A DNA stretch of 64,000 nucleotides, from positions 26,145 to 90,144 of the IMG/VR virus record IMGVR_UViG_3300010401_000032; one strand, written 5' to 3'. Positions within the stretch are counted from its first letter, which is position 1. The number at the start of each line of letters is the position of its first letter. The notes under the pieces are model-generated. The model made no database searches, was not told the DNA's origin, and saw only the letters and a program-made list of their open reading frames with translations. Shown here piece after piece: positions 1 through 64,000 of the stretch. This DNA comes from a virus (Duplodnaviria > Heunggongvirae > Uroviricota > Caudoviricetes). The position numbers and the translations under genes are program-made.

Positions 1-181
1 TGTTTGCTTTAAATACCACAAAGAGTTTAAGAGGCTGCCATCGGGCATATGTTGTGTATTCGTTCCATTAAATGCAAAGTGGGGAATTAAAACTTATCCC
101 TATAAGTCGACCGCCAATAAGGCACTAAGAATTCAAAAAAGAGCCTATAGACTCGGCCTCGGTCCTAAGTGCGGGCGACTA

Positions 182-418
182 TTGAAATTCTATTCAGATG
201 GCAACCCTATCTGGGGGTTTGTCACGCGGCGAGCCACGCTCGTCAATATCACAGTAGATTACGATAGTCTACGAGACCAGTTTGTCAGTAATTCAAAGCA
301 GTACACGGAATTGTTCGATATGCTTAAAAAGAATAGGTTTCCAGTCTGGGACTTACATACAGGTAATATAGGTACTATTGACGGCAAGTTAGTGTGTATA
401 GATTTTGTGGCGGATTAA
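182..418 (+). CDS. hypothetical protein
   Basis: 78-aa ORF in track; no recognisable motif. Confidence 0.3.
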   Translation: MKFYSDGNPIWGFVTRRATLVNITVDYDSLRDQFVSNSKQYTELFDMLKKNRFPVWDLHTGNIGTIDGKLVCIDFVAD

Positions 419-572
419 ATGATAAAAAAGAAATATCCAATTGATTATATTGTACTCGGCGGCCTAACAATAATTTGAGTGCCAGTTATAGTACTTTTAT
501 CACCAGTGCTTATCCCATGTTATCTTATAGGTAAACTTATGTCTAAAACTAAAATAGGACGAGAATATTCTC

Positions 573-743
573 ATGATGAACTATAAGCAAATCGCTCGCC
601 GTATGTCTGCTGATAATGGAGTAGAATTAACTCCCGACGAAGTTAAACAAACCATTCAAAGCATCGCCGCAAAATTCCGGGCGGTAGATCCTAATCTACC
701 AAAAGATGACGACGAACTAATCATACAAATACTAGGACTATGA
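573..743 (+). CDS. small hypothetical protein (56 aa)
   Basis: ATGATG start at 573; stop TGA overlaps next ATG (ATGA at 740-743), suggesting translational coupling. Confidence 0.3.
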   Translation: MMNYKQIARRMSADNGVELTPDEVKQTIQSIAAKFRAVDPNLPKDDDELIIQILGL

Positions 744-925
744 TCTTCTATTTTCTAGCCTATATATTCATTGGCCTCTTTGTCAGTATCATTTCTGATA
801 AGGGCGGCGAGGGTGCCGGACTGCCCCCAATGGACAAAACAGAGTACGCCATCGGTACGTTTATGTGGCCCGCGATTTTAATTGCGGCAGGTTATTGTAT
901 TTTTTCGCGGACAAGACAAAAATAA
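740..925 (+). CDS. small membrane protein
   Basis: 61 aa with two hydrophobic segments (FYFLAYIFIGLFVSII; GTFMWPAILIAAGYCIF). Confidence 0.35.
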   Translation: MIFYFLAYIFIGLFVSIISDKGGEGAGLPPMDKTEYAIGTFMWPAILIAAGYCIFSRTRQK

Positions 926-937
926 TCCGAAATCGGC

Positions 938-966
938 TTGACAAAACTAGCGAAGAGCGGTATCAT
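938..966 (+). promoter_or_regulatory. sigma70-type promoter TTGACA-17-TATCAT
   Basis: TTGACA 938-943, 17-nt spacer, TATCAT 961-966; predicted TSS ~973. Confidence 0.6.
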
Positions 967-972
967 GTACCT

Positions 973-1320
973 GATCGAAGCGGGGAAACTCAGTTACTTC
1001 ATACTTTGGCTGAAATGTGGGGCAACCCACTATCTGAGTCCAGTATTCTCGATCATTACAATATAAGTCGATGCGGGTGAAACGGTTACTTCGGTTTAGT
1101 GAGGCGAAAGCTTCGGCAGGTTCAAATCCTGCATCCGTCCACAGTATTCTCGACTGTTCTTTAGAATACCATCGATGCGGTAGATACAGTTACTTCCATG
1201 TTAAGGACGTGATGAAGGTTCGAGTCCTTCTAGGTCGCGTAAGTGGCCTATAGCTTAATGGCAAAGCACGTAATAATACTGTTCTTATATTCTCGGTGGG
1301 TTAACCTCCTTTTGAAAGAA
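973..1320 (+). ncRNA. structured tRNA-like noncoding RNA upstream of rsr (Y-RNA-like candidate)
   Basis: About 350 nt with no ORF, between a consensus promoter and rsr. Nested stems GATCGA(973-978)/TCGATC(1048-1053), AACTCAG/CTGAGT, and GTGGG-GCAA-CCCAC. Tandem duplicated modules (1041-1140 and 1141-1245) each begin CAGTATTCTCGA...TCGATGCGG...GTTACTTC and carry a canonical T-arm (GCAGG-TTCAAAT-CCTGC; GAAGG-TTCGAGT-CCTTC). A tRNA-like 5' half (GTGGCCT..GCTT-AATGGCA-AAGC) sits at 1248-1275. Confidence 0.45.
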
Positions 1321-1325
1321 GTAAA

Positions 1326-2855
1326 ATGGCTTTAAATAAGAAAAGACAAACGGTAGCAACTCGGGCGAAGCCTCACGTTAACCATGAGGGCGGAATTTCT
1401 TACGATATTAAGGATCCGTTTACTCAGTTACGTATCGTGGCCACGTCTTGTTTCTTTGGCGAACCGGCCTTCTACGTTAGTGGCGAAAGTAAAAAGTCCC
1501 CTTCTTTTGCCATATATGACCATCAGCGTCTTTACACCGAGGAAGGATATGGCAAGTCACTACTGCCGATCTCAAGAAATAAGACTACTCGCCAACTGAT
1601 GGAAGCCGCGATTGATGCGGCTTTAAATGTAGATATCGAACGCACTCTGCAATTTGCGGTAGAACTTCGCCGCGATTGGAATATTCGGGCAACGCCGCAA
1701 GTCATCATGGTTCGTGCTGCGATGCACCCGAAGATCAAGAATACCGGGCTTTTAAAGCTTTATTCGGACAGCATCATGACTCGCCTTGATGAAGTCATGA
1801 ATCAAATGGCGTACTTTGAATCTGTACAAGGCTCGCTTAAGCGTATTCCAAGCCGCCTCAAGAGAGTTTGGGCCGCTCGCCTTTCGCAAGCGAATGAGTA
1901 CGAGCTTGCGAAGTATAAGATGATGGATCGCAGCGTCAATGTATTTGATGCCGTGAGACTAACTCACCCAAACGGTGAAGCTATCGATAAGCTAATTGAA
2001 GGTAAGGTTTCTCTTTCAAATGAGAATACTGAAACCTGGGAATCGATTCGTTCTGGCGGTGGCACCTGGACCAACGCCGCGAAAGTCATGGGTCATATGG
2101 CCCTGTTGCGTAATCTTCGCAACCTACATGAGGATGGATCTCTTTCCGATAAGCTGTTAGATAAGCTGCTCGACGGGGTAGAAAACGGCAAGCAACTTCC
2201 GTTTAGATATTTTTCAGCTTTTAAAGCTATTGGTGCTCAAAGCGGTAAGGTTGCGGACACGCTAGAAGAATGCCTTGAACGCAGTATTAAATACTCCGTC
2301 CCTCGTTTCGAGGGACGAGGACTGACAATTTGCGACGTGTCTGGATCGATGGACGGCGGCAGAATCAGTGAAAGTAGCGACATGACATTTAAGGAAATTG
2401 CAGTACTTATGTCGGCCGTTACTACTAGAGCGTTCGAAGATGGCGGGGATACCTTGCTATTCGCAAGTACAACTGAATTCTACGAGCCTCGCCGCAAGAC
2501 TTCCATCTTTACAGAAATGGAAAAGATGTTTGAAGCTGGAAATCGTCTTGGAGGCGGCACGAACATCGTTAATGCCTTCTACGAAATCATCAAACACAAA
2601 AAGAAGTATGATACGATCTTCGTGTATTCCGACATGCAATGCGGATACGAAACGAACGTTCCGAAGCTTGTAAAGGAATACAGACAAAACGTCAATCCAG
2701 ACGTACAAATCTTCTTTGTGAATCTCGCCGGCTATCAAGACGCCCTCGTTCCTGAATTCTTTGAGAATACATATCTTTTAGGAGGCTGGAGCGACAAGAT
2801 GCTGCAATTCGCAGATAAGATCATTGGCCTGACGACCAATGAAAAAGTCATATAA
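1326..2855 (+). CDS. rsr: Ro60/Rsr orthologue (TROVE domain + C-terminal vWA domain)
   Basis: 509 aa; C-terminal vWA MIDAS motif CDVSGSM (DxSxS) preceded by a long alpha-rich TROVE-like region; size and architecture of bacterial Rsr. Confidence 0.75.
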   Translation: MALNKKRQTVATRAKPHVNHEGGISYDIKDPFTQLRIVATSCFFGEPAFYVSGESKKSPSFAIYDHQRLYTEEGYGKSLLPISRNKTTRQLMEAAIDAALNVDIERTLQFAVELRRDWNIRATPQVIMVRAAMHPKIKNTGLLKLYSDSIMTRLDEVMNQMAYFESVQGSLKRIPSRLKRVWAARLSQANEYELAKYKMMDRSVNVFDAVRLTHPNGEAIDKLIEGKVSLSNENTETWESIRSGGGTWTNAAKVMGHMALLRNLRNLHEDGSLSDKLLDKLLDGVENGKQLPFRYFSAFKAIGAQSGKVADTLEECLERSIKYSVPRFEGRGLTICDVSGSMDGGRISESSDMTFKEIAVLMSAVTTRAFEDGGDTLLFASTTEFYEPRRKTSIFTEMEKMFEAGNRLGGGTNIVNAFYEIIKHKKKYDTIFVYSDMQCGYETNVPKLVKEYRQNVNPDVQIFFVNLAGYQDALVPEFFENTYLLGGWSDKMLQFADKIIGLTTNEKVI

Positions 2856-2858
2856 AGA

Positions 2859-3476
2859 ATGGAAGCCCATTGGAAAGAACTACTCGCCATCCTGAATTAT
2901 CAGGATGGCGAATCTATTTTAGACGTTGGTGGGGCCATGGATCCCGTACCTATAGCAGACCAAGTGATTGATATCATGAATCTTAATAGGGGTGGGAAAG
3001 CCTATACGCTTCTAGATTTATGCTGTGACGAATTTCCATTCGACGATAAATCGTTTGACATCTGTATTTGTTCTCAAACGCTAGAAGATCTTGCCTCACC
3101 ACGATTAGCCCTGAGAGAGATGGCTAGAGTTTGTAAACGCGGAATAATTGAAGTACCGCATCGTGGTCCAGAATCAATTAAAAACACATATTCTTTACAT
3201 GGCAAAAAACCAGATTGGGCTATGGATGAAACGTGGTGTTTCGGAACAGAACATCATAAGTGGCTAATTGAAGTCATAGACAATAAATTAATATTTACAG
3301 TAAAAAACTACTTACATCTAATGTACAACCCAATTCCACAATGGAAAGGACCCGGAGGAATTCGTTTTGTATGGTACGACACAATTCCGCATAATGTTAT
3401 GTATGACATCCATCCAGAATCTATGTTTGCGAACTATCAAGATTTTCGGGAACGCTCACGGTGCTACTGGGAATGA
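2859..3476 (+). CDS. class I SAM-dependent methyltransferase
   Basis: Motif I ILDVGGA; motif FDICICSQTLEDL; 4 nt after rsr in the same frame. Confidence 0.55.
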   Translation: MEAHWKELLAILNYQDGESILDVGGAMDPVPIADQVIDIMNLNRGGKAYTLLDLCCDEFPFDDKSFDICICSQTLEDLASPRLALREMARVCKRGIIEVPHRGPESIKNTYSLHGKKPDWAMDETWCFGTEHHKWLIEVIDNKLIFTVKNYLHLMYNPIPQWKGPGGIRFVWYDTIPHNVMYDIHPESMFANYQDFRERSRCYWE

Positions 3477-3510
3477 AAAAGTTGTGTAACGAGCTTGACT
3501 ACACCCCTGG

Positions 3511-3921
3511 ATGGAGTATACTCCATCCATGGGTTTTAATAAAGTCATATTCTGTCTGAACGACGCTCAAGGCGAAATTGACCGCAATCCTTCCGGATGG
3601 TGGGCTGCCTGTACAGCGGCGTTTTGGGAACTTTGGAATAAGCATCGCGATGCGAACGGCGATAAACAACCGCAGCCGTTCAGTTGCGGTAGCTATTCTC
3701 AGTATTGGCAGGCTGTTTGGGAAGAGCACGCGGATATTACCGGCGTGATCATGGTTGGTCGCAATTCCACAACAGTCATTGGAAGCTCTCTATACGGCGG
3801 CCATCATACCGAAGAGGGTCAAATCAAGATTCTGAAAGAGATCCTCGAAAAGAAAGGATATCGCATTGTTAAGAAGCCTAATCGAAAAGGAACTAGCAAG
3901 AGCGGAAGCCGTTCTATTTGA
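3511..3921 (+). CDS. hypothetical protein
   Basis: 136-aa ORF. Confidence 0.35.
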   Translation: MEYTPSMGFNKVIFCLNDAQGEIDRNPSGWWAACTAAFWELWNKHRDANGDKQPQPFSCGSYSQYWQAVWEEHADITGVIMVGRNSTTVIGSSLYGGHHTEEGQIKILKEILEKKGYRIVKKPNRKGTSKSGSRSI

Positions 3922-4077
3922 CGCTGAGAATGGAAAGAAAGCCCTACATGGTCCAACTGTGGATAACCACAAAGGGCAGCGGATCGCCTACCGCAAGGTA
4001 CTTTCCTATTTAGAGCTTGAAAAAATAACTCCTCCAATCAGATTTGAAATTTCCCGCACTCTTCACATGAACCTTAC

Positions 4078-4341
4078 GTGGCCCTGGCTTGCTTTTGCAG
4101 CCATTTGTATTATAATCTGGTACATAAAATGACCGAACATAACTCAGACATTAATATTGGAAGCAGCTTTCTCCCATCGCTTCTTCTGGTACTTTTCATT
4201 GGCCTCAAGCTGACTCATCATATTGATTGGTCGTGGTGGTGGGTCCTCTCGCCCGCTTGGATTCCACTTGTCATTTGCGTTTGTGCAATCATCGTCGTAT
4301 TCATGATCGTTGGATTTGATAGTACTTTGCGGAGCAAATGA
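4078..4341 (+). CDS. small membrane protein
   Basis: 87 aa, two TM-like segments; stop overlaps next ATG. Confidence 0.3.
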   Translation: MALACFCSHLYYNLVHKMTEHNSDINIGSSFLPSLLLVLFIGLKLTHHIDWSWWWVLSPAWIPLVICVCAIIVVFMIVGFDSTLRSK

Positions 4342-4739
4342 ATATTCTGATTCTGGAAGACAATCCAAATAGGATCGAAATATTCCTATTGGCACTTTCT
4401 AAGGACAATGTAATCACCATTGCAGAAACAGCCCAAGAGGCTATCGATCTAATAGCCCTAATGTCATTCGATGTTATTTTCCTGGATCATGATCTTGGAC
4501 TTCAACAATACGTCAGTGAAGATCTCGAAAATACGGGCAGTGGCGTGGTTCGATGGATGCTAGAGAAAAAAGAGTATTTGCTTGATCCGCATGGGCCACT
4601 GATTATCGTCCATTCACAAAACGAACCAGCCGCAAAGTCCATGGAATCAAAACTACAATCTGCCGATTTTAACGTTCGCAGGGTATCGTTCTATAGTCTA
4701 TGTAAGAATAATTTCAATGAAGTGCCTAATACTAGGTGA
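4338..4739 (+). CDS. stand-alone receiver (REC/CheY-like) domain protein
   Basis: ILILEDN (acidic pair), FDVIFLDHDLG (phospho-Asp position), downstream Ser and Lys in REC order. Confidence 0.45.
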   Translation: MNILILEDNPNRIEIFLLALSKDNVITIAETAQEAIDLIALMSFDVIFLDHDLGLQQYVSEDLENTGSGVVRWMLEKKEYLLDPHGPLIIVHSQNEPAAKSMESKLQSADFNVRRVSFYSLCKNNFNEVPNTR

Positions 4740-5445
4740 CGTACACTGCGAGTGGGATCATTTGAACGCGACCATTGCGAAGGCTCTGCGTCGTCACCCG
4801 GATATTACGCATATTGTCCAAGTGGGCGATTTTGGCTACGGCTGGCCGCAGACCAAGCCTTTCAAGATCAGCCATGGCTATTACGAGACGGACGAACTGT
4901 TTGAACGAGCTTTAAAAATGCCGTTCTTCTGGCTCGATGGAAATCACGAGAACCACGATCTATTGGAAGCCGATCATGGTGCTTCTCAATCGAACACGTT
5001 CTATTGCCCACGTGGCAGCGTAATCGAATTCAAGCTTCCTACCCGCGAGGTCCGCCGAGCGATGTTCTTTGGCGGTGCGTCATCCATTGATAAGAAGTAT
5101 AGAATCGAAGGTGTCACGTGGTGGCCGCAGGAGAGTATCACTTACTCCCAGACCCAAAGGGCAATCGAAAGCCATAATGAAGTGGATATTGTGTTCTCGC
5201 ACGAGCGTCCATCCGCATTCAATTACAAGCACAATTTCAAAGAAGGCTTCGGAGAATCAGACAAAAACGCTCTAGAGGCAATCAGAGAAGTCTTTAAGCC
5301 ACCGTTTTGGTGCTTTGGTCATTATCATGATTACGACAGAGGCGAACATGATGGAACTCAGTGGGTATGTTGTCCAATTATAGACGATCGCAGTTATACA
5401 ATATGGGATGGAGATTCGTTAGAATATTACCCAAATAATGGATAA
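4717..5445 (+). CDS. calcineurin-like metallophosphoesterase
   Basis: Motifs LILGDVHC, VGDFGYG, GNHENHD, FGHYH (GDxHG/GDxxD/GNHE/GH). Confidence 0.7.
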   Translation: MKCLILGDVHCEWDHLNATIAKALRRHPDITHIVQVGDFGYGWPQTKPFKISHGYYETDELFERALKMPFFWLDGNHENHDLLEADHGASQSNTFYCPRGSVIEFKLPTREVRRAMFFGGASSIDKKYRIEGVTWWPQESITYSQTQRAIESHNEVDIVFSHERPSAFNYKHNFKEGFGESDKNALEAIREVFKPPFWCFGHYHDYDRGEHDGTQWVCCPIIDDRSYTIWDGDSLEYYPNNG

Positions 5446-5866
5446 GTCTCCAAAACGAATATTACTATTTCTTAAGAAGTTTTACAAGACTTCTAAATGT
5501 TGGATATGGACAGGAGCAGTCAATAGTTGTGGTTATGGAAACTTTTGGGACGGCGAACACTACTGCAATGCTCATAATTATTCGTACAGATTATTTGTTG
5601 GTCCTATTGAAAAAGGACTGCATGTAGATCATTTATGTAGAAATAGAATATGTGTTAATCCAGATCACCTAGAGGCCGTTACACAAAGAGAAAATCTGTT
5701 ACGTGGAAATACACTAGTCTCAAAAGAGAGTAAACAGACTCATTGTATTAACGACCATGAATTCAACTTTAAAAATACATACATCGATAAAAGAAATAGA
5801 AGACATTGTAGAAAATGTAGATGTATAAGATTAAAAAAGCATAGAAATAGAAATAAAAATGATTGA
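5438..5866 (+). CDS. HNH endonuclease
   Basis: [29 protein letters not shown] motif. Confidence 0.7.
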
Positions 5867-6374
5867 GTTTACTCAAGAAACGATTGATAAGCAAGATGCC
5901 CGCCGCTGTCCACTAGTTACGGTGGACATTATCATTGAAATTCTCGACTGGTTCCCATTGGCCATATTTGGGAATACACTGGAACCAATGAAGAGTCAAA
6001 ATGGCATCGTTCTCATTGAACGCAAGAATGAACCGCATGGGTATGCACTTCCTGGAGGTTTCGTAGATATCGGCGAAACTACCGCCGCAGCCGCCGCCCG
6101 CGAAGCTTTAGAAGAAACTCAATTGCATGTTACGCAATTGGAGCAATTTCACACTTATTCCGATCCGGCCCGCGATGCACGTGGGCACGCAATTAGCATT
6201 GTCTATATTGGTAAAGCAATCGGGGAACCACTAGCAGCAGACGATGCTAAAAACGCATTTATTATTAACCCGGCACAAATGGGCGACTGGAACACAAAAG
6301 AACTATGTTTTGATCATCGTCAAATTCTAACCGACTATTTAATTTTCAAACAAACTGGAAAGCGACCACTATGA
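5859..6374 (+). CDS. Nudix hydrolase
   Basis: Nudix box [24 protein letters not shown]. Confidence 0.7.
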
Positions 6375-6679
6375 TTATTACTGGCCATATAAATATAGAA
6401 ACGGCTAGAAAGGATACTGACCTTAATGGCAATCCTCTTGAGGATGGCATGGTATCAGAATGGGCCATGGCAATTACATTAGCTCGATATAAAATTGGAG
6501 AAGAAGTAGAGCAAGAGGAGCTTGAAAGACAATTAGAACTTGCTCGCACACAACAAATACTTGATAAAATGATTGAAGATGGTTTAATAGATCAAGTTTG
6601 GAGTGAGGAAAAACAAGAGTTTGCTTACAAGCTTACTGAAAAAGGCGTAAAGGCGGCAGAGGATATCATTCATGAGTGA
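6371..6679 (+). CDS. hypothetical acidic protein
   Basis: 102-aa ORF, overlapping start/stop with neighbours. Confidence 0.4.
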
Positions 6680-8093
6680 GTTTAATTTAATTGCCCACGG
6701 CACAGATTCATATAAGGGATCTCACTGGAATCTATATCCGCCCGGAACCGAAATTGTATATTCATATTGCGAACCCCGTAAGGGAGCACGCTTTGGTCCT
6801 ACTACATTCTTCGGCTTGCAATACATTTTAAAGAAATATTTGACGGGTCAAGTTGTGACTCGTGAGAAGATCGAAGAAGCCGCTAAACTATATGCGGCCC
6901 ACTTTGGTAATGATAAAATATTCAATCGTGAAGGCTGGGAATACATTCTCAGTGCTTATGGCGGATTACTTCCCGTTCGCATTAATGCTATTCCAGAAGG
7001 TACGTCGGTCAAAACCGGTACTTGTCTTTTCACAATAGAAAATACAGATCGTAAGGTTCCTTGGCTTACTAATTATCTTGAAACGCTTTTAATGCAAGTC
7101 TGGTCGCCAATTACCGTTTGCACAAGTAGTCGTCAGATTAAAGACATTATTTCTGGATATCTAGATCTTACTGGCGATTCTGCCGGCCTATCTTTTAAGC
7201 TTCACGATTTTGGTTATCGTGGTGTTTCTTCTGTAGAAACCGCCGCTCTTGCTGGAGCCGCACATCTTGTGAACTTCAAAGGCACGGACACCATGGCTGC
7301 ACTCGCATTAGTGAGAGATTATTATCACGAACCCATGGCGGGCTATTCTATTCCAGCCACAGAGCACAGCGTCATGACCGCCGAAGGTCCCGAAGGTGAA
7401 GTTAATATTGTTCGCCGTATATTGGCGACTTATCCAACAGGATTGGTCGCCATGGTAATCGACTCTTTCGATACATTTAATTTTATCGAGAATGTAATTG
7501 GCGGTAACCCCGACATCCTATCGGCGATTCGCAATCGCCAAGGCACGGTAGTATTCCGGCCCGACAGTGGTAAGCTTCCCGGTATCGATCTAGATGTCTT
7601 CCACTCACTTGCGAAGGTATTTGGAGTTGAAAGGAATTCAAAGGGATTCGACGTTCTTCCTTCGCAAGTGAGAATGATTCAAGGCGACGGCATCAAATGG
7701 CTTGAGCCTCGCTTTAACGAAGATTCGCATCACAGTGTGAGCGATATTCTGGAACTATTTCACACGAATAAAATCTCTGCCGACAACATTGCATTCGGCT
7801 CAGGTGGCGGATTGCTCCAAAGCTTCAATAGAGACACACAGCGATTTGCTATTAAATGCTCATGGATGCAAGTAAATGGCCAGCCTCGCGACGTATACAA
7901 GCAACCTTCTACAGATAAGGACAAGACTTCAAAAAGAGGAAGACTGGTTGTAATTCAAGACGACGATGGTAGCATCTACACGTTGCCGGAAGGAAGCGGC
8001 GGCAAGAATATACTTGAAGAAGTTTTTATGAACGGCTATCTTGTACGCGACCAGACTTTCGAAGATATCCGCGAAAGGGCTACGCTATGTTAG
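6672..8093 (+). CDS. nadV: nicotinamide phosphoribosyltransferase (NAMPT/NadV)
   Basis: 473 aa; NAMPT-family length and motifs (FKLHDFGYRGVSS, GTDT). Confidence 0.8.
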   Translation: MSEFNLIAHGTDSYKGSHWNLYPPGTEIVYSYCEPRKGARFGPTTFFGLQYILKKYLTGQVVTREKIEEAAKLYAAHFGNDKIFNREGWEYILSAYGGLLPVRINAIPEGTSVKTGTCLFTIENTDRKVPWLTNYLETLLMQVWSPITVCTSSRQIKDIISGYLDLTGDSAGLSFKLHDFGYRGVSSVETAALAGAAHLVNFKGTDTMAALALVRDYYHEPMAGYSIPATEHSVMTAEGPEGEVNIVRRILATYPTGLVAMVIDSFDTFNFIENVIGGNPDILSAIRNRQGTVVFRPDSGKLPGIDLDVFHSLAKVFGVERNSKGFDVLPSQVRMIQGDGIKWLEPRFNEDSHHSVSDILELFHTNKISADNIAFGSGGGLLQSFNRDTQRFAIKCSWMQVNGQPRDVYKQPSTDKDKTSKRGRLVVIQDDDGSIYTLPEGSGGKNILEEVFMNGYLVRDQTFEDIRERATLC

Positions 8094-8359
8094 AACGGTT
8101 AGCAGAACTAGAACATATTCAGTGGGCTCATTGGACAAAGTACATGCTCGACAATATTACGGCAGATAATATAGCGAGATGGCGGCGTCAGATTGATACG
8201 CCTTATTGTGATCTTTCTGAAAAAGAAAAAGAAAGCGATCGTGAATGGGCACGAAAAGTAATGGAAATTACGAGCGGAAGCAAGCCGGCGACTGAAATAC
8301 ATCATTATTACGATGGTCGTCCGTATAGTTACGACAGCTTTGGAGATCCACTAGGATAA
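8087..8359 (+). CDS. hypothetical protein
   Basis: 90-aa ORF. Confidence 0.4.
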   Translation: MLERLAELEHIQWAHWTKYMLDNITADNIARWRRQIDTPYCDLSEKEKESDREWARKVMEITSGSKPATEIHHYYDGRPYSYDSFGDPLG

Positions 8360-8361
8360 TT

Positions 8362-8748
8362 ATGCTTTCAAATAAAGATATCGAATCTATTTTGAGTCAA
8401 ATTAGTATTGGCGATCTAAAACTCAATCTTCGTTACGACGGAAAGCGTCCTTATCTACAGGTCGCATGCAATAATGGCACGGACACGAAGACGGGTAATC
8501 CGGCGTCATGGACGGGCCGTAAGCGGATGCTTTCTCGCTTTATGTGTAGAACTGAGATCGTACGTACAGCTTATAAAGCTTATATGGCAGCGATCAAGCA
8601 TGAGGCTCAGGAGCTATTCAAATATAAGAATGCAGCCATTTATAGCCCTCATTTTAACGTCGAGGTATTGGCTGATATTTATAGTCATGGCGAACAATTA
8701 TATCCAAATATAGAGGATACTCGCGAGAACGGAATGTTAGCCGAATGA
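8362..8748 (+). CDS. hypothetical protein
   Basis: 128-aa ORF. Confidence 0.4.
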   Translation: MLSNKDIESILSQISIGDLKLNLRYDGKRPYLQVACNNGTDTKTGNPASWTGRKRMLSRFMCRTEIVRTAYKAYMAAIKHEAQELFKYKNAAIYSPHFNVEVLADIYSHGEQLYPNIEDTRENGMLAE

Positions 8749-9926
8749 TTATTCAAGAACTTCACGATAGCCCCTATCGTGGAGTATTCCATGAGGTTGG
8801 CGTCGGTATGGAAGTCACGGCTTCTCTATTACGTGTTCCGGGAGCTTCGAAAACAGTTATCGGAGCACATTGTGACTACGCTGGACTTCATAAGCCCAAA
8901 GATATTAGGGCGGTATCATTAGATTACGCCCGAAGGCTCGCATATGAGTGCTTAGAAGCAGCTACGCTAACATTAAAGGATAGCGAGCCCTCGGATCAAG
9001 TATTCGGTATGGCAGTTACGGCAGTAGATTATCCTGATCGTACGTCGCACGCCTGGATTTATATTTCTCGCCTGGGAAAAGATACTAGATACGATCAAGA
9101 CGCTTATATGCACATCAATTTTCTGCCTAATTGCTTCGATCGTGAGCAATTAGGCAGAGAGCTTGCAAATCAAGCACTAAAGTTTCTACATAATGTTCTT
9201 TTAAGAAAAATACCTTGGAGCAAATTCTGTCGTGAGTTCAATGTAACGTGTGGTCCAGGAATTACAGGTATGCTTTATGCAGACGTTATCTATGCTCCTG
9301 GCATAAGCGATATCGAAAGATTATTTACATTAACAGATAATGCTTCACTAGTATTCCACCAAGGAAAATTTCATCGCGTTGTAGATTATCTACGTAAATA
9401 TCATCGAATCTATGGCGGTTCATTTGATCCGCCGCACGACGATCATATGAAGGCCGGCAAAGATTCACTATTCCTGCTTTCAACGAACCACTGTTATAAG
9501 GGTGGCCTTTCTATGGAAGATATCTATCATAGAATGCGAATGCTGGATATTTTTGGCGTTCCCGTCCTTATTATGAAGGATCGCCCTATGTTCTGGCAAA
9601 AGCACAAGCTATTGAATGATTTATGGCCCCAGACGTATAAATATATATTAGGATCAGACGCTTGGAATACAATGATTGCGGCTCACCAATATCCGACCGA
9701 AGATTTCATGCGTAATCATTTCCAAGATGCAATCTTTGAGATTATTCTGCGAAAAAACGAAACCATTAGTAGTAATCAAATTAGTAACGGATTAATACTA
9801 AAGGAATCAGAATTAAAAACAGGTTCAATGTCCAGTACTTCTATTCGAGGCGGCAATTACAAAGGATTGGACTCACGAATAGTGAATTACATTAAGACAA
9901 ACAAACTTTACTCAGAAGGTACTTGA
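8745..9926 (+). CDS. NMN adenylyltransferase-domain protein (cytidylyltransferase-like C-terminal half, unknown N-terminal half)
   Basis: GGSFDPPHDDH = nucleotidyltransferase (H/T)xGH motif of NMNAT/NadM; N-terminal ~250 aa unassigned. Confidence 0.55.
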   Translation: MIIQELHDSPYRGVFHEVGVGMEVTASLLRVPGASKTVIGAHCDYAGLHKPKDIRAVSLDYARRLAYECLEAATLTLKDSEPSDQVFGMAVTAVDYPDRTSHAWIYISRLGKDTRYDQDAYMHINFLPNCFDREQLGRELANQALKFLHNVLLRKIPWSKFCREFNVTCGPGITGMLYADVIYAPGISDIERLFTLTDNASLVFHQGKFHRVVDYLRKYHRIYGGSFDPPHDDHMKAGKDSLFLLSTNHCYKGGLSMEDIYHRMRMLDIFGVPVLIMKDRPMFWQKHKLLNDLWPQTYKYILGSDAWNTMIAAHQYPTEDFMRNHFQDAIFEIILRKNETISSNQISNGLILKESELKTGSMSSTSIRGGNYKGLDSRIVNYIKTNKLYSEGT

Positions 9927-18446: not shown

Positions 18447-18873
18447 AAGCGGCAAGACACTTCAACGAGGCCCATGCGGCGGGCCGACCGAGGAGTAACG
18501 GTAGTTCGCCAGTTTAAAGACTGATTAATAGGGGTATAGTAGCAACGGCAAAATAATTCTCTCCAAAAGAAAAGTTCTAAGTTCGAATCTTAGTGCCCCT
18601 GCCATTAGAACCTTCCCTTAATCCGGAAGTACAAGACGGAGATAGCTGCCGTCTTGGCAGGAAATGTAAAACCGTAAGCACGGCAATGAATAAATTCTAT
18701 TTGGTTGCAACATTATAGAATATACTGCTGATACTCGGGACTTGATTAGGTTTGCAACCTCTCAAGTACATTATTCTGTTTTAGCACAATGCTTAGAACT
18801 GAAAGTAGTTGGACAATGCTTCTAGTAAGCATCGGTCGACACATGGCCATTCTAAGCATTATTGTCTCTGTAG

Positions 18874-18940
18874 CTCAGTTAGTAGTAGCGTCCGGTTGAA
18901 ACCCGGAAGGTCGTCGGGGCGGAACCGACTGGAGACACCA
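18874..18940 (+). tRNA. tRNA-Phe(GAA) with unusual T-loop GGCGGAA
   Basis: Acceptor GTCTCTG/TGGAGAC. D-stem GCT(C)/(T)AGC. Anticodon stem TCCGG/CCGGA, loop TTGAAAC. T-stem GTCGG/CCGAC. CCA encoded. Confidence 0.5.
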
Positions 18941-18942
18941 TT

Positions 18943-19019
18943 GCAGCATTCGTCTACGATAGCTAGGATAGGTCCCTTTCAAGGACCGGAAGAGAGGGCG
19001 GCACTCTCATGCTGTACCA
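18943..19019 (+). tRNA. tRNA-Glu(TTC)-like with unusual T-loop GGCGGCA
   Basis: Acceptor GCAGCAT/ATGCTGT. Anticodon stem GGTCC/GGACC, loop CTTTCAA. T-stem GAGAG/CTCTC. Discriminator A, CCA encoded. The ATG at 19009 in the ORF track lies inside this tRNA. Confidence 0.45.
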
Positions 19020-19050
19020 TTTCGTTTTAACCATAGGAGCAACGCGACTA

Positions 19051-19593
19051 ATGAGATTTAAGAAATATGTTTGTACTTCGGACAAGGCCATTAAGGACAA
19101 GTGGAATCCTTGTGGGTGCCTCTACGAATGGCATCCTGGCACCGAATTTGAGGAAGAGGGCTGCGTCCATTGTGGCGTGCCGCACGAAAATACTGTTTGG
19201 TATAATCTTTATCTCATGATGCCGTACTGGCTTCGTCAAAATCACATTCGAAATCTTAGGCGAAGCATAAGACACTTATATCAGCGTCGCACTCGCGGCT
19301 TTGATGATTCCGATCTATGGAATCTTGATTGCACAATTGGTCACTTTGTTGCTCCTAGACTCCGGGCTTTTATTGATCAATATGGCGATAAGGCAGTTCC
19401 CAGTGGATTAGCTGGCGGCTCTCTCGAAGAGAGAAGTCAAGAGTGGATTGCTATCCTTGAGAAAATACATGAGGCGTTCCGCCTCATGAAGGAAGATGAT
19501 TGGGACACAGTAGAAGATTGGGAAAAACAAAAGAGAACAATTGAAGAAGGACTTGAACTTTTTAAGGAATGGCATAGAGCAATTTGGGACTAA
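19051..19593 (+). CDS. hypothetical protein (start moved to Met15 of track ORF to clear tRNA)
   Basis: Track ORF 19009..19593 overlaps tRNA 3' end; internal ATG at 19051. Confidence 0.4.
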   Translation: MRFKKYVCTSDKAIKDKWNPCGCLYEWHPGTEFEEEGCVHCGVPHENTVWYNLYLMMPYWLRQNHIRNLRRSIRHLYQRRTRGFDDSDLWNLDCTIGHFVAPRLRAFIDQYGDKAVPSGLAGGSLEERSQEWIAILEKIHEAFRLMKEDDWDTVEDWEKQKRTIEEGLELFKEWHRAIWD

Positions 19594-19604
19594 CAACAAA
19601 ACAC

Positions 19605-19691
19605 GCCGGTTTGGCTCAGTAGCGACAGCACCGCTTTTGTAAAGCGGCGAGAGAAATCTCCTCGGGGGTGCGAGTCCTCCAATCGGCTCCA
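19605..19691 (+). tRNA. tRNA, anticodon TGT (Thr-like), carrying a type-II-like extra arm with GAAA tetraloop
   Basis: Acceptor GCCGGTT/AATCGGC. D-stem GCT/AGC. Anticodon stem CCGCT/AGCGG, loop TTTGTAA. Variable arm GAGA-GAAA-TCTC. T-arm GGGGG-TGCGAGT-CCTCC. CCA encoded. Confidence 0.5.
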
Positions 19692-19699
19692 ATTCAATT

Positions 19700-20020
19700 A
19701 TGATTGATTTAGTTAAGAACGACGTATACGATTTTATTAAGTATGCAAGAGGCATGCAGCATTGGCATCCAGAACATGCTGAAAAATATAAAACGGCAGA
19801 AATAGAACTTCTGTTCGAAGCACTGGAAGCACAATCCTGTCAAATCAAGCGTGGCGAACTAGAAAGTCGCTTAAAAGAATTGGGCATTTTGGATCGCCAG
19901 GAACGAAAGAAACGTTGGTCCGCATTTTTCAAGAGTAGAATTCAGAACAAAATTGCGGCAGTCATTAAGACTCATCCATTGAAAGCAAAACGCCTAATCG
20001 AAAGACTAAAGAAAATTTAA
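19700..20020 (+). CDS. hypothetical protein
   Basis: 106-aa ORF. Confidence 0.45.
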   Translation: MIDLVKNDVYDFIKYARGMQHWHPEHAEKYKTAEIELLFEALEAQSCQIKRGELESRLKELGILDRQERKKRWSAFFKSRIQNKIAAVIKTHPLKAKRLIERLKKI

Positions 20021-20021
20021 T

Positions 20022-20095
20022 TCTCCCTTGGTGTAATGGTAGCACGTCGAGCTTTGAACTCGAAAATCTACGTCCGATTCGTGGCGGGAGAACCA
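20022..20095 (+). tRNA. tRNA-Gln(TTG)
   Basis: Acceptor TCTCCCT/CGGGAGA (one mismatch). D-stem GTGT/GCAC. Anticodon stem TCGAG/CTCGA, loop CTTTGAA. T-arm CTACG-TCCGATT-CGTGG. CCA encoded. Confidence 0.5.
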
Positions 20096-20100
20096 AACAT

Positions 20101-20190
20101 GGAAGATTGGCAGAGAGGTTTAATGCAGACGGTTGCTAACTGTCCGGGGCTTCAAAACTCCCATAGGTTCAAATCCTATATCTTCCTCCA
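20101..20190 (+). tRNA. tRNA-Ser(GCT), type II
   Basis: Acceptor GGAAGAT/ATCTTCC. D-stem GCA/TGC, 11-nt loop. Anticodon stem GACGG/CTGTC, loop TTGCTAA. 18-nt variable arm. T-arm ATAGG-TTCAAAT-CCTAT. CCA encoded. Confidence 0.7.
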
Positions 20191-20197
20191 AATAAAC

Positions 20198-20285
20198 GGT
20201 AGGCATCCGGCTGGATGAGGAGCTTGTCCTGAAAACAAGTATAGGTTAATAGCCTTTTGGGGTTCGAGTCCCTAGCCTACCGCCA
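20198..20285 (+). tRNA. tRNA-Ser(TGA), type II, with C33 in anticodon loop
   Basis: Acceptor GGTAGGC/GCCTACC. Anticodon stem CTTGT/ACAAG, loop CCTGAAA. Long variable arm. T-arm TGGGG-TTCGAGT-CCCTA. Discriminator G, CCA encoded. Confidence 0.55.
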
Positions 20286-20293
20286 GAATTTAG

Positions 20294-20322
20294 TTGACAA
20301 TGAATGGTGAGTATCGTATAAT
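20294..20322 (+). promoter_or_regulatory. consensus sigma70 promoter TTGACA-17-TATAAT
   Basis: TTGACA 20294-20299, TATAAT 20317-20322; overlaps 5' part of putative tRNA-His. Confidence 0.6.
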
Positions 20323-20385
20323 GGGAGTATGCTGGCTTGTGACGCCATAGGCGAGAGATCGAAACTCTCTATTCACCCCAACACA
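20306..20385 (+). tRNA. tRNA-His(GTG)-like with G-1 and C73
   Basis: G-1 at 20306. Acceptor GTGAGTA/TATTCAC. Anticodon stem TGGC/GCCA, loop TTGTGAC. T-arm GAGAG-ATCGAAA-CTCTC. Discriminator C then CCA. D-arm irregular and overlapped by the promoter -10. Confidence 0.4.
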
Positions 20386-20387
20386 TT

Positions 20388-20636
20388 ATGAAATTAAGAT
20401 TATACCCTATATATTTCTTTGGTTTGTTTCTAGCGTCTGCAACGACCGGGATTATTCTTCATGCCTTTGAATGCAATAGATTTGATCGTGGTATTGCTGC
20501 CCTAATGCTGGTTGGCATGTTAGGCGGCATCCTTGGAGGAGCATACGAAAGCCGCAGGATGACATATTTTAGATCCAAAATGACAGATGAAGAACTTGGG
20601 CCTTACTACGCCGCAAAACGAAAGTATCCAGGATAA
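20388..20636 (+). CDS. small membrane protein
   Basis: 82 aa, two TM-like segments. Confidence 0.4.
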   Translation: MKLRLYPIYFFGLFLASATTGIILHAFECNRFDRGIAALMLVGMLGGILGGAYESRRMTYFRSKMTDEELGPYYAAKRKYPG

Positions 20637-20638
20637 AT

Positions 20639-20712
20639 GCTCGATTGGTCTAATGGCAGCACTCTCGGTTTACATCCGAGCGGCGGGAGTTCGATTCTCT
20701 CATCGAGTACCA
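20639..20712 (+). tRNA. tRNA-Val(TAC)
   Basis: Acceptor GCTCGAT/ATCGAGT. Anticodon stem CTCGG/CCGAG, loop TTTACAT. T-arm GGGAG-TTCGATT-CTCTC. CCA encoded. D-arm irregular. Confidence 0.5.
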
Positions 20713-20719
20713 AAAACAT

Positions 20720-20795
20720 GGGTCCGTCGTTCAACAGACTAGGACTTCTCTCTACGAAAGAGACAATCAGGGTGCGATTCCTTGCGGACCTACCA
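20720..20795 (+). tRNA. tRNA-Arg(ACG)
   Basis: Acceptor GGGTCCG/CGGACCT. Anticodon stem TCTCT/AGAGA, loop CTACGAA. T-arm CAGGG-TGCGATT-CCTTG. CCA encoded. Confidence 0.55.
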
Positions 20796-20821
20796 TGCAT
20801 CTTCGGTGCAGAAAGTGTAAT

Positions 20822-20962
20822 ATGAGTGGAGACAGAAGCGATTGGTTTTGCAGCAAATGTGGAAAATATCAAGACCCACAATATTTAGATTATAATACAG
20901 GCGAGTGTTGGGATTGTCAAGAAAACGATCTTCCGGAATCATCAGATGCAAGTTCTATTTAG
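20822..20962 (+). CDS. small zinc-ribbon protein (46 aa)
   Basis: MSGDRSDWFCSKCGKYQDPQYLDYNTGECWDCQEN..; CxxC-x17-CxxC; overlaps start of next ORF. Confidence 0.3.
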   Translation: MSGDRSDWFCSKCGKYQDPQYLDYNTGECWDCQENDLPESSDASSI

Positions 20963-21731
20963 AACATCGTTTGATTTTGATGATGAATTAGCTATCGCAA
21001 AACAATATTGCGATGTAAAAGAATATCGTAGTCAGTGCGGTAATGATCTCGTAGTTGGTCGTTATTCAGTTTTACCATACTATAGAGAGCTTGAAAAAGA
21101 TCTGGCGTCGCACAACGCCAAACTAATCAATAGTTATGCGGAGCATAGATGGATCGCCAACTTTGATTACTACGAAACTTTGCATCAATATACGTTTCTA
21201 ACCTGGACAGATGATAACTTCTATAAATGTCCTATAAATGGACCGTTCGTAGTTAAAGGACGAACAAACTCTAGAAAGCATCAATGGAAAACTCATATGT
21301 TTGCCAAGGATAAGGAGGCGGCAATAAATATTGCAAATGAGTTAAACAACGATCCGCTATTAGGCGAGCAGGGAATTTTATATCGCGAATATATTCCATT
21401 AGAGGTCTTTGAAGTAGGAGTTAACGATATTCAATTTACGAACGAATGGCGTTTCTTCTTTTTCAAGCAGAACATACTTACTTATGGATATTATTGGTCA
21501 CAAGCGGATAAAGCAGACGAATATAAGATTCCAGAAGGCGGTATAGAGTTTGCACAAACAATAGCCAATGCGATTGGAGATAACGTTCAATTTTTCGTTG
21601 TCGATATTGCTAAGACGCTGGCTGGCGAATGGATTTTAGTAGAACTTAATGACGGTCAAATGTCCGGGCTTGGAATGGCAAGTCCGCATGACCTATATAG
21701 AAATCTTGCAAAAATAAACACTCCAGGGTAG
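20946..21731 (+). CDS. ATP-grasp-fold enzyme (substrate unknown)
   Basis: C-terminal FFVVDIAKTLAGEWILVELNDGQMSGL typical of ATP-grasp Mg/ATP-binding end; YREYIPLE motif. Confidence 0.5.
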   Translation: MQVLFRTSFDFDDELAIAKQYCDVKEYRSQCGNDLVVGRYSVLPYYRELEKDLASHNAKLINSYAEHRWIANFDYYETLHQYTFLTWTDDNFYKCPINGPFVVKGRTNSRKHQWKTHMFAKDKEAAINIANELNNDPLLGEQGILYREYIPLEVFEVGVNDIQFTNEWRFFFFKQNILTYGYYWSQADKADEYKIPEGGIEFAQTIANAIGDNVQFFVVDIAKTLAGEWILVELNDGQMSGLGMASPHDLYRNLAKINTPG

Positions 21732-21810
21732 GCGACGTTGGTAAAGCCATTTGACTGTTAATCAAACGCGAGCAATCGCACCGTGGGTTCAATTCCTACC
21801 CCTGGAGCCA
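21722..21810 (+). tRNA. tRNA, anticodon GTT (Asn-like), with type-II-like extra arm (GCGA-GCAA-TCGC)
   Basis: Acceptor TCCAGGG/CCCTGGA. D-stem GGC/GCC, 12-nt loop. Anticodon stem TTTGA/TCAAA, loop CTGTTAA. Extra arm with GCAA tetraloop. T-arm GTGGG-TTCAATT-CCTAC. CCA encoded. 5' end overlaps stop of upstream ORF. Confidence 0.5.
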
Positions 21811-21819
21811 ATACAAAAA

Positions 21820-21897
21820 CTGAGTGTGGGAAAGCTTGGAGTTTCCGGCTGGCTTGGAACCAGCAGACCGCAGGTTCAAATCCTGCCACTCAGACCA
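21820..21897 (+). tRNA. tRNA-Pro(TGG)
   Basis: Acceptor CTGAGTG/CACTCAG. D-stem GGAA/TTCC. Anticodon stem GCTGG/CCAGC, loop CTTGGAA. T-arm GCAGG-TTCAAAT-CCTGC. CCA encoded. Confidence 0.7.
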
Positions 21898-21898
21898 T

Positions 21899-21990
21899 GC
21901 TTTCGTGTATCGAGTCCGGCCGAAGATACTTCGCTCTTAACGAAATGTGGGCAACCACCATCCCAGGTTCGAATCCTGGCGAAAGCACCA
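21899..21990 (+). tRNA. tRNA, anticodon CTT (Lys-like), with type-II-like extra arm (GTGG-GCAA-CCAC)
   Basis: Acceptor GCTTTCG/CGAAAGC. D-stem TATC/GATA, long D-loop. Anticodon stem (C)TTCG/CGAA(A), loop CTCTTAA. Extra arm with GCAA tetraloop. T-arm CCAGG-TTCGAAT-CCTGG. CCA encoded. Confidence 0.45.
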
Positions 21991-22028
21991 CCTTACAGAC
22001 CTTTTACTTGTAAGCTTGAAAAAGTTTT

Positions 22029-22057
22029 TTGACTTGCCTCACTTAACGTGCTATAAT
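22029..22057 (+). promoter_or_regulatory. sigma70-type promoter TTGACT-17-TATAAT, leaderless to ATG 22064
   Basis: TTGACT 22029-22034, TATAAT 22052-22057, ATG 7 nt downstream. Confidence 0.6.
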
Positions 22058-22063
22058 GTCAGA

Positions 22064-22279
22064 ATGAAGCCTACTAAAAAGCTTGAAATTGCAGATGGTC
22101 TTGATTTTTCAGTCGTCCTTTGTCAGTATGATAATGGCGATGATAATCCCGAAGGAAAATTCTACCAATTGCACATTGATCACGATTCCGATACTGGCGT
22201 GTCACATAAAATCGTCTTTCCTATAGATTCATTCGATCCGGAAAGTATCGGTGCTCAATTAATTAGGATGATTGAATGA
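22064..22279 (+). CDS. hypothetical small acidic protein
   Basis: 71 aa from ATG 22064 (track ORF 21947 start overlaps tRNA). Confidence 0.4.
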   Translation: MKPTKKLEIADGLDFSVVLCQYDNGDDNPEGKFYQLHIDHDSDTGVSHKIVFPIDSFDPESIGAQLIRMIE

Positions 22280-22284
22280 ACGAT

Positions 22285-22362
22285 TGGCCCTGTAGACCAA
22301 TTGGCAGAGTCAACAGACTTAAAATCTGTCAAGTGTGGGTTCGACTCCCACTAGGGCTACCA
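22285..22362 (+). tRNA. tRNA with Leu anticodon TAA but class I (short variable arm)
   Basis: Acceptor GGCCCTG/TAGGGCT. D-stem GAC/GTC, 11-nt loop. Anticodon stem ACAGA/TCTGT, loop CTTAAAA. Variable CAAGT. T-arm GTGGG-TTCGACT-CCCAC. CCA encoded. Confidence 0.55.
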
Positions 22363-22373
22363 ACATAATACAA

Positions 22374-22451
22374 GTCCGGGTGACGGAATTAGGCATACGT
22401 ATCACGCTTAGAACGTGAGTTTTGTGGGTTCGATTCCCACCTCGGACACCA
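22374..22451 (+). tRNA. tRNA with Leu anticodon TAG but class I (short variable arm)
   Basis: Acceptor GTCCGGG/CTCGGAC. D-stem ACG/CGT, 12-nt loop. Anticodon stem TCACG/CGTGA, loop CTTAGAA. Variable GTTTT. T-arm GTGGG-TTCGATT-CCCAC. CCA encoded. Confidence 0.55.
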
Positions 22452-22458
22452 ATACAAT

Positions 22459-22803
22459 ATGAAAAATATCGAAGAACTAGCAAAGGCTCCTGGCGTAGAG
22501 CTTTCAAAGCTCAAGCTCGGCACGAAGCTTTACATCCAAACGCAGCAAACGCTTTACACTGTCGTTGTTGTACCAAACGACAAGTTTGTAGTAAGTGACG
22601 AAGGTAAGCGATTTGTCATGCCCAAGGAAATCTACATTAATGGTTCTACGTATGGTGGAGCTATGCTTAGAATGAATTGGATTGGAATCGGCATGTGCGT
22701 GGAGATGGAACACCCCGATCCTTCAAAGCAAGTCTTGACGACCAGCCCGGTTAAGGGTATCAAAGTTGTTGCCCCAGACGAAAGCTGGTATTACGAACTA
22801 TGA
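22459..22803 (+). CDS. hypothetical protein
   Basis: 114-aa ORF. Confidence 0.45.
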   Translation: MKNIEELAKAPGVELSKLKLGTKLYIQTQQTLYTVVVVPNDKFVVSDEGKRFVMPKEIYINGSTYGGAMLRMNWIGIGMCVEMEHPDPSKQVLTTSPVKGIKVVAPDESWYYEL

Positions 22804-23909
22804 AACTGCCCATTCTATATCACAAGGCAAAAGGCGGAGATCTACGCCAATGGCGAACGTGGACAGAGGGGCCGCATATTCTCACCGAGCACGGACAGGT
22901 CGGCGGGAAGCTTCAAATCAGTAGTAAGACCGCCGAAGGCAAGAACATTGGCCGAGCTAACGAAACGTCGCCCGAAGAGCAGGCCATCTTGGAAGCGAAT
23001 AGCCTTCATAAGTATAAGCTTGACCGAAAGTACTCTCTGACGCCCGAAGAGGCATCCGAGGAGCTATTGCTTCCGATGCTTGCCCACAAGTATGACGGCT
23101 CGAAAAAGAACAAGATCCAACTACCCGCCGACGTGCAACCCAAGCTAGACGGCGTTCGCTGCCTAGCCGTTCGCGAAGGCAAGTCCATCAATCTTATTTC
23201 AAGGTCTGGAAAGCCTTACAATGTTCCGCATATCGCAGCGTCGCTAGATTATTGGCTTCCAAATGGAACAATGCTGGACGGCGAGCTATATATCCATGGC
23301 GAATCCTGCCAACGTATTACCTCATTGGTAAAGTCGGCGGATCAGTCTGGCAAGTCTTACAAGCCCGAGAGTTTGCAGCTTTCTTATTATATTTATGACG
23401 TGCCCGTCGTAGATGGAAACGACTCCCTTACTTGGGAAGAACGTTCCAAGCGTCTTCATGATCTTCGAACAGGTTACAATATCGAAGTTGTGATCCATCG
23501 CGAAGTTAAAAACGATAAGGAAATTTGGGACGCTCACGGTGCCTATATTCAAGATGGATACGAGGGAGCTATTTTAAGAGGCCGCAACGGTCTTTATCTA
23601 TGGGGTTATCGATCGAGCGACCTCTTAAAGGTAAAGTCATTCCAGGACGCAGAGTTTCGCGTTATGGACGCACGCGACGGAAAAGGTAAGATGGAAGGGT
23701 GCGTCGTTTGGATTTGCAAAAATGATTTGACGGACGCCACCTTTGAATGCACAATGAAAGTGACGATGAATGAGCGTGCCAGAATGTACAGCGAACGCAA
23801 GCATTACATTGGACGACAATTGACAGTAAGGTTCTTTGATAGGACTGACGATTCACTCCCTAGATTTCCTGTAGGAATTCTTTTTAAAGACGAAAAGGAC
23901 ATTTCATGA
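22800..23909 (+). CDS. ATP-dependent DNA ligase
   Basis: Motif I KLDGVRC, motif IV EGAILRG, motif V DLLKVK. Confidence 0.8.
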   Translation: MKLPILYHKAKGGDLRQWRTWTEGPHILTEHGQVGGKLQISSKTAEGKNIGRANETSPEEQAILEANSLHKYKLDRKYSLTPEEASEELLLPMLAHKYDGSKKNKIQLPADVQPKLDGVRCLAVREGKSINLISRSGKPYNVPHIAASLDYWLPNGTMLDGELYIHGESCQRITSLVKSADQSGKSYKPESLQLSYYIYDVPVVDGNDSLTWEERSKRLHDLRTGYNIEVVIHREVKNDKEIWDAHGAYIQDGYEGAILRGRNGLYLWGYRSSDLLKVKSFQDAEFRVMDARDGKGKMEGCVVWICKNDLTDATFECTMKVTMNERARMYSERKHYIGRQLTVRFFDRTDDSLPRFPVGILFKDEKDIS

Positions 23910-24106
23910 ATACATCATCAGAAGCATTTCTATTATTTGTAATTGGCTTACTTTTTGGCGGTTTGGTCGGCTATGTCGTTTGTAGGTCAAATATGAAAGA
24001 TGAGGCTATAGCTAATGGTGCGGCAAGATGGGAACATATAACGTATATTGATTCATATGGTCATCAAGCTCAAATGACTGATTTCGCTTGGAATAACAAA
24101 AAATAA
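23906..24106 (+). CDS. small membrane protein
   Basis: 66 aa with N-terminal TM segment. Confidence 0.35.
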   Translation: MNTSSEAFLLFVIGLLFGGLVGYVVCRSNMKDEAIANGAARWEHITYIDSYGHQAQMTDFAWNNKK

Positions 24107-24181
24107 GGTCTATTAGTTTACCAGCTAAAACACCCGACTGTCGATCGGGAAAAGCGGGAGCGTCACCCGCATGGACCGCCA
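24107..24181 (+). tRNA. tRNA-Asp(GTC) with atypical T-loop AGCGTCA
   Basis: Acceptor GGTCTAT/ATGGACC. D-stem GTTT/AAAC. Anticodon stem CCCGA/TCGGG, loop CTGTCGA. T-stem GCGGG/CCCGC. Discriminator G, CCA encoded. Confidence 0.6.
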
Positions 24182-24182
24182 A

Positions 24183-24258
24183 CCGTGGGTAGCTTAATCA
24201 GTGAAGCATCCGTCTGATACGCGGAAGAGTGATGGTGCAAGTCCATCCCCACGGACCA
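24183..24258 (+). tRNA. tRNA-Ile(GAT)
   Basis: Acceptor CCGTGGG/CCCACGG. D-stem GCTT/AAGC. Anticodon stem TCCGT/GCGGA, loop CTGATAC. T-arm GATGG-TGCAAGT-CCATC. CCA encoded. Confidence 0.6.
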
Positions 24259-24276
24259 CCTTTCTTGAAAAAGATC

Positions 24277-24305
24277 TTGACACGATAACTTTTGTAGTAT
24301 ATGCT
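24277..24305 (+). promoter_or_regulatory. sigma70-type promoter TTGACA-N15-17-TATATG/TATGCT
   Basis: TTGACA 24277-24282; -10-like hexamers at 24298-24305; ATG 24313. Confidence 0.4.
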
Positions 24306-24312
24306 TTGAACG

Positions 24313-24759
24313 ATGAACATCACACAAGAACAGGCTACGCAAATTCACGATCTTGAGTCGTACACGACGATAACCGGAGCCAAACGTTTCAAGCGAACGA
24401 AGGCCGAAATGGACGCCGGCTACTCGCCGGAGGAAGCTCTTCAAAAACGCTTACAAGAACTTTCTGGCAACGAACCTAGACCGACCAGCATAAAGGAAAC
24501 TTCTAAGCGTGCCACAAAAAACGGAGATCTCACGATTCGGCCCATGAAGGGCGTTAGCCCTGATTATTTTGAGCACGTCCCCGGATCTCCCATCCAAGTC
24601 ACTCTCGATGATAAGTGGTATGGATGGTTCGACACACTGGCCAACGGCCCGTATCAAGGTGACGTAAACAAACTGATTCAGCACATTCTTGACATGGGTA
24701 TTGGAGAAGTCATTACGAAAATTCACTTTCCTGGAGATATTGTAGAATATGAAAAATAA
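24313..24759 (+). CDS. hypothetical protein
   Basis: 148-aa ORF. Confidence 0.45.
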   Translation: MNITQEQATQIHDLESYTTITGAKRFKRTKAEMDAGYSPEEALQKRLQELSGNEPRPTSIKETSKRATKNGDLTIRPMKGVSPDYFEHVPGSPIQVTLDDKWYGWFDTLANGPYQGDVNKLIQHILDMGIGEVITKIHFPGDIVEYEK

Positions 24760-25102
24760 GCGAAGAGCTATTAGAATTGACCGAACTAAATGGCAAAGAG
24801 GACCTCACGATGGAAGAACATACCTTTGGAATAAATACAGACAAGAGGGTTGTTGTTTGGGGCACGTGATTCATCAGACACAAAAGCATTCTTGGAATTC
24901 ATTGGACTTAAAGGCTGACCCCTTTGAGGTCCTTAAGAAGCAAGATGTTTGCAAGTTAGTTACCGATCAAGATATTAATTCCGAATTTGCAAACAAGGCT
25001 ATAGAAATTAACGATAGTATTTATCTGACAGAATATGAGCGTGAAGAGCAACTAATCGAGCTTTTCAAGAAAAATAAGATTAAGCTTTCGTTCCATACTT
25101 AA
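24749..25102 (+). CDS. hypothetical protein
   Basis: 117-aa ORF. Confidence 0.4.
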   Translation: MKNKRRAIRIDRTKWQRGPHDGRTYLWNKYRQEGCCLGHVIHQTQKHSWNSLDLKADPFEVLKKQDVCKLVTDQDINSEFANKAIEINDSIYLTEYEREEQLIELFKKNKIKLSFHT

Positions 25103-25303
25103 ATGAAGTATATCAATCGTTATACGATTCAGGACGAGAATCAGATCGAGTATGCCTCATTCATTGATTACAAAAAGGCTTTTGAGTGTCTTGAAATTGC
25201 AAACATGGGGCAAATGCTGAAATCTAACTGGCAAGGTAAACATTACGCAGTCGTCGAAAAATCGGTCGAAGTTTCCAAGAATATTCGCACGCTTACCTTT
25301 TGA
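25103..25303 (+). CDS. hypothetical protein
   Basis: 66-aa ORF. Confidence 0.35.
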   Translation: MKYINRYTIQDENQIEYASFIDYKKAFECLEIANMGQMLKSNWQGKHYAVVEKSVEVSKNIRTLTF

Positions 25304-25320
25304 TGTAGTATAGTACGGGC

Positions 25321-25713
25321 ATGAAACGGTCTCTCCTCCAGGAAGCCCTGCGGATTGCCATCCGCAAGAACACTCCTGAAACTCACGAAGAGTGGAAAAA
25401 TTACGCCCACTTTACGTTCGTTGTGCAAGGAAATAAAATCGTAGAATGGGGAACAAACCGAAAAGGTGAAGCGTCTATCGTGTTTGGATTTGATCCCTCC
25501 CGACATAAGACCCACGCTGAGATCGATGCTTATCAAAAGGCTCGCGGACTCTTGAAAAAGAACAAACCTTTTGAAGTAATTAACGTGCGACTTAATCGAA
25601 CAAATGATACTCGTCTTTCGGCACCTTGTAAATGCTGCACGGCATTCCTTAATTCAATTGGCTGTAGAAAGACGTGGTTTACTACTGACCTTGGATGGGC
25701 AGTAACAGGATAA
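25321..25713 (+). CDS. cytidine/deoxycytidylate-deaminase-fold zinc enzyme (possibly tRNA adenosine deaminase-like)
   Basis: HAEIDA (H[AC]E) and PCKCC (PCxxC) zinc-binding motifs at correct spacing; 130 aa. Confidence 0.55.
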   Translation: MKRSLLQEALRIAIRKNTPETHEEWKNYAHFTFVVQGNKIVEWGTNRKGEASIVFGFDPSRHKTHAEIDAYQKARGLLKKNKPFEVINVRLNRTNDTRLSAPCKCCTAFLNSIGCRKTWFTTDLGWAVTG

Positions 25714-25721
25714 CTTAGTAC

Positions 25722-25799
25722 CCGCAAGAAGCATAATCGGTATATGCTCCGAGCTTATATCTCGGCGACAGGTGGGTTCGAATCCTCCCTTGCGGACCA
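25722..25799 (+). tRNA. tRNA with anticodon TAT (Ile2-like, AUA-reading)
   Basis: Acceptor CCGCAAG/CTTGCGG (perfect 7 bp). D-stem GCAT/ATGC. Anticodon stem CCGAG/CTCGG, loop CTTATAT. T-arm GTGGG-TTCGAAT-CCTCC (one mismatch). CCA encoded. A8 instead of U8. Confidence 0.5.
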
Positions 25800-25811
25800 A
25801 TACACAAAAAT

Positions 25812-25934
25812 ATGGACGACACAATTATTCAGGAAGTAATGGAATTCGGATGCAAAGTCTGCGGCGAGCCTATTGAAGAATACGGTATTTGCCAGGATTG
25901 TATTGAAGCACACGTAGATAGCGATGGAAACTGA
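25812..25934 (+). CDS. small zinc-ribbon protein (40 aa)
   Basis: MDDTIIQEVMEFGCKVCGEPIEEYGICQDCIEAHVDSDGN; CxxC-x10-CxxC. Confidence 0.3.
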   Translation: MDDTIIQEVMEFGCKVCGEPIEEYGICQDCIEAHVDSDGN

Positions 25935-26297
25935 GGGCGAGTATTTCATTAAACACTGGCCAAGCTCGATCGGCTGGCTTGCGTTAAATGCTCCACTAGA
26001 AGTCCTCCACTGTATTGATATTTTAAGCACAGATTATCAATGGATAGCTAGGCAATATGATCTGCTTAAAACAGAGTATAATCTGGGTCTAAAGTATTAT
26101 TCTCCAAATTAAATGTCCGCTGTTCCCGATACCGGTCTTCTAAACCGATGGCTTTAAATAATTGGGTGGAGCCGTAATGTTCAATTCATTCAGCGGATGC
26201 CAATATAGTCTAATTAATTAGATTTCTGTAGACCGACTAAGACGTTAGGGGTGTACTATCCATAGGGTAGATCCTACATCTTAGAGGAGGAAATCTA

Positions 26298-27953
26298 ATG
26301 AAATTTTTGACAACTGTGGTTTTAGCATGTATTTTAAGTTTAAATGCGTTTGGGCAACAGGTCCAAATGGGGAACGGCCGAGACGCCCAAGGCTGGACGA
26401 CATTTACAGCAAGTGCAGATACCCGCACTATCTATGTAAGTAGCTCGACCGGTAATGACGCTAACGATGGACTAACTCCCTCGACTCCCAAGCGTACGAT
26501 CGCGACAGGCAAGGCATTATTACGTAATACGTTTCCAGACTGGTTGCTTTTAAAGAGAGGCGACACTTGGCACGAAAATTTCGGCCAATGGAAAACCGGC
26601 GGACGTTCTCCGCAAGAGATGATGGTAGTAGGAGCCTATGGAGACGGCGAACGCCCACTATTGCTAACAGGAGCACAAGATGGTATTTACGCTTTTGCCA
26701 ATAACGGGACTCCAAATAGAATTAGCAATATTGCTTTCGTGAGCTTATCATTTATAGCAGATACCTATGACGGCAGCCAATCATGCCAAGGTATTGAATG
26801 GTTACTAACCGGCACAAACATGTTGGTCGAAGACCTTAGCGTTCAAGGATATAATGGCGGAATAGTTGTTTCATCTACCTCTGGCGATAACAACGATTTA
26901 ATGAGTCATAACCTTGTCATTAGACGTAACGAAGTGCTTGATTGTTATGCTTTAAATAATGTAAGCAATAGCGAAGGCATGTTCATCTGGCATGTCGAGG
27001 GCATTCTCATTGAAGAGAACGTACTCGATCACAACGGATGGAACGACAACGTTCCTGGTGCCGGTGCGACAATGTTTAATCAAAACGTTTATATCCAAAA
27101 CGGATGTCTCAACGCGACTTTCATTAACAACATTTCATGTCGTGCAGGATCGCACGGACTACAACAACGCTGCGGCGGTCTGACCCAGAATAACCTATTT
27201 ATAGGTAATTCACTCGGTCTAATGAGCGGCGGCGGATCTTTCCCAGAGCACGATGGCGTGCAATGTATCGTAGATAGAAATATTATCACTGAACCAAAAG
27301 ATATTTCGCCGAGCCTTCCAAGAGGATGCTCGCTTGAAATATCAAATATCACAAACGGTAGCGTAACTAATAATCTAATCTTTAGAAACTTAGACGCTCA
27401 CGATCCTCGTGGTATTTATATTCACGGAACTGCTGTTGCTAATGACGGGACACCCACGATCGGCGTTCACAATGTTCTACTTTCTAGAAATGTGATTTAC
27501 AATATGCCTCAACCCTTTTTAATTGAGGGTAACGCAACGCAAATTACTGGTATCACTATGAGGGGTAATGACGCCCAGGATCACGTAGGTCTATTGCAAT
27601 GGATTCACTTGTGGAACCAAATGAACGCATCGGCTGCTGCCAATATTCAAAGCACAAATAATACGTTCTGGAGTGATCACTTGCCAGCAGGCGATTGGAT
27701 GTATGTAGGTACACCAATGAACTTTGCTCAATGGCAAGCGGCATTACATGACAATTCTTCTACGGTTGTCAATAAAGGATATTTCGACAGTAACGCGACG
27801 ATTGCGTCATACAACGCATTCGCTGGCGGACAAGCTACGTTGGCCGATTTCTATACTCAAATCAGAGCACAGAGAAAAGGTCACTGGAATGCATTCTACA
27901 CAACTGCGGTTATTAATCGCTGGCTGAGAAGAGCATTCGATATGCAGAAGTAA
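26298..27953 (+). CDS. secreted right-handed beta-helix (pectate-lyase-fold) protein
   Basis: RBS GGAGG. N-terminal signal peptide MKFLTTVVLACILSLNAFGQQ. Repeated NN(L/I)xxxN beta-helix rungs (NNLIFRN, NNISCRAGSHG, NNVSNSEG). Confidence 0.55.
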   Translation: MKFLTTVVLACILSLNAFGQQVQMGNGRDAQGWTTFTASADTRTIYVSSSTGNDANDGLTPSTPKRTIATGKALLRNTFPDWLLLKRGDTWHENFGQWKTGGRSPQEMMVVGAYGDGERPLLLTGAQDGIYAFANNGTPNRISNIAFVSLSFIADTYDGSQSCQGIEWLLTGTNMLVEDLSVQGYNGGIVVSSTSGDNNDLMSHNLVIRRNEVLDCYALNNVSNSEGMFIWHVEGILIEENVLDHNGWNDNVPGAGATMFNQNVYIQNGCLNATFINNISCRAGSHGLQQRCGGLTQNNLFIGNSLGLMSGGGSFPEHDGVQCIVDRNIITEPKDISPSLPRGCSLEISNITNGSVTNNLIFRNLDAHDPRGIYIHGTAVANDGTPTIGVHNVLLSRNVIYNMPQPFLIEGNATQITGITMRGNDAQDHVGLLQWIHLWNQMNASAAANIQSTNNTFWSDHLPAGDWMYVGTPMNFAQWQAALHDNSSTVVNKGYFDSNATIASYNAFAGGQATLADFYTQIRAQRKGHWNAFYTTAVINRWLRRAFDMQK

Positions 27954-28018
27954 TTACTCTTCGTAAATAGGCTTTTAGGGAGATCGGAAGAACTTTTTCC
28001 GGCCTCCCGAATTTTTAC

Positions 28019-28047
28019 TTGACACGCTCCTCGCGATAGGGTATAAT
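28019..28047 (+). promoter_or_regulatory. consensus sigma70 promoter TTGACA-17-TATAAT, near-leaderless to ATG 28056
   Basis: TTGACA 28019-28024, TATAAT 28042-28047, ATG 8 nt downstream. Confidence 0.65.
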
Positions 28048-28055
28048 ACGGCGGT

Positions 28056-28316
28056 ATGACTATCAAAGAAGAGATCGAAAAACTAAACGTACAAATTCGT
28101 GGATTGTACGACGAAATCAAAAAACTACAGGATCAGTGTCTTCATCCGAAGTTTGTTCGGGGACTCACTATGGTTGCCTGCGTGCAATCTTGCTACATTT
28201 GTGAAGATTGTGGTTTTACAAAACCCATGCCAATCGAAGACATGACAGAATCGACCGATAAGACCTACTGGGAGTTTAACGGAAGCATTTTTCCCCTTGA
28301 CGGATCGGCAGGATAG
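28056..28316 (+). CDS. hypothetical Cys-containing small protein
   Basis: 86-aa ORF. Confidence 0.4.
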   Translation: MTIKEEIEKLNVQIRGLYDEIKKLQDQCLHPKFVRGLTMVACVQSCYICEDCGFTKPMPIEDMTESTDKTYWEFNGSIFPLDGSAG

Positions 28317-28414
28317 GGTATAATAGAGCACATTGGGTCCGAAGCATTAACAGTGATGCTCTCGCCTTTTAAGCCTGAGAAGAAGGGGCAGTACCTTCCG
28401 GACTCACCAAAACA

Positions 28415-28639
28415 ATGAAGATGACAGAAATTCCCATCGGTAAGCCTTTCAGGATTATCGATAATCAATGGTATAACCAATTTGTATTTGAGCGTCTAGA
28501 CCACGCTCAAATCCGAAATTTGGATACAGGTGACGTTGGAGAAATCAATCATTTTCTTGAAATAGAAGAGGTCGCGGAGTACATTCCTGGCGACCCCGAA
28601 CGAATCAAGCGATATCTGGCAAAGAAGGTGACACAATGA
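28415..28639 (+). CDS. hypothetical protein
   Basis: 74-aa ORF. Confidence 0.35.
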   Translation: MKMTEIPIGKPFRIIDNQWYNQFVFERLDHAQIRNLDTGDVGEINHFLEIEEVAEYIPGDPERIKRYLAKKVTQ

Positions 28640-29109
28640 CCCACACGAACCGCGATCTATTACAAGCAATCAACCTAGCGTTGCTGGCACACGGTTCGCA
28701 ATTGGACAAGGCGGGAATGCCCTATATTCTACACCCCCTGTATGTCATGGGGCAGGTAGATTCGACCGATGCAAAAATTGTAGCAGTATTGCATGACGTT
28801 ATTGAAGACACCGCAGTAACATTTGTTTACAATCGAATCTGCGAACTTGTAGGTATCAGTCTTTGGGGAACCACTTATTTCTTCGAAGATAAGATTCTGC
28901 ACGCCTTAGAAGCGATCACACATCGTAAGGGCGAGACGAACATACAGTATTGGACCCGCGTTAAGGCTAACCCGCTCGCCCTTACGGTGAAGCTGGCAGA
29001 CATCGCACACAACTCTTCGGAAGGGCGGCTAGCTGCCCTTCCGAAGGGTGAACAAGAGCGTTTACGTGCCAAGTATCACATGGCAAGAGAATATCTACTG
29101 GAAACTTAA
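28636..29109 (+). CDS. HD-domain small alarmone hydrolase (RelA/SpoT hydrolase-like)
   Basis: HGSQLDKAGMPYILHPLYV ... LHDVIEDT matches SpoT/Mesh1 hydrolase HD motifs. Confidence 0.6.
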   Translation: MTHTNRDLLQAINLALLAHGSQLDKAGMPYILHPLYVMGQVDSTDAKIVAVLHDVIEDTAVTFVYNRICELVGISLWGTTYFFEDKILHALEAITHRKGETNIQYWTRVKANPLALTVKLADIAHNSSEGRLAALPKGEQERLRAKYHMAREYLLET

Positions 29110-29111
29110 AT

Positions 29112-29750
29112 ATGCGACGTAACAAAGATCTATGTGTTAAGATTGCCCGCGACGTTCTTTTACAGCTTAAAAAAGGACGCTACGATCCCGTTCCCGGTAT
29201 TTATATTGAAGTAAATCTTGGTAGTCTTTTTGAAGACCATAATGGCGATATCATTGAAACCGTGAATGATCCGTTTGATGAAAGTGACGATCCTGAAATA
29301 AAGATTGTTGCAAAACCAGGCGGTTCTTTTAAGAAATTATTTAAAGAAGAAAAAGAGATTACTTGTACCGTCTGTGCCCTGGGAGCAGCTTTCATATCGT
29401 TAATCAACGTAAGAAATCGGTGTTCCAATGGCGAAGTAATAAATAATTCTCCTGAGAATATGTTCGATCGACTGGAAAAGGTCTTCGGTCAGCGTAATAT
29501 AGGTTTAATGGAAACGGCATTTGAAACAGAACCAATGCGGTTCGCTATGGGATTATCTCAAGTAGACATTGAGGCCGCTATTGAATATGGCGACCAATAT
29601 AAGAACGACACAGAACGCCTTCGTATGATTATGCGTAACGTTATTCGTAACAAGGGAGACTTTATTCTTCCACAGAAAATTGTTAAGCGTGTCGAGATGG
29701 AGTTGAGTGGAAAAAGGCAACGTATTATCCCGTATGACATGTACTATTAA
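29112..29750 (+). CDS. hypothetical protein
   Basis: 212-aa ORF. Confidence 0.45.
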   Translation: MRRNKDLCVKIARDVLLQLKKGRYDPVPGIYIEVNLGSLFEDHNGDIIETVNDPFDESDDPEIKIVAKPGGSFKKLFKEEKEITCTVCALGAAFISLINVRNRCSNGEVINNSPENMFDRLEKVFGQRNIGLMETAFETEPMRFAMGLSQVDIEAAIEYGDQYKNDTERLRMIMRNVIRNKGDFILPQKIVKRVEMELSGKRQRIIPYDMYY

Positions 29751-29752
29751 TT

Positions 29753-29836
29753 GGCCCCGTGGTGGAATGCAGACACAATAGACTCAAAATCTATCGCCCT
29801 TAAAGCGTGCCGGTGCAAGTCCGGCCGGGGCTACCA
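29753..29836 (+). tRNA. tRNA-Leu(CAA), type II
   Basis: Acceptor GGCCCCG/CGGGGCT. D-stem GTG/CAC. Anticodon stem ATAGA/TCTAT, loop CTCAAAA. 14-nt variable arm. T-arm GCCGG-TGCAAGT-CCGGC. CCA encoded. Confidence 0.65.
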
Positions 29837-29853
29837 AACCCTAGCGAAGAGCT

Positions 29854-30015
29854 ATGAAAGCACAGAAATTTAAACTAATCATCGAAAGCGATAAAAAGAT
29901 CACGACGAGTGATGTCCTTGATTTACTTCAAAAGCACCTCCAGGTCACAATCACCTCGTTAGCGGTAGTCGACTGGGACACGAAAGAAGCAGAAGGGATC
30001 TATTCACTAGAATGA
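29854..30015 (+). CDS. small hypothetical protein (53 aa)
   Basis: ATG 29854; stop TGA overlaps ATG of RNA ligase (ATGA). Confidence 0.3.
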   Translation: MKAQKFKLIIESDKKITTSDVLDLLQKHLQVTITSLAVVDWDTKEAEGIYSLE

Positions 30016-31082
30016 GCGATCTATTAGTTAGAGTAGTAAAAGTAGACGAAGTGAATCGGCATCCGAATGCTGATAAGCTTGAAATAGTTAAAGTTGGAGG
30101 CTGGCAGATTGTGTCTGGCCTTGGCAATTACAAGGTCGGCGATCTAGTGGTTCACGTGCCGCCCGAGTGTCTCGTGCCCAAAGAGTGGGCCGATAAGTGG
30201 TCCGTGACTCCCTATCTATCGTGGAAGTCCAACGCGGCCAAGGGCAGAGTGAAGGCGGTAAAACTTCGCCAAGCGGCGAGCTATGGATTTCTAGCTCCCA
30301 ACGAATCTGGAGCGGAAATTGACACAAACGTTGCCGACTTCTATGGAATTGAGAAATACGAAGAGCCCGAACCGCTCGATTTTGGCCAAGCGGCCCGTCA
30401 ACATCCATACTTCCATAAATACACTGATATTGCGAGCCTCCGGAACTTTCCAAAAAGCTTAAAATATGATGAACCAGTTTGGGTAACTGAAAAGCTGCAT
30501 GGAACAAACTCAAGGGTCGGATGGATAAAATCTCAAGATGAAAATGGGACCCCATACCTTGAAAAAGTCATCGGCACTCATCGCACTCAGCGTAAACTTG
30601 AGAATGCCGGTGTCTATGGGCTGCCGTTTGAATTATACGGCGACGGGCTTGAAAAAGCGAAGAGCTTAATAGAAGACGTAATGAAAACGCCGATAGATTC
30701 AATTATTTTCTTTGGCGAAATCTTTGGTCCCGGCGTTCAAGATCTACAATACGGTCTAAAAGACAAGGACTGGAGACTATTCGATATTGCTGTAAATGGC
30801 GAATATTTTCCTTATGACTACATAAGAGAGGTTTCTAGTCAGTGCAATATACCGATCGTGCCTAATTACGCTCCCTATATGTACAGCTTTGAGCAATTGT
30901 GCGAACTAGCAGAAGGTAAATCCGCATTAGCGGAAGGACAAATAAAAGAAGGTATTGTGGTCCGTCCAATGCGAGAACTTACATGGGGAAAGGGTGAACT
31001 TGATCCCAATCCAAAACGAATGATTTTCAAGCTTATAAACTCAGATTACCTATGCCGAAAAGGCGGAACAGAAAAACACTAA
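30012..31082 (+). CDS. RNA ligase (Rnl2/Rnl5-like nucleotidyltransferase) with N-terminal tRNA-binding OB (EMAP/Myf-like) domain
   Basis: N-terminal VVKVDEVNRHPNADKLEIVKVGGWQIVSG resembles the MetRS/PheRS-beta tRNA-binding domain; ligase motif I KLHGTN. Confidence 0.65.
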   Translation: MSDLLVRVVKVDEVNRHPNADKLEIVKVGGWQIVSGLGNYKVGDLVVHVPPECLVPKEWADKWSVTPYLSWKSNAAKGRVKAVKLRQAASYGFLAPNESGAEIDTNVADFYGIEKYEEPEPLDFGQAARQHPYFHKYTDIASLRNFPKSLKYDEPVWVTEKLHGTNSRVGWIKSQDENGTPYLEKVIGTHRTQRKLENAGVYGLPFELYGDGLEKAKSLIEDVMKTPIDSIIFFGEIFGPGVQDLQYGLKDKDWRLFDIAVNGEYFPYDYIREVSSQCNIPIVPNYAPYMYSFEQLCELAEGKSALAEGQIKEGIVVRPMRELTWGKGELDPNPKRMIFKLINSDYLCRKGGTEKH

Positions 31083-31177
31083 TATGCATGACGAAAAGCG
31101 ACCTGTCCCGAGAGGCAGGAGAATTGTAAAGGCTGGAATAGTCGGCCTCGTAATTATCCTAATTATTATCATCGGAA

Positions 31178-31402
31178 TTGATAACGACCTGTTCGAGGGA
31201 TTCGATGATTGAACTACTAAAAGATCCGCGTTATCTTTGGTTTTTATTTAACTGCCAATTACTTGGATTAAACTTTGGACTTCTTATATCGTCATTCTTT
31301 AAACACGAGTACGTCTTTATTGCTATTCTCGCCCTGGGAACAATAGCTGGAATATATAATGTCATTGTTTCGAGAGCAAAATGGCTTAATTCATATGAAT
31401 AA
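31178..31402 (+). CDS. small membrane protein
   Basis: 74 aa, two TM segments. Confidence 0.3.
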   Translation: MITTCSRDSMIELLKDPRYLWFLFNCQLLGLNFGLLISSFFKHEYVFIAILALGTIAGIYNVIVSRAKWLNSYE

Positions 31403-31583
31403 CATATTCATCAAACTTTTCGTGGTGCTAATTATAGTGCCAACATTAGCATTCGTGGGCATCGACGCCGGATTTTGGCTACTTAATCAGCCGTCCGACC
31501 TAGCGGACTTCGGCGGTTTAATCGTTCTCTTTATCACCGCAATCTCCTGTTTTTCAATTTTAAGGAAAGTATTTAAGCAATGA
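31359..31583 (+). CDS. small membrane protein
   Basis: 74 aa, two TM segments. Confidence 0.3.
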   Translation: MSLFREQNGLIHMNNIFIKLFVVLIIVPTLAFVGIDAGFWLLNQPSDLADFGGLIVLFITAISCFSILRKVFKQ

Positions 31584-32428
31584 AAGCATTTTTCACATTT
31601 CTAACCGTTATCAGCCTTTGTGCATGTACTAAGGTTGAACCGGGATATGTCGGCATTAAAGTTAACCAATACGGAAGCCAGAAGGGCGTAGAGGATTTCC
31701 CTATGCAAACTGGTATGGTATGGTATAACTTCTTTACAACAGAAGTATATAAGTGGCCTACCTTCCGCCAAAATATCATTTGGACAAAGGGTCACGACGA
31801 AGGCTCACCGAACGACGATAGTATTACTTTCAATTCTATTGAAGGCTCTGTTGTCAACGCAGACATTGGCCTTTCGTATTCTCTTCGTGCAGCAGAAGTG
31901 CCCCTCGTTTTCGTAACTTTTAGACAAGATATCGAACATATCACTCATGTCTATATTCGCTCCGAAGTACGAGACGCTATTTCACGTCATGCCAGCACTA
32001 TGAAGGTTATCGACATTTTCGGCTCGAAAAAGCAAGAGCTACTTGAAGCCGTCAAGCGAGACCTCAATGAGCATCTTGGTAAGGTTGGCTTTGAATTTGA
32101 AATGGTGTCATTTATTGGTGGATTGCGTTGCGACGAAAACGTTATGACATCGATTAATGCAACAATCCAGGCTACTCAGCTTGCTATTTCTGCTCAAAAT
32201 AAGATTGTACAATCTAAGGCCGAAGCCGACCAAGCAATTGAACGTGCTCGCGGCGAAGCTCAATCTATCATCGCGGTCGCCAAAGCACAGGCCGAGGCCA
32301 ATGATCTAGTTAATAAGTCCCTCACGCCTAATCTAGTACTATGGCGTGGAATAGATAAGTGGAATGGCACTGCACCGCAAGTACTTGGTGGAAATCTGCC
32401 GATACTGACCATGCCGGTTAAACAGTGA
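31580..32428 (+). CDS. SPFH/band-7 (HflK/prohibitin-like) domain lipoprotein
   Basis: N-terminal signal with LCAC lipobox-like Cys. Central SPFH-like region and C-terminal coiled coil (QSKAEADQAIERARGEAQSIIAVAKAQAEAN). Confidence 0.55.
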   Translation: MKAFFTFLTVISLCACTKVEPGYVGIKVNQYGSQKGVEDFPMQTGMVWYNFFTTEVYKWPTFRQNIIWTKGHDEGSPNDDSITFNSIEGSVVNADIGLSYSLRAAEVPLVFVTFRQDIEHITHVYIRSEVRDAISRHASTMKVIDIFGSKKQELLEAVKRDLNEHLGKVGFEFEMVSFIGGLRCDENVMTSINATIQATQLAISAQNKIVQSKAEADQAIERARGEAQSIIAVAKAQAEANDLVNKSLTPNLVLWRGIDKWNGTAPQVLGGNLPILTMPVKQ

Positions 32429-32513
32429 AAGTACTGGACAACTACAACCTTTAAATCACTATTTTCAAAATTTCTGTTTACAGTCCTCTAAATAGCGTCA
32501 TAATAGAACTATC

Positions 32514-32888
32514 ATGGCAACACAACTAACACTAGAAAACTTTACAAAAGAAACCGGCCTGAGATTTCGTGTCTCGTTAGCTCAACAACAAGCTATTAAA
32601 AGCGGTACGTTAACACGCGAGCAGGCTTTTAATGACTTCCTAGCAAATGGCGGTCTCGAAAAATTGAAGAACAAGAGTCGTCCAGAAGTACCGGATGAGG
32701 TCTACCATATGGATGGCCTTACGCTGGAAAACTTCGGCGAGTTCGTAGAGAAGAAGATCGGCGTCAGTCGTCGCTTCCGCGTATCCCGCGAACAAGCAAA
32801 GCGTATTGACGAAGGTACATTAACACGTGAGCAAGCATTACAGGAAACTATTGCCGCAAAACGGCAGGAAATGGCTAACAAAGTATGA
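32514..32888 (+). CDS. hypothetical protein with internal duplication
   Basis: Two repeats ...TLENF..FRVS..Q...GTLTREQA. Confidence 0.4.
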   Translation: MATQLTLENFTKETGLRFRVSLAQQQAIKSGTLTREQAFNDFLANGGLEKLKNKSRPEVPDEVYHMDGLTLENFGEFVEKKIGVSRRFRVSREQAKRIDEGTLTREQALQETIAAKRQEMANKV

Positions 32889-33280
32889 GTAATTTGAATT
32901 CGGTAGTACTACAGGGGCGTCTCACTGACAACCCCACTATTCACGGAGCGGAGCAAAACGTTGCACGATTTACATTGGCCGTAAATGACGGCTTTGGTGA
33001 AAAAGAAGAAGTTTCTTTCATCGATTGTGTTGCGTTCGGCAAGCAGGTTCCCGTAATCGGTAAGCACCTTGTAAAAGGTAAGCAAATCGTTGTTCGTGGC
33101 AAGATTGTTCAAAATCGCTGGGAAACGCCAGAAGGTGGGAAGCGTTCCAAGCTAGAAGTCAGACTAGAGAATTTCGAAGGCTTCTACTTCATCGGTCAGA
33201 ATAAGACTGGCGAAGCGGCTTCGACGACACCGGAAGAGCCGGTCGCAGCAGAAGTTACAAAGGGCGAAAAGCTCTTCTAA
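32885..33280 (+). CDS. ssb: single-stranded DNA-binding protein
   Basis: OB-fold SSB pattern VVLQGRLTDNP...RFTLAVN...FIDCVAFGKQ...VVRGKI..RWETPEG. Confidence 0.65.
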   Translation: MSNLNSVVLQGRLTDNPTIHGAEQNVARFTLAVNDGFGEKEEVSFIDCVAFGKQVPVIGKHLVKGKQIVVRGKIVQNRWETPEGGKRSKLEVRLENFEGFYFIGQNKTGEAASTTPEEPVAAEVTKGEKLF

Positions 33281-33334
33281 TTAGCCTTTTTCATCATATC
33301 AAGGGCCAGCGGTAAAGTTTTTTACTGTTGGCCC

Positions 33335-33362
33335 TTGACATTATGTAAAGGTGTGCTATACT
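33335..33362 (+). promoter_or_regulatory. sigma70-type promoter TTGACA-16-TATACT, leaderless to ATG 33369
   Basis: TTGACA 33335-33340, TATACT 33357-33362, ATG 6 nt downstream; preceded by 10-bp inverted repeat 33301-33336. Confidence 0.55.
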
Positions 33363-33368
33363 ATAGAG

Positions 33369-33836
33369 ATGAAGCTAGTTATTCTACGTGGACCTAGTGG
33401 GTCGGGCAAGAGCACAATAAGTGGACATATTTGGTGGAATATTATTCCTAAGGAATGGAGCGTCGTACACGAAGCTGATCAATTCTTTACTAAGACACTA
33501 GGGAGTGGAGATACATACAAATTTAACCAAACAATGCTCTCGAAGGCTCATGACTGGTGTAGATTAAACGTAGAACGAAGCATGTATGTAGGTGAAAACG
33601 CAATTGTTGCTAACACAAACATGAGCCTTCGAGAGATCGAGCCCTATATCGAGCTAGCAGACCAATATAATTACGAAACAGAGATTTGGCGTACTCCAGG
33701 CCCGTGGGATCCCGAAATACTTTTCCAACGGAACGTTCATAATGTTCCGTTGGAAGTGCTCAAGCGACAAATCGCCCGCTATCAACCTCATGCAGAAGAA
33801 AAGGAATGGTCGGACTTGACCATATTCAATGCTTAA
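33369..33836 (+). CDS. polynucleotide 5'-kinase (T4 Pnk kinase-domain-like), kinase domain only
   Basis: MKLVILRGPSGSGKST P-loop; VANTNMSLRE and NVPLEVLKRQIARY match T4 Pnk ISDTNLNPE / VPIDVLRSMYKSM. Confidence 0.6.
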   Translation: MKLVILRGPSGSGKSTISGHIWWNIIPKEWSVVHEADQFFTKTLGSGDTYKFNQTMLSKAHDWCRLNVERSMYVGENAIVANTNMSLREIEPYIELADQYNYETEIWRTPGPWDPEILFQRNVHNVPLEVLKRQIARYQPHAEEKEWSDLTIFNA

Positions 33837-34116
33837 TGCTCAAAATAGTAAGTGCTGGACATGTCTCCATGGTATTTGCTTACAAGAAAGTGAACAAGAA
33901 GAAATCAGTGGTATCCCGATAGAAGATGACGGCGAGCAACAAAAATATCCGTTCGCTATCGATGATCAAGACGAGGAAAACGAAGAGGAAGAGGGCAGTG
34001 CTATAATCGAAAGGGCACGAGTCAAGGCTATTTGTTTCTGGCGTCCGGAAGGTCTACAGTCACCGCCTATTCTTGTTGGGCAAGTAAAGGAATGCAGTAG
34101 ATACGAAGCAAAATGA
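33829..34116 (+). CDS. hypothetical acidic protein
   Basis: 95-aa ORF. Confidence 0.35.
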   Translation: MLNAQNSKCWTCLHGICLQESEQEEISGIPIEDDGEQQKYPFAIDDQDEENEEEEGSAIIERARVKAICFWRPEGLQSPPILVGQVKECSRYEAK

Positions 34117-34556
34117 TTACATCATTTCATACTCCTGAAACAGAATTCTTAAGTAATTTCTATCTTTGTTGCGTGCCGTATGAGGGTTTCATATATCCGT
34201 CAGCAGAAAACGCTTATCAAGCTGCCAAGACTTTAAATATAAAAGCCAGAAGTGCATTTACTCTTGAAGAAATGACTCCGGCTATGGCGAAGCACTTGGG
34301 TAAAATCATAAAGATTAGATCCGATTGGGACCAAGAGAAACTCCAGGTCATGTGGGATATCTTAAGTTCTAAGTTTGAAGATCATGATTTGAAGCGACTA
34401 TTACTAGCAACTGGTGATCAAGAATTAGTAGAAGGAAACAATTGGGGAGATGTATACTGGGGAGTATGTAAAGGTAAGGGTGAAAATAATCTCGGAAGGC
34501 TTTTAATGAATCTCCGTAAGAAACTCAACGATGAACAGTTCACTAACAATCTGTAG
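34113..34556 (+). CDS. NADAR (YbiA-like, DUF1768) domain protein
   Basis: FLSNFY..EN.YQA.K...W....ELVEGNNWGD.YWGV...GENNLGRLLM pattern of NADAR family. Confidence 0.65.
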   Translation: MITSFHTPETEFLSNFYLCCVPYEGFIYPSAENAYQAAKTLNIKARSAFTLEEMTPAMAKHLGKIIKIRSDWDQEKLQVMWDILSSKFEDHDLKRLLLATGDQELVEGNNWGDVYWGVCKGKGENNLGRLLMNLRKKLNDEQFTNNL

Positions 34557-35775
34557 CCAGATAAGAGATGCGGGAGGCACTCCGTACATAGTCGGGGGCT
34601 ATGTCCGAGATACGATCATGGGCAAGTGTCCGAAGGACACTGATATTGTCGTAGTTGGTTTTAGCTTTCCTCAACTAACTAATCTATTTGCAGCCAGTAA
34701 GATTATTGGTAAAGATTTTCCGGTAATACAGGTAGACGGAATTGAAATTGCACTAGCTAGAAAAGAAAGAAAAATTGATACTGGCCATACCGGATTCATA
34801 TGTGACACGCTAGGGGTTTCGCTGGAAGAGGACCTATTCCGCCGCGATTTAACTATAAATGCGATGGCAATGGACCCGTTCACGGAACAAATCACGGATC
34901 CATTTGGAGGAAGGGCGGATATCAATAACAAGATGATCCGGCCGGTCAGCATCCATTTCAAGGAAGATCCACTTAGGGTTTTACGAGCAGCACGATTTGC
35001 AGCACAATTCGATATGGATCTCTGCTTGCAGGTAAGCATAATGGCACAAGAGATGATGGCCGAGCTAACTACACTGACACCTGAGCGTGTTTGGGGAGAA
35101 ACTCTAAAGGCTCTCAAAACCGACAATCCTCAACGCTTTTTCGAAGCTTTGAATGAGATGGAGGTTTTGGAGATTGTATTCCCCGAAATCGCCGCACTCA
35201 AGGGACGCATTCAGCCGGAGAAGTATCATCCGGAGGGTTGCGTATTTACGCATTTCTTACAGGTGTTAGAACGTGCTAGAAATTTAGGTGCCGACGAAGA
35301 AACAATGTTCGCCGCCATGTGTCACGATCTAGGTAAGGCTGTTACTCCAGATGAGGATCTTCCTAGACATATAAATCATGAAGCGTTGGGAGTGCCGATC
35401 GTTGAAAGTCTTTGCGAAAGATTGAAAATTCCCAATTCTTTTAGACATGTGGCCGTGCTAACAGCTAGAGAGCATTTAAACATACATCGTTTTCAAGAAT
35501 TGAAGCCCGTAACTCAGGTACGTCTTATTACTAGACTTAATGGTATTCATGATGACATTACTCTAAAAAGGATTTGTATGGCATCTATGGCAGATGCTAG
35601 AGGACGTGGACCAGTCTATTGGAATAAAGAATATCCACAAGCAGATGCAGTATTAAAAGCGGCAGAAATTATCCGGTCCGTTCGTGGCGACCAATTTGCA
35701 CATTTAAAGGATGGCAATATTATCGCTCAAAAATTAGAGCAGGCGAGAACAAAGGCACTTGGATCCACTAGATAG
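34531..35775 (+). CDS. cca: tRNA nucleotidyltransferase (CCA-adding enzyme) with C-terminal HD domain
   Basis: Head-domain motif YIVGGYVRD-x8-DTDIVV (GGxVRD..DxD); length 414 aa. Confidence 0.7.
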   Translation: MNSSLTICSQIRDAGGTPYIVGGYVRDTIMGKCPKDTDIVVVGFSFPQLTNLFAASKIIGKDFPVIQVDGIEIALARKERKIDTGHTGFICDTLGVSLEEDLFRRDLTINAMAMDPFTEQITDPFGGRADINNKMIRPVSIHFKEDPLRVLRAARFAAQFDMDLCLQVSIMAQEMMAELTTLTPERVWGETLKALKTDNPQRFFEALNEMEVLEIVFPEIAALKGRIQPEKYHPEGCVFTHFLQVLERARNLGADEETMFAAMCHDLGKAVTPDEDLPRHINHEALGVPIVESLCERLKIPNSFRHVAVLTAREHLNIHRFQELKPVTQVRLITRLNGIHDDITLKRICMASMADARGRGPVYWNKEYPQADAVLKAAEIIRSVRGDQFAHLKDGNIIAQKLEQARTKALGSTR

Positions 35776-36241
35776 ATTTTGGATAAAAGTTAATAAGAAC
35801 TCTGGTACATTCGGAGCAAATGGACTATTTGAAACCGAATGTTGGGAATGGACTGCAAGTTTAACTGCCAAAGGTTATGGAAGATTTTGGCCAATTGGTA
35901 GACGCGGTTATCATGCACATAGATATTCTTGGATTATACATTTTGGAAAAATAGACGACGAAGTAAACGTTTGTCATAAATGTGATAATAGAAAATGTAT
36001 ACGACCAGATCATTTGTTTATAGGAACGCAAATAGAAAACATTAAAGATATGGACCTTAAGGGCAGGCGTCAACCAGCTAGAGGCCCGTCTCACGGGAAT
36101 GTTAAATTAACTCCAGGTGAAGTTCTTACAATTCGTTCGCTATGGCCAAGTACAAGATATTGTGATATAGCTCGTGATTTCAATATTAGTCATGGAACAG
36201 TAATGGATATTGTTAAACGACGCAGTTGGAAACACATATGA
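35759..36241 (+). CDS. HNH endonuclease
   Basis: HAHRYSW..NVCHKCDNRKCIRPDHLFIGTQIEN. Confidence 0.7.
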   Translation: MDPLDRFWIKVNKNSGTFGANGLFETECWEWTASLTAKGYGRFWPIGRRGYHAHRYSWIIHFGKIDDEVNVCHKCDNRKCIRPDHLFIGTQIENIKDMDLKGRRQPARGPSHGNVKLTPGEVLTIRSLWPSTRYCDIARDFNISHGTVMDIVKRRSWKHI

Positions 36242-37308
36242 AGAATCCCATCCTTTTAAAGCAAATGCTAAAAGAGGTAGAAGCTGGAAATGTAACAGCT
36301 TCGAAGTCTGGGGATCTAACTATATTCAAGTACTCACAGGACTGTCATATAGAAGGTAGATGGAATTCTGTCAACAGGATTGCCCGTGGCTTGATCATGA
36401 AAGACGATGGAACAATCGTCGCTCGACCATTTGCTAAATTCTTTAACCTTGGTGAAGTAGCCGAAACACAAATAGGCGAACTCCCGTGGAGTGAGTCTGT
36501 TGAAGTCTACGAAAAGGTAGACGGAAGCTGCGGGATTGGATACCTAGATCAAGACGGATGCTGGAAATTGGCAACTCCTGGGAGTATGGAATCTACACAG
36601 GCAGTTGAAGGTACTCTAATACTGCGTCAGATGTATAGTAAAGGTTTACAATTATTACCACGTGATTGTACTCCGGTATTCGAAATTATATTTCCAGCGA
36701 ATAGAATTGTTGTCGACTATAAAGGCGAAATATTTCTAGCTTTGTTGGCAATATTCGAAAAGAACGGCGAAGAGTGGCATCCTCGCCGCGTCGATCAAAT
36801 TGCTCAAGCCTGCGGCTTTCGCAGACCTAAGCGTTATGATATTGACCTACGCGGAGACATTCCGTTTAATGACAATGAAGAGGGCTACGTTGCTCGCTTT
36901 GAAAGTGGTCTCCGCGTAAAGGTCAAGTCTCCTGCGTACTTAAGAGTCCATAGACTCTTAAACTACATGAGTCCTAAAGGCGTAATCGAATTGATACGCG
37001 GGAAAGAATACGGCGTTACTCTATTACAACTGCCGAAGGGAATCCAACAGGACTTTGACGACATTAGGGCATCGGTTCAAAATTCATACGATGCTCTAAA
37101 GATATCGGTCGAAGACGTAGCACGTCGTATACCAGACGGCGACCGCAAAACAAAGGCCCTATGGATCCAAGCTAACGCTCCAAACCGCCTGAGCGGGCTA
37201 GTATTCGCCTCGATGGATGGCAAGTCCATCGAAGATAAGCTCTGGAGAATTGTTTCGGACGATCTTAAAGAAAAAACAGCACCTATTATTTCGCAGGAAG
37301 CGATATAG
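36226..37308 (+). CDS. ATP-dependent RNA/DNA ligase-family nucleotidyltransferase (Rnl1-like)
   Basis: Motif I EKVDGS (KxDG), motif IV EGYVAR, motif V KVKS. Confidence 0.55.
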   Translation: METHMKNPILLKQMLKEVEAGNVTASKSGDLTIFKYSQDCHIEGRWNSVNRIARGLIMKDDGTIVARPFAKFFNLGEVAETQIGELPWSESVEVYEKVDGSCGIGYLDQDGCWKLATPGSMESTQAVEGTLILRQMYSKGLQLLPRDCTPVFEIIFPANRIVVDYKGEIFLALLAIFEKNGEEWHPRRVDQIAQACGFRRPKRYDIDLRGDIPFNDNEEGYVARFESGLRVKVKSPAYLRVHRLLNYMSPKGVIELIRGKEYGVTLLQLPKGIQQDFDDIRASVQNSYDALKISVEDVARRIPDGDRKTKALWIQANAPNRLSGLVFASMDGKSIEDKLWRIVSDDLKEKTAPIISQEAI

Positions 37309-37310
37309 CT

Positions 37311-37544
37311 ATGAAAAACCCCGATAATAAACATCTTAGAATAACGCCGCCAAGATTTGCAGCTAGTGGTCTACCAATAACGGAGGCCGCAACCGGCTAC
37401 GCTATAGTACTTTCTAATTTGGCAATTGCTGAATCTAATTTGGTAAAAGCTGGCAAAGACAGTGCTTTACCCCATTTTATAGCAATCGTGAAAGAGATTG
37501 AAAGAATGTATGGATTCAAGTTCGAGATAGCAGAGGACGTATGA
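37311..37544 (+). CDS. hypothetical protein
   Basis: 77-aa ORF. Confidence 0.35.
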   Translation: MKNPDNKHLRITPPRFAASGLPITEAATGYAIVLSNLAIAESNLVKAGKDSALPHFIAIVKEIERMYGFKFEIAEDV

Positions 37545-37837
37545 GATGGCGAACAAAGGTCGTTCCAAGACCAGAATTAGTTCAAAAGGGTTGCCTGAGA
37601 ACGGTTGATCATTTTGCTTGGATACCAACTATTGCTAATGACGGTTATACGTATTGGCTTGAAAAGTTAATATATACCTATAGCTGTCTAGAGGACACGA
37701 CCATTCCTCCTGGATATCAAGAAATTTCATATTCGTACGAAGATGTCTATAGTATGGATGGCCCAGGTGTAGTCGATATAAAGGCAGTGAAACACGTAAA
37801 AGATGTTTGGAAGTTGATAGGTATTACTAAAATATGA
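37541..37837 (+). CDS. hypothetical protein (paralogue of next ORF)
   Basis: Shares FAWIPT...YWL...Y..LEDT pattern with 37834..38091. Confidence 0.4.
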   Translation: MRWRTKVVPRPELVQKGCLRTVDHFAWIPTIANDGYTYWLEKLIYTYSCLEDTTIPPGYQEISYSYEDVYSMDGPGVVDIKAVKHVKDVWKLIGITKI

Positions 37838-38091
37838 AATGGAAAACTAGAAAACCTAAGCCTATTCCTCAGTCATTTTGGAAGAAGGGTGAGTCTGTAA
37901 CCGTTAGAAAATTTGCCTGGATTCCAACCGCCTGCCAACATGGTGAAACCTATTGGTTAGACTATCTGTATTTTAATTATACCGCACTAGAAGATACGTT
38001 TGTTTCTCCGGGATGTTGTGTAGATTACGAAGATCAAATGACTAGAGAAATATGGCAATTAAATTTCATAGTTCCTTGGAATACTAAATGA
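37834..38091 (+). CDS. hypothetical protein (paralogue of previous ORF)
   Basis: See previous. Confidence 0.4.
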   Translation: MKWKTRKPKPIPQSFWKKGESVTVRKFAWIPTACQHGETYWLDYLYFNYTALEDTFVSPGCCVDYEDQMTREIWQLNFIVPWNTK

Positions 38092-38711
38092 TCCACTATA
38101 ACTTACAAGAATTTATAGCACGTACTAATCACCCAAACGCCGAATACCCGCTTCGCTTTCAAGAGATCATCAGCGGACAAGGACTAGGCATTGTATTCTC
38201 AATAGAAAAGGGACCCTGGTTAGCGGGCGGTGCAGTGCGTCGGTTGTTCGACGGCAGCAATAAAGAAAGTGACTTTGATATTTTCTTTAAAAGCGAGCAG
38301 CAACTAAACGACTTCAAGGCTCAGCTACTAACCTTAGGAGATAAGGTTCTATATGAGAACGATCTTAATGTTACAATGTTGTCTAATAGAGCCGGAATGA
38401 AGCCTTTTAAAGTACAGCTTATAAAGTTCTATTTCGAGAATCCGGAAGATGTATTAAATTGGTTTGACTATACCATCTGCCAGTTTCTAACAGATGGATT
38501 TACATTAATGGTTGGTAACTACACGCTATATGATGTTGGCAGTAAGCGTCTTGCTCTAAATACAGTTCACCACGGACTGTCTACAGTACGACGCATGCTG
38601 AAATACGCCAATCAAGGTTATAGCGTTTGTGACGGAACAATCGTAAATATTCTCAATAGAATAATTAGTAATCCGGAAATTATTAATAGCGGTATTATTT
38701 CTATTGACTAG
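38088..38711 (+). CDS. pol-beta-superfamily nucleotidyltransferase (minimal CCA/poly(A)-type head domain)
   Basis: WLAGGAVRRLFDG-x6-DFDIFF (GGxVR..DxD). Confidence 0.45.
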   Translation: MIHYNLQEFIARTNHPNAEYPLRFQEIISGQGLGIVFSIEKGPWLAGGAVRRLFDGSNKESDFDIFFKSEQQLNDFKAQLLTLGDKVLYENDLNVTMLSNRAGMKPFKVQLIKFYFENPEDVLNWFDYTICQFLTDGFTLMVGNYTLYDVGSKRLALNTVHHGLSTVRRMLKYANQGYSVCDGTIVNILNRIISNPEIINSGIISID

Positions 38712-38783
38712 TAATCAACTTCTCCGAGGCCCCCTGAAATTTAAAGCCTATGACCGAAGGTCAATATTATTCTCGGAACTTGA

Positions 38784-38812
38784 TTGCCAGATTTACTATC
38801 GCGTGGTATAAT
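38784..38812 (+). promoter_or_regulatory. sigma70-type promoter TTGCCA-17-TATAAT
   Basis: TTGCCA 38784-38789, TATAAT 38807-38812; leader ~28 nt to ATG 38848. Confidence 0.5.
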
Positions 38813-38847
38813 TATCCTGCTTAGAATATAAACTCAAGGCACCCCAT

Positions 38848-39339
38848 ATGACAAATAAGGCAATCTATTTAGCTGGCGGAATAAGTGGACTTACTTATGA
38901 CGAAGCAACACAGTGGCGAATTGCGACGAAAGCAGCCCTCGAACCATTAGGTATCAAGTGTCTAAGTCCATTGCGAGCGGCCGTGCATTTACGCAATAAC
39001 CAGGGACTTCTAACAGACTGTGAAATAGTTGACGGCATGCAGCCTGAAAACTATGCGGCTCTCACAATGAGCACACCGAGAGGCGTAGTAACACGCGATA
39101 AGTTTGACTGTACTCATTGCGACATGCTTATAGTTAATCTATTGAATGCAAAAAGAGTTTCTATTGGCACGATGGTTGAAATAGGTTGGGCTAGCATGCG
39201 TAATATTCCTATTGTGCTTGTAATTGAAAAAGAAGGCAATATTCATGAGCACGCTTTCGTAAAAGAATCGGCGACCTTTAGAACAGACTCAATCAGCGAA
39301 GCAATCGAAATAGCAAAAGCTATCCTTGGAGATTATTGA
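38848..39339 (+). CDS. nucleoside 2-deoxyribosyltransferase-fold protein (Ndt/DNPH1/LOG-like)
   Basis: N-terminal IYLAGGISG Rossmann-like motif; ~160 aa. Confidence 0.45.
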   Translation: MTNKAIYLAGGISGLTYDEATQWRIATKAALEPLGIKCLSPLRAAVHLRNNQGLLTDCEIVDGMQPENYAALTMSTPRGVVTRDKFDCTHCDMLIVNLLNAKRVSIGTMVEIGWASMRNIPIVLVIEKEGNIHEHAFVKESATFRTDSISEAIEIAKAILGDY

Positions 39340-39965
39340 TGACAAGATTTATAGCATTTTCCGGCAAGAAGCAGGTCGGTAAAGATACTGCCACCGCTAT
39401 GCTGGTTGACGTTTTAAAGGATAGAGGTATTTCGGTCTCTGTAACGGCCTTCGCCGAATCGCTTAAGAGAATGTGTATCGAAATTCTCGGCCTTAAATAT
39501 GAGGGCGTTTATGGTTCGAATGAACAAAAGAATGCCCTGACTAATATTCTGTGGGACAACTTTCCTGAAACTGTCAGAATGAAATACGCGACCGAACGCG
39601 ATCCCACTATGGGAGATTGGTTCCCGCGTTGTGGTCCGATGAGCAGCCGCGAAGTTTTGCAAGTTATGGGATCTGATATTTTCAGGATGATGATTGATAA
39701 CGACGTTTGGGCCAGAGCACCTTTTAATAAGCAATGGGATACCGATGTTGTTATCTTGACCGACTGTCGCTTCCCAAATGAGAAGGCTATCGTCGAAGAA
39801 AAGGACGGCGTAGTTATTCGACTTGAAAGAAATACCGGCTTGCACGATGATCATATCAGCGAGACCGCATTAGATAATGCGGCGTTCGGTATTAAATACC
39901 ATAACAATGGAACTTTAGAAGACCTCAAAGAATTCGTAATCTCATTAGCAAATAAAATCATATGA
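39336..39965 (+). CDS. deoxynucleoside monophosphate kinase (T4 gp1-like)
   Basis: FIAFSGKKQVGKDT P-loop at extreme N-terminus; VVILTDCRFPNE. Confidence 0.6.
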   Translation: MMTRFIAFSGKKQVGKDTATAMLVDVLKDRGISVSVTAFAESLKRMCIEILGLKYEGVYGSNEQKNALTNILWDNFPETVRMKYATERDPTMGDWFPRCGPMSSREVLQVMGSDIFRMMIDNDVWARAPFNKQWDTDVVILTDCRFPNEKAIVEEKDGVVIRLERNTGLHDDHISETALDNAAFGIKYHNNGTLEDLKEFVISLANKII

Positions 39966-40122
39966 ATAAAGAAAACAATTTCTGTATGTCGGGTAACGAA
40001 GCCCGAATTTTAATGGCAGCACTTAGTTCATCCTCGCTGTCTTTACCTGCCGCCATTACATTACAACTTTACGCCCGTTTAAACGAAATCAGTTCTGTAC
40101 AACCTCCTACAAATCAACCACA

Positions 40123-40566
40123 ATGAGCGAATTAATTTTTTCACACAGACCTAAGATTGGTGCAACAGTTGGTGCATTTTCAGAAAATGGAAAGCTATTC
40201 CTAGCTGTATCACTAGTTAATAACGGTACGAGTAGCAATGGTTTATTCCATGCGGAGCGTCGTGACGCATTCTCAAGACAAAAGGGTAGAGCTATTGTCC
40301 AAGGACGTATAGAATCTATGCGTGCTAATCCCGACAGGATCTATTCATTTGGCCTAGTTCTGAATACCGATATGGATTCTCGCGGTTTCATGGCTCAATT
40401 CCGCAAGGTTTTCAAGCCGACTGTCGACGAATCAGACAATCAACTCTTTATGGTAGAAAGCTTTGGCGGTGTAGAAAGTCGACAACGCCCTCAGGCTGCA
40501 AACATACAAGACGCGATTTTTGATATGGCACTAAACATTACTTCAAACAAGAACGCGAGCGTTTGA
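40123..40566 (+). CDS. hypothetical protein
   Basis: 147-aa ORF. Confidence 0.45.
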   Translation: MSELIFSHRPKIGATVGAFSENGKLFLAVSLVNNGTSSNGLFHAERRDAFSRQKGRAIVQGRIESMRANPDRIYSFGLVLNTDMDSRGFMAQFRKVFKPTVDESDNQLFMVESFGGVESRQRPQAANIQDAIFDMALNITSNKNASV

Positions 40567-40567
40567 C

Positions 40568-41167
40568 ATGCGAGTAATGGTAGCGGACACGGAAACGGGC
40601 GGATTAAATCCCAAAGAACATTCTGTGTTCTCTGTCGGTGCCCTTGTCGGCGATCTTGATACGGGCGAAATCATTGAGCAATTCGAAGCCCTGCATCAAT
40701 TACCCTCGATAGCCGACTATAAATATACTCCCAAAGCTATTGAAATACACGGCATCACGCCAAGCAAAGCTTTTGAAGATGGGATTCCAACGCAAGAGAT
40801 TTGCGACAAGCTTGTAGATCTATGGCATAATCATGGAGCAGCCATCATCGGAGGTCATAATTTCGATTATGATGTGAAGATGCTATCGCACCAGATATTT
40901 CATATTGAGACTCAAGAATTTGAGAGTAACTTTACTTATCGCAAATTAGATACTCTGCCGGTCATCAGACTATTTACTGGGAACGATAATGTATCTTCCG
41001 GAGCTAGCCTTACTCAGGCGGCAAAGCTTCTTAATATAGATATGTCCGAGTTTGGCAAGAATAAATTCCACGCGGCTTTATTCGACTCTATTGTTTGCTT
41101 TAAAATCATGTGTAAATTCCGCAAGGTGCTTACTATGCAAGACGTAGTAGATAGGTTGACAGCATGA
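40568..41167 (+). CDS. DEDDh 3'-5' exonuclease (DnaQ-like)
   Basis: Exo I VMVADTETGGL; Exo III HNFDYDVKML. Confidence 0.6.
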   Translation: MRVMVADTETGGLNPKEHSVFSVGALVGDLDTGEIIEQFEALHQLPSIADYKYTPKAIEIHGITPSKAFEDGIPTQEICDKLVDLWHNHGAAIIGGHNFDYDVKMLSHQIFHIETQEFESNFTYRKLDTLPVIRLFTGNDNVSSGASLTQAAKLLNIDMSEFGKNKFHAALFDSIVCFKIMCKFRKVLTMQDVVDRLTA

Positions 41168-41177
41168 ATGTTCTTAA

Positions 41178-41456
41178 TTGGATGTCAGATCATCCCATTC
41201 TGACGTGCGTACTGATAATGATAGTTCTTGTATTCGTATACGAAGTTTTGAAGCTCTTCAAAGGAAAAGAATGAAATTTAACGATTCAAATAAACCGCGT
41301 CGCGATAAAGAGCGTCGCATTTTACAAGGTGCCGGATGGAAAGCCGTCTGGGCATTAAAAGATAACGGATCCTGGTATTGGAAATGGATTCGCAAGGATC
41401 GCAAGAAAGCATATTCTCGCCAACAGGCATTGGAGATTGTTCGTAGAGGTCGATAG
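41178..41456 (+). CDS. hypothetical basic protein
   Basis: 92-aa ORF, Arg/Lys/Trp-rich. Confidence 0.4.
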   Translation: MDVRSSHSDVRTDNDSSCIRIRSFEALQRKRMKFNDSNKPRRDKERRILQGAGWKAVWALKDNGSWYWKWIRKDRKKAYSRQQALEIVRRGR

Positions 41457-41944
41457 TGGGTAACTATCGGTTTGATGGGCGTTCCAAGAAGCAATTTGAA
41501 CGCGATATTAAATCGCGTACGATGGAGGAACGTTCTCTATTCTTAATGTGGTTAGATTTGCTTGAAAAGCAAACAGGCAAACGGCCAGCTTATAAGGACA
41601 CCGGCTGCGGAAAGAATGGCGAGCTTCTAGAAGAGAATGAGGTCTCCACTAGTCCAGACTTCGACGTTGAAGGCTATGGAAGAGTGGAAGTAAAGTTTAG
41701 CAAGCCAATGCTAACTAAATGTTTTCATTTAAAGGTCAATCAAGTCAAACAATATACAAAGACTGACGTGACCATACTGATGATTAATGGGGCGGATAAC
41801 GATATTCCAACTTTTACCATGCTTAAGCCGCCAGCTTTAAAAGCTATCATTAAAGACTGCGAAGTGGTTGAATGGGTAGGCTTTGGGTTTAAGAGTTCGT
41901 TCAAAATCCCGATCAGTAAGTTTGTGTGGAGGCCATTGAAATGA
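41456..41944 (+). CDS. hypothetical protein
   Basis: 162-aa ORF. Confidence 0.45.
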   Translation: MGNYRFDGRSKKQFERDIKSRTMEERSLFLMWLDLLEKQTGKRPAYKDTGCGKNGELLEENEVSTSPDFDVEGYGRVEVKFSKPMLTKCFHLKVNQVKQYTKTDVTILMINGADNDIPTFTMLKPPALKAIIKDCEVVEWVGFGFKSSFKIPISKFVWRPLK

Positions 41945-42381
41945 ATTATCCTTCGGACGATACATTTGAGGAAGCTCGACGAAATCGTATGCCTCCTGGT
42001 TTCAAAGAATATACTAATGAAAATTCATATCAAAATGTTATAAACTATATTCGTCACAATATGGAGTATTATGAGACGCATGTTCATTCGTGTTGTGAAG
42101 ATTTTAGGCCAGGGATAACGGCTCAGGGTGCTGTGATGGCACTAAAAGAAATACTAGAGCATTTTAATGCGGATTTTTCTGGCCATAAACTTAAATGCAA
42201 TAGTGGTGACTTACAATGTAGATGTGGTATTTCACAATTTATAGTTACTAAAGTAGAAAAGTCGCTCGCTTATTACGAATGCAAGTGTGGAAACAAATGG
42301 ACCGACGACGAATATCCTTTTGCTACATATTGTTATTGTCCGGCCTGTAAAAAGAAGATCGATGGCACGCAATATGAATAA
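41926..42381 (+). CDS. Cys-rich (zinc-binding) hypothetical protein
   Basis: HSCCEDF, CNSGDLQCRCG, CKCGNKW, CYCPACKKK. Confidence 0.45.
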   Translation: MEAIEMNYPSDDTFEEARRNRMPPGFKEYTNENSYQNVINYIRHNMEYYETHVHSCCEDFRPGITAQGAVMALKEILEHFNADFSGHKLKCNSGDLQCRCGISQFIVTKVEKSLAYYECKCGNKWTDDEYPFATYCYCPACKKKIDGTQYE

Positions 42382-42384
42382 TAT

Positions 42385-42990
42385 TTGGGATGCACTAGCC
42401 TAATGCGATTCAATATTATATTACCGACAATAGGACGTGACTCACTGTCACAGACGGTGGCATCTGTTCTTGGTCAAGACTATGATAATTGGCGACTTTT
42501 TATTATAGGTGACGGTATAAATATAGAAACTCTCCATCCTTACTTTGAAATGGATGGACGTATAGAAGCGTCCGTTATTGTTGAAAGAGGATATGATTCT
42601 GGTGCATGGGCAAGAAACAGTGCTATATTACAAGGCCACAGTGAATGGATTGCTTATATAGACGATGACGACGTTTGGCTGCCTAGCCATCTGTCAACAA
42701 TAGTACATGCAATCAACAATAATCCGGGCGTTAACATGGTTCGCACCGCCGGCCAGCCTTTCTATTGGAAGCACAAAAGTCCTCGAAGCAGTAAGTTGGT
42801 TCGTAAACTAGGGCAAGTAAATGATAGTGATATTTTCACTGTCGGTATGGCTCACACTAGAGAACTATTCAAGAAAACAAAAGGCTGGCAACCCGGAGAG
42901 GCACACGATAGAGACCTATGGAACGAAATGTTAAGAGTTGGCGGCAATCCCTTTGTGTCAGATATTGTAACTTTCGAGTTTGAACGATGA
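42385..42990 (+). CDS. family-2-like glycosyltransferase
   Basis: FNIILPTIGRDSL...YIDDDDVWLPSHL (DxD). Confidence 0.5.
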   Translation: MGCTSLMRFNIILPTIGRDSLSQTVASVLGQDYDNWRLFIIGDGINIETLHPYFEMDGRIEASVIVERGYDSGAWARNSAILQGHSEWIAYIDDDDVWLPSHLSTIVHAINNNPGVNMVRTAGQPFYWKHKSPRSSKLVRKLGQVNDSDIFTVGMAHTRELFKKTKGWQPGEAHDRDLWNEMLRVGGNPFVSDIVTFEFER

Positions 42991-43286
42991 AAAATAGAGA
43001 AGCAGAAATAGATGCACAAATAAAGATCTTGTCGGAAGAAAAGGAAAAAATTCGCCGCAATAAGCTTTGGCACTGTCCTTTTTGTAAGAAGAAAACAATG
43101 ATCAAAAATTTGAGTCTCGTAATGCACTATAAATATCATTATGAAGACTACGATCCAACGGGGTTAATTTCTATAACCTGTCCTAAATGTTCAAAATTAT
43201 CTAATGGTTACTGCACTGACAACAATTGGGAAAAATTCTATAATCTACAATTATACTTTAGGAACGTAAAACGTATTTCGGAATGA
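42987..43286 (+). CDS. zinc-ribbon protein
   Basis: CPFCKKK ... CPKCSKLSNGYC. Confidence 0.4.
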   Translation: MKNREAEIDAQIKILSEEKEKIRRNKLWHCPFCKKKTMIKNLSLVMHYKYHYEDYDPTGLISITCPKCSKLSNGYCTDNNWEKFYNLQLYFRNVKRISE

Positions 43287-43416
43287 AATTACACTGGTAT
43301 TATATGATTCATATTTGTTGTCCGGTATGTGGTAGTGAAAATATATATAGAGAAAGACGCTATCATTCACGACCGATCGAATATAACGATAGACATAAAT
43401 TCGAAGAACAATATGA

Positions 43417-44676
43417 TTGGTGCAACGCATGAAAATTATTCAATTATACGCCGAGAATATCAAACGCTTAAAAGCAGTTGAGATAACACCCACCGATAAT
43501 ACAATTATCATTAGTGGTAAGAATGAAAATGGCAAGTCGTCTGTCATCGACTCTATCTGGTTAGCACTAGAGTATCGCGAGGCCGTCAAAGAAAATAAGG
43601 TTCCCCTTCGTATTGGTGAGCAAAAAGGTATTGTCACACTTGACCTGGGTGACTATATTGTTACTCGTAAGTTCACCGAGAATGACAGTACGCTTGAAAT
43701 AAGAACGCCAGACGGCAGCAAGATAACGTCGCCGCAAAAGCTTCTTGACGGCATGATAGGTGATCTATCTTTTGACCCTTGGGCCTTCTGCAAGAAGACG
43801 GAGGAGGAACAACGACAAATACTTGCCGATGTTTTATTCAAGATTACCGGCGGCAAGCTCGATCTCGCTTCCTATGATCAGAAATATAAAGAAGCATTTG
43901 ATACAAGAACCGAAATAAATAGGGAAAAGAAAAGGCTTGCGGCCCTGCTTACGACTATCAAGCCACCGAGCAAAGATGATCCAACCGAAGAAAAATCTTC
44001 CGAATCTCTGACGGCCGCAATTACCGAAGCGGTCGAAGCTAAGACTCTTAATAGCTCATTAACAACGAAATATTTTTCGCTTGAAAAAGAAGTACAAGCA
44101 TACGAAGAGAAGTTGCGGGCTCTTGTGGCTGAATTCGCCGACGTTAGAGCTAAGCTTGCGTCGGTACAAGCAAACAATAAGTCGCAGGACGTGACTGTCC
44201 TTAATGAAGAGTTGAGGAATCTCGAATCCAATAATAAGAGAGCCCGCGAAGTTAAGGAATATACCAAGATCACGGATGGCCTTAGGCTTCTGGATGAAGA
44301 AGTAACTAAATTGAATAATACAATGGAGTTGCTTGAAATAGAAAAAGCAGAAGCACTTGAGTCATCGCCGTTGCCCGTTAAGGGTTTACGTATCTCGGCC
44401 GAAGGCGTCGGCGTTATGTCAGAGAATGGCGAGTTCGTTCCGTTTGCCCAAGGGTCTTCTGCACAGAAGCTAAAGATATCCATGGGTATAGCTGTAGCGG
44501 CAAATCCCAAACTAAGAGTTATTAGAATATCTGATGGCTCTTTATTAGATGATAGCAGTATGCAAATACTAAAAGACATTGCAAATAGCGAAGATTTTCA
44601 GATCTGGGTAGAGTTTACTAGTAGAAATGAAAATGATAGAGTCGGTGTTTATATAGAAGATGGATTGGTCAAATAG
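43417..44676 (+). CDS. SbcC/Rad50-like SMC-family ATPase
   Basis: N-terminal IIISGKNENGKSSVIDSIWLAL Walker A; long coiled-coil middle; C-terminal ..LLDD.. Confidence 0.55.
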   Translation: MVQRMKIIQLYAENIKRLKAVEITPTDNTIIISGKNENGKSSVIDSIWLALEYREAVKENKVPLRIGEQKGIVTLDLGDYIVTRKFTENDSTLEIRTPDGSKITSPQKLLDGMIGDLSFDPWAFCKKTEEEQRQILADVLFKITGGKLDLASYDQKYKEAFDTRTEINREKKRLAALLTTIKPPSKDDPTEEKSSESLTAAITEAVEAKTLNSSLTTKYFSLEKEVQAYEEKLRALVAEFADVRAKLASVQANNKSQDVTVLNEELRNLESNNKRAREVKEYTKITDGLRLLDEEVTKLNNTMELLEIEKAEALESSPLPVKGLRISAEGVGVMSENGEFVPFAQGSSAQKLKISMGIAVAANPKLRVIRISDGSLLDDSSMQILKDIANSEDFQIWVEFTSRNENDRVGVYIEDGLVK

Positions 44677-44709
44677 GGCTTAGTGTATTTTCAAATGTAG
44701 GAGGCTCTT

Positions 44710-45093
44710 ATGATGGCCATAAACATTGATTGGACTAAGTTGAAAGCAATATATAAAAGCCTATGTGAAGACAAGCAGTTGTCACCACACTCAGAAATCG
44801 TTTTTATATTAACGTTTAACAATAATAAAGTTAAAAAATCCGCAATAAGACTTAAGGGATTTTTAGATTTCTTTTGGCTCTTAGAGAACAATCCTGACCT
44901 ACATATTAAGAGCATCGTTGTCCAAGATAAGGGTGGCAAGACCTTATATCGCCACAAGCAAACGAACAACGGTAATGAAGAGATACCAGAAGGCGGACAC
45001 GAATACATAGTTCGCAATTGGAATACATTTAAAGAGACCGAAAAAGAGTTGATCCTTAAAATAATGATCGCACAAATACAAGGATATGAATAA
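44710..45093 (+). CDS. hypothetical protein
   Basis: 127-aa ORF. Confidence 0.45.
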   Translation: MMAINIDWTKLKAIYKSLCEDKQLSPHSEIVFILTFNNNKVKKSAIRLKGFLDFFWLLENNPDLHIKSIVVQDKGGKTLYRHKQTNNGNEEIPEGGHEYIVRNWNTFKETEKELILKIMIAQIQGYE

Positions 45094-45604
45094 GAACCCC
45101 CTCAACGATCTTCCGCAAAACGAATGGGACGCATTAATAAATAGTATTCTTAAGCCGTTTTATTCATTATGCAAAAAAGACATGCTATTAACGCCAGAGG
45201 ACTTGCAACAGGAAGCTTGGTTAGGTCTGCTAGACGCATGCAGTAAGTACGATCCCAATAAGGGAAAGTTTATCACCTTTGGGTACTCCTATATTCGTGG
45301 TCACGTCATGAGATTTATAGCTCAAAAAACCATTAATAAACCAACTCAATTTGAAGTGAGCGAAGAGAATGTCGAGAGTAGATTTTATAACGAAGATACT
45401 GCCGAACGTAAAGACGTTATGCAAACTATCATGAGTAAAATCTCAGACCAAGAACACGCCTTCCTATTAGAAGAACACTTCGTGAACGGTAAATCTCTCA
45501 GACAAATAGCTAGAGAGCGACACGTATCTCACGAAGCCATTTCAACTCGTGTACGCAAATTATTAGATATTCTAGAGTTGAGATTAAATCATGCCAATAG
45601 CTAA
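45086..45604 (+). CDS. sigma-70-family RNA polymerase sigma factor
   Basis: Region 2-like QEAWLGLLDACSKYDPNKGKFITFGYSYIRGHVMRFI; region 4 HTH LRQIARERHVSHEAISTRVRKLL. Confidence 0.65.
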   Translation: MNKNPLNDLPQNEWDALINSILKPFYSLCKKDMLLTPEDLQQEAWLGLLDACSKYDPNKGKFITFGYSYIRGHVMRFIAQKTINKPTQFEVSEENVESRFYNEDTAERKDVMQTIMSKISDQEHAFLLEEHFVNGKSLRQIARERHVSHEAISTRVRKLLDILELRLNHANS

Positions 45605-45803
45605 AACGCTGATTCTGATAGAGTGTAGATGTTGCGGCGGATCTTATTTCGGCGGCGACCAAAAACTCATCTTACATCCTGGCACAGAAAATCAATTGCC
45701 AGATGAAATAGCTTTCGTTGTTAGAAAAGTTGCACGTTGTTTATCATGCAAGGACAAAGAAGATAGAACTTATGGCGGCAAAAGAAAACGTTTCGAGCGT
45801 TGA
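45591..45803 (+). CDS. small Cys-rich protein
   Basis: CRCCGGSYFGG ... CLSCKDKED. Confidence 0.35.
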   Translation: MPIAKTLILIECRCCGGSYFGGDQKLILHPGTENQLPDEIAFVVRKVARCLSCKDKEDRTYGGKRKRFER

Positions 45804-46737
45804 AACATATTTACCTATTAAGAACCTCCAAGAAGGTTTTCAATACGAGCAAATATTTCTAATTGATAGTGTAACCCATAACGAGAATATGATAACGGCA
45901 AAGAATCAGCCGTTCGCAGAAATTGTTATCAAGGATATTACTGGCAGCCTTAGTGGCAAGGTCTGGAATTACGAAGGCGGAATCCAAGAAGGTCAGTACG
46001 CCGTCATTAAGATAGACCTAAAGAAATATAAAGACCAACTAACGTTTCAGTGTCAGTACGAGAATATTGAAATAGTTGACAAGCCATTAAACATATTTGA
46101 CTATGTGGACGGCATGAGTGAAAGTGCCCTCATGCAGTATGCCGGCGAAATTGAATCCGCCATTATGAGCATAGTAGACGAGTCCTATAGAAACATTATG
46201 TATTATGCTATAAATACATTGGATCTCATGCAGGCATTAAAAGAATCGCCGTACGGATTACAAGGCAGTATGTCTTATCCTGGCGGTCTACTTGTTCATA
46301 CAGCCCACGCCTTAAGATTTGCAAAGATCGCCAATCAACAGGCGAAAGAAACCGAGATACCGTTCTCGTCTTCTCTAGTAATCGCTGGATGTATTCTTAG
46401 AAATATAGGTTGGTATACCACTACCAAGTTTCACGGCGACAAACTAAGATCGAGGGACGCCTATTACATGATAGGTATCCAAAGGGCGAGCACTCGTTAT
46501 ATCGACCATTTAATGCTTTCTGCCGAATCAGACGTACAAATGACCGTGCCGGAATCAAAGCGTCAGGCACTAGAAAATGTTTGTAATAAGCAAGCTGATA
46601 TCAATACGCTCGAAGGACAAATCATAGCGTGCTCTGATAACATGGCCGACATTCTAGACTTTGGAGCAACGGCCCTTGGAAAGAAAAAGATTGGAAATTG
46701 GGCAGAAGAATTATTCATCGGACACTTACATGAATGA
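45772..46737 (+). CDS. hypothetical protein
   Basis: Track ORF 45718..46737; internal ATG 45772 avoids most overlap with previous ORF. Confidence 0.45.
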   Translation: MAAKENVSSVETYLPIKNLQEGFQYEQIFLIDSVTHNENMITAKNQPFAEIVIKDITGSLSGKVWNYEGGIQEGQYAVIKIDLKKYKDQLTFQCQYENIEIVDKPLNIFDYVDGMSESALMQYAGEIESAIMSIVDESYRNIMYYAINTLDLMQALKESPYGLQGSMSYPGGLLVHTAHALRFAKIANQQAKETEIPFSSSLVIAGCILRNIGWYTTTKFHGDKLRSRDAYYMIGIQRASTRYIDHLMLSAESDVQMTVPESKRQALENVCNKQADINTLEGQIIACSDNMADILDFGATALGKKKIGNWAEELFIGHLHE

Positions 46738-47311
46738 ACTACTAGAATTAGAGCAGAAAATGCTCGCATGCGAGGCATGCGATTTATTTAGAACAAGAAC
46801 AAAAGTAGTATTCGGTTCGGGTTCTACGAGTCCCAAAGTTATGCTCGTCGGAGAAGCTCCCGGCGAAGACGAAGACCTCAGTGGGCAACCCTTCGTTGGT
46901 AAGGCTGGCAAGAAATTAGATAGTATGTTAGGTTATGCCGGCTTAAAAAGGGAAGATGTATACATCAGCAATAGCGTTTTATGTCGCCCTCCGCTGAATA
47001 GAAATCCCAGCCGTCAAGAATTGAATGCTTGTAAATGGCGTCTTGATCTCCAAATCAAACTTTTAAAGCCAAAACTTATTATAGTGTTGGGCAAGATCGC
47101 AGCCGAACAGATTAAGGGTGAACAAATCAAAGGTCCACTCAAGCAACTCTTTCCAGAAAATTTACAGAGTCCTTGGATCGATTATAACAATGAAACAAAA
47201 ATGATCGTCACGTATCACCCAAGCTTTCACCTACGTTCTCCCGAACAAGCCTATAAGATCACGCTACCGCATTGGACCCAGATTAAAGAATGGGTTACCA
47301 ATGGATCATGA
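46730..47311 (+). CDS. uracil-DNA glycosylase, family 4
   Basis: CEACDLF, GEAPGEDEDLSGQPFVGKAGKKLD; start ATG 46730 overlaps upstream stop (ATGAATGA). Confidence 0.75.
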   Translation: MNELLELEQKMLACEACDLFRTRTKVVFGSGSTSPKVMLVGEAPGEDEDLSGQPFVGKAGKKLDSMLGYAGLKREDVYISNSVLCRPPLNRNPSRQELNACKWRLDLQIKLLKPKLIIVLGKIAAEQIKGEQIKGPLKQLFPENLQSPWIDYNNETKMIVTYHPSFHLRSPEQAYKITLPHWTQIKEWVTNGS

Positions 47312-48083
47312 ATCAATGGAATACGCCGGCAAGATCAATCTTGCGGCAATAGAGCTTGGTTTTAAGACGGCCATTCCAGGAACAACGCTCCTAGATATAA
47401 GTAATGAAATTGAGAAATTTCTATTAGCGTCTAATTGTACGCCAGCTTTTAAAGACTATCAGCCGAATGGGGCCTCTAGTCCTTTTCCTGGAGCGGTCTG
47501 CTTAAGCCCTAATGACGTAGTAGTTCATGGTGTTCCAAACACTTATACTTTAAAAGATGGTGACCTTCTAACCATTGATCTGGGCACTAAGTATAAAGAC
47601 TGTTTTGTTGACGCGGCACGCTCCCGCATTATTGGCGATAAATCAATTAATCCTATTGCTAATCAATTAATAGAGGCAACGGAAGCCATATTAGAAGCAC
47701 AGCTAAAAACGGTTAAGCATAATAGTACATTTTTAGAGCTAGTTGAGGCTGCCGAAAACGAAGCGTTATGTCATAATGTAAATATCGCCTCGAAGTGGGG
47801 CGGTCATCGTATAGGAGAAGCCATTCATATAGATCCATTTGTGCCTAATGCTATTAATAGAGATTTAAGCACAATGAGACAAACCCTTCAAAGACACTTA
47901 TATGATAGGCAAACATTTCAGGCTGGAAATTATTATTGCATAGAGCCCGTGGTGGTCCGTGGAACAACCGATATCACAATCGATGAAGATGGCTGGACCG
48001 TCAGAACAAAAGACGGCGGATGGGCCTGTCACACGGAGAGGTGCCTTTTAATAACCGATAACGGCTATCAAATTATATCTTAG
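47301..48083 (+). CDS. map: methionine aminopeptidase, type I
   Basis: VVVHGVPNTYTLKDGDLLTIDLG; C-terminal CIEPVVV..GWTVRTKDGGWACHTERCLLITDNGYQII aligns with E. coli MetAP. Confidence 0.8.
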   Translation: MDHESMEYAGKINLAAIELGFKTAIPGTTLLDISNEIEKFLLASNCTPAFKDYQPNGASSPFPGAVCLSPNDVVVHGVPNTYTLKDGDLLTIDLGTKYKDCFVDAARSRIIGDKSINPIANQLIEATEAILEAQLKTVKHNSTFLELVEAAENEALCHNVNIASKWGGHRIGEAIHIDPFVPNAINRDLSTMRQTLQRHLYDRQTFQAGNYYCIEPVVVRGTTDITIDEDGWTVRTKDGGWACHTERCLLITDNGYQIIS

Positions 48084-48104
48084 TGTATTTTTAACAGGAA
48101 AATC

Positions 48105-48731
48105 ATGAACGAACAAGAACCCAGTGTACCGCAAAGTGAAATTCGTAATCCGATCATTACATTCAATGATCAACAGAGATGGCCAATCTTAGAAACCATT
48201 TCAAAGCCATGTTCATTTCCTCTCTCGCAAGAAGATGAAGAGGTTATAGTTTTCATGGATTCTATTCTGGACCAACTAGATGCCGAAGCGGCCGGATTAG
48301 CGGCGGTCCAAGTTGGCTACGCGAAACAAATATTTCTTCTAAGAAATAAAGTCAGTGAAGATGGCAAGCCAGAGAATAATGCTTACATCAACCCCATTCT
48401 TCTAAAAAAGAGCATGGAACAAAAACGCGATGGCGAAGCTTGTTTGTCATTGCCGGGAATGGGCGTCGCAATTAAAAGACCAAAGAGTGTGACGATATCT
48501 TATACGGATATCAGTGGCGAACAAAAAGTTGAAACATTTAATGGCTTCTGGGCAAGAGCGGTTAGTCATGAATTGGACCACCTAAATGGTGTCATGATAC
48601 TAAACCATTTACAGAAGGTCGCAAGCAAAACAGTAAGGCGATCCAAGTGCGGAATGGTACTAGATGCAGCAGCACAAAAAAGAATTGCAAAAAGACGTGC
48701 AAAGAAAAAATTCGCCAAACACAATAGATAA
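48105..48731 (+). CDS. def: peptide deformylase
   Basis: GLAAVQVG, EACLSLPG, HELDHLNG motifs I-III. Confidence 0.85.
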   Translation: MNEQEPSVPQSEIRNPIITFNDQQRWPILETISKPCSFPLSQEDEEVIVFMDSILDQLDAEAAGLAAVQVGYAKQIFLLRNKVSEDGKPENNAYINPILLKKSMEQKRDGEACLSLPGMGVAIKRPKSVTISYTDISGEQKVETFNGFWARAVSHELDHLNGVMILNHLQKVASKTVRRSKCGMVLDAAAQKRIAKRRAKKKFAKHNR

Positions 48732-48760
48732 CTCCCCCTCATTTTTTGGAGGGTATATAA

Positions 48761-49441
48761 GTGTTGAGAAATTTTATTCCACCTAAGGTACAACCTGGAC
48801 AAGAAGAATACGTTAAGTCAATACGAGAGAATCAGATAACTATCTGTACCGGGCTCGCGGGCACCGGTAAGACATTTTTAGCTCTTAGTGAAGCTATTGA
48901 TATGTTAATGAAATCTCAAAAACGTGGAGGAATACAGCGAATTGTGATTGTGCGACCTTATATTCCCAGCAATACGGGAGAAAAAATAGGGGCACTCCCC
49001 GGCACTTTGGATGAAAAAGTTGCCCCTTATGTACTATCTATAAGAGATAATATGAGACAGCTTGGAATGAATGAACAGGACATTCAGGACATGCTCGGAA
49101 GACAGTTTGAATTTACAGTTTTAAGTATGTGCAGAGGACGTTCTTTTAGCAATTGCTTTGTTATCGTGGAAGAGGCACAGAATGTGCCGCTCTCTGGCGA
49201 CGCAATGAAGATGTTACTAACTCGCGTCGGCAAAGATTGCAAAATGGTTATTCAGGGTGATATCGATCAAGTAGACATACCAACTGAAAACAGTGCGTTG
49301 CCCGAAACCATTAATATATTAAGCGGCGTTCACGGCGTTGGTATCGTAGACATGAACAATATCGAGACCGTCCAAAGATCCGGTATAGTAAAGCGTATAT
49401 TAACAGCTTATAAACAACACGAAGAAGGATATAATGGGTAA
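48761..49441 (+). CDS. phoH: PhoH-like ATPase
   Basis: ICTGLAGTGKTFLAL Walker A; VIVEEAQN Walker B. Confidence 0.8.
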   Translation: MLRNFIPPKVQPGQEEYVKSIRENQITICTGLAGTGKTFLALSEAIDMLMKSQKRGGIQRIVIVRPYIPSNTGEKIGALPGTLDEKVAPYVLSIRDNMRQLGMNEQDIQDMLGRQFEFTVLSMCRGRSFSNCFVIVEEAQNVPLSGDAMKMLLTRVGKDCKMVIQGDIDQVDIPTENSALPETINILSGVHGVGIVDMNNIETVQRSGIVKRILTAYKQHEEGYNG

Positions 49442-49979
49442 AAGACTAATCGTTGAATGCGACCTCACGAAGCAAGAATATAATCCGGAAGAAACGGTTA
49501 CGCTAACCTTTAAGAAGGACGGCAAAAAGTCTGGACGCACTTACGAACTTAGTGCAAAGGCCGCCGAAAAACTAGAACAACAATTGGTTGCCGGCCCAGA
49601 GGCAAAGCTACCGTCCGATTGGACATTTAGCGGATCACCAGAACGTAAAAAGGCAGTCACGCTAGAGACTCTAGAAGATTCAATCGAAGACGATAGCGAA
49701 TTTGTCGCGGCTAAAAAGATGGAACTGCGAGACATAGGCATTATCTCTGATGAAGCACGAGAGACTGTCGAGAATCCAATTCTATTTGAAGAAACAGACG
49801 GATGCCGACATATCAACAAGGGTAGAATACAAACTACATTAAAAAATAAGAAAAGATTTATCTATCAAACATGTAGAGATTGTGGAAAGAAAATTGAAGC
49901 AAAGACAATGGAAGAAAAAACCAGCTATATGAATAGCAAATTACCGCCAGACGTAAATATGCAGGAGAAAATATCATGA
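49434..49979 (+). CDS. hypothetical protein with C-terminal zinc ribbon
   Basis: CRHINKG ... CRDCGKK. Confidence 0.45.
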   Translation: MGKRLIVECDLTKQEYNPEETVTLTFKKDGKKSGRTYELSAKAAEKLEQQLVAGPEAKLPSDWTFSGSPERKKAVTLETLEDSIEDDSEFVAAKKMELRDIGIISDEARETVENPILFEETDGCRHINKGRIQTTLKNKKRFIYQTCRDCGKKIEAKTMEEKTSYMNSKLPPDVNMQEKIS

Positions 49980-50521
49980 AGAAGTTAGCAATTTTAGTTT
50001 TAGGTTTAGTTTGTGCATTTGGAACAATGCAAGGATGTTCAAGTACCGGCGAGGGGCAAGGAATTCAAGCCCTCGAACAGATGCCGGAAGTCGACTACAG
50101 TAAGTGGAAATTATATATTCAATTAGGTGTAAAGATTTCCGCCAATAGACTTCTAAGGGAAGGCTCTGTAACCGCAAAAGAGCTAGAACTTGTAGCGACA
50201 GCAATTGAAACGGCACGCGATCAAACCGTTATCCCTGGTGCGACCGGCATTATCAAGCCAGCACTGGACAAGATCGGTTTCACTAATGACGAAATTGAAT
50301 TAGTTCTTATGGTAGCGGAACAAGAACTATTGTCTCGTGGTGCTTTAAATTGGATTAATCCTACGACAGGCGTTGTTGACCTATCACCACGCACTAAGGA
50401 CATCCTTACTGTAGTTGCAAGCTCACTAAGAGCCGCAACGAAGGTTACGGAAGAAGAGCATCAACAAAATGCTCAGTTGCAAGACCAGTTTGGATATAGA
50501 TTTGTCAAACTAAGTCAATGA
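49976..50521 (+). CDS. putative lipoprotein
   Basis: MKKLAILVLGLVCAFGTMQGCSS signal/lipobox-like. Confidence 0.45.
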   Translation: MKKLAILVLGLVCAFGTMQGCSSTGEGQGIQALEQMPEVDYSKWKLYIQLGVKISANRLLREGSVTAKELELVATAIETARDQTVIPGATGIIKPALDKIGFTNDEIELVLMVAEQELLSRGALNWINPTTGVVDLSPRTKDILTVVASSLRAATKVTEEEHQQNAQLQDQFGYRFVKLSQ

Positions 50522-51018
50522 TTCGAGTTTTCTTTAACGAAAACGGATACTATATAAATGGGGAGGGCGTCGAAATTACGCGGCGTCTCTCCCCCGCTCT
50601 CACTGAAAGAGGCGATAGAATTTTTCAAGTCATTCATCATACATATAAAGTCCTAGTGATGGCTCTGAAAGATCTACAAATCAATAACGTAAAAGAAGAC
50701 GTTATAGTATATAACGATAGTCGAATTATCGACGAGATCAATGGACTTACGAAACCACTAGATGAGACATGTGAGCAGTGGTTGCAAGGCATCAGAAGAT
50801 CAATAGTTCCCTCTATCAAGCCGGTCGTGTTCTTTCGCAAAAAGACCTCTGATTATGTAGCGGAACAAATAAGAATAGCACACGCCAATATACAGAAGGT
50901 AGATAACCAGAAATTGGCAGAAGAATATTTAAAGCAACGAGAAGAGAAGATAAATGGCGGCAAGAAGAAACGCCTAAATAAATTACGAAAAAATTGGTTC
51001 GGAGACAAACATGAGTGA
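50518..51018 (+). CDS. hypothetical protein
   Basis: 166-aa ORF. Confidence 0.45.
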   Translation: MIRVFFNENGYYINGEGVEITRRLSPALTERGDRIFQVIHHTYKVLVMALKDLQINNVKEDVIVYNDSRIIDEINGLTKPLDETCEQWLQGIRRSIVPSIKPVVFFRKKTSDYVAEQIRIAHANIQKVDNQKLAEEYLKQREEKINGGKKKRLNKLRKNWFGDKHE

Positions 51019-51259
51019 TCACAGTACAGATATTAGCGTAACAATGGATCGTCTATTAAGAGAACGCCTAGAACAATACGGTGTCCCCGTCGAAGTGCGT
51101 TCTAGCCTCAGGGACGATATCTTAGGCTTCCTACAACGGCCAGAAAAGAAGCCGCATGGTGCTTGTGTCATGACGCCGGCCGCATCAATGGCGTCAGATC
51201 AAGCAAAGAAGAATAAAGAAGTGCAGAAGAAGGGCACTTCAACGCCCGAAGTTATTTGA
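51011..51259 (+). CDS. hypothetical protein
   Basis: 82-aa ORF; last plus-strand gene, converges on minus-strand block. Confidence 0.4.
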   Translation: MSDHSTDISVTMDRLLRERLEQYGVPVEVRSSLRDDILGFLQRPEKKPHGACVMTPAASMASDQAKKNKEVQKKGTSTPEVI

Positions 51260-53117
51260 GTAGTTTTACCGCTGATTCATATCCAGCGAATTGTGCTCTC
51301 TGCCAAAGCTTCGGATAATTTTGCAAGAAGCCTTTTCTTTCGGCAATGGACGCCACCGGCGTCCAGTGTTTTAAGCTGGTGCGAATAACAGAAACATTAT
51401 TCGTAAGACGATAAGCTTCTCCAAGCACTGCTAATGTATGGATAATATCTCCATCCACACTAGCATTCACATTATTGATTATAATTGGATTACCGTTTAC
51501 ATGCGTCCATACCCAATGCGGAGGACCAAATTGATTGGGTCCGTAGGTATATGGAATCAAATGCAATGTCTGTGAATTGTAGAATCGATCACAGAATCTT
51601 AATAATGTAGCTTTAGCTAACGTAGCGTCAGCTATATGTCTCATTGCTGCCGAAGCTCCGAATGCTATAATGGCAGAGTGGAAGCTCTGCGTACCTTCTA
51701 CGCCGGTGGGCAAAAACGGCTGATGGAATTCTTTTTGCACAACGCCGTTACTATCGGCGGCGGCCACATAAACCCACATTGCTTTTTCAAGCCAAGATAA
51801 AGAATATCCCGGCTTGACAATGTTTGCGAGAGCGGCGTGATATAATCCCCAGCCAAATGCACGATCGGCATTAATACCATCATTAGGATTCAAAGATACT
51901 AAATACATTGTACGCATCAATGATGGATATAGATATGTTGGATTATGATTGTCATCTTGGTGAACAATTTCGTCATTTCTATCGCTCCATCCACATTGGC
52001 AAATATACTCAAATGCCATAATTAGATCGTCTCCCGCCATAGGGTTCTGTTCATAATGCCAGAGTGGTTCAGCATTAATTGACATGCGGCGTACGTGAGC
52101 GGGATCGTGAGCACGATAAGCTGTCAATGCCGCTTCGTAAGAACAGGTATTGCCGGGATTGAAAACTCGATAATGATAATTATTGTAGTTGCCATCTAAG
52201 AAGGCAATTAACTCTACATCGGATTCTCTTCCTTCTTCACCCTTCATTAGCTCGGCATGAATGAGATGGTTGTAAGTCCATTCTGCTGCTCTAATAGGTT
52301 CGCCCGTGTTAATATTATAACAGGCAAACGGCATTCTATCCATGTTCGCTATATGTAATAGCGAATTCATATAGACAGATTCGGGCACTTGAGCAAATCC
52401 AGTATAAGGATTAATATTTAGACCGCCAAAAGAATATCCGGCACTGTTGCCTTCTGGATGCCAGGGGCCAACATTGGGCGTCTCAATACTCAATAGGTCT
52501 GCAACGTATCCTTCTATACCCTGTTGTAATGAAGTCTCGATAATACCGATTGCTTGTAATGAAAGTTGACTATAAGCTTCTCGATTAACAACGGGCATCA
52601 TCATATCCAGTGGACCATAATGGTTCACGACATCTGGAATGCGAAGACTGACACGTCTTAAAACAGCCGTGGCTTCGTTTACAACCTGGGGAGCACAAAT
52701 GCAAAATTCTCTTTCAAGAATTGCTCTAGGCAACATAACGTGATTATCATTAGGTATGGCGGCGGCTATAATCCACTGTCTCGGTAAAACTGATTCATCT
52801 TTGCGGACAGTAGTAACCACGCGATCATCAGTATCCCAACTTAATACTAATGACTTAAAGTATGTCTTGCCGCAGAAACCTGTTCCGTCTGGATTGACTG
52901 CACCGTTAGATAATCTAAATTTGAGGGCGATTATGTTTCTTGAAATAAACTTATAATAGAAATGCACGCCCAAGATATCTGGCTGTCCAACGCACGACAA
53001 ACGCTTCCAAACCTTGTTCCATCGTCCCATAAAAACTAAAGGGGTTTCGCAAACAAGCTTTGTTGAAAAGACGCCCTTGTCAGGCACGTCCATCGTTAGC
53101 GTAAGGTTAATTTTCAT
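51252..53117 (-). CDS. large hypothetical protein (621 aa), first gene of minus-strand late block
   Basis: Long uninterrupted ORF; no motif recognised. Confidence 0.5.
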   Translation of the reverse strand: MKINLTLTMDVPDKGVFSTKLVCETPLVFMGRWNKVWKRLSCVGQPDILGVHFYYKFISRNIIALKFRLSNGAVNPDGTGFCGKTYFKSLVLSWDTDDRVVTTVRKDESVLPRQWIIAAAIPNDNHVMLPRAILEREFCICAPQVVNEATAVLRRVSLRIPDVVNHYGPLDMMMPVVNREAYSQLSLQAIGIIETSLQQGIEGYVADLLSIETPNVGPWHPEGNSAGYSFGGLNINPYTGFAQVPESVYMNSLLHIANMDRMPFACYNINTGEPIRAAEWTYNHLIHAELMKGEEGRESDVELIAFLDGNYNNYHYRVFNPGNTCSYEAALTAYRAHDPAHVRRMSINAEPLWHYEQNPMAGDDLIMAFEYICQCGWSDRNDEIVHQDDNHNPTYLYPSLMRTMYLVSLNPNDGINADRAFGWGLYHAALANIVKPGYSLSWLEKAMWVYVAAADSNGVVQKEFHQPFLPTGVEGTQSFHSAIIAFGASAAMRHIADATLAKATLLRFCDRFYNSQTLHLIPYTYGPNQFGPPHWVWTHVNGNPIIINNVNASVDGDIIHTLAVLGEAYRLTNNVSVIRTSLKHWTPVASIAERKGFLQNYPKLWQRAQFAGYESAVKLLK

Positions 53118-53422
53118 TTTTGTGTAAACCTATCTATCGTTTCTTTCATAGCACGGAGGCATGAAGTAAGGTCAGATAAGACTTGCGTATTATGCTTAAC
53201 GAGATCAACATATTGATTGATAGTCTCTTTTAAAGCTTCAATATTCTTAATATGTTGTTCGTCGTTAGATTCTTCTAATTGTTCGATTCTTTTGCTTGCC
53301 GCTTTATTTTGTCTTAGAATTAGCGTTAATAAAACGCCAAAGACAAGACCCATGATGCCATATTGTTGTAATAGTGTGCCTAGAATACCGGGATCTGCAT
53401 TCTGAACCTCAAGAAACATCAT
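53114..53422 (-). CDS. small membrane/coiled-coil protein (holin-like candidate)
   Basis: TM segment GIMGLVFGVLLTLIL followed by charged coiled coil. Confidence 0.4.
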   Translation of the reverse strand: MMFLEVQNADPGILGTLLQQYGIMGLVFGVLLTLILRQNKAASKRIEQLEESNDEQHIKNIEALKETINQYVDLVKHNTQVLSDLTSCLRAMKETIDRFTQK

Positions 53423-54723
53423 GAGCCTGCCGCTCCTCTCTTGGGGCCAATTTTTTCTATAACAATTACCGCACCGTTGACTGGAATTTCACAGTTATTA
53501 CCACCCGAGCTAGTCGAGTTTATTCGAAGTCTCAGAGTATCTCCAGCATCGAGGTTCACTATATGAACATTAGTAGCTGTGTTATTAATAACGCTTGCAC
53601 CCACCGCACCGTGTGCAGAACTGATAGTCGTGCCTGCAAGACCAGTACCACTACTATTCTTTTCTAGTCTTGACGTACACGTTTGAAGAGTAGTACCAAC
53701 AGTCTTAGAAGCTGTAATGTGATAGCTAACCTTATATAGTCCTGGTGAAAATACCTTTAAAATACCGCTACTAAGTCCAGTACCGATGCCATAATTTTGG
53801 TCAGCAACTTCTAATGGGACGTTAATACTGACGGTTTCCATAGCTGTCGTAATCTTCTGTATCGTATCGTTAGAGAATATAGCGATACCAGAACCGACAG
53901 AAACATTAATCATACCAGAGCCGGTATGTATTACTGGAGTACCATGACCTAATGCTTTTGCAGCAACGACAGCGGCCGTATCTGTTCCGACAATACCACT
54001 AATAACACTGTGGTTCATCATGAACATATCACCTAGACCTAAATTAGCCAATGTCGGCGGCTGATATAGACCAGAAAGATTAAGTTCCGGTTGAGTGCCA
54101 AACGTACTGAATATCGGGTGAGCGGTGTTAGAAACTAATTGTAAATCACCGGGCGACGTTGTTATTACAGCAATACGTCCAGCGGTATAAGCACCTTGCA
54201 GACCGTGCCGTCCAATCATTTCCTTGATATTGCCAGAGTGTGCGATAGGCCAGAAGCCGTCGTTGGCGGGTCCGCCCGTATCCCAAACATTACTTATGGC
54301 CCAAGCTTCAAAAGGACCGCCGCGATACTGCATCTCGCCGCTAAAACTAAAAGCAGAAAGATATAATTGATCTTGGGCACTGATCGTTAAGTCGTGCTTC
54401 GATAATATCTGAAATCCTACGTTCGGGAGATAGGAACCAAGTTCAATATTATTGCTCGCATCTATTTTACTTAGTTGAAAGCCATAGGTTTTACCGCCAT
54501 CAAGCGAAAAGCTAAAGCCACCGAAGGGAGATTCTGTATTAAAAGAAGGTTCAAATCTTATAATACCCGACAAACTATTTATCGAAGAATGCCATACGCC
54601 ACTGTTCATGTGAACGTGGGCAAATGGTCGAATTTCTCTACCAAATCCGCCGTTAGTCATTTCTGCACCTAGCGATGCAGAGCCACTAGCCTGAGGCCAA
54701 AGATCACCTACTTCTCTTGCCAT
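53419..54723 (-). CDS. fibre-like structural protein
   Basis: N-terminus PFAHVHMNSGVWHS paralogous to 54725..55366 (PFGHIHLVSGVFHD); Gly/Ser/Thr-rich beta-type composition. Confidence 0.45.
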   Translation of the reverse strand: MAREVGDLWPQASGSASLGAEMTNGGFGREIRPFAHVHMNSGVWHSSINSLSGIIRFEPSFNTESPFGGFSFSLDGGKTYGFQLSKIDASNNIELGSYLPNVGFQILSKHDLTISAQDQLYLSAFSFSGEMQYRGGPFEAWAISNVWDTGGPANDGFWPIAHSGNIKEMIGRHGLQGAYTAGRIAVITTSPGDLQLVSNTAHPIFSTFGTQPELNLSGLYQPPTLANLGLGDMFMMNHSVISGIVGTDTAAVVAAKALGHGTPVIHTGSGMINVSVGSGIAIFSNDTIQKITTAMETVSINVPLEVADQNYGIGTGLSSGILKVFSPGLYKVSYHITASKTVGTTLQTCTSRLEKNSSGTGLAGTTISSAHGAVGASVINNTATNVHIVNLDAGDTLRLRINSTSSGGNNCEIPVNGAVIVIEKIGPKRGAAGS

Positions 54724-54724
54724 A

Positions 54725-55366
54725 TTAGAATCCTACTATAATAACTCTTCCAGCCTGTGCCACGTTCCAGGTAATGGTAACCGTATTAGAATTTGTAACT
54801 GCTATAGCATCCGGTATGATACAAAGACGTGGAGAGTTAGCGTCATATGTTTCAACTTGCACATCGGTTGTACCGAGGTTGTGAGTTACTGTCCAAGTAA
54901 CAGCAGCACCAAACGTTTGAGCAAACGTTTTCGGCATGCCTGCGAATCCTTGAGTTGGGAATCCATATAGACCAGAAAGTGCCCAAACGTCAACGGAGAA
55001 TGTAACGGGAGATGCACCACCTGTATCTCCAATAACTATGAAGCCGCTTGTTGTCGGAGACAGATCAACGTCGCCAGTAAGATTGGCACCGCCGATTACG
55101 CCGACAGACGTTACTACGGTTGCACCGGTAGCAATATCATTGAATGTTAATCCGCCATCAACGCTAACCTGGAAGGATGCACGCTGACGGTTGTATCTTA
55201 GAACACCTGATTGACCCATGATAGGATCATGGAACACACCACTCACTAAGTGAATGTGACCAAACGGTGCTAATGTCGTAATGTCAAATGCATCACCAAG
55301 GCTTCCGTTAACGCCAAGGTGAGATTGACCACTAATGCCCGGTATTAAATCGCCATTTATCTTCAT
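54725..55366 (-). CDS. fibre-like structural protein (paralogous N-terminus)
   Basis: See previous. Confidence 0.45.
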   Translation of the reverse strand: MKINGDLIPGISGQSHLGVNGSLGDAFDITTLAPFGHIHLVSGVFHDPIMGQSGVLRYNRQRASFQVSVDGGLTFNDIATGATVVTSVGVIGGANLTGDVDLSPTTSGFIVIGDTGGASPVTFSVDVWALSGLYGFPTQGFAGMPKTFAQTFGAAVTWTVTHNLGTTDVQVETYDANSPRLCIIPDAIAVTNSNTVTITWNVAQAGRVIIVGF

Positions 55367-55388
55367 AGTTGACCCCCACTAAAGTACA

Positions 55389-55799
55389 CTAAATAATAAC
55401 TACTTTTCCGTCTTGGGGGGTATTAAAGATTAATGAGACGCTGTTGCTGTCTTCTATTATGATATCATCTGGCAATATATTTTTCGCACCACCGCCTGGA
55501 GCATCAAATACTTGAACAAGAACATCTAAACTGTTTAAGTTATGAACAAATAGGCCGCTTGTAATAGAAGAAAAAGTTGCGGCAAATTTCGAGACGGACG
55601 ATGAGCCTGAACCCGGACCAATAATTGTGATGATATTGCCGGCTGATAGAATCGTGATTCCGCTGAGGCCAACGATATTGATGAATGGCCCGAGTTGACC
55701 GTTGATAGCAATAATACCGCTAGTGGATCCGCCACCTCCGAATGATCCACTCTGGCTGCCACCGCCGAGAGATACTATACCGCCAATTCCTAAACTCAT
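55389..55799 (-). CDS. Gly-rich structural protein
   Basis: GGGSQSGSFGGGGSTSG. Confidence 0.4.
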   Translation of the reverse strand: MSLGIGGIVSLGGGSQSGSFGGGGSTSGIIAINGQLGPFINIVGLSGITILSAGNIITIIGPGSGSSSVSKFAATFSSITSGLFVHNLNSLDVLVQVFDAPGGGAKNILPDDIIIEDSNSVSLIFNTPQDGKVVII

Positions 55800-55800
55800 G

Positions 55801-56238
55801 TTATGACAATTCTAATATTCGTACGTCAGCGATCGCGTTTGAAACACCATAGATGATTGTATTAGGAGTACCAACAATATCGAAAGCAATTTTTTCGCCA
55901 ACATTAATTGGTAGACCGTCAGACGTAGTGACGTTGACATCGCCAATGTAAAGAATGCCGGGTCCATCATTATGTAGCACAAGGGCTCGACGATATTCCA
56001 ATGGAGTTTGAGGAAGTGCTATTCCTGTTCCCCCAACAGAAATCATTTGTTGCCTTAATCCAATGGAGACACTAAAGTCTTCTGGATTAAGAACTACGAC
56101 ACCTTCGGATAGCCGATTGCGGAGCGAGTGACGTTGATCGGGTATAGGAAATGTACCCGGAGCTAGATCGTAGGGCGGCGAATTCGCTATACTCGGTATC
56201 GTACCGCTTCCAATTATTGAGTTGTAATCTTTAGGCAT
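55801..56238 (-). CDS. hypothetical structural protein
   Basis: 145-aa ORF with RBS AGGAGG. Confidence 0.45.
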   Translation of the reverse strand: MPKDYNSIIGSGTIPSIANSPPYDLAPGTFPIPDQRHSLRNRLSEGVVVLNPEDFSVSIGLRQQMISVGGTGIALPQTPLEYRRALVLHNDGPGILYIGDVNVTTSDGLPINVGEKIAFDIVGTPNTIIYGVSNAIADVRILELS

Positions 56239-56262
56239 AAGTGCCTCCTAAGAAGAGACACT

Positions 56263-56745
56263 TTAGAAGATCAGCATCCTCACTTGAGAACCAGCACTTG
56301 CTACAGCCCATATTTCTACGCAATCTAAAACCGGTAAGTCAACATAAGAACGCGGAGTAGCGGCTCCAGCGTTTGTTAGCTGCCAACCTTCTGGAGTTTT
56401 TGCAGCACTATTAGCAATGGTTACTGTAGTGCTATCGGTCGCGTTTTGGATACGGACTAATCTTGCTCTCGGAAGCGGACTTTGCCTTGCACCCCAAATC
56501 TTGATTGGTGTAGTCGAGACAGTAATACCGCTAACGGCAAAAGCATCAACCGAAGTTAAATCTTCGGGATTAGCTATAACTACTTGTAAGCCGGTACGTT
56601 CACCTTGACCGAGAGGCTCGTAACCACGTTGACCGGAAGGTAAGATACCACGAGTATAGGGAATTGTACCGCTGCCTACGGCGGTTGCTACTAAAGGTGC
56701 AGCCATAATTAAACTCCTAAAAGAGACGAAACGAGACGGAACCAT
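56263..56745 (-). CDS. hypothetical structural protein
   Basis: 160-aa ORF with RBS AGGAG. Confidence 0.45.
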   Translation of the reverse strand: MVPSRFVSFRSLIMAAPLVATAVGSGTIPYTRGILPSGQRGYEPLGQGERTGLQVVIANPEDLTSVDAFAVSGITVSTTPIKIWGARQSPLPRARLVRIQNATDSTTVTIANSAAKTPEGWQLTNAGAATPRSYVDLPVLDCVEIWAVASAGSQVRMLIF

Positions 56746-56758
56746 AGATAAAATACAC

Positions 56759-56784
56759 TAAGGGCCGCTAAAAAGCGGCCCTTA
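56759..56784 (-). terminator. 10-bp GC-rich hairpin TAAGGGCCGC-n6-GCGGCCCTTA downstream of thyX
   Basis: Perfect inverted repeat; on minus strand followed by GTGTATTTTATC. Confidence 0.45.
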
Positions 56785-56813
56785 GAAAAGGATGACGACC
56801 TACTAATTAAAGT

Positions 56814-57512
56814 TTATTCTTCTATAAGTTTCCACTTATATTTTGCCCTAGCCTCGGCACACCATGGATATAGTTCTTTAAATATAGTGTCCATGGCATT
56901 TGCTATCTCTCTCATTTCAAGCTGTGCGTGGGGATCTTGTCGTAGATTCAAGAAATGCATCAGATTATGTACATCTACATTTACGTAAATTTCAGTGAAT
57001 AGGGCAACTGGTAATACTATTCTTGCGAGCTCTTTAGCTACGCCCCGAGCAAGAAGTCCTTGATAGCCGTCATATGTAAAGGCAAAACATTCTTTAGCAA
57101 TTTGCTCGCTTTCGTCGTGAAAGTCTTCAAGACCAGTCTCCTCTGGTACAATACTGCCCTGTTTGTTTTTCGTATCCTGGAGACGCCACTCTGTGGGCAA
57201 ATAAAATTCGTCTGCAAGTTCGCTATATCGACCAGACCATTCGTTCAAACGCATAGTACGATGTCGAACAAATTGCCGCATGCAAAAGATCGGCATCTTT
57301 ATATTAAAGGTTATGTTGCAAGCTTCAAATGGGGACGTGTGCCGATTCTTAAAGAGATAAAACAAAAGCTTCTTATCTGCATCTTCACCCTTTGAAGGGG
57401 ATTTATAAGATATACGTGCCGTCTCAACAATACGTTGATCTGTCCCAAGATGATCAATATAACGTACGTACCCTGCTCCGAGTACCGGGACCTCAAAACC
57501 TTTTTCAATCAT
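56814..57512 (-). CDS. thyX: flavin-dependent thymidylate synthase ThyX
   Basis: RHRTMRLNEWSGR = ThyX RHRx7SxR signature. Confidence 0.85.
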   Translation of the reverse strand: MIEKGFEVPVLGAGYVRYIDHLGTDQRIVETARISYKSPSKGEDADKKLLFYLFKNRHTSPFEACNITFNIKMPIFCMRQFVRHRTMRLNEWSGRYSELADEFYLPTEWRLQDTKNKQGSIVPEETGLEDFHDESEQIAKECFAFTYDGYQGLLARGVAKELARIVLPVALFTEIYVNVDVHNLMHFLNLRQDPHAQLEMREIANAMDTIFKELYPWCAEARAKYKWKLIEE

Positions 57513-57826
57513 ACCACTAGCTTTGGTCTGATAATTTCGCTAAGTACCTCTTCATCAAGAGCCTTCTTAATCTCTTGAATGACTTCATCGGCATCGAACG
57601 TGCGGGCGATTATCATCTCAATAGAATACCAACTACCTCCGACACCAATGCCATCAATACCAACAATCTTACTGAAAGACTCCATAAGACGAGACCGAAC
57701 AGTACTCTCGTTATCTAGTTTTTCATTGAGCTTCTTGCTTAGAGTAAGCATAAAGCGATAATGCATTTCTTGACCGTTCTCATCTTTAGAGAAGGTTATT
57801 ACATACTTTTCTTTAGGTTGTGCCAT
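57509..57826 (-). CDS. hypothetical protein
   Basis: 105-aa ORF. Confidence 0.45.
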   Translation of the reverse strand: MAQPKEKYVITFSKDENGQEMHYRFMLTLSKKLNEKLDNESTVRSRLMESFSKIVGIDGIGVGGSWYSIEMIIARTFDADEVIQEIKKALDEEVLSEIIRPKLVV

Positions 57827-57859
57827 AGTATGTATATACTGACATATACCGGCAAATTG

Positions 57860-59824
57860 TCAGCTTATTTCGCAGACTTCTCCGTCACAGAATCGAGGAG
57901 CCACAGCTTCTTCTTTTGAAGAACTCAGCATTATAGGCTTAATGTTCTTCGTCATAGAATCGTACTGTTCCTTAGTAATAGACTCATATGGTGCTTGAAC
58001 ATAACCGTGATTTGAAATTGGTAAGAACGATATACTCTTAAGCGAGTCCTCGTAGAATTCCAAAATATGCTGAATATCCTCTTTTTCAGATTCTTTAAAT
58101 GTAACAGTTATACTAACCATGTTGTCGGCCCAGTATCTTTGGTAGGCGACGGCGTTAGCTACCTGTTCCCAAATCGTGACATCATTCTTAGAGCGAGTGA
58201 AATATTCCTCATGAATAGGAAACTCCACAACCATCGTAGATGATTCCTGTCCTACGGCCGCCTCGACTTTATGGCCGGCATCTTGAGCAAGCTTCCAAAG
58301 TGGCGAATGAATGCCCACGCGAATGCGACGAATATAGTATTCTGAATGTGGATAGTGAATGCCGGGCGGTTCGCCAGGAAGCAAGCTAACTGTTCCGCTA
58401 GGCTTAACAGAAGTTTTCTTAATAGACTTTGGAACACCAAGCCAGTTGGAATATTGAATATCCAATCCTAGAATAAATTCGTAAGACTTATCGCACCATA
58501 AAAGAACTTCTCTTCTGCCGTGCTTGCCAAATGCTTTGATAATGCCGCTTTGACTTAATCCAATTCTACGATTCTTTGTCATTACAGCATTCGTCTCGGG
58601 CCAGTGCGTAGGTACGAGTGTAACCGTTTTAGCGTAAAGATATGCAATCTTTATAGTTTCAAGATATTCATCTAATGAATCGTGGCGTGCTGGGAATGTT
58701 TCACAGAGTGTGCATAATTCGTAATTATGAAGAGTTTGCTCAGAACACGGATTGCAGCCGACGGCATCTTTATCGTTCCAATTTGGAGCGTCTTTCATGC
58801 GGCCATAAGCCCTGGCATTATCCAACCACTGAATTCCCGGCTCTCCATTTTTAGCAATCTGTTCGGCGTGCCAAGAATAGTCCATGCCTATTTCTGCTAT
58901 AACAGAATTATTTGAAGCCCATCTATACTTCATTAATTTTTCTTTGTCTTGCTTTAAAAGAACAAAGTCTGTGTCGTTAAATTGCCCTAGGGCTAACTCG
59001 GCACTTCGTCTTGTGTTTCCAGCAACAACACAGCGACCAATCATATTCATTATATCGACTATAATAGTTGACGTTACAGCTTGTCCAATATGATCGTTTA
59101 AAAGAGAGGCTACATTATCTAACATTTCTTTAAGTGGTCCAGGACCACTAGATGTGCCGCCGAACGTTTTAATAGGAGCACCCGCTGGACGTATTTGCGA
59201 GTAATCAAATTGTGGTATAAAATCACCCTTTAAATAGCCATCGATGATTAAACCCAACGCCTCAACCCAGCCTTCGCGGGTATCTGGAATAGCATGAATT
59301 ACTAATGGGTCTATAGATGATGGATGTTGAATGGTTACTTTTCCAGCACCTTCTGTTCCAAATCCACAACCAACTCCTAACATGGACATATCCATAACGA
59401 ATCTGAACGGCTTACTAAATTCGTGATCAATATTAGAAGTAGAAACATAGGCACAATTATTGAGTGCCGCCCCGCCTTTTGTTTGAACAATATCAGTTCC
59501 TAGGCTCCACAGGCCCCGGCCGGGGGGTAGGAAGCGAAACGTCCACATAAGTTCGAACATTCGCCTTGCGGTACGTTGAGCCTTCTTTTCGTCCCATGGC
59601 AAATGATTACGCTTGCAGTGATTTTTTTGTATACTAAAAGTACCTTCAACCACACGCAGGCAGGTTTCCCAATATTCTTCTGTGCGATCCTCGTCTGCAA
59701 TTTGACGAGCGTATGTTCGCTTAAAAGTAAAGAAGCCTAGTGGTCCCCAGTCAGGTTGTTTGCCCTTATAGATTCTGACGAAGGACTCCGGTAGATCAAA
59801 TGAATGTTTAGCAATATCAAACAT
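57860..59824 (-). CDS. ribonucleotide reductase catalytic subunit (likely class II)
   Basis: Active-site NxCxE as GCNPCSEQ; C-terminal Cys pair CDGEVCEIS; no beta-subunit gene nearby; no ATP cone. Confidence 0.65.
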   Translation of the reverse strand: MFDIAKHSFDLPESFVRIYKGKQPDWGPLGFFTFKRTYARQIADEDRTEEYWETCLRVVEGTFSIQKNHCKRNHLPWDEKKAQRTARRMFELMWTFRFLPPGRGLWSLGTDIVQTKGGAALNNCAYVSTSNIDHEFSKPFRFVMDMSMLGVGCGFGTEGAGKVTIQHPSSIDPLVIHAIPDTREGWVEALGLIIDGYLKGDFIPQFDYSQIRPAGAPIKTFGGTSSGPGPLKEMLDNVASLLNDHIGQAVTSTIIVDIMNMIGRCVVAGNTRRSAELALGQFNDTDFVLLKQDKEKLMKYRWASNNSVIAEIGMDYSWHAEQIAKNGEPGIQWLDNARAYGRMKDAPNWNDKDAVGCNPCSEQTLHNYELCTLCETFPARHDSLDEYLETIKIAYLYAKTVTLVPTHWPETNAVMTKNRRIGLSQSGIIKAFGKHGRREVLLWCDKSYEFILGLDIQYSNWLGVPKSIKKTSVKPSGTVSLLPGEPPGIHYPHSEYYIRRIRVGIHSPLWKLAQDAGHKVEAAVGQESSTMVVEFPIHEEYFTRSKNDVTIWEQVANAVAYQRYWADNMVSITVTFKESEKEDIQHILEFYEDSLKSISFLPISNHGYVQAPYESITKEQYDSMTKNIKPIMLSSSKEEAVAPRFCDGEVCEIS

Positions 59825-61034
59825 GAAAACGCCCTGGATTAAATAAATTACAACTCGATGAACCCTTAATTAACAAGTCTCTAATAATCAAACTACTATT
59901 TAAAGCATGACTAAAACCATATCCTCCAAATCCACACATAACATATTCATGAGGGCGGTTAGGAAGTTGACCAACCAAAGGAAGTTTGTCTGTCGTTGTG
60001 CATACTACATTAGACCATGTAAACTCGTACTTGATGCCACTGAACATTGGCATGTAATCAGTTATGAAGCTGCGAATTCTATCGTAGACAACGGGACTAA
60101 TTTCTCCGTCGTCTAGTACGCCGACTTGCTTATTTCTGACGGCGTGTCTCATGCCGCCAACTAATAAACGATTGTCGTGTAATCTCATATATTCAAAGCC
60201 GTAATTGCACGAAATACTCATTTGCGGAAATGTTTTAACTAAATCATCAGGTAATATTTCGGTAGCAATAATTTGGTTTCTGTGACCAATAATATTAGGT
60301 GCTAACTCAGGAACTAACTCACTTGTATAGACATTGGTACAATACACTACAGATTTCGTTTTGATAATACCTTTGTGACGAATTGAAACACTAAAACTGT
60401 CGTCGGTATTGCGTTGTACTTTTGACACGCAACAGTTGGTTAATATTCTAGGTCCTTTGCATTCAACAAGTTCGCGTAATCCATTGATAATTTTGTATGG
60501 GTTAAATAAAGCCTCTGTAGGAACAAACATTCCGCCAACAAATTGACTTCCCGGAAATAGGACTTGAACGTCGTTTTGCGATAACATCAAACATTTTAAG
60601 TTCTGATGAACATCTATGAAGTCAGATTCGCGTTGTAAATCTTCTAGCTCGTTGGCAGACAGAGCCAATCTGATACCGCCAGTATCAAGTAAACCATCAT
60701 TAAACTTAATGGCACGTAGACCTCCAACAAGTTTCTTATTGTTGTCGGCAATAAAAGAAAGGTATGCAGACCCAATATCTTTATCCATCTTGTGGAATAA
60801 GTTATTTGTGCCCAAAAATAATTGACCATTGTTTCGACCAGATGCATGACTGCCAACAGAAGATTCTTCAACTAGATAACAATTAGTAATACCGGCATTG
60901 ATTAACTGATGTAATAAAGTAATACCGGCAATGCCGCCGCCGATAATAAGAACGTCTATATTACGCACAAGGCCCGACGTAACGTTGTTTTTAGTCGGGC
61001 AAGTGGAAAACCAATAATTACTGTGCTGAGCCAT
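59817..61034 (-). CDS. FAD-dependent oxidoreductase (DAO family)
   Basis: N-terminal VLIIGGGIAGITL dinucleotide-binding motif; 405 aa. Confidence 0.6.
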   Translation of the reverse strand: MAQHSNYWFSTCPTKNNVTSGLVRNIDVLIIGGGIAGITLLHQLINAGITNCYLVEESSVGSHASGRNNGQLFLGTNNLFHKMDKDIGSAYLSFIADNNKKLVGGLRAIKFNDGLLDTGGIRLALSANELEDLQRESDFIDVHQNLKCLMLSQNDVQVLFPGSQFVGGMFVPTEALFNPYKIINGLRELVECKGPRILTNCCVSKVQRNTDDSFSVSIRHKGIIKTKSVVYCTNVYTSELVPELAPNIIGHRNQIIATEILPDDLVKTFPQMSISCNYGFEYMRLHDNRLLVGGMRHAVRNKQVGVLDDGEISPVVYDRIRSFITDYMPMFSGIKYEFTWSNVVCTTTDKLPLVGQLPNRPHEYVMCGFGGYGFSHALNSSLIIRDLLIKGSSSCNLFNPGRFHV

Positions 61035-61322
61035 TTAAAGCAATTCTTCTATAGATTGATTCGGAAGTGCCGCCTGTTCCTTAATGGCTTTCATAATTTG
61101 TTTTACGTTATTTGGTTTGGGGTCAAAATATTTCTTTTGATTATTGCCTCGGCAAAAATCGCAAATGTCTATTAGAAGCTCAATAGATTCCGTATCAGAA
61201 ATTTTATATTCCTGAGTTTTCATGGATACAACGTGATCTAATGGCCTAGACATTCTCGGCTTGTCGCACTGGGGACAAGCAAATAAACGTTTGTCAGTAG
61301 AAGAACGATTAATGCGTTTCAT
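61035..61322 (-). CDS. hypothetical protein
   Basis: 95-aa ORF, CPQC...C..C. Confidence 0.4.
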   Translation of the reverse strand: MKRINRSSTDKRLFACPQCDKPRMSRPLDHVVSMKTQEYKISDTESIELLIDICDFCRGNNQKKYFDPKPNNVKQIMKAIKEQAALPNQSIEELL

Positions 61323-61696
61323 CTGTTATCGCCGCTACCACTAAGAGTTCCTTTAGCTGCCCGTGCAGCTAATTTATCTAAATTAGCCTGAGCCACTTCA
61401 CCCATATCAAGATTGAATTCCTTGCATAATGCAGCGATATACCACAGGACGTCGCCGAGTTCTTTGGCGATGGCAGCACAGTCGGCATCTTCAACAAGGC
61501 CGTCTTTATCGCGAATAAGCTTCTTAATTTTTTCGGCTACTTCGCCAGCTTCACCACAGAGACCAAGAGCCGGATAAATCCAACCAAGATTTCCAGAACT
61601 GCCAGTCTCAAGAGATGGATAGACGGCAGTAACAACAGCTTTTCGCTGGTATTCATTAAATGTCAATGTCATCGCGTCACATCCTTTACTGCCCAC
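61319..61696 (-). CDS. mazG: MazG-like nucleotide pyrophosphohydrolase
   Basis: GEAGEVAEKIKK...ELGDVLWYIAALC (EExxE..ELGDxLW). Confidence 0.7.
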   Translation of the reverse strand: MGSKGCDAMTLTFNEYQRKAVVTAVYPSLETGSSGNLGWIYPALGLCGEAGEVAEKIKKLIRDKDGLVEDADCAAIAKELGDVLWYIAALCKEFNLDMGEVAQANLDKLAARAAKGTLSGSGDNR

Positions 61697-61902
61697 ATGA
61701 TTGCTTCTTCAAGCTTGGTCTTAGCTAATGAAATTTCTCGTGATGTACGGACTGTTGGCAGTAAAGTATTAGGATCCGTTTCTATTAGCTCGTACAATTC
61801 TTGAGCTTTATCCTTGAGGGCTTCAAGATGTGCTTGTTCAAGTGAACCAAGTGTACGATATTCTTTTCTAAAAACATTCATGATTGTGCCTTTGGGGTCC
61901 AA
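61669..61902 (-). CDS. hypothetical protein
   Basis: 77-aa ORF. Confidence 0.4.
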   Translation of the reverse strand: MDPKGTIMNVFRKEYRTLGSLEQAHLEALKDKAQELYELIETDPNTLLPTVRTSREISLAKTKLEEAIMWAVKDVTR

Positions 61903-62252
61903 ACAGACCAGCCATTATTTGGTAGATACTTGCCTTCTGCATCCTTACGCTTCGGGAATAGAGTACCTTCTTTTCCTTTGTGTTGACCAAAGGCTAGTTT
62001 AGCTCTACAGTGTCGGGCGGTATGCGGCGGACTAGTTTCAAAATGAACGATAGACTGACAATGTAATTCATAGAAATCATTATCTTCAACGGTCCTTACG
62101 ACAAATCTTAGATCGTCACCGCCGCACACTCCACACTTTTGTTCTTCGAAAACCTCTTGCAGTGCTGACAATTGACGGAATACATCCTTTTGTGTTTCAC
62201 CCTCTGCAAAGATTTCAATTCTACCGTTTGATGATTTATGACTTACTTTCAT
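61878..62252 (-). CDS. hypothetical protein
   Basis: 124-aa ORF; CGVCGG. Confidence 0.4.
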   Translation of the reverse strand: MKVSHKSSNGRIEIFAEGETQKDVFRQLSALQEVFEEQKCGVCGGDDLRFVVRTVEDNDFYELHCQSIVHFETSPPHTARHCRAKLAFGQHKGKEGTLFPKRKDAEGKYLPNNGWSVWTPKAQS

Positions 62253-62944
62253 TTACTAGACTCCAATTCTTTCTTACGTTGGTCTCTTTGTTCTTGTGCT
62301 GACAATTTCTTCTTGGAAACCTTCTGTTCGTTTAGATAGGCCAAGGCACGCTGGGCTTCTTCCGCAGTCAATTCTAATAGCTCGCAAATAGATTCGGCTC
62401 TCGCCTTATCGGTTACGACTTCTTCTATGACTTGTACCGGATCTATATTTCGAGTCTCGCACAGTTTTTCAATCGCGGCAATGACCTGTGAGTCAGCCTT
62501 ACCTCCGGGATTGACTTCCAATGAAGCTATACCCTCTCGCAATCCAATTTCTTCTGATGAAAGCATTCGGATACCAAGAGCTTTGCGTAAACTGCGTGCC
62601 TCCGCACGGGACTCAGCAACGGCCGTTGGATAATTAAAGAATTTGCCAGAAGTATTCTTACTACTGGCGTCCGCAGTGCCAACGAACCTAACGATATAAG
62701 GACCGTCTGGTTTGCCATCGTCTACAATAAATGAAGAGGTAAATATGGCCTGTATGAGCGTATCAGAAGGCGTGAGTATCTCAACCTTCTGTTCAACTAT
62801 CCCGGCTTCTCTGGCAAGTCTCTGTAAGCCGGCCAAGAGAACAACCTTCATCTCGTCTTCGCCTTCTTTGCGAAGATCAGTTTCATCTACGTGCAGTAGA
62901 CTTTCCCAGTTTGTAGTAAACAAATTTTTGATATCTCTGGACAT
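62249..62944 (-). CDS. hypothetical protein
   Basis: 231-aa ORF. Confidence 0.45.
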   Translation of the reverse strand: MSRDIKNLFTTNWESLLHVDETDLRKEGEDEMKVVLLAGLQRLAREAGIVEQKVEILTPSDTLIQAIFTSSFIVDDGKPDGPYIVRFVGTADASSKNTSGKFFNYPTAVAESRAEARSLRKALGIRMLSSEEIGLREGIASLEVNPGGKADSQVIAAIEKLCETRNIDPVQVIEEVVTDKARAESICELLELTAEEAQRALAYLNEQKVSKKKLSAQEQRDQRKKELESSK

Positions 62945-62951
62945 ATGTAAA

Positions 62952-63674
62952 TTATGACACTATGTGTATTTTTTGTAAGTGGACATCCTGAAAAAACTGT
63001 GTGAGTTGCTCGTATATACGTTGGCAGCGAGCGTTCGAAATTGAATTCGATAGATCTTCCACGATCATCACGCGATAGCCCAAGTCATTCAATTCGTCTG
63101 ATAAACGATTGTACCTTGTCTCAATACGATTCTCTTGCTTCTCGCCATAAATGTGAGTGGGCAGAAGAAGCTCAATAACGACCTTATGATCTGGCAAGAT
63201 AATGTCGGACGTATGATTAGCGGATAACTTTACGCCTACCTTGACGGTCTCTTTCTTTTCCAAAAACGAGGCTAGTTTTTTACCAAACTTTGACAAGCTG
63301 CCTGGACCCGGTTTCTCTCCTGTTTGAAGCCGGGCTAAAATCTCAGTCTTATATTTAGAGGAACCATTTTCCCATTCGGCCTTTCGTAATTCGCCGAGCT
63401 TCTGTTTCTGCTCTAGTCCTTTGTCAGATTCCCAAAAGACACGAGTGCCGTTAGAGATCTTATTCTTTGTATCTTCTGAGTGTTCTTTGCCAAGTCTTTG
63501 ATGATCTGAGTGCTTCAAATGGACTTTCTGTGCTTCGCTCTTAGATCTTCTTGTAACACCAAGCTTCTTCATATTATAATATAAAGTAGACTTAGCCATC
63601 TTAAGATGTAAGGCCATGTCGTCTATAGACATTTCCTGATACATTTTCTCAAGATATTCTTTGGTCAGTTTCAT
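62952..63674 (-). CDS. hypothetical protein with N-terminal HTH-like segment
   Basis: 240-aa ORF; SIDDMALHLKMAKSTLYYNMKKLGV. Confidence 0.45.
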   Translation of the reverse strand: MKLTKEYLEKMYQEMSIDDMALHLKMAKSTLYYNMKKLGVTRRSKSEAQKVHLKHSDHQRLGKEHSEDTKNKISNGTRVFWESDKGLEQKQKLGELRKAEWENGSSKYKTEILARLQTGEKPGPGSLSKFGKKLASFLEKKETVKVGVKLSANHTSDIILPDHKVVIELLLPTHIYGEKQENRIETRYNRLSDELNDLGYRVMIVEDLSNSISNARCQRIYEQLTQFFQDVHLQKIHIVS

Positions 63675-63985
63675 CGCTTAACTAAATCCCAATTAATCTT
63701 GAGACCTAATCTGTTGGCTTCAAATTTGATTTGTTGTTTTGTTGCACCGTACTTCTTAACACAGAATGTATAGCCGCGATAAACAACGTCTTTTCTGAAA
63801 GCGTCAACGTCAGCGTCCGAAGTTTCTGGCAGACACCATTTAACGTCGGGCTCATCGACTTGCTTCAAAGCGTCGTCCAATTGCTTCTGACTCTTAGCTG
63901 CCTTCTTCCTGATAGCATCCACGTCAATAACTTTTGCCGGCCGATTCATTCTCTCTTGAACTTTTTTATTTTCAAGATCAATCAA
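63671..63985 (-). CDS. hypothetical protein (partial, runs off window)
   Basis: 104 aa in track; continues beyond 64000. Confidence 0.35.
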   Translation of the reverse strand: MIDLENKKVQERMNRPAKVIDVDAIRKKAAKSQKQLDDALKQVDEPDVKWCLPETSDADVDAFRKDVVYRGYTFCVKKYGATKQQIKFEANRLGLKINWDLVKR

Positions 63986-64000
63986 ACGGCGATTCGCGAC

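Follow-up and report, generated by a model that had tools for sequence, protein, structure and literature searches.

Orphan phage NADARs that act against DarT1 are known from work that appeared in 2025, and the proximity of phage NADARs to RNA-repair genes had been noted in 2022. Among the orphan enzymes, AdfN(Bas32) (bas32_0066) from the T5-like phage IrisVonRoten (Bas32) neutralises the toxicity of DarT1 in E. coli (Johannesman et al. 2025, PMC11825919) and lets RB69, T5, and Bas25 form plaques again on a DarTG1 host, although not on a DarTG2 host (PMC11825919). The AdfN of T4 (gp30.3, PF08010) removes G-ADPr only, and to be fully active it depends on other T-even factors (PMC11825919, PMC12945103). 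G-ADPr is removed by every NADAR family tested, from ssDNA (PMC11125620) and from RNA (PMC11833690), and C-ADPr in DNA and RNA is removed by the Glu-type NADAR and YbiA families, not by DarG1 or the T4 NADAR (PMC12945103); NADARs are inactive on thymine-ADPr. E. coli YbiA, the product of a housekeeping gene in a LexA-controlled operon, is known as an N-glycosidase for riboflavin intermediates and also removes G-ADPr and C-ADPr in vitro. Although YbiA and the T4 NADAR are both active in vitro, neither rescues uninfected cells from DarT1 toxicity (PMC11125620). The families are separated by a single position, E125 of the Phytophthora nicotianae enzyme PnNADAR, which is Glu in YbiA/NADAR, Asp in DarG1, and His in T4-like phage NADARs (PMC11543638).

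Here, we describe a NADAR gene in a stretch of 64,000 nucleotides (the window) of phage DNA, which encodes rIIA, ribonucleotide reductase (RNR), 20 tRNA genes, and other phage genes. The rIIA protein shares at most 38% identity with that of any sequenced phage and a megablast search with the 10-kb region around the NADAR gene returned no match; the source is a novel large phage of ~161 kb. Three further metagenome contigs, one of 161 kb from Logan and two shorter ones (ENA, JGI), encode an identical NADAR protein in the same gene order. The features of the locus are collected in Table 1.

Table 1. Features of the NADAR locus, in window coordinates.
Feature	Position	Strand	Remarks
Sigma-70-like promoter sequence (putative)	33335..33362	+	TTGACA-16 nt-TATACT with TG extension, in the SSB-kinase gap; 11/12 positions, best scan match of the region
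P-loop kinase (AAA_33)	33369..33836	+	Weakly similar to the C. thermocellum Pnkp polynucleotide kinase domain, E 1.4e-3
Acidic ORF (p95)	33829..34116	+	95 aa; 8-nt overlap with the kinase stop, 4-nt overlap with the NADAR start
NADAR-domain protein, CDS	34113..34556	+	147 aa, ATG to TAG; stand-alone, Glu type, AdfN(Bas32)-like
Codon E32	34206..34208	+	PnNADAR E43, E. coli C7 NADAR E88, T4 AdfN E36; catalytic, ribose-contacting Glu
Codon K39	34227..34229	+	PnNADAR K50, C7 K95, T4 K43; catalytic, phosphate-contacting Lys
Codon E107	34431..34433	+	PnNADAR E125; family-separating position
Codons D113-V-Y-W116	34449..34460	+	PnNADAR D130/W133, pyrophosphate contacts; in clade motif EGNxWGDx[FY]WG
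CCA-adding tRNA nucleotidyltransferase with HD domain	34531..35775	+	26-nt overlap with the NADAR 3' end
HNH endonuclease	35759..36241	+	Between the CCA enzyme and Rnl1
T4 Rnl1-type RNA ligase	36226..37308	+	

The preliminary description of this DNA had read a NADAR/YbiA pattern in a stand-alone protein of 147 aa and had pointed to a Pfam search for PF08719, in which a missing NADAR match would speak against it. The ORF proved exact, and its product matches PF08719 (NADAR/DUF1768) with an E-value of 6.9e-24 and a score of 85.4 bits, where the gathering cutoff is 35.1 bits, along model positions 9-162 of 163. It also matches phrog_1017 in PHROGs (E 6e-41). The protein is a single domain with no fusion, and no second NADAR is encoded in the window. 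At E<=1e-3, 931 homologues were retrieved in a database search, nearly all of them ~140 aa long with PF08719 as the sole domain. The ORF and its domain match are therefore real, far beyond what chance would produce.

When an AlphaFold2 model of the protein, built with 47 homologues as input, is inspected (mean pLDDT 89.5, pTM 0.83), the YbiA-like fold is present, with its alpha-helical core and small beta-hairpins on the flanks. Foldseek returned E. coli YbiA (PDB ID: 2B3W) as the best solved match (TM 0.82, E 1.6e-8), followed by PnNADAR in complex with ADP-ribose (PDB ID: 8BAU; TM 0.73, E 3.6e-6), while the DarT1-associated NADAR of G. lovleyi (PDB ID: 8BAT) matched weakly (TM 0.43, E 1.6). 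PnNADAR contacts ADP-ribose through E43, K50, K75, R79, W89, R93, E125, D130, and W133 (Schuller et al., PMC11543638). A HMMER alignment with 8BAU and 2B3W, whose chain numbering is offset by +2, places these residues, in the same order, at E32, K39, K60, K64, W72, K76, E107, D113, and W116 of the phage protein; all nine ADP-ribose-contacting or catalytic positions are thus identical or conservatively replaced. D113 to W116 fall in a loop (residues 110-121) that has a pLDDT below 50 in the model.

These residues are also kept among relatives. E32 and K39, which correspond to the catalytic Glu and Lys whose roles have been described (PMC11543638, PMC11825919), are invariant in all 114 aligned sequences, and W72, E107, D113, and W116 are each kept in at least 112 of them; K60 is kept in 109/114 and K76 in 90/114. 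At the E107 position, Glu is found in 113 of the 114 sequences, AdfN(Bas32) and YbiA among them. Since E107 occupies the position of PnNADAR E125, we assign the protein, by alignment, to the Glu type (the YbiA family sensu de Souza and Aravind) and not to the phage His type. The earlier expectation of catalytic Glu/His residues accordingly held in part: the catalytic set is intact (E32, K39, E107), but its signature residue is the Glu of this type and not the His of T4-like proteins.

Judged by sequence similarity, the closest experimentally tested relative of the phage protein is AdfN(Bas32), with 43% identity over 141 aa (E 2e-35), an identity from which specificity in vivo is not readable because YbiA, which is 37% identical (E 1e-23), and the T4 NADAR both fail to rescue cells from DarT1. 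The T5-like phage NADARs as a group share the same 43% identity with it, PnNADAR shares 27%, and BLASTP gave no alignment with T4 AdfN/gp30.3. The motif VEGNxWGDx[YF]WGVCxGxGxNxLG is common to the phage protein, AdfN(Bas32), and the NADARs of Delftia phage PhiW-14 and Xylella phage Sano, and at its position YbiA carries VEHTENDAYWGDGGHGKGKNRLG; over the first part of this motif, the comparison is between VEGNxWGDxYWGVC in the clade and VEHTENDAYWGDGG in YbiA. In a neighbour-joining analysis of 114 sequences, with gp30.3 as the root and without support values, AdfN(Bas32) falls within the phage clade of the query and YbiA branches outside; AdfN(Bas60), the sigma-70-linked NADAR, and U56 are not among these sequences.

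The resemblance to AdfN(Bas32) extends beyond identity. Both are orphan, core-only phage NADARs (~148 aa in AdfN(Bas32)) with a Glu-type catalytic set and no adjacent toxin gene, both lack an N-terminal DNA-binding extension, and both carry EGNxWGDxYWGVCxGxGxNxLG. AdfN proteins are phage-encoded NADARs without an adjacent DarT toxin, and the immediate neighbours here are a kinase, p95, and a CCA enzyme. The two differ in their surroundings: AdfN(Bas32) comes from a T5-like siphovirus and is flanked by RNase H, thymidylate synthase, and RNR, whereas the present gene belongs to a novel ~161-kb phage with rIIA and has RNA-repair genes as neighbours. YbiA likewise shares the Glu at the family-defining position and the minimal core fold, yet it is encoded by a housekeeping gene and leaves cells unprotected against DarT1 (PMC11125620).

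Other memberships were considered and rejected. The T4-type NADAR (gp30.3) resembles the query in belonging to the NADAR superfamily, in its orphan, antitoxin-like logic, and in the conserved catalytic E and K. The query, however, gives no PF08010 match in a Pfam scan, is not matched to gp30.3 by BLAST, and has Glu at the family-defining position; His is the residue reported for the T4-like NADARs (PMC11543638, PMC11825919), where our own alignments are unreliable and place either Q or a nearby H. Membership of the DarG1/BC4488 antitoxins fares no better. DarG1 proteins (G. lovleyi 8BAT, E. coli C7) share the chemistry, namely hydrolysis of guanine-N2-ADP-ribose, but carry a basic N-terminal extension, have Asp replacing Glu, and are encoded with darT1 next door, whereas the 147-aa phage protein begins at the core, has E107 and no ART neighbour, and matches 8BAT weakly. 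The DS32_2 defence NADARs were set aside on the score of their own model, NF053876 (DS32_2 NADAR anti-phage protein), which gives the phage protein 56.5 bits against a curated cutoff of 240 bits. PnNADAR differs in being eukaryotic and in having extra N-terminal and inserted elements.

We therefore suggest, on the strength of this kinship and of the intact residues, that the most likely role of the protein, and a fairly probable one, lies in counter-defence, directed at a DarT1-like or pierisin-like ADP-ribosyltransferase that modifies phage DNA. Such a course would begin with early synthesis of the NADAR from a host-type promoter, giving what is predicted to be a catalytically competent, core-only, Glu-type ADP-ribosylglycohydrolase. 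Its predicted action is cleavage of the N-glycosidic bond that joins ADP-ribose to the nucleobase, so that ADP-ribose is set free and the base restored, with guanine modified at N2 as the expected substrate, and probably cytosine too, in single-stranded nucleic acid. Marks set on replicating phage DNA by a host transferase of the DarT1 or the pierisin/ScARP type would thereby be erased, in the manner of the AdfN proteins. The same residues and the same relationship to AdfN(Bas32) lend support to the candidate function proposed in the preliminary description, that of an ADP-ribosyl-guanine hydrolase or anti-DarT-type factor.

Weighing against this reading are the local operon, which points to RNA, the low confidence of the model in the loop that holds D113 to W116, and the fact that the protein passes the cutoff of TIGR02464, a model named for a riboflavin-intermediates N-glycosidase.

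The operon is compact. The kinase, taken to start at the ATG at 33369 used by the gene caller, has the Pnkp polynucleotide kinase domain of C. thermocellum as its sole solved relatives. The promoter ahead of it, although a strong sigma-70-like match, is only suggestive, since shuffled sequence yields at least as many promoter-like sites in total as the region does. The HNH endonuclease is likely a mobile insertion, and the variant contig L003 has a different ORF in its place. Further upstream of the NADAR gene lie an Rnl5-type ligase (3 kb) and an array of 20 tRNA genes (4.3-18.7 kb; positions 15420-29836). NAMPT and Nudix genes are found at 5.9-8.1 kb of the window, and an ATP-dependent DNA ligase gene at 22.8 kb. 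The preliminary description had placed the gene in a phage region next to NAD-salvage and DNA-repair genes, which holds loosely for the phage context but not for the adjacency, as the nearest genes are those of RNA repair and the NAMPT and DNA ligase genes are 26 kb and 10 kb upstream. Locally, the NADAR gene thus sits within a cassette for RNA/tRNA repair, expression of which is probably early. No gene for KptA/Tpt1, a macro domain, or an ART was detected among the ~65 window ORFs scanned against Pfam or PHROGs, a scan that is not exhaustive in that several ORFs have no match at all.

This arrangement invites an RNA-directed reading, which we regard as unlikely, in which the NADAR strips ADP-ribose from guanosine or cytidine of tRNA or other RNA modified by an RNA-targeting ADP-ribosyltransferase of the host, and the healing and sealing of tRNAs that had been cleaved or trimmed would fall to the kinase, the CCA/HD enzyme, and Rnl1. 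It would account for the run of overlapping genes (kinase, p95, NADAR, CCA/HD, HNH, and Rnl1) behind one promoter-like site, for the Rnl5-type ligase and the tRNA array upstream, and for a second large phage (L030) in which the NADAR gene lies 1.1 kb upstream of a CCA enzyme gene. It is consistent, too, with the removal of G-ADPr and C-ADPr from RNA by NADARs in vitro (PMC11833690, PMC12945103), with the preference of YbiA for RNA over DNA when the modified base is G (PMC11833690, PMC12945103), and with an earlier prediction of a link between NADARs and RNA repair (PMC9503650). However, NADARs are inactive on the 2'-OH-ADPr and phosphate-end ADPr of RNA (PMC11833690). Overlapping genes are, moreover, commonplace in phage genomes, and the linkage to RNA repair is not conserved. 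To our knowledge, no anti-phage system that ADP-ribosylates tRNA bases has been described.

The lack of conservation is apparent when the neighbourhoods of related genes are compared. We examined 68 IMG/VR loci encoding NADAR relatives, with up to 8 kb of flank on each side, using the neighbours from the window as tblastn queries, and found NAMPT in five loci, DNA ligase in three, and the CCA enzyme, Rnl1, Ro60, and SPFH in one each. When the NADAR neighbours in 65 viral loci, five genes per side, were clustered, no family occurred in more than six of these loci, the commonest being a nucleotidyltransferase-like protein and a GIY-YIG endonuclease. A conserved linkage to RNA repair or to NAD salvage was accordingly rejected, given these low counts and the absence of a recurrent family. 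Among 60 cellular loci, no neighbour family was present in more than three, tandem NADAR paralogues (six loci) excepted, and there was no toxin partner. An adjacent ART or a conserved partner gene is absent across the 65 viral and 60 cellular loci, and the NADAR is therefore an orphan, a free-standing module that acts alone. Its RNA-repair context is specific to the lineage of this phage, and perhaps also to L030.

Two apparent partners were considered along the way and rejected. ORFs of ~95 aa that overlap the NADAR start by 4 nt, as p95 does, are also present in PhiW-14 and in T5-like phages, but the three proteins are unrelated: that of PhiW-14 is a DUF4326 protein, and the small ORFs of Bas32 and of the window are matchless. 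p95 itself has no Pfam or PHROG match and no homologue beside the NADAR in the 65 viral loci. A recurrent NADAR-kinase module was suggested by Xylella phage Sano, where the NADAR neighbour is a protein combining AAA_33 with a cytidylyltransferase-like part, but the two kinases share the P-loop only and that of Sano has the cytidylyltransferase-like tail. Across annotated phages, the neighbours of NADAR genes belong to nucleotide metabolism or are unannotated. The informative ones elsewhere lie in the NAD/ADP-ribose network (DUF4326 directly upstream in PhiW-14, SLOG in L030, the AAA_33 and cytidylyltransferase-like protein of Sano, and NAMPT), in agreement with Iyer et al. (PMC9503650).

An activity on small molecules is an alternative to counter-defence on DNA that we regard as no more likely than the RNA-directed one; under it, the protein would be an N-glycosidase acting like YbiA on the reactive ribosylaminopyrimidines of the riboflavin pathway, or else on a soluble NAD or ADP-ribose derivative such as an immune signal or a toxic by-product. 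A role against soluble ADP-ribose derivatives has been proposed for phage NADARs (PMC9503650), the phage also encodes cREC, Nudix, and NAMPT, and YbiA is both 37% identical and the best structural match, with the same type of Glu. The TIGR02464 score of 80.4 bits nominally points the same way, but its margin over the cutoff of 73.7 is slim, and because the scores fall from true YbiA (169.5 bits) through the query to AdfN(Bas32) (66.3 bits), passing this cutoff is poor evidence for a riboflavin role. Further, a scan of ~65 window ORFs against Pfam or PHROGs turned up no riboflavin (rib) gene, the protein is not fused to RibA/RibD, and the query groups with AdfN(Bas32) rather than with YbiA. We know of no NADAR for which activity on soluble immune signals has been demonstrated.

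A stronger version of the RNA-directed reading would make the NADAR the third activity built into a phage operon for tRNA repair, alongside the Pnkp-like kinase, the CCA/HD enzyme, and Rnl1, cleaning the bases of tRNA or other RNA; this we hold to be improbable. Were it true, hosts would have to possess a defence, as yet undiscovered, in which translation is shut down through ADP-ribosylation of tRNA bases, and the phage a pathway that repairs both the chemical and the nucleolytic damage to RNA. Least probable is that the protein is a non-enzymatic binder of ADP-ribose that blocks a NADase-type defence effector, as reported for a phage NADAR that inhibits Retron-Eco1 and works without enzymatic activity (Carabias et al. 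2024, as cited in PMC11825919), for although the ADP-ribose-binding residues are conserved in the query, catalytic E32, K39, and E107 are strictly conserved throughout the clade, which favours catalysis.

Counter-defence on phage DNA thus remains the reading we favour, and under it a novel ~161-kb environmental phage would be added to those that carry orphan NADAR counter-defence enzymes of the AdfN(Bas32)-type clade. What is new at this locus, given the published orphan NADARs, is the tight kinase-NADAR-CCA-Rnl1 arrangement, and this position in an RNA-repair operon offers a natural case for asking whether NADARs act on RNA in vivo. The minimal Glu-type NADAR with the motif EGNxWGDx[FY]WG is very widespread. 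It is present in 488 records of sequenced phages, and the clade extends to cellular genomes as well, with at least 550 matches in a GTDB scan, in Planctomycetota, Acidobacteriota, Streptomyces, Clostridia, and archaea. The wide spread of such a minimal enzyme with no fixed partner suggests that reversing the ADP-ribosylation of nucleobases is a common need.

The HNH endonuclease gene between the CCA-adding enzyme and the T4 Rnl1-type RNA ligase looks like a mobile insertion when the window is compared with L003, a variant contig. The two are otherwise 99.6% identical, and L003 departs from the window sequence at position 35237, inside the CCA gene, carries an unrelated 105-aa ORF in place of the HNH gene and regains identity at the start of Rnl1. 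The phage encodes RNA ligases of two different types, the other being a Naegleria-like enzyme of the Rnl5 type with its OB domain at the N-terminus, and a Pnkp-like kinase and the CCA-adding enzyme, which has an HD domain, are encoded between them. The coordinates of these and the other features are collected in the table.

Features in the window and in other viral loci
Sequence	Position	Feature
Window	1326-3476	Ro60/TROVE protein and methyltransferase
Window	4338-8093	NAD/ADP-ribose-network genes
Window	15420-29836	tRNA array
Window	16141-16217	tRNA with CTA anticodon
Window	30012-31082	Rnl5-type RNA ligase
Window	33335-33371	Predicted promoter
Window	33829-34116	95-aa ORF
Window	35237-36241	Segment differing from L003
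Window	36226-37308	T4 Rnl1-type RNA ligase
Window	38088-38711	207-aa protein
Window	38848-48731	Nucleotide-metabolism and further genes
L003, variant contig	3112-3970	Counterpart of window 35237-36241
L006, Delftia phage PhiW-14	5705-6510	NADAR and DUF4326 genes
L007, unrelated 364-kb IMG/VR contig	9433-10782	Ro60 homologue
L030, IMG/VR contig	2204-5012	NADAR to CCA-adding enzyme

A sigma-70 promoter close to consensus (TTGACA-16-TATACT with TG) is predicted upstream of this set. The end of its -10 element and the kinase ATG at 33369 are 6 nt apart, so that an mRNA of the kinase-NADAR-CCA-Rnl1 genes started here would have no leader or almost none. The 95-aa ORF, translationally coupled on both sides, to the kinase and to NADAR, contains a CxxC motif, and its central part is strongly acidic (DDQDEENEEEEG); Pfam and PHROG searches gave no match for it, and no homologue was found beside NADAR genes in the 65 viral loci compared.

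Bacterial and archaeal chromosomes commonly carry members of the minimal NADAR clade to which the window gene belongs (for example OZ241991.1). Among the GTDB genome loci (L087-L166), tandem NADAR paralogues occur at six, a single complete Bryobacterales chromosome has three NADAR genes, and no neighbour of NADAR is conserved. In PhiW-14 the NADAR start is overlapped by 4 nt by a DUF4326 protein annotated as NrdA.1, and in L030 NADAR is followed by a 120-aa ORF, a SLOG (YAcAr) protein, a 171-aa ORF and a CCA-adding enzyme; both arrangements fit the published NADAR-SLOG-DUF4326 links.

Genes of the NAD/ADP-ribose network are clustered elsewhere in the window, where a cREC (cyclic-phosphate processing receiver) domain protein, a calcineurin-type phosphoesterase, an HNH endonuclease, a Nudix protein, a small winged-helix protein and NAMPT may form a module for NAD+ reconstitution or the processing of ADP-ribose derivatives. 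The phage also encodes a 509-aa Ro60/TROVE and vWA-like protein, directly followed by a SAM-dependent methyltransferase; the L007 homologue of Ro60 lies within 8 kb of a NADAR gene.

Downstream of the repair genes, the 207-aa protein may be a further anti-defence gene. The contig annotation records a Pfam match to Gad2 (PF26128), which our Pfam search did not reproduce, and the protein also matches nucleotidyltransferase PHROGs. Beyond it, genes for a nucleoside 2-deoxyribosyltransferase, a dNMP kinase, a family-2 glycosyltransferase and a UDG-superfamily protein may point to modified DNA; methionine aminopeptidase, peptide deformylase and PhoH follow. The tRNA array comprises 20 genes, with small ORFs and HNH genes in between, and includes an amber-suppressor type with a CTA anticodon, labelled tRNA-Pyl by ARAGORN; the stop codon of the NADAR gene is TAG.
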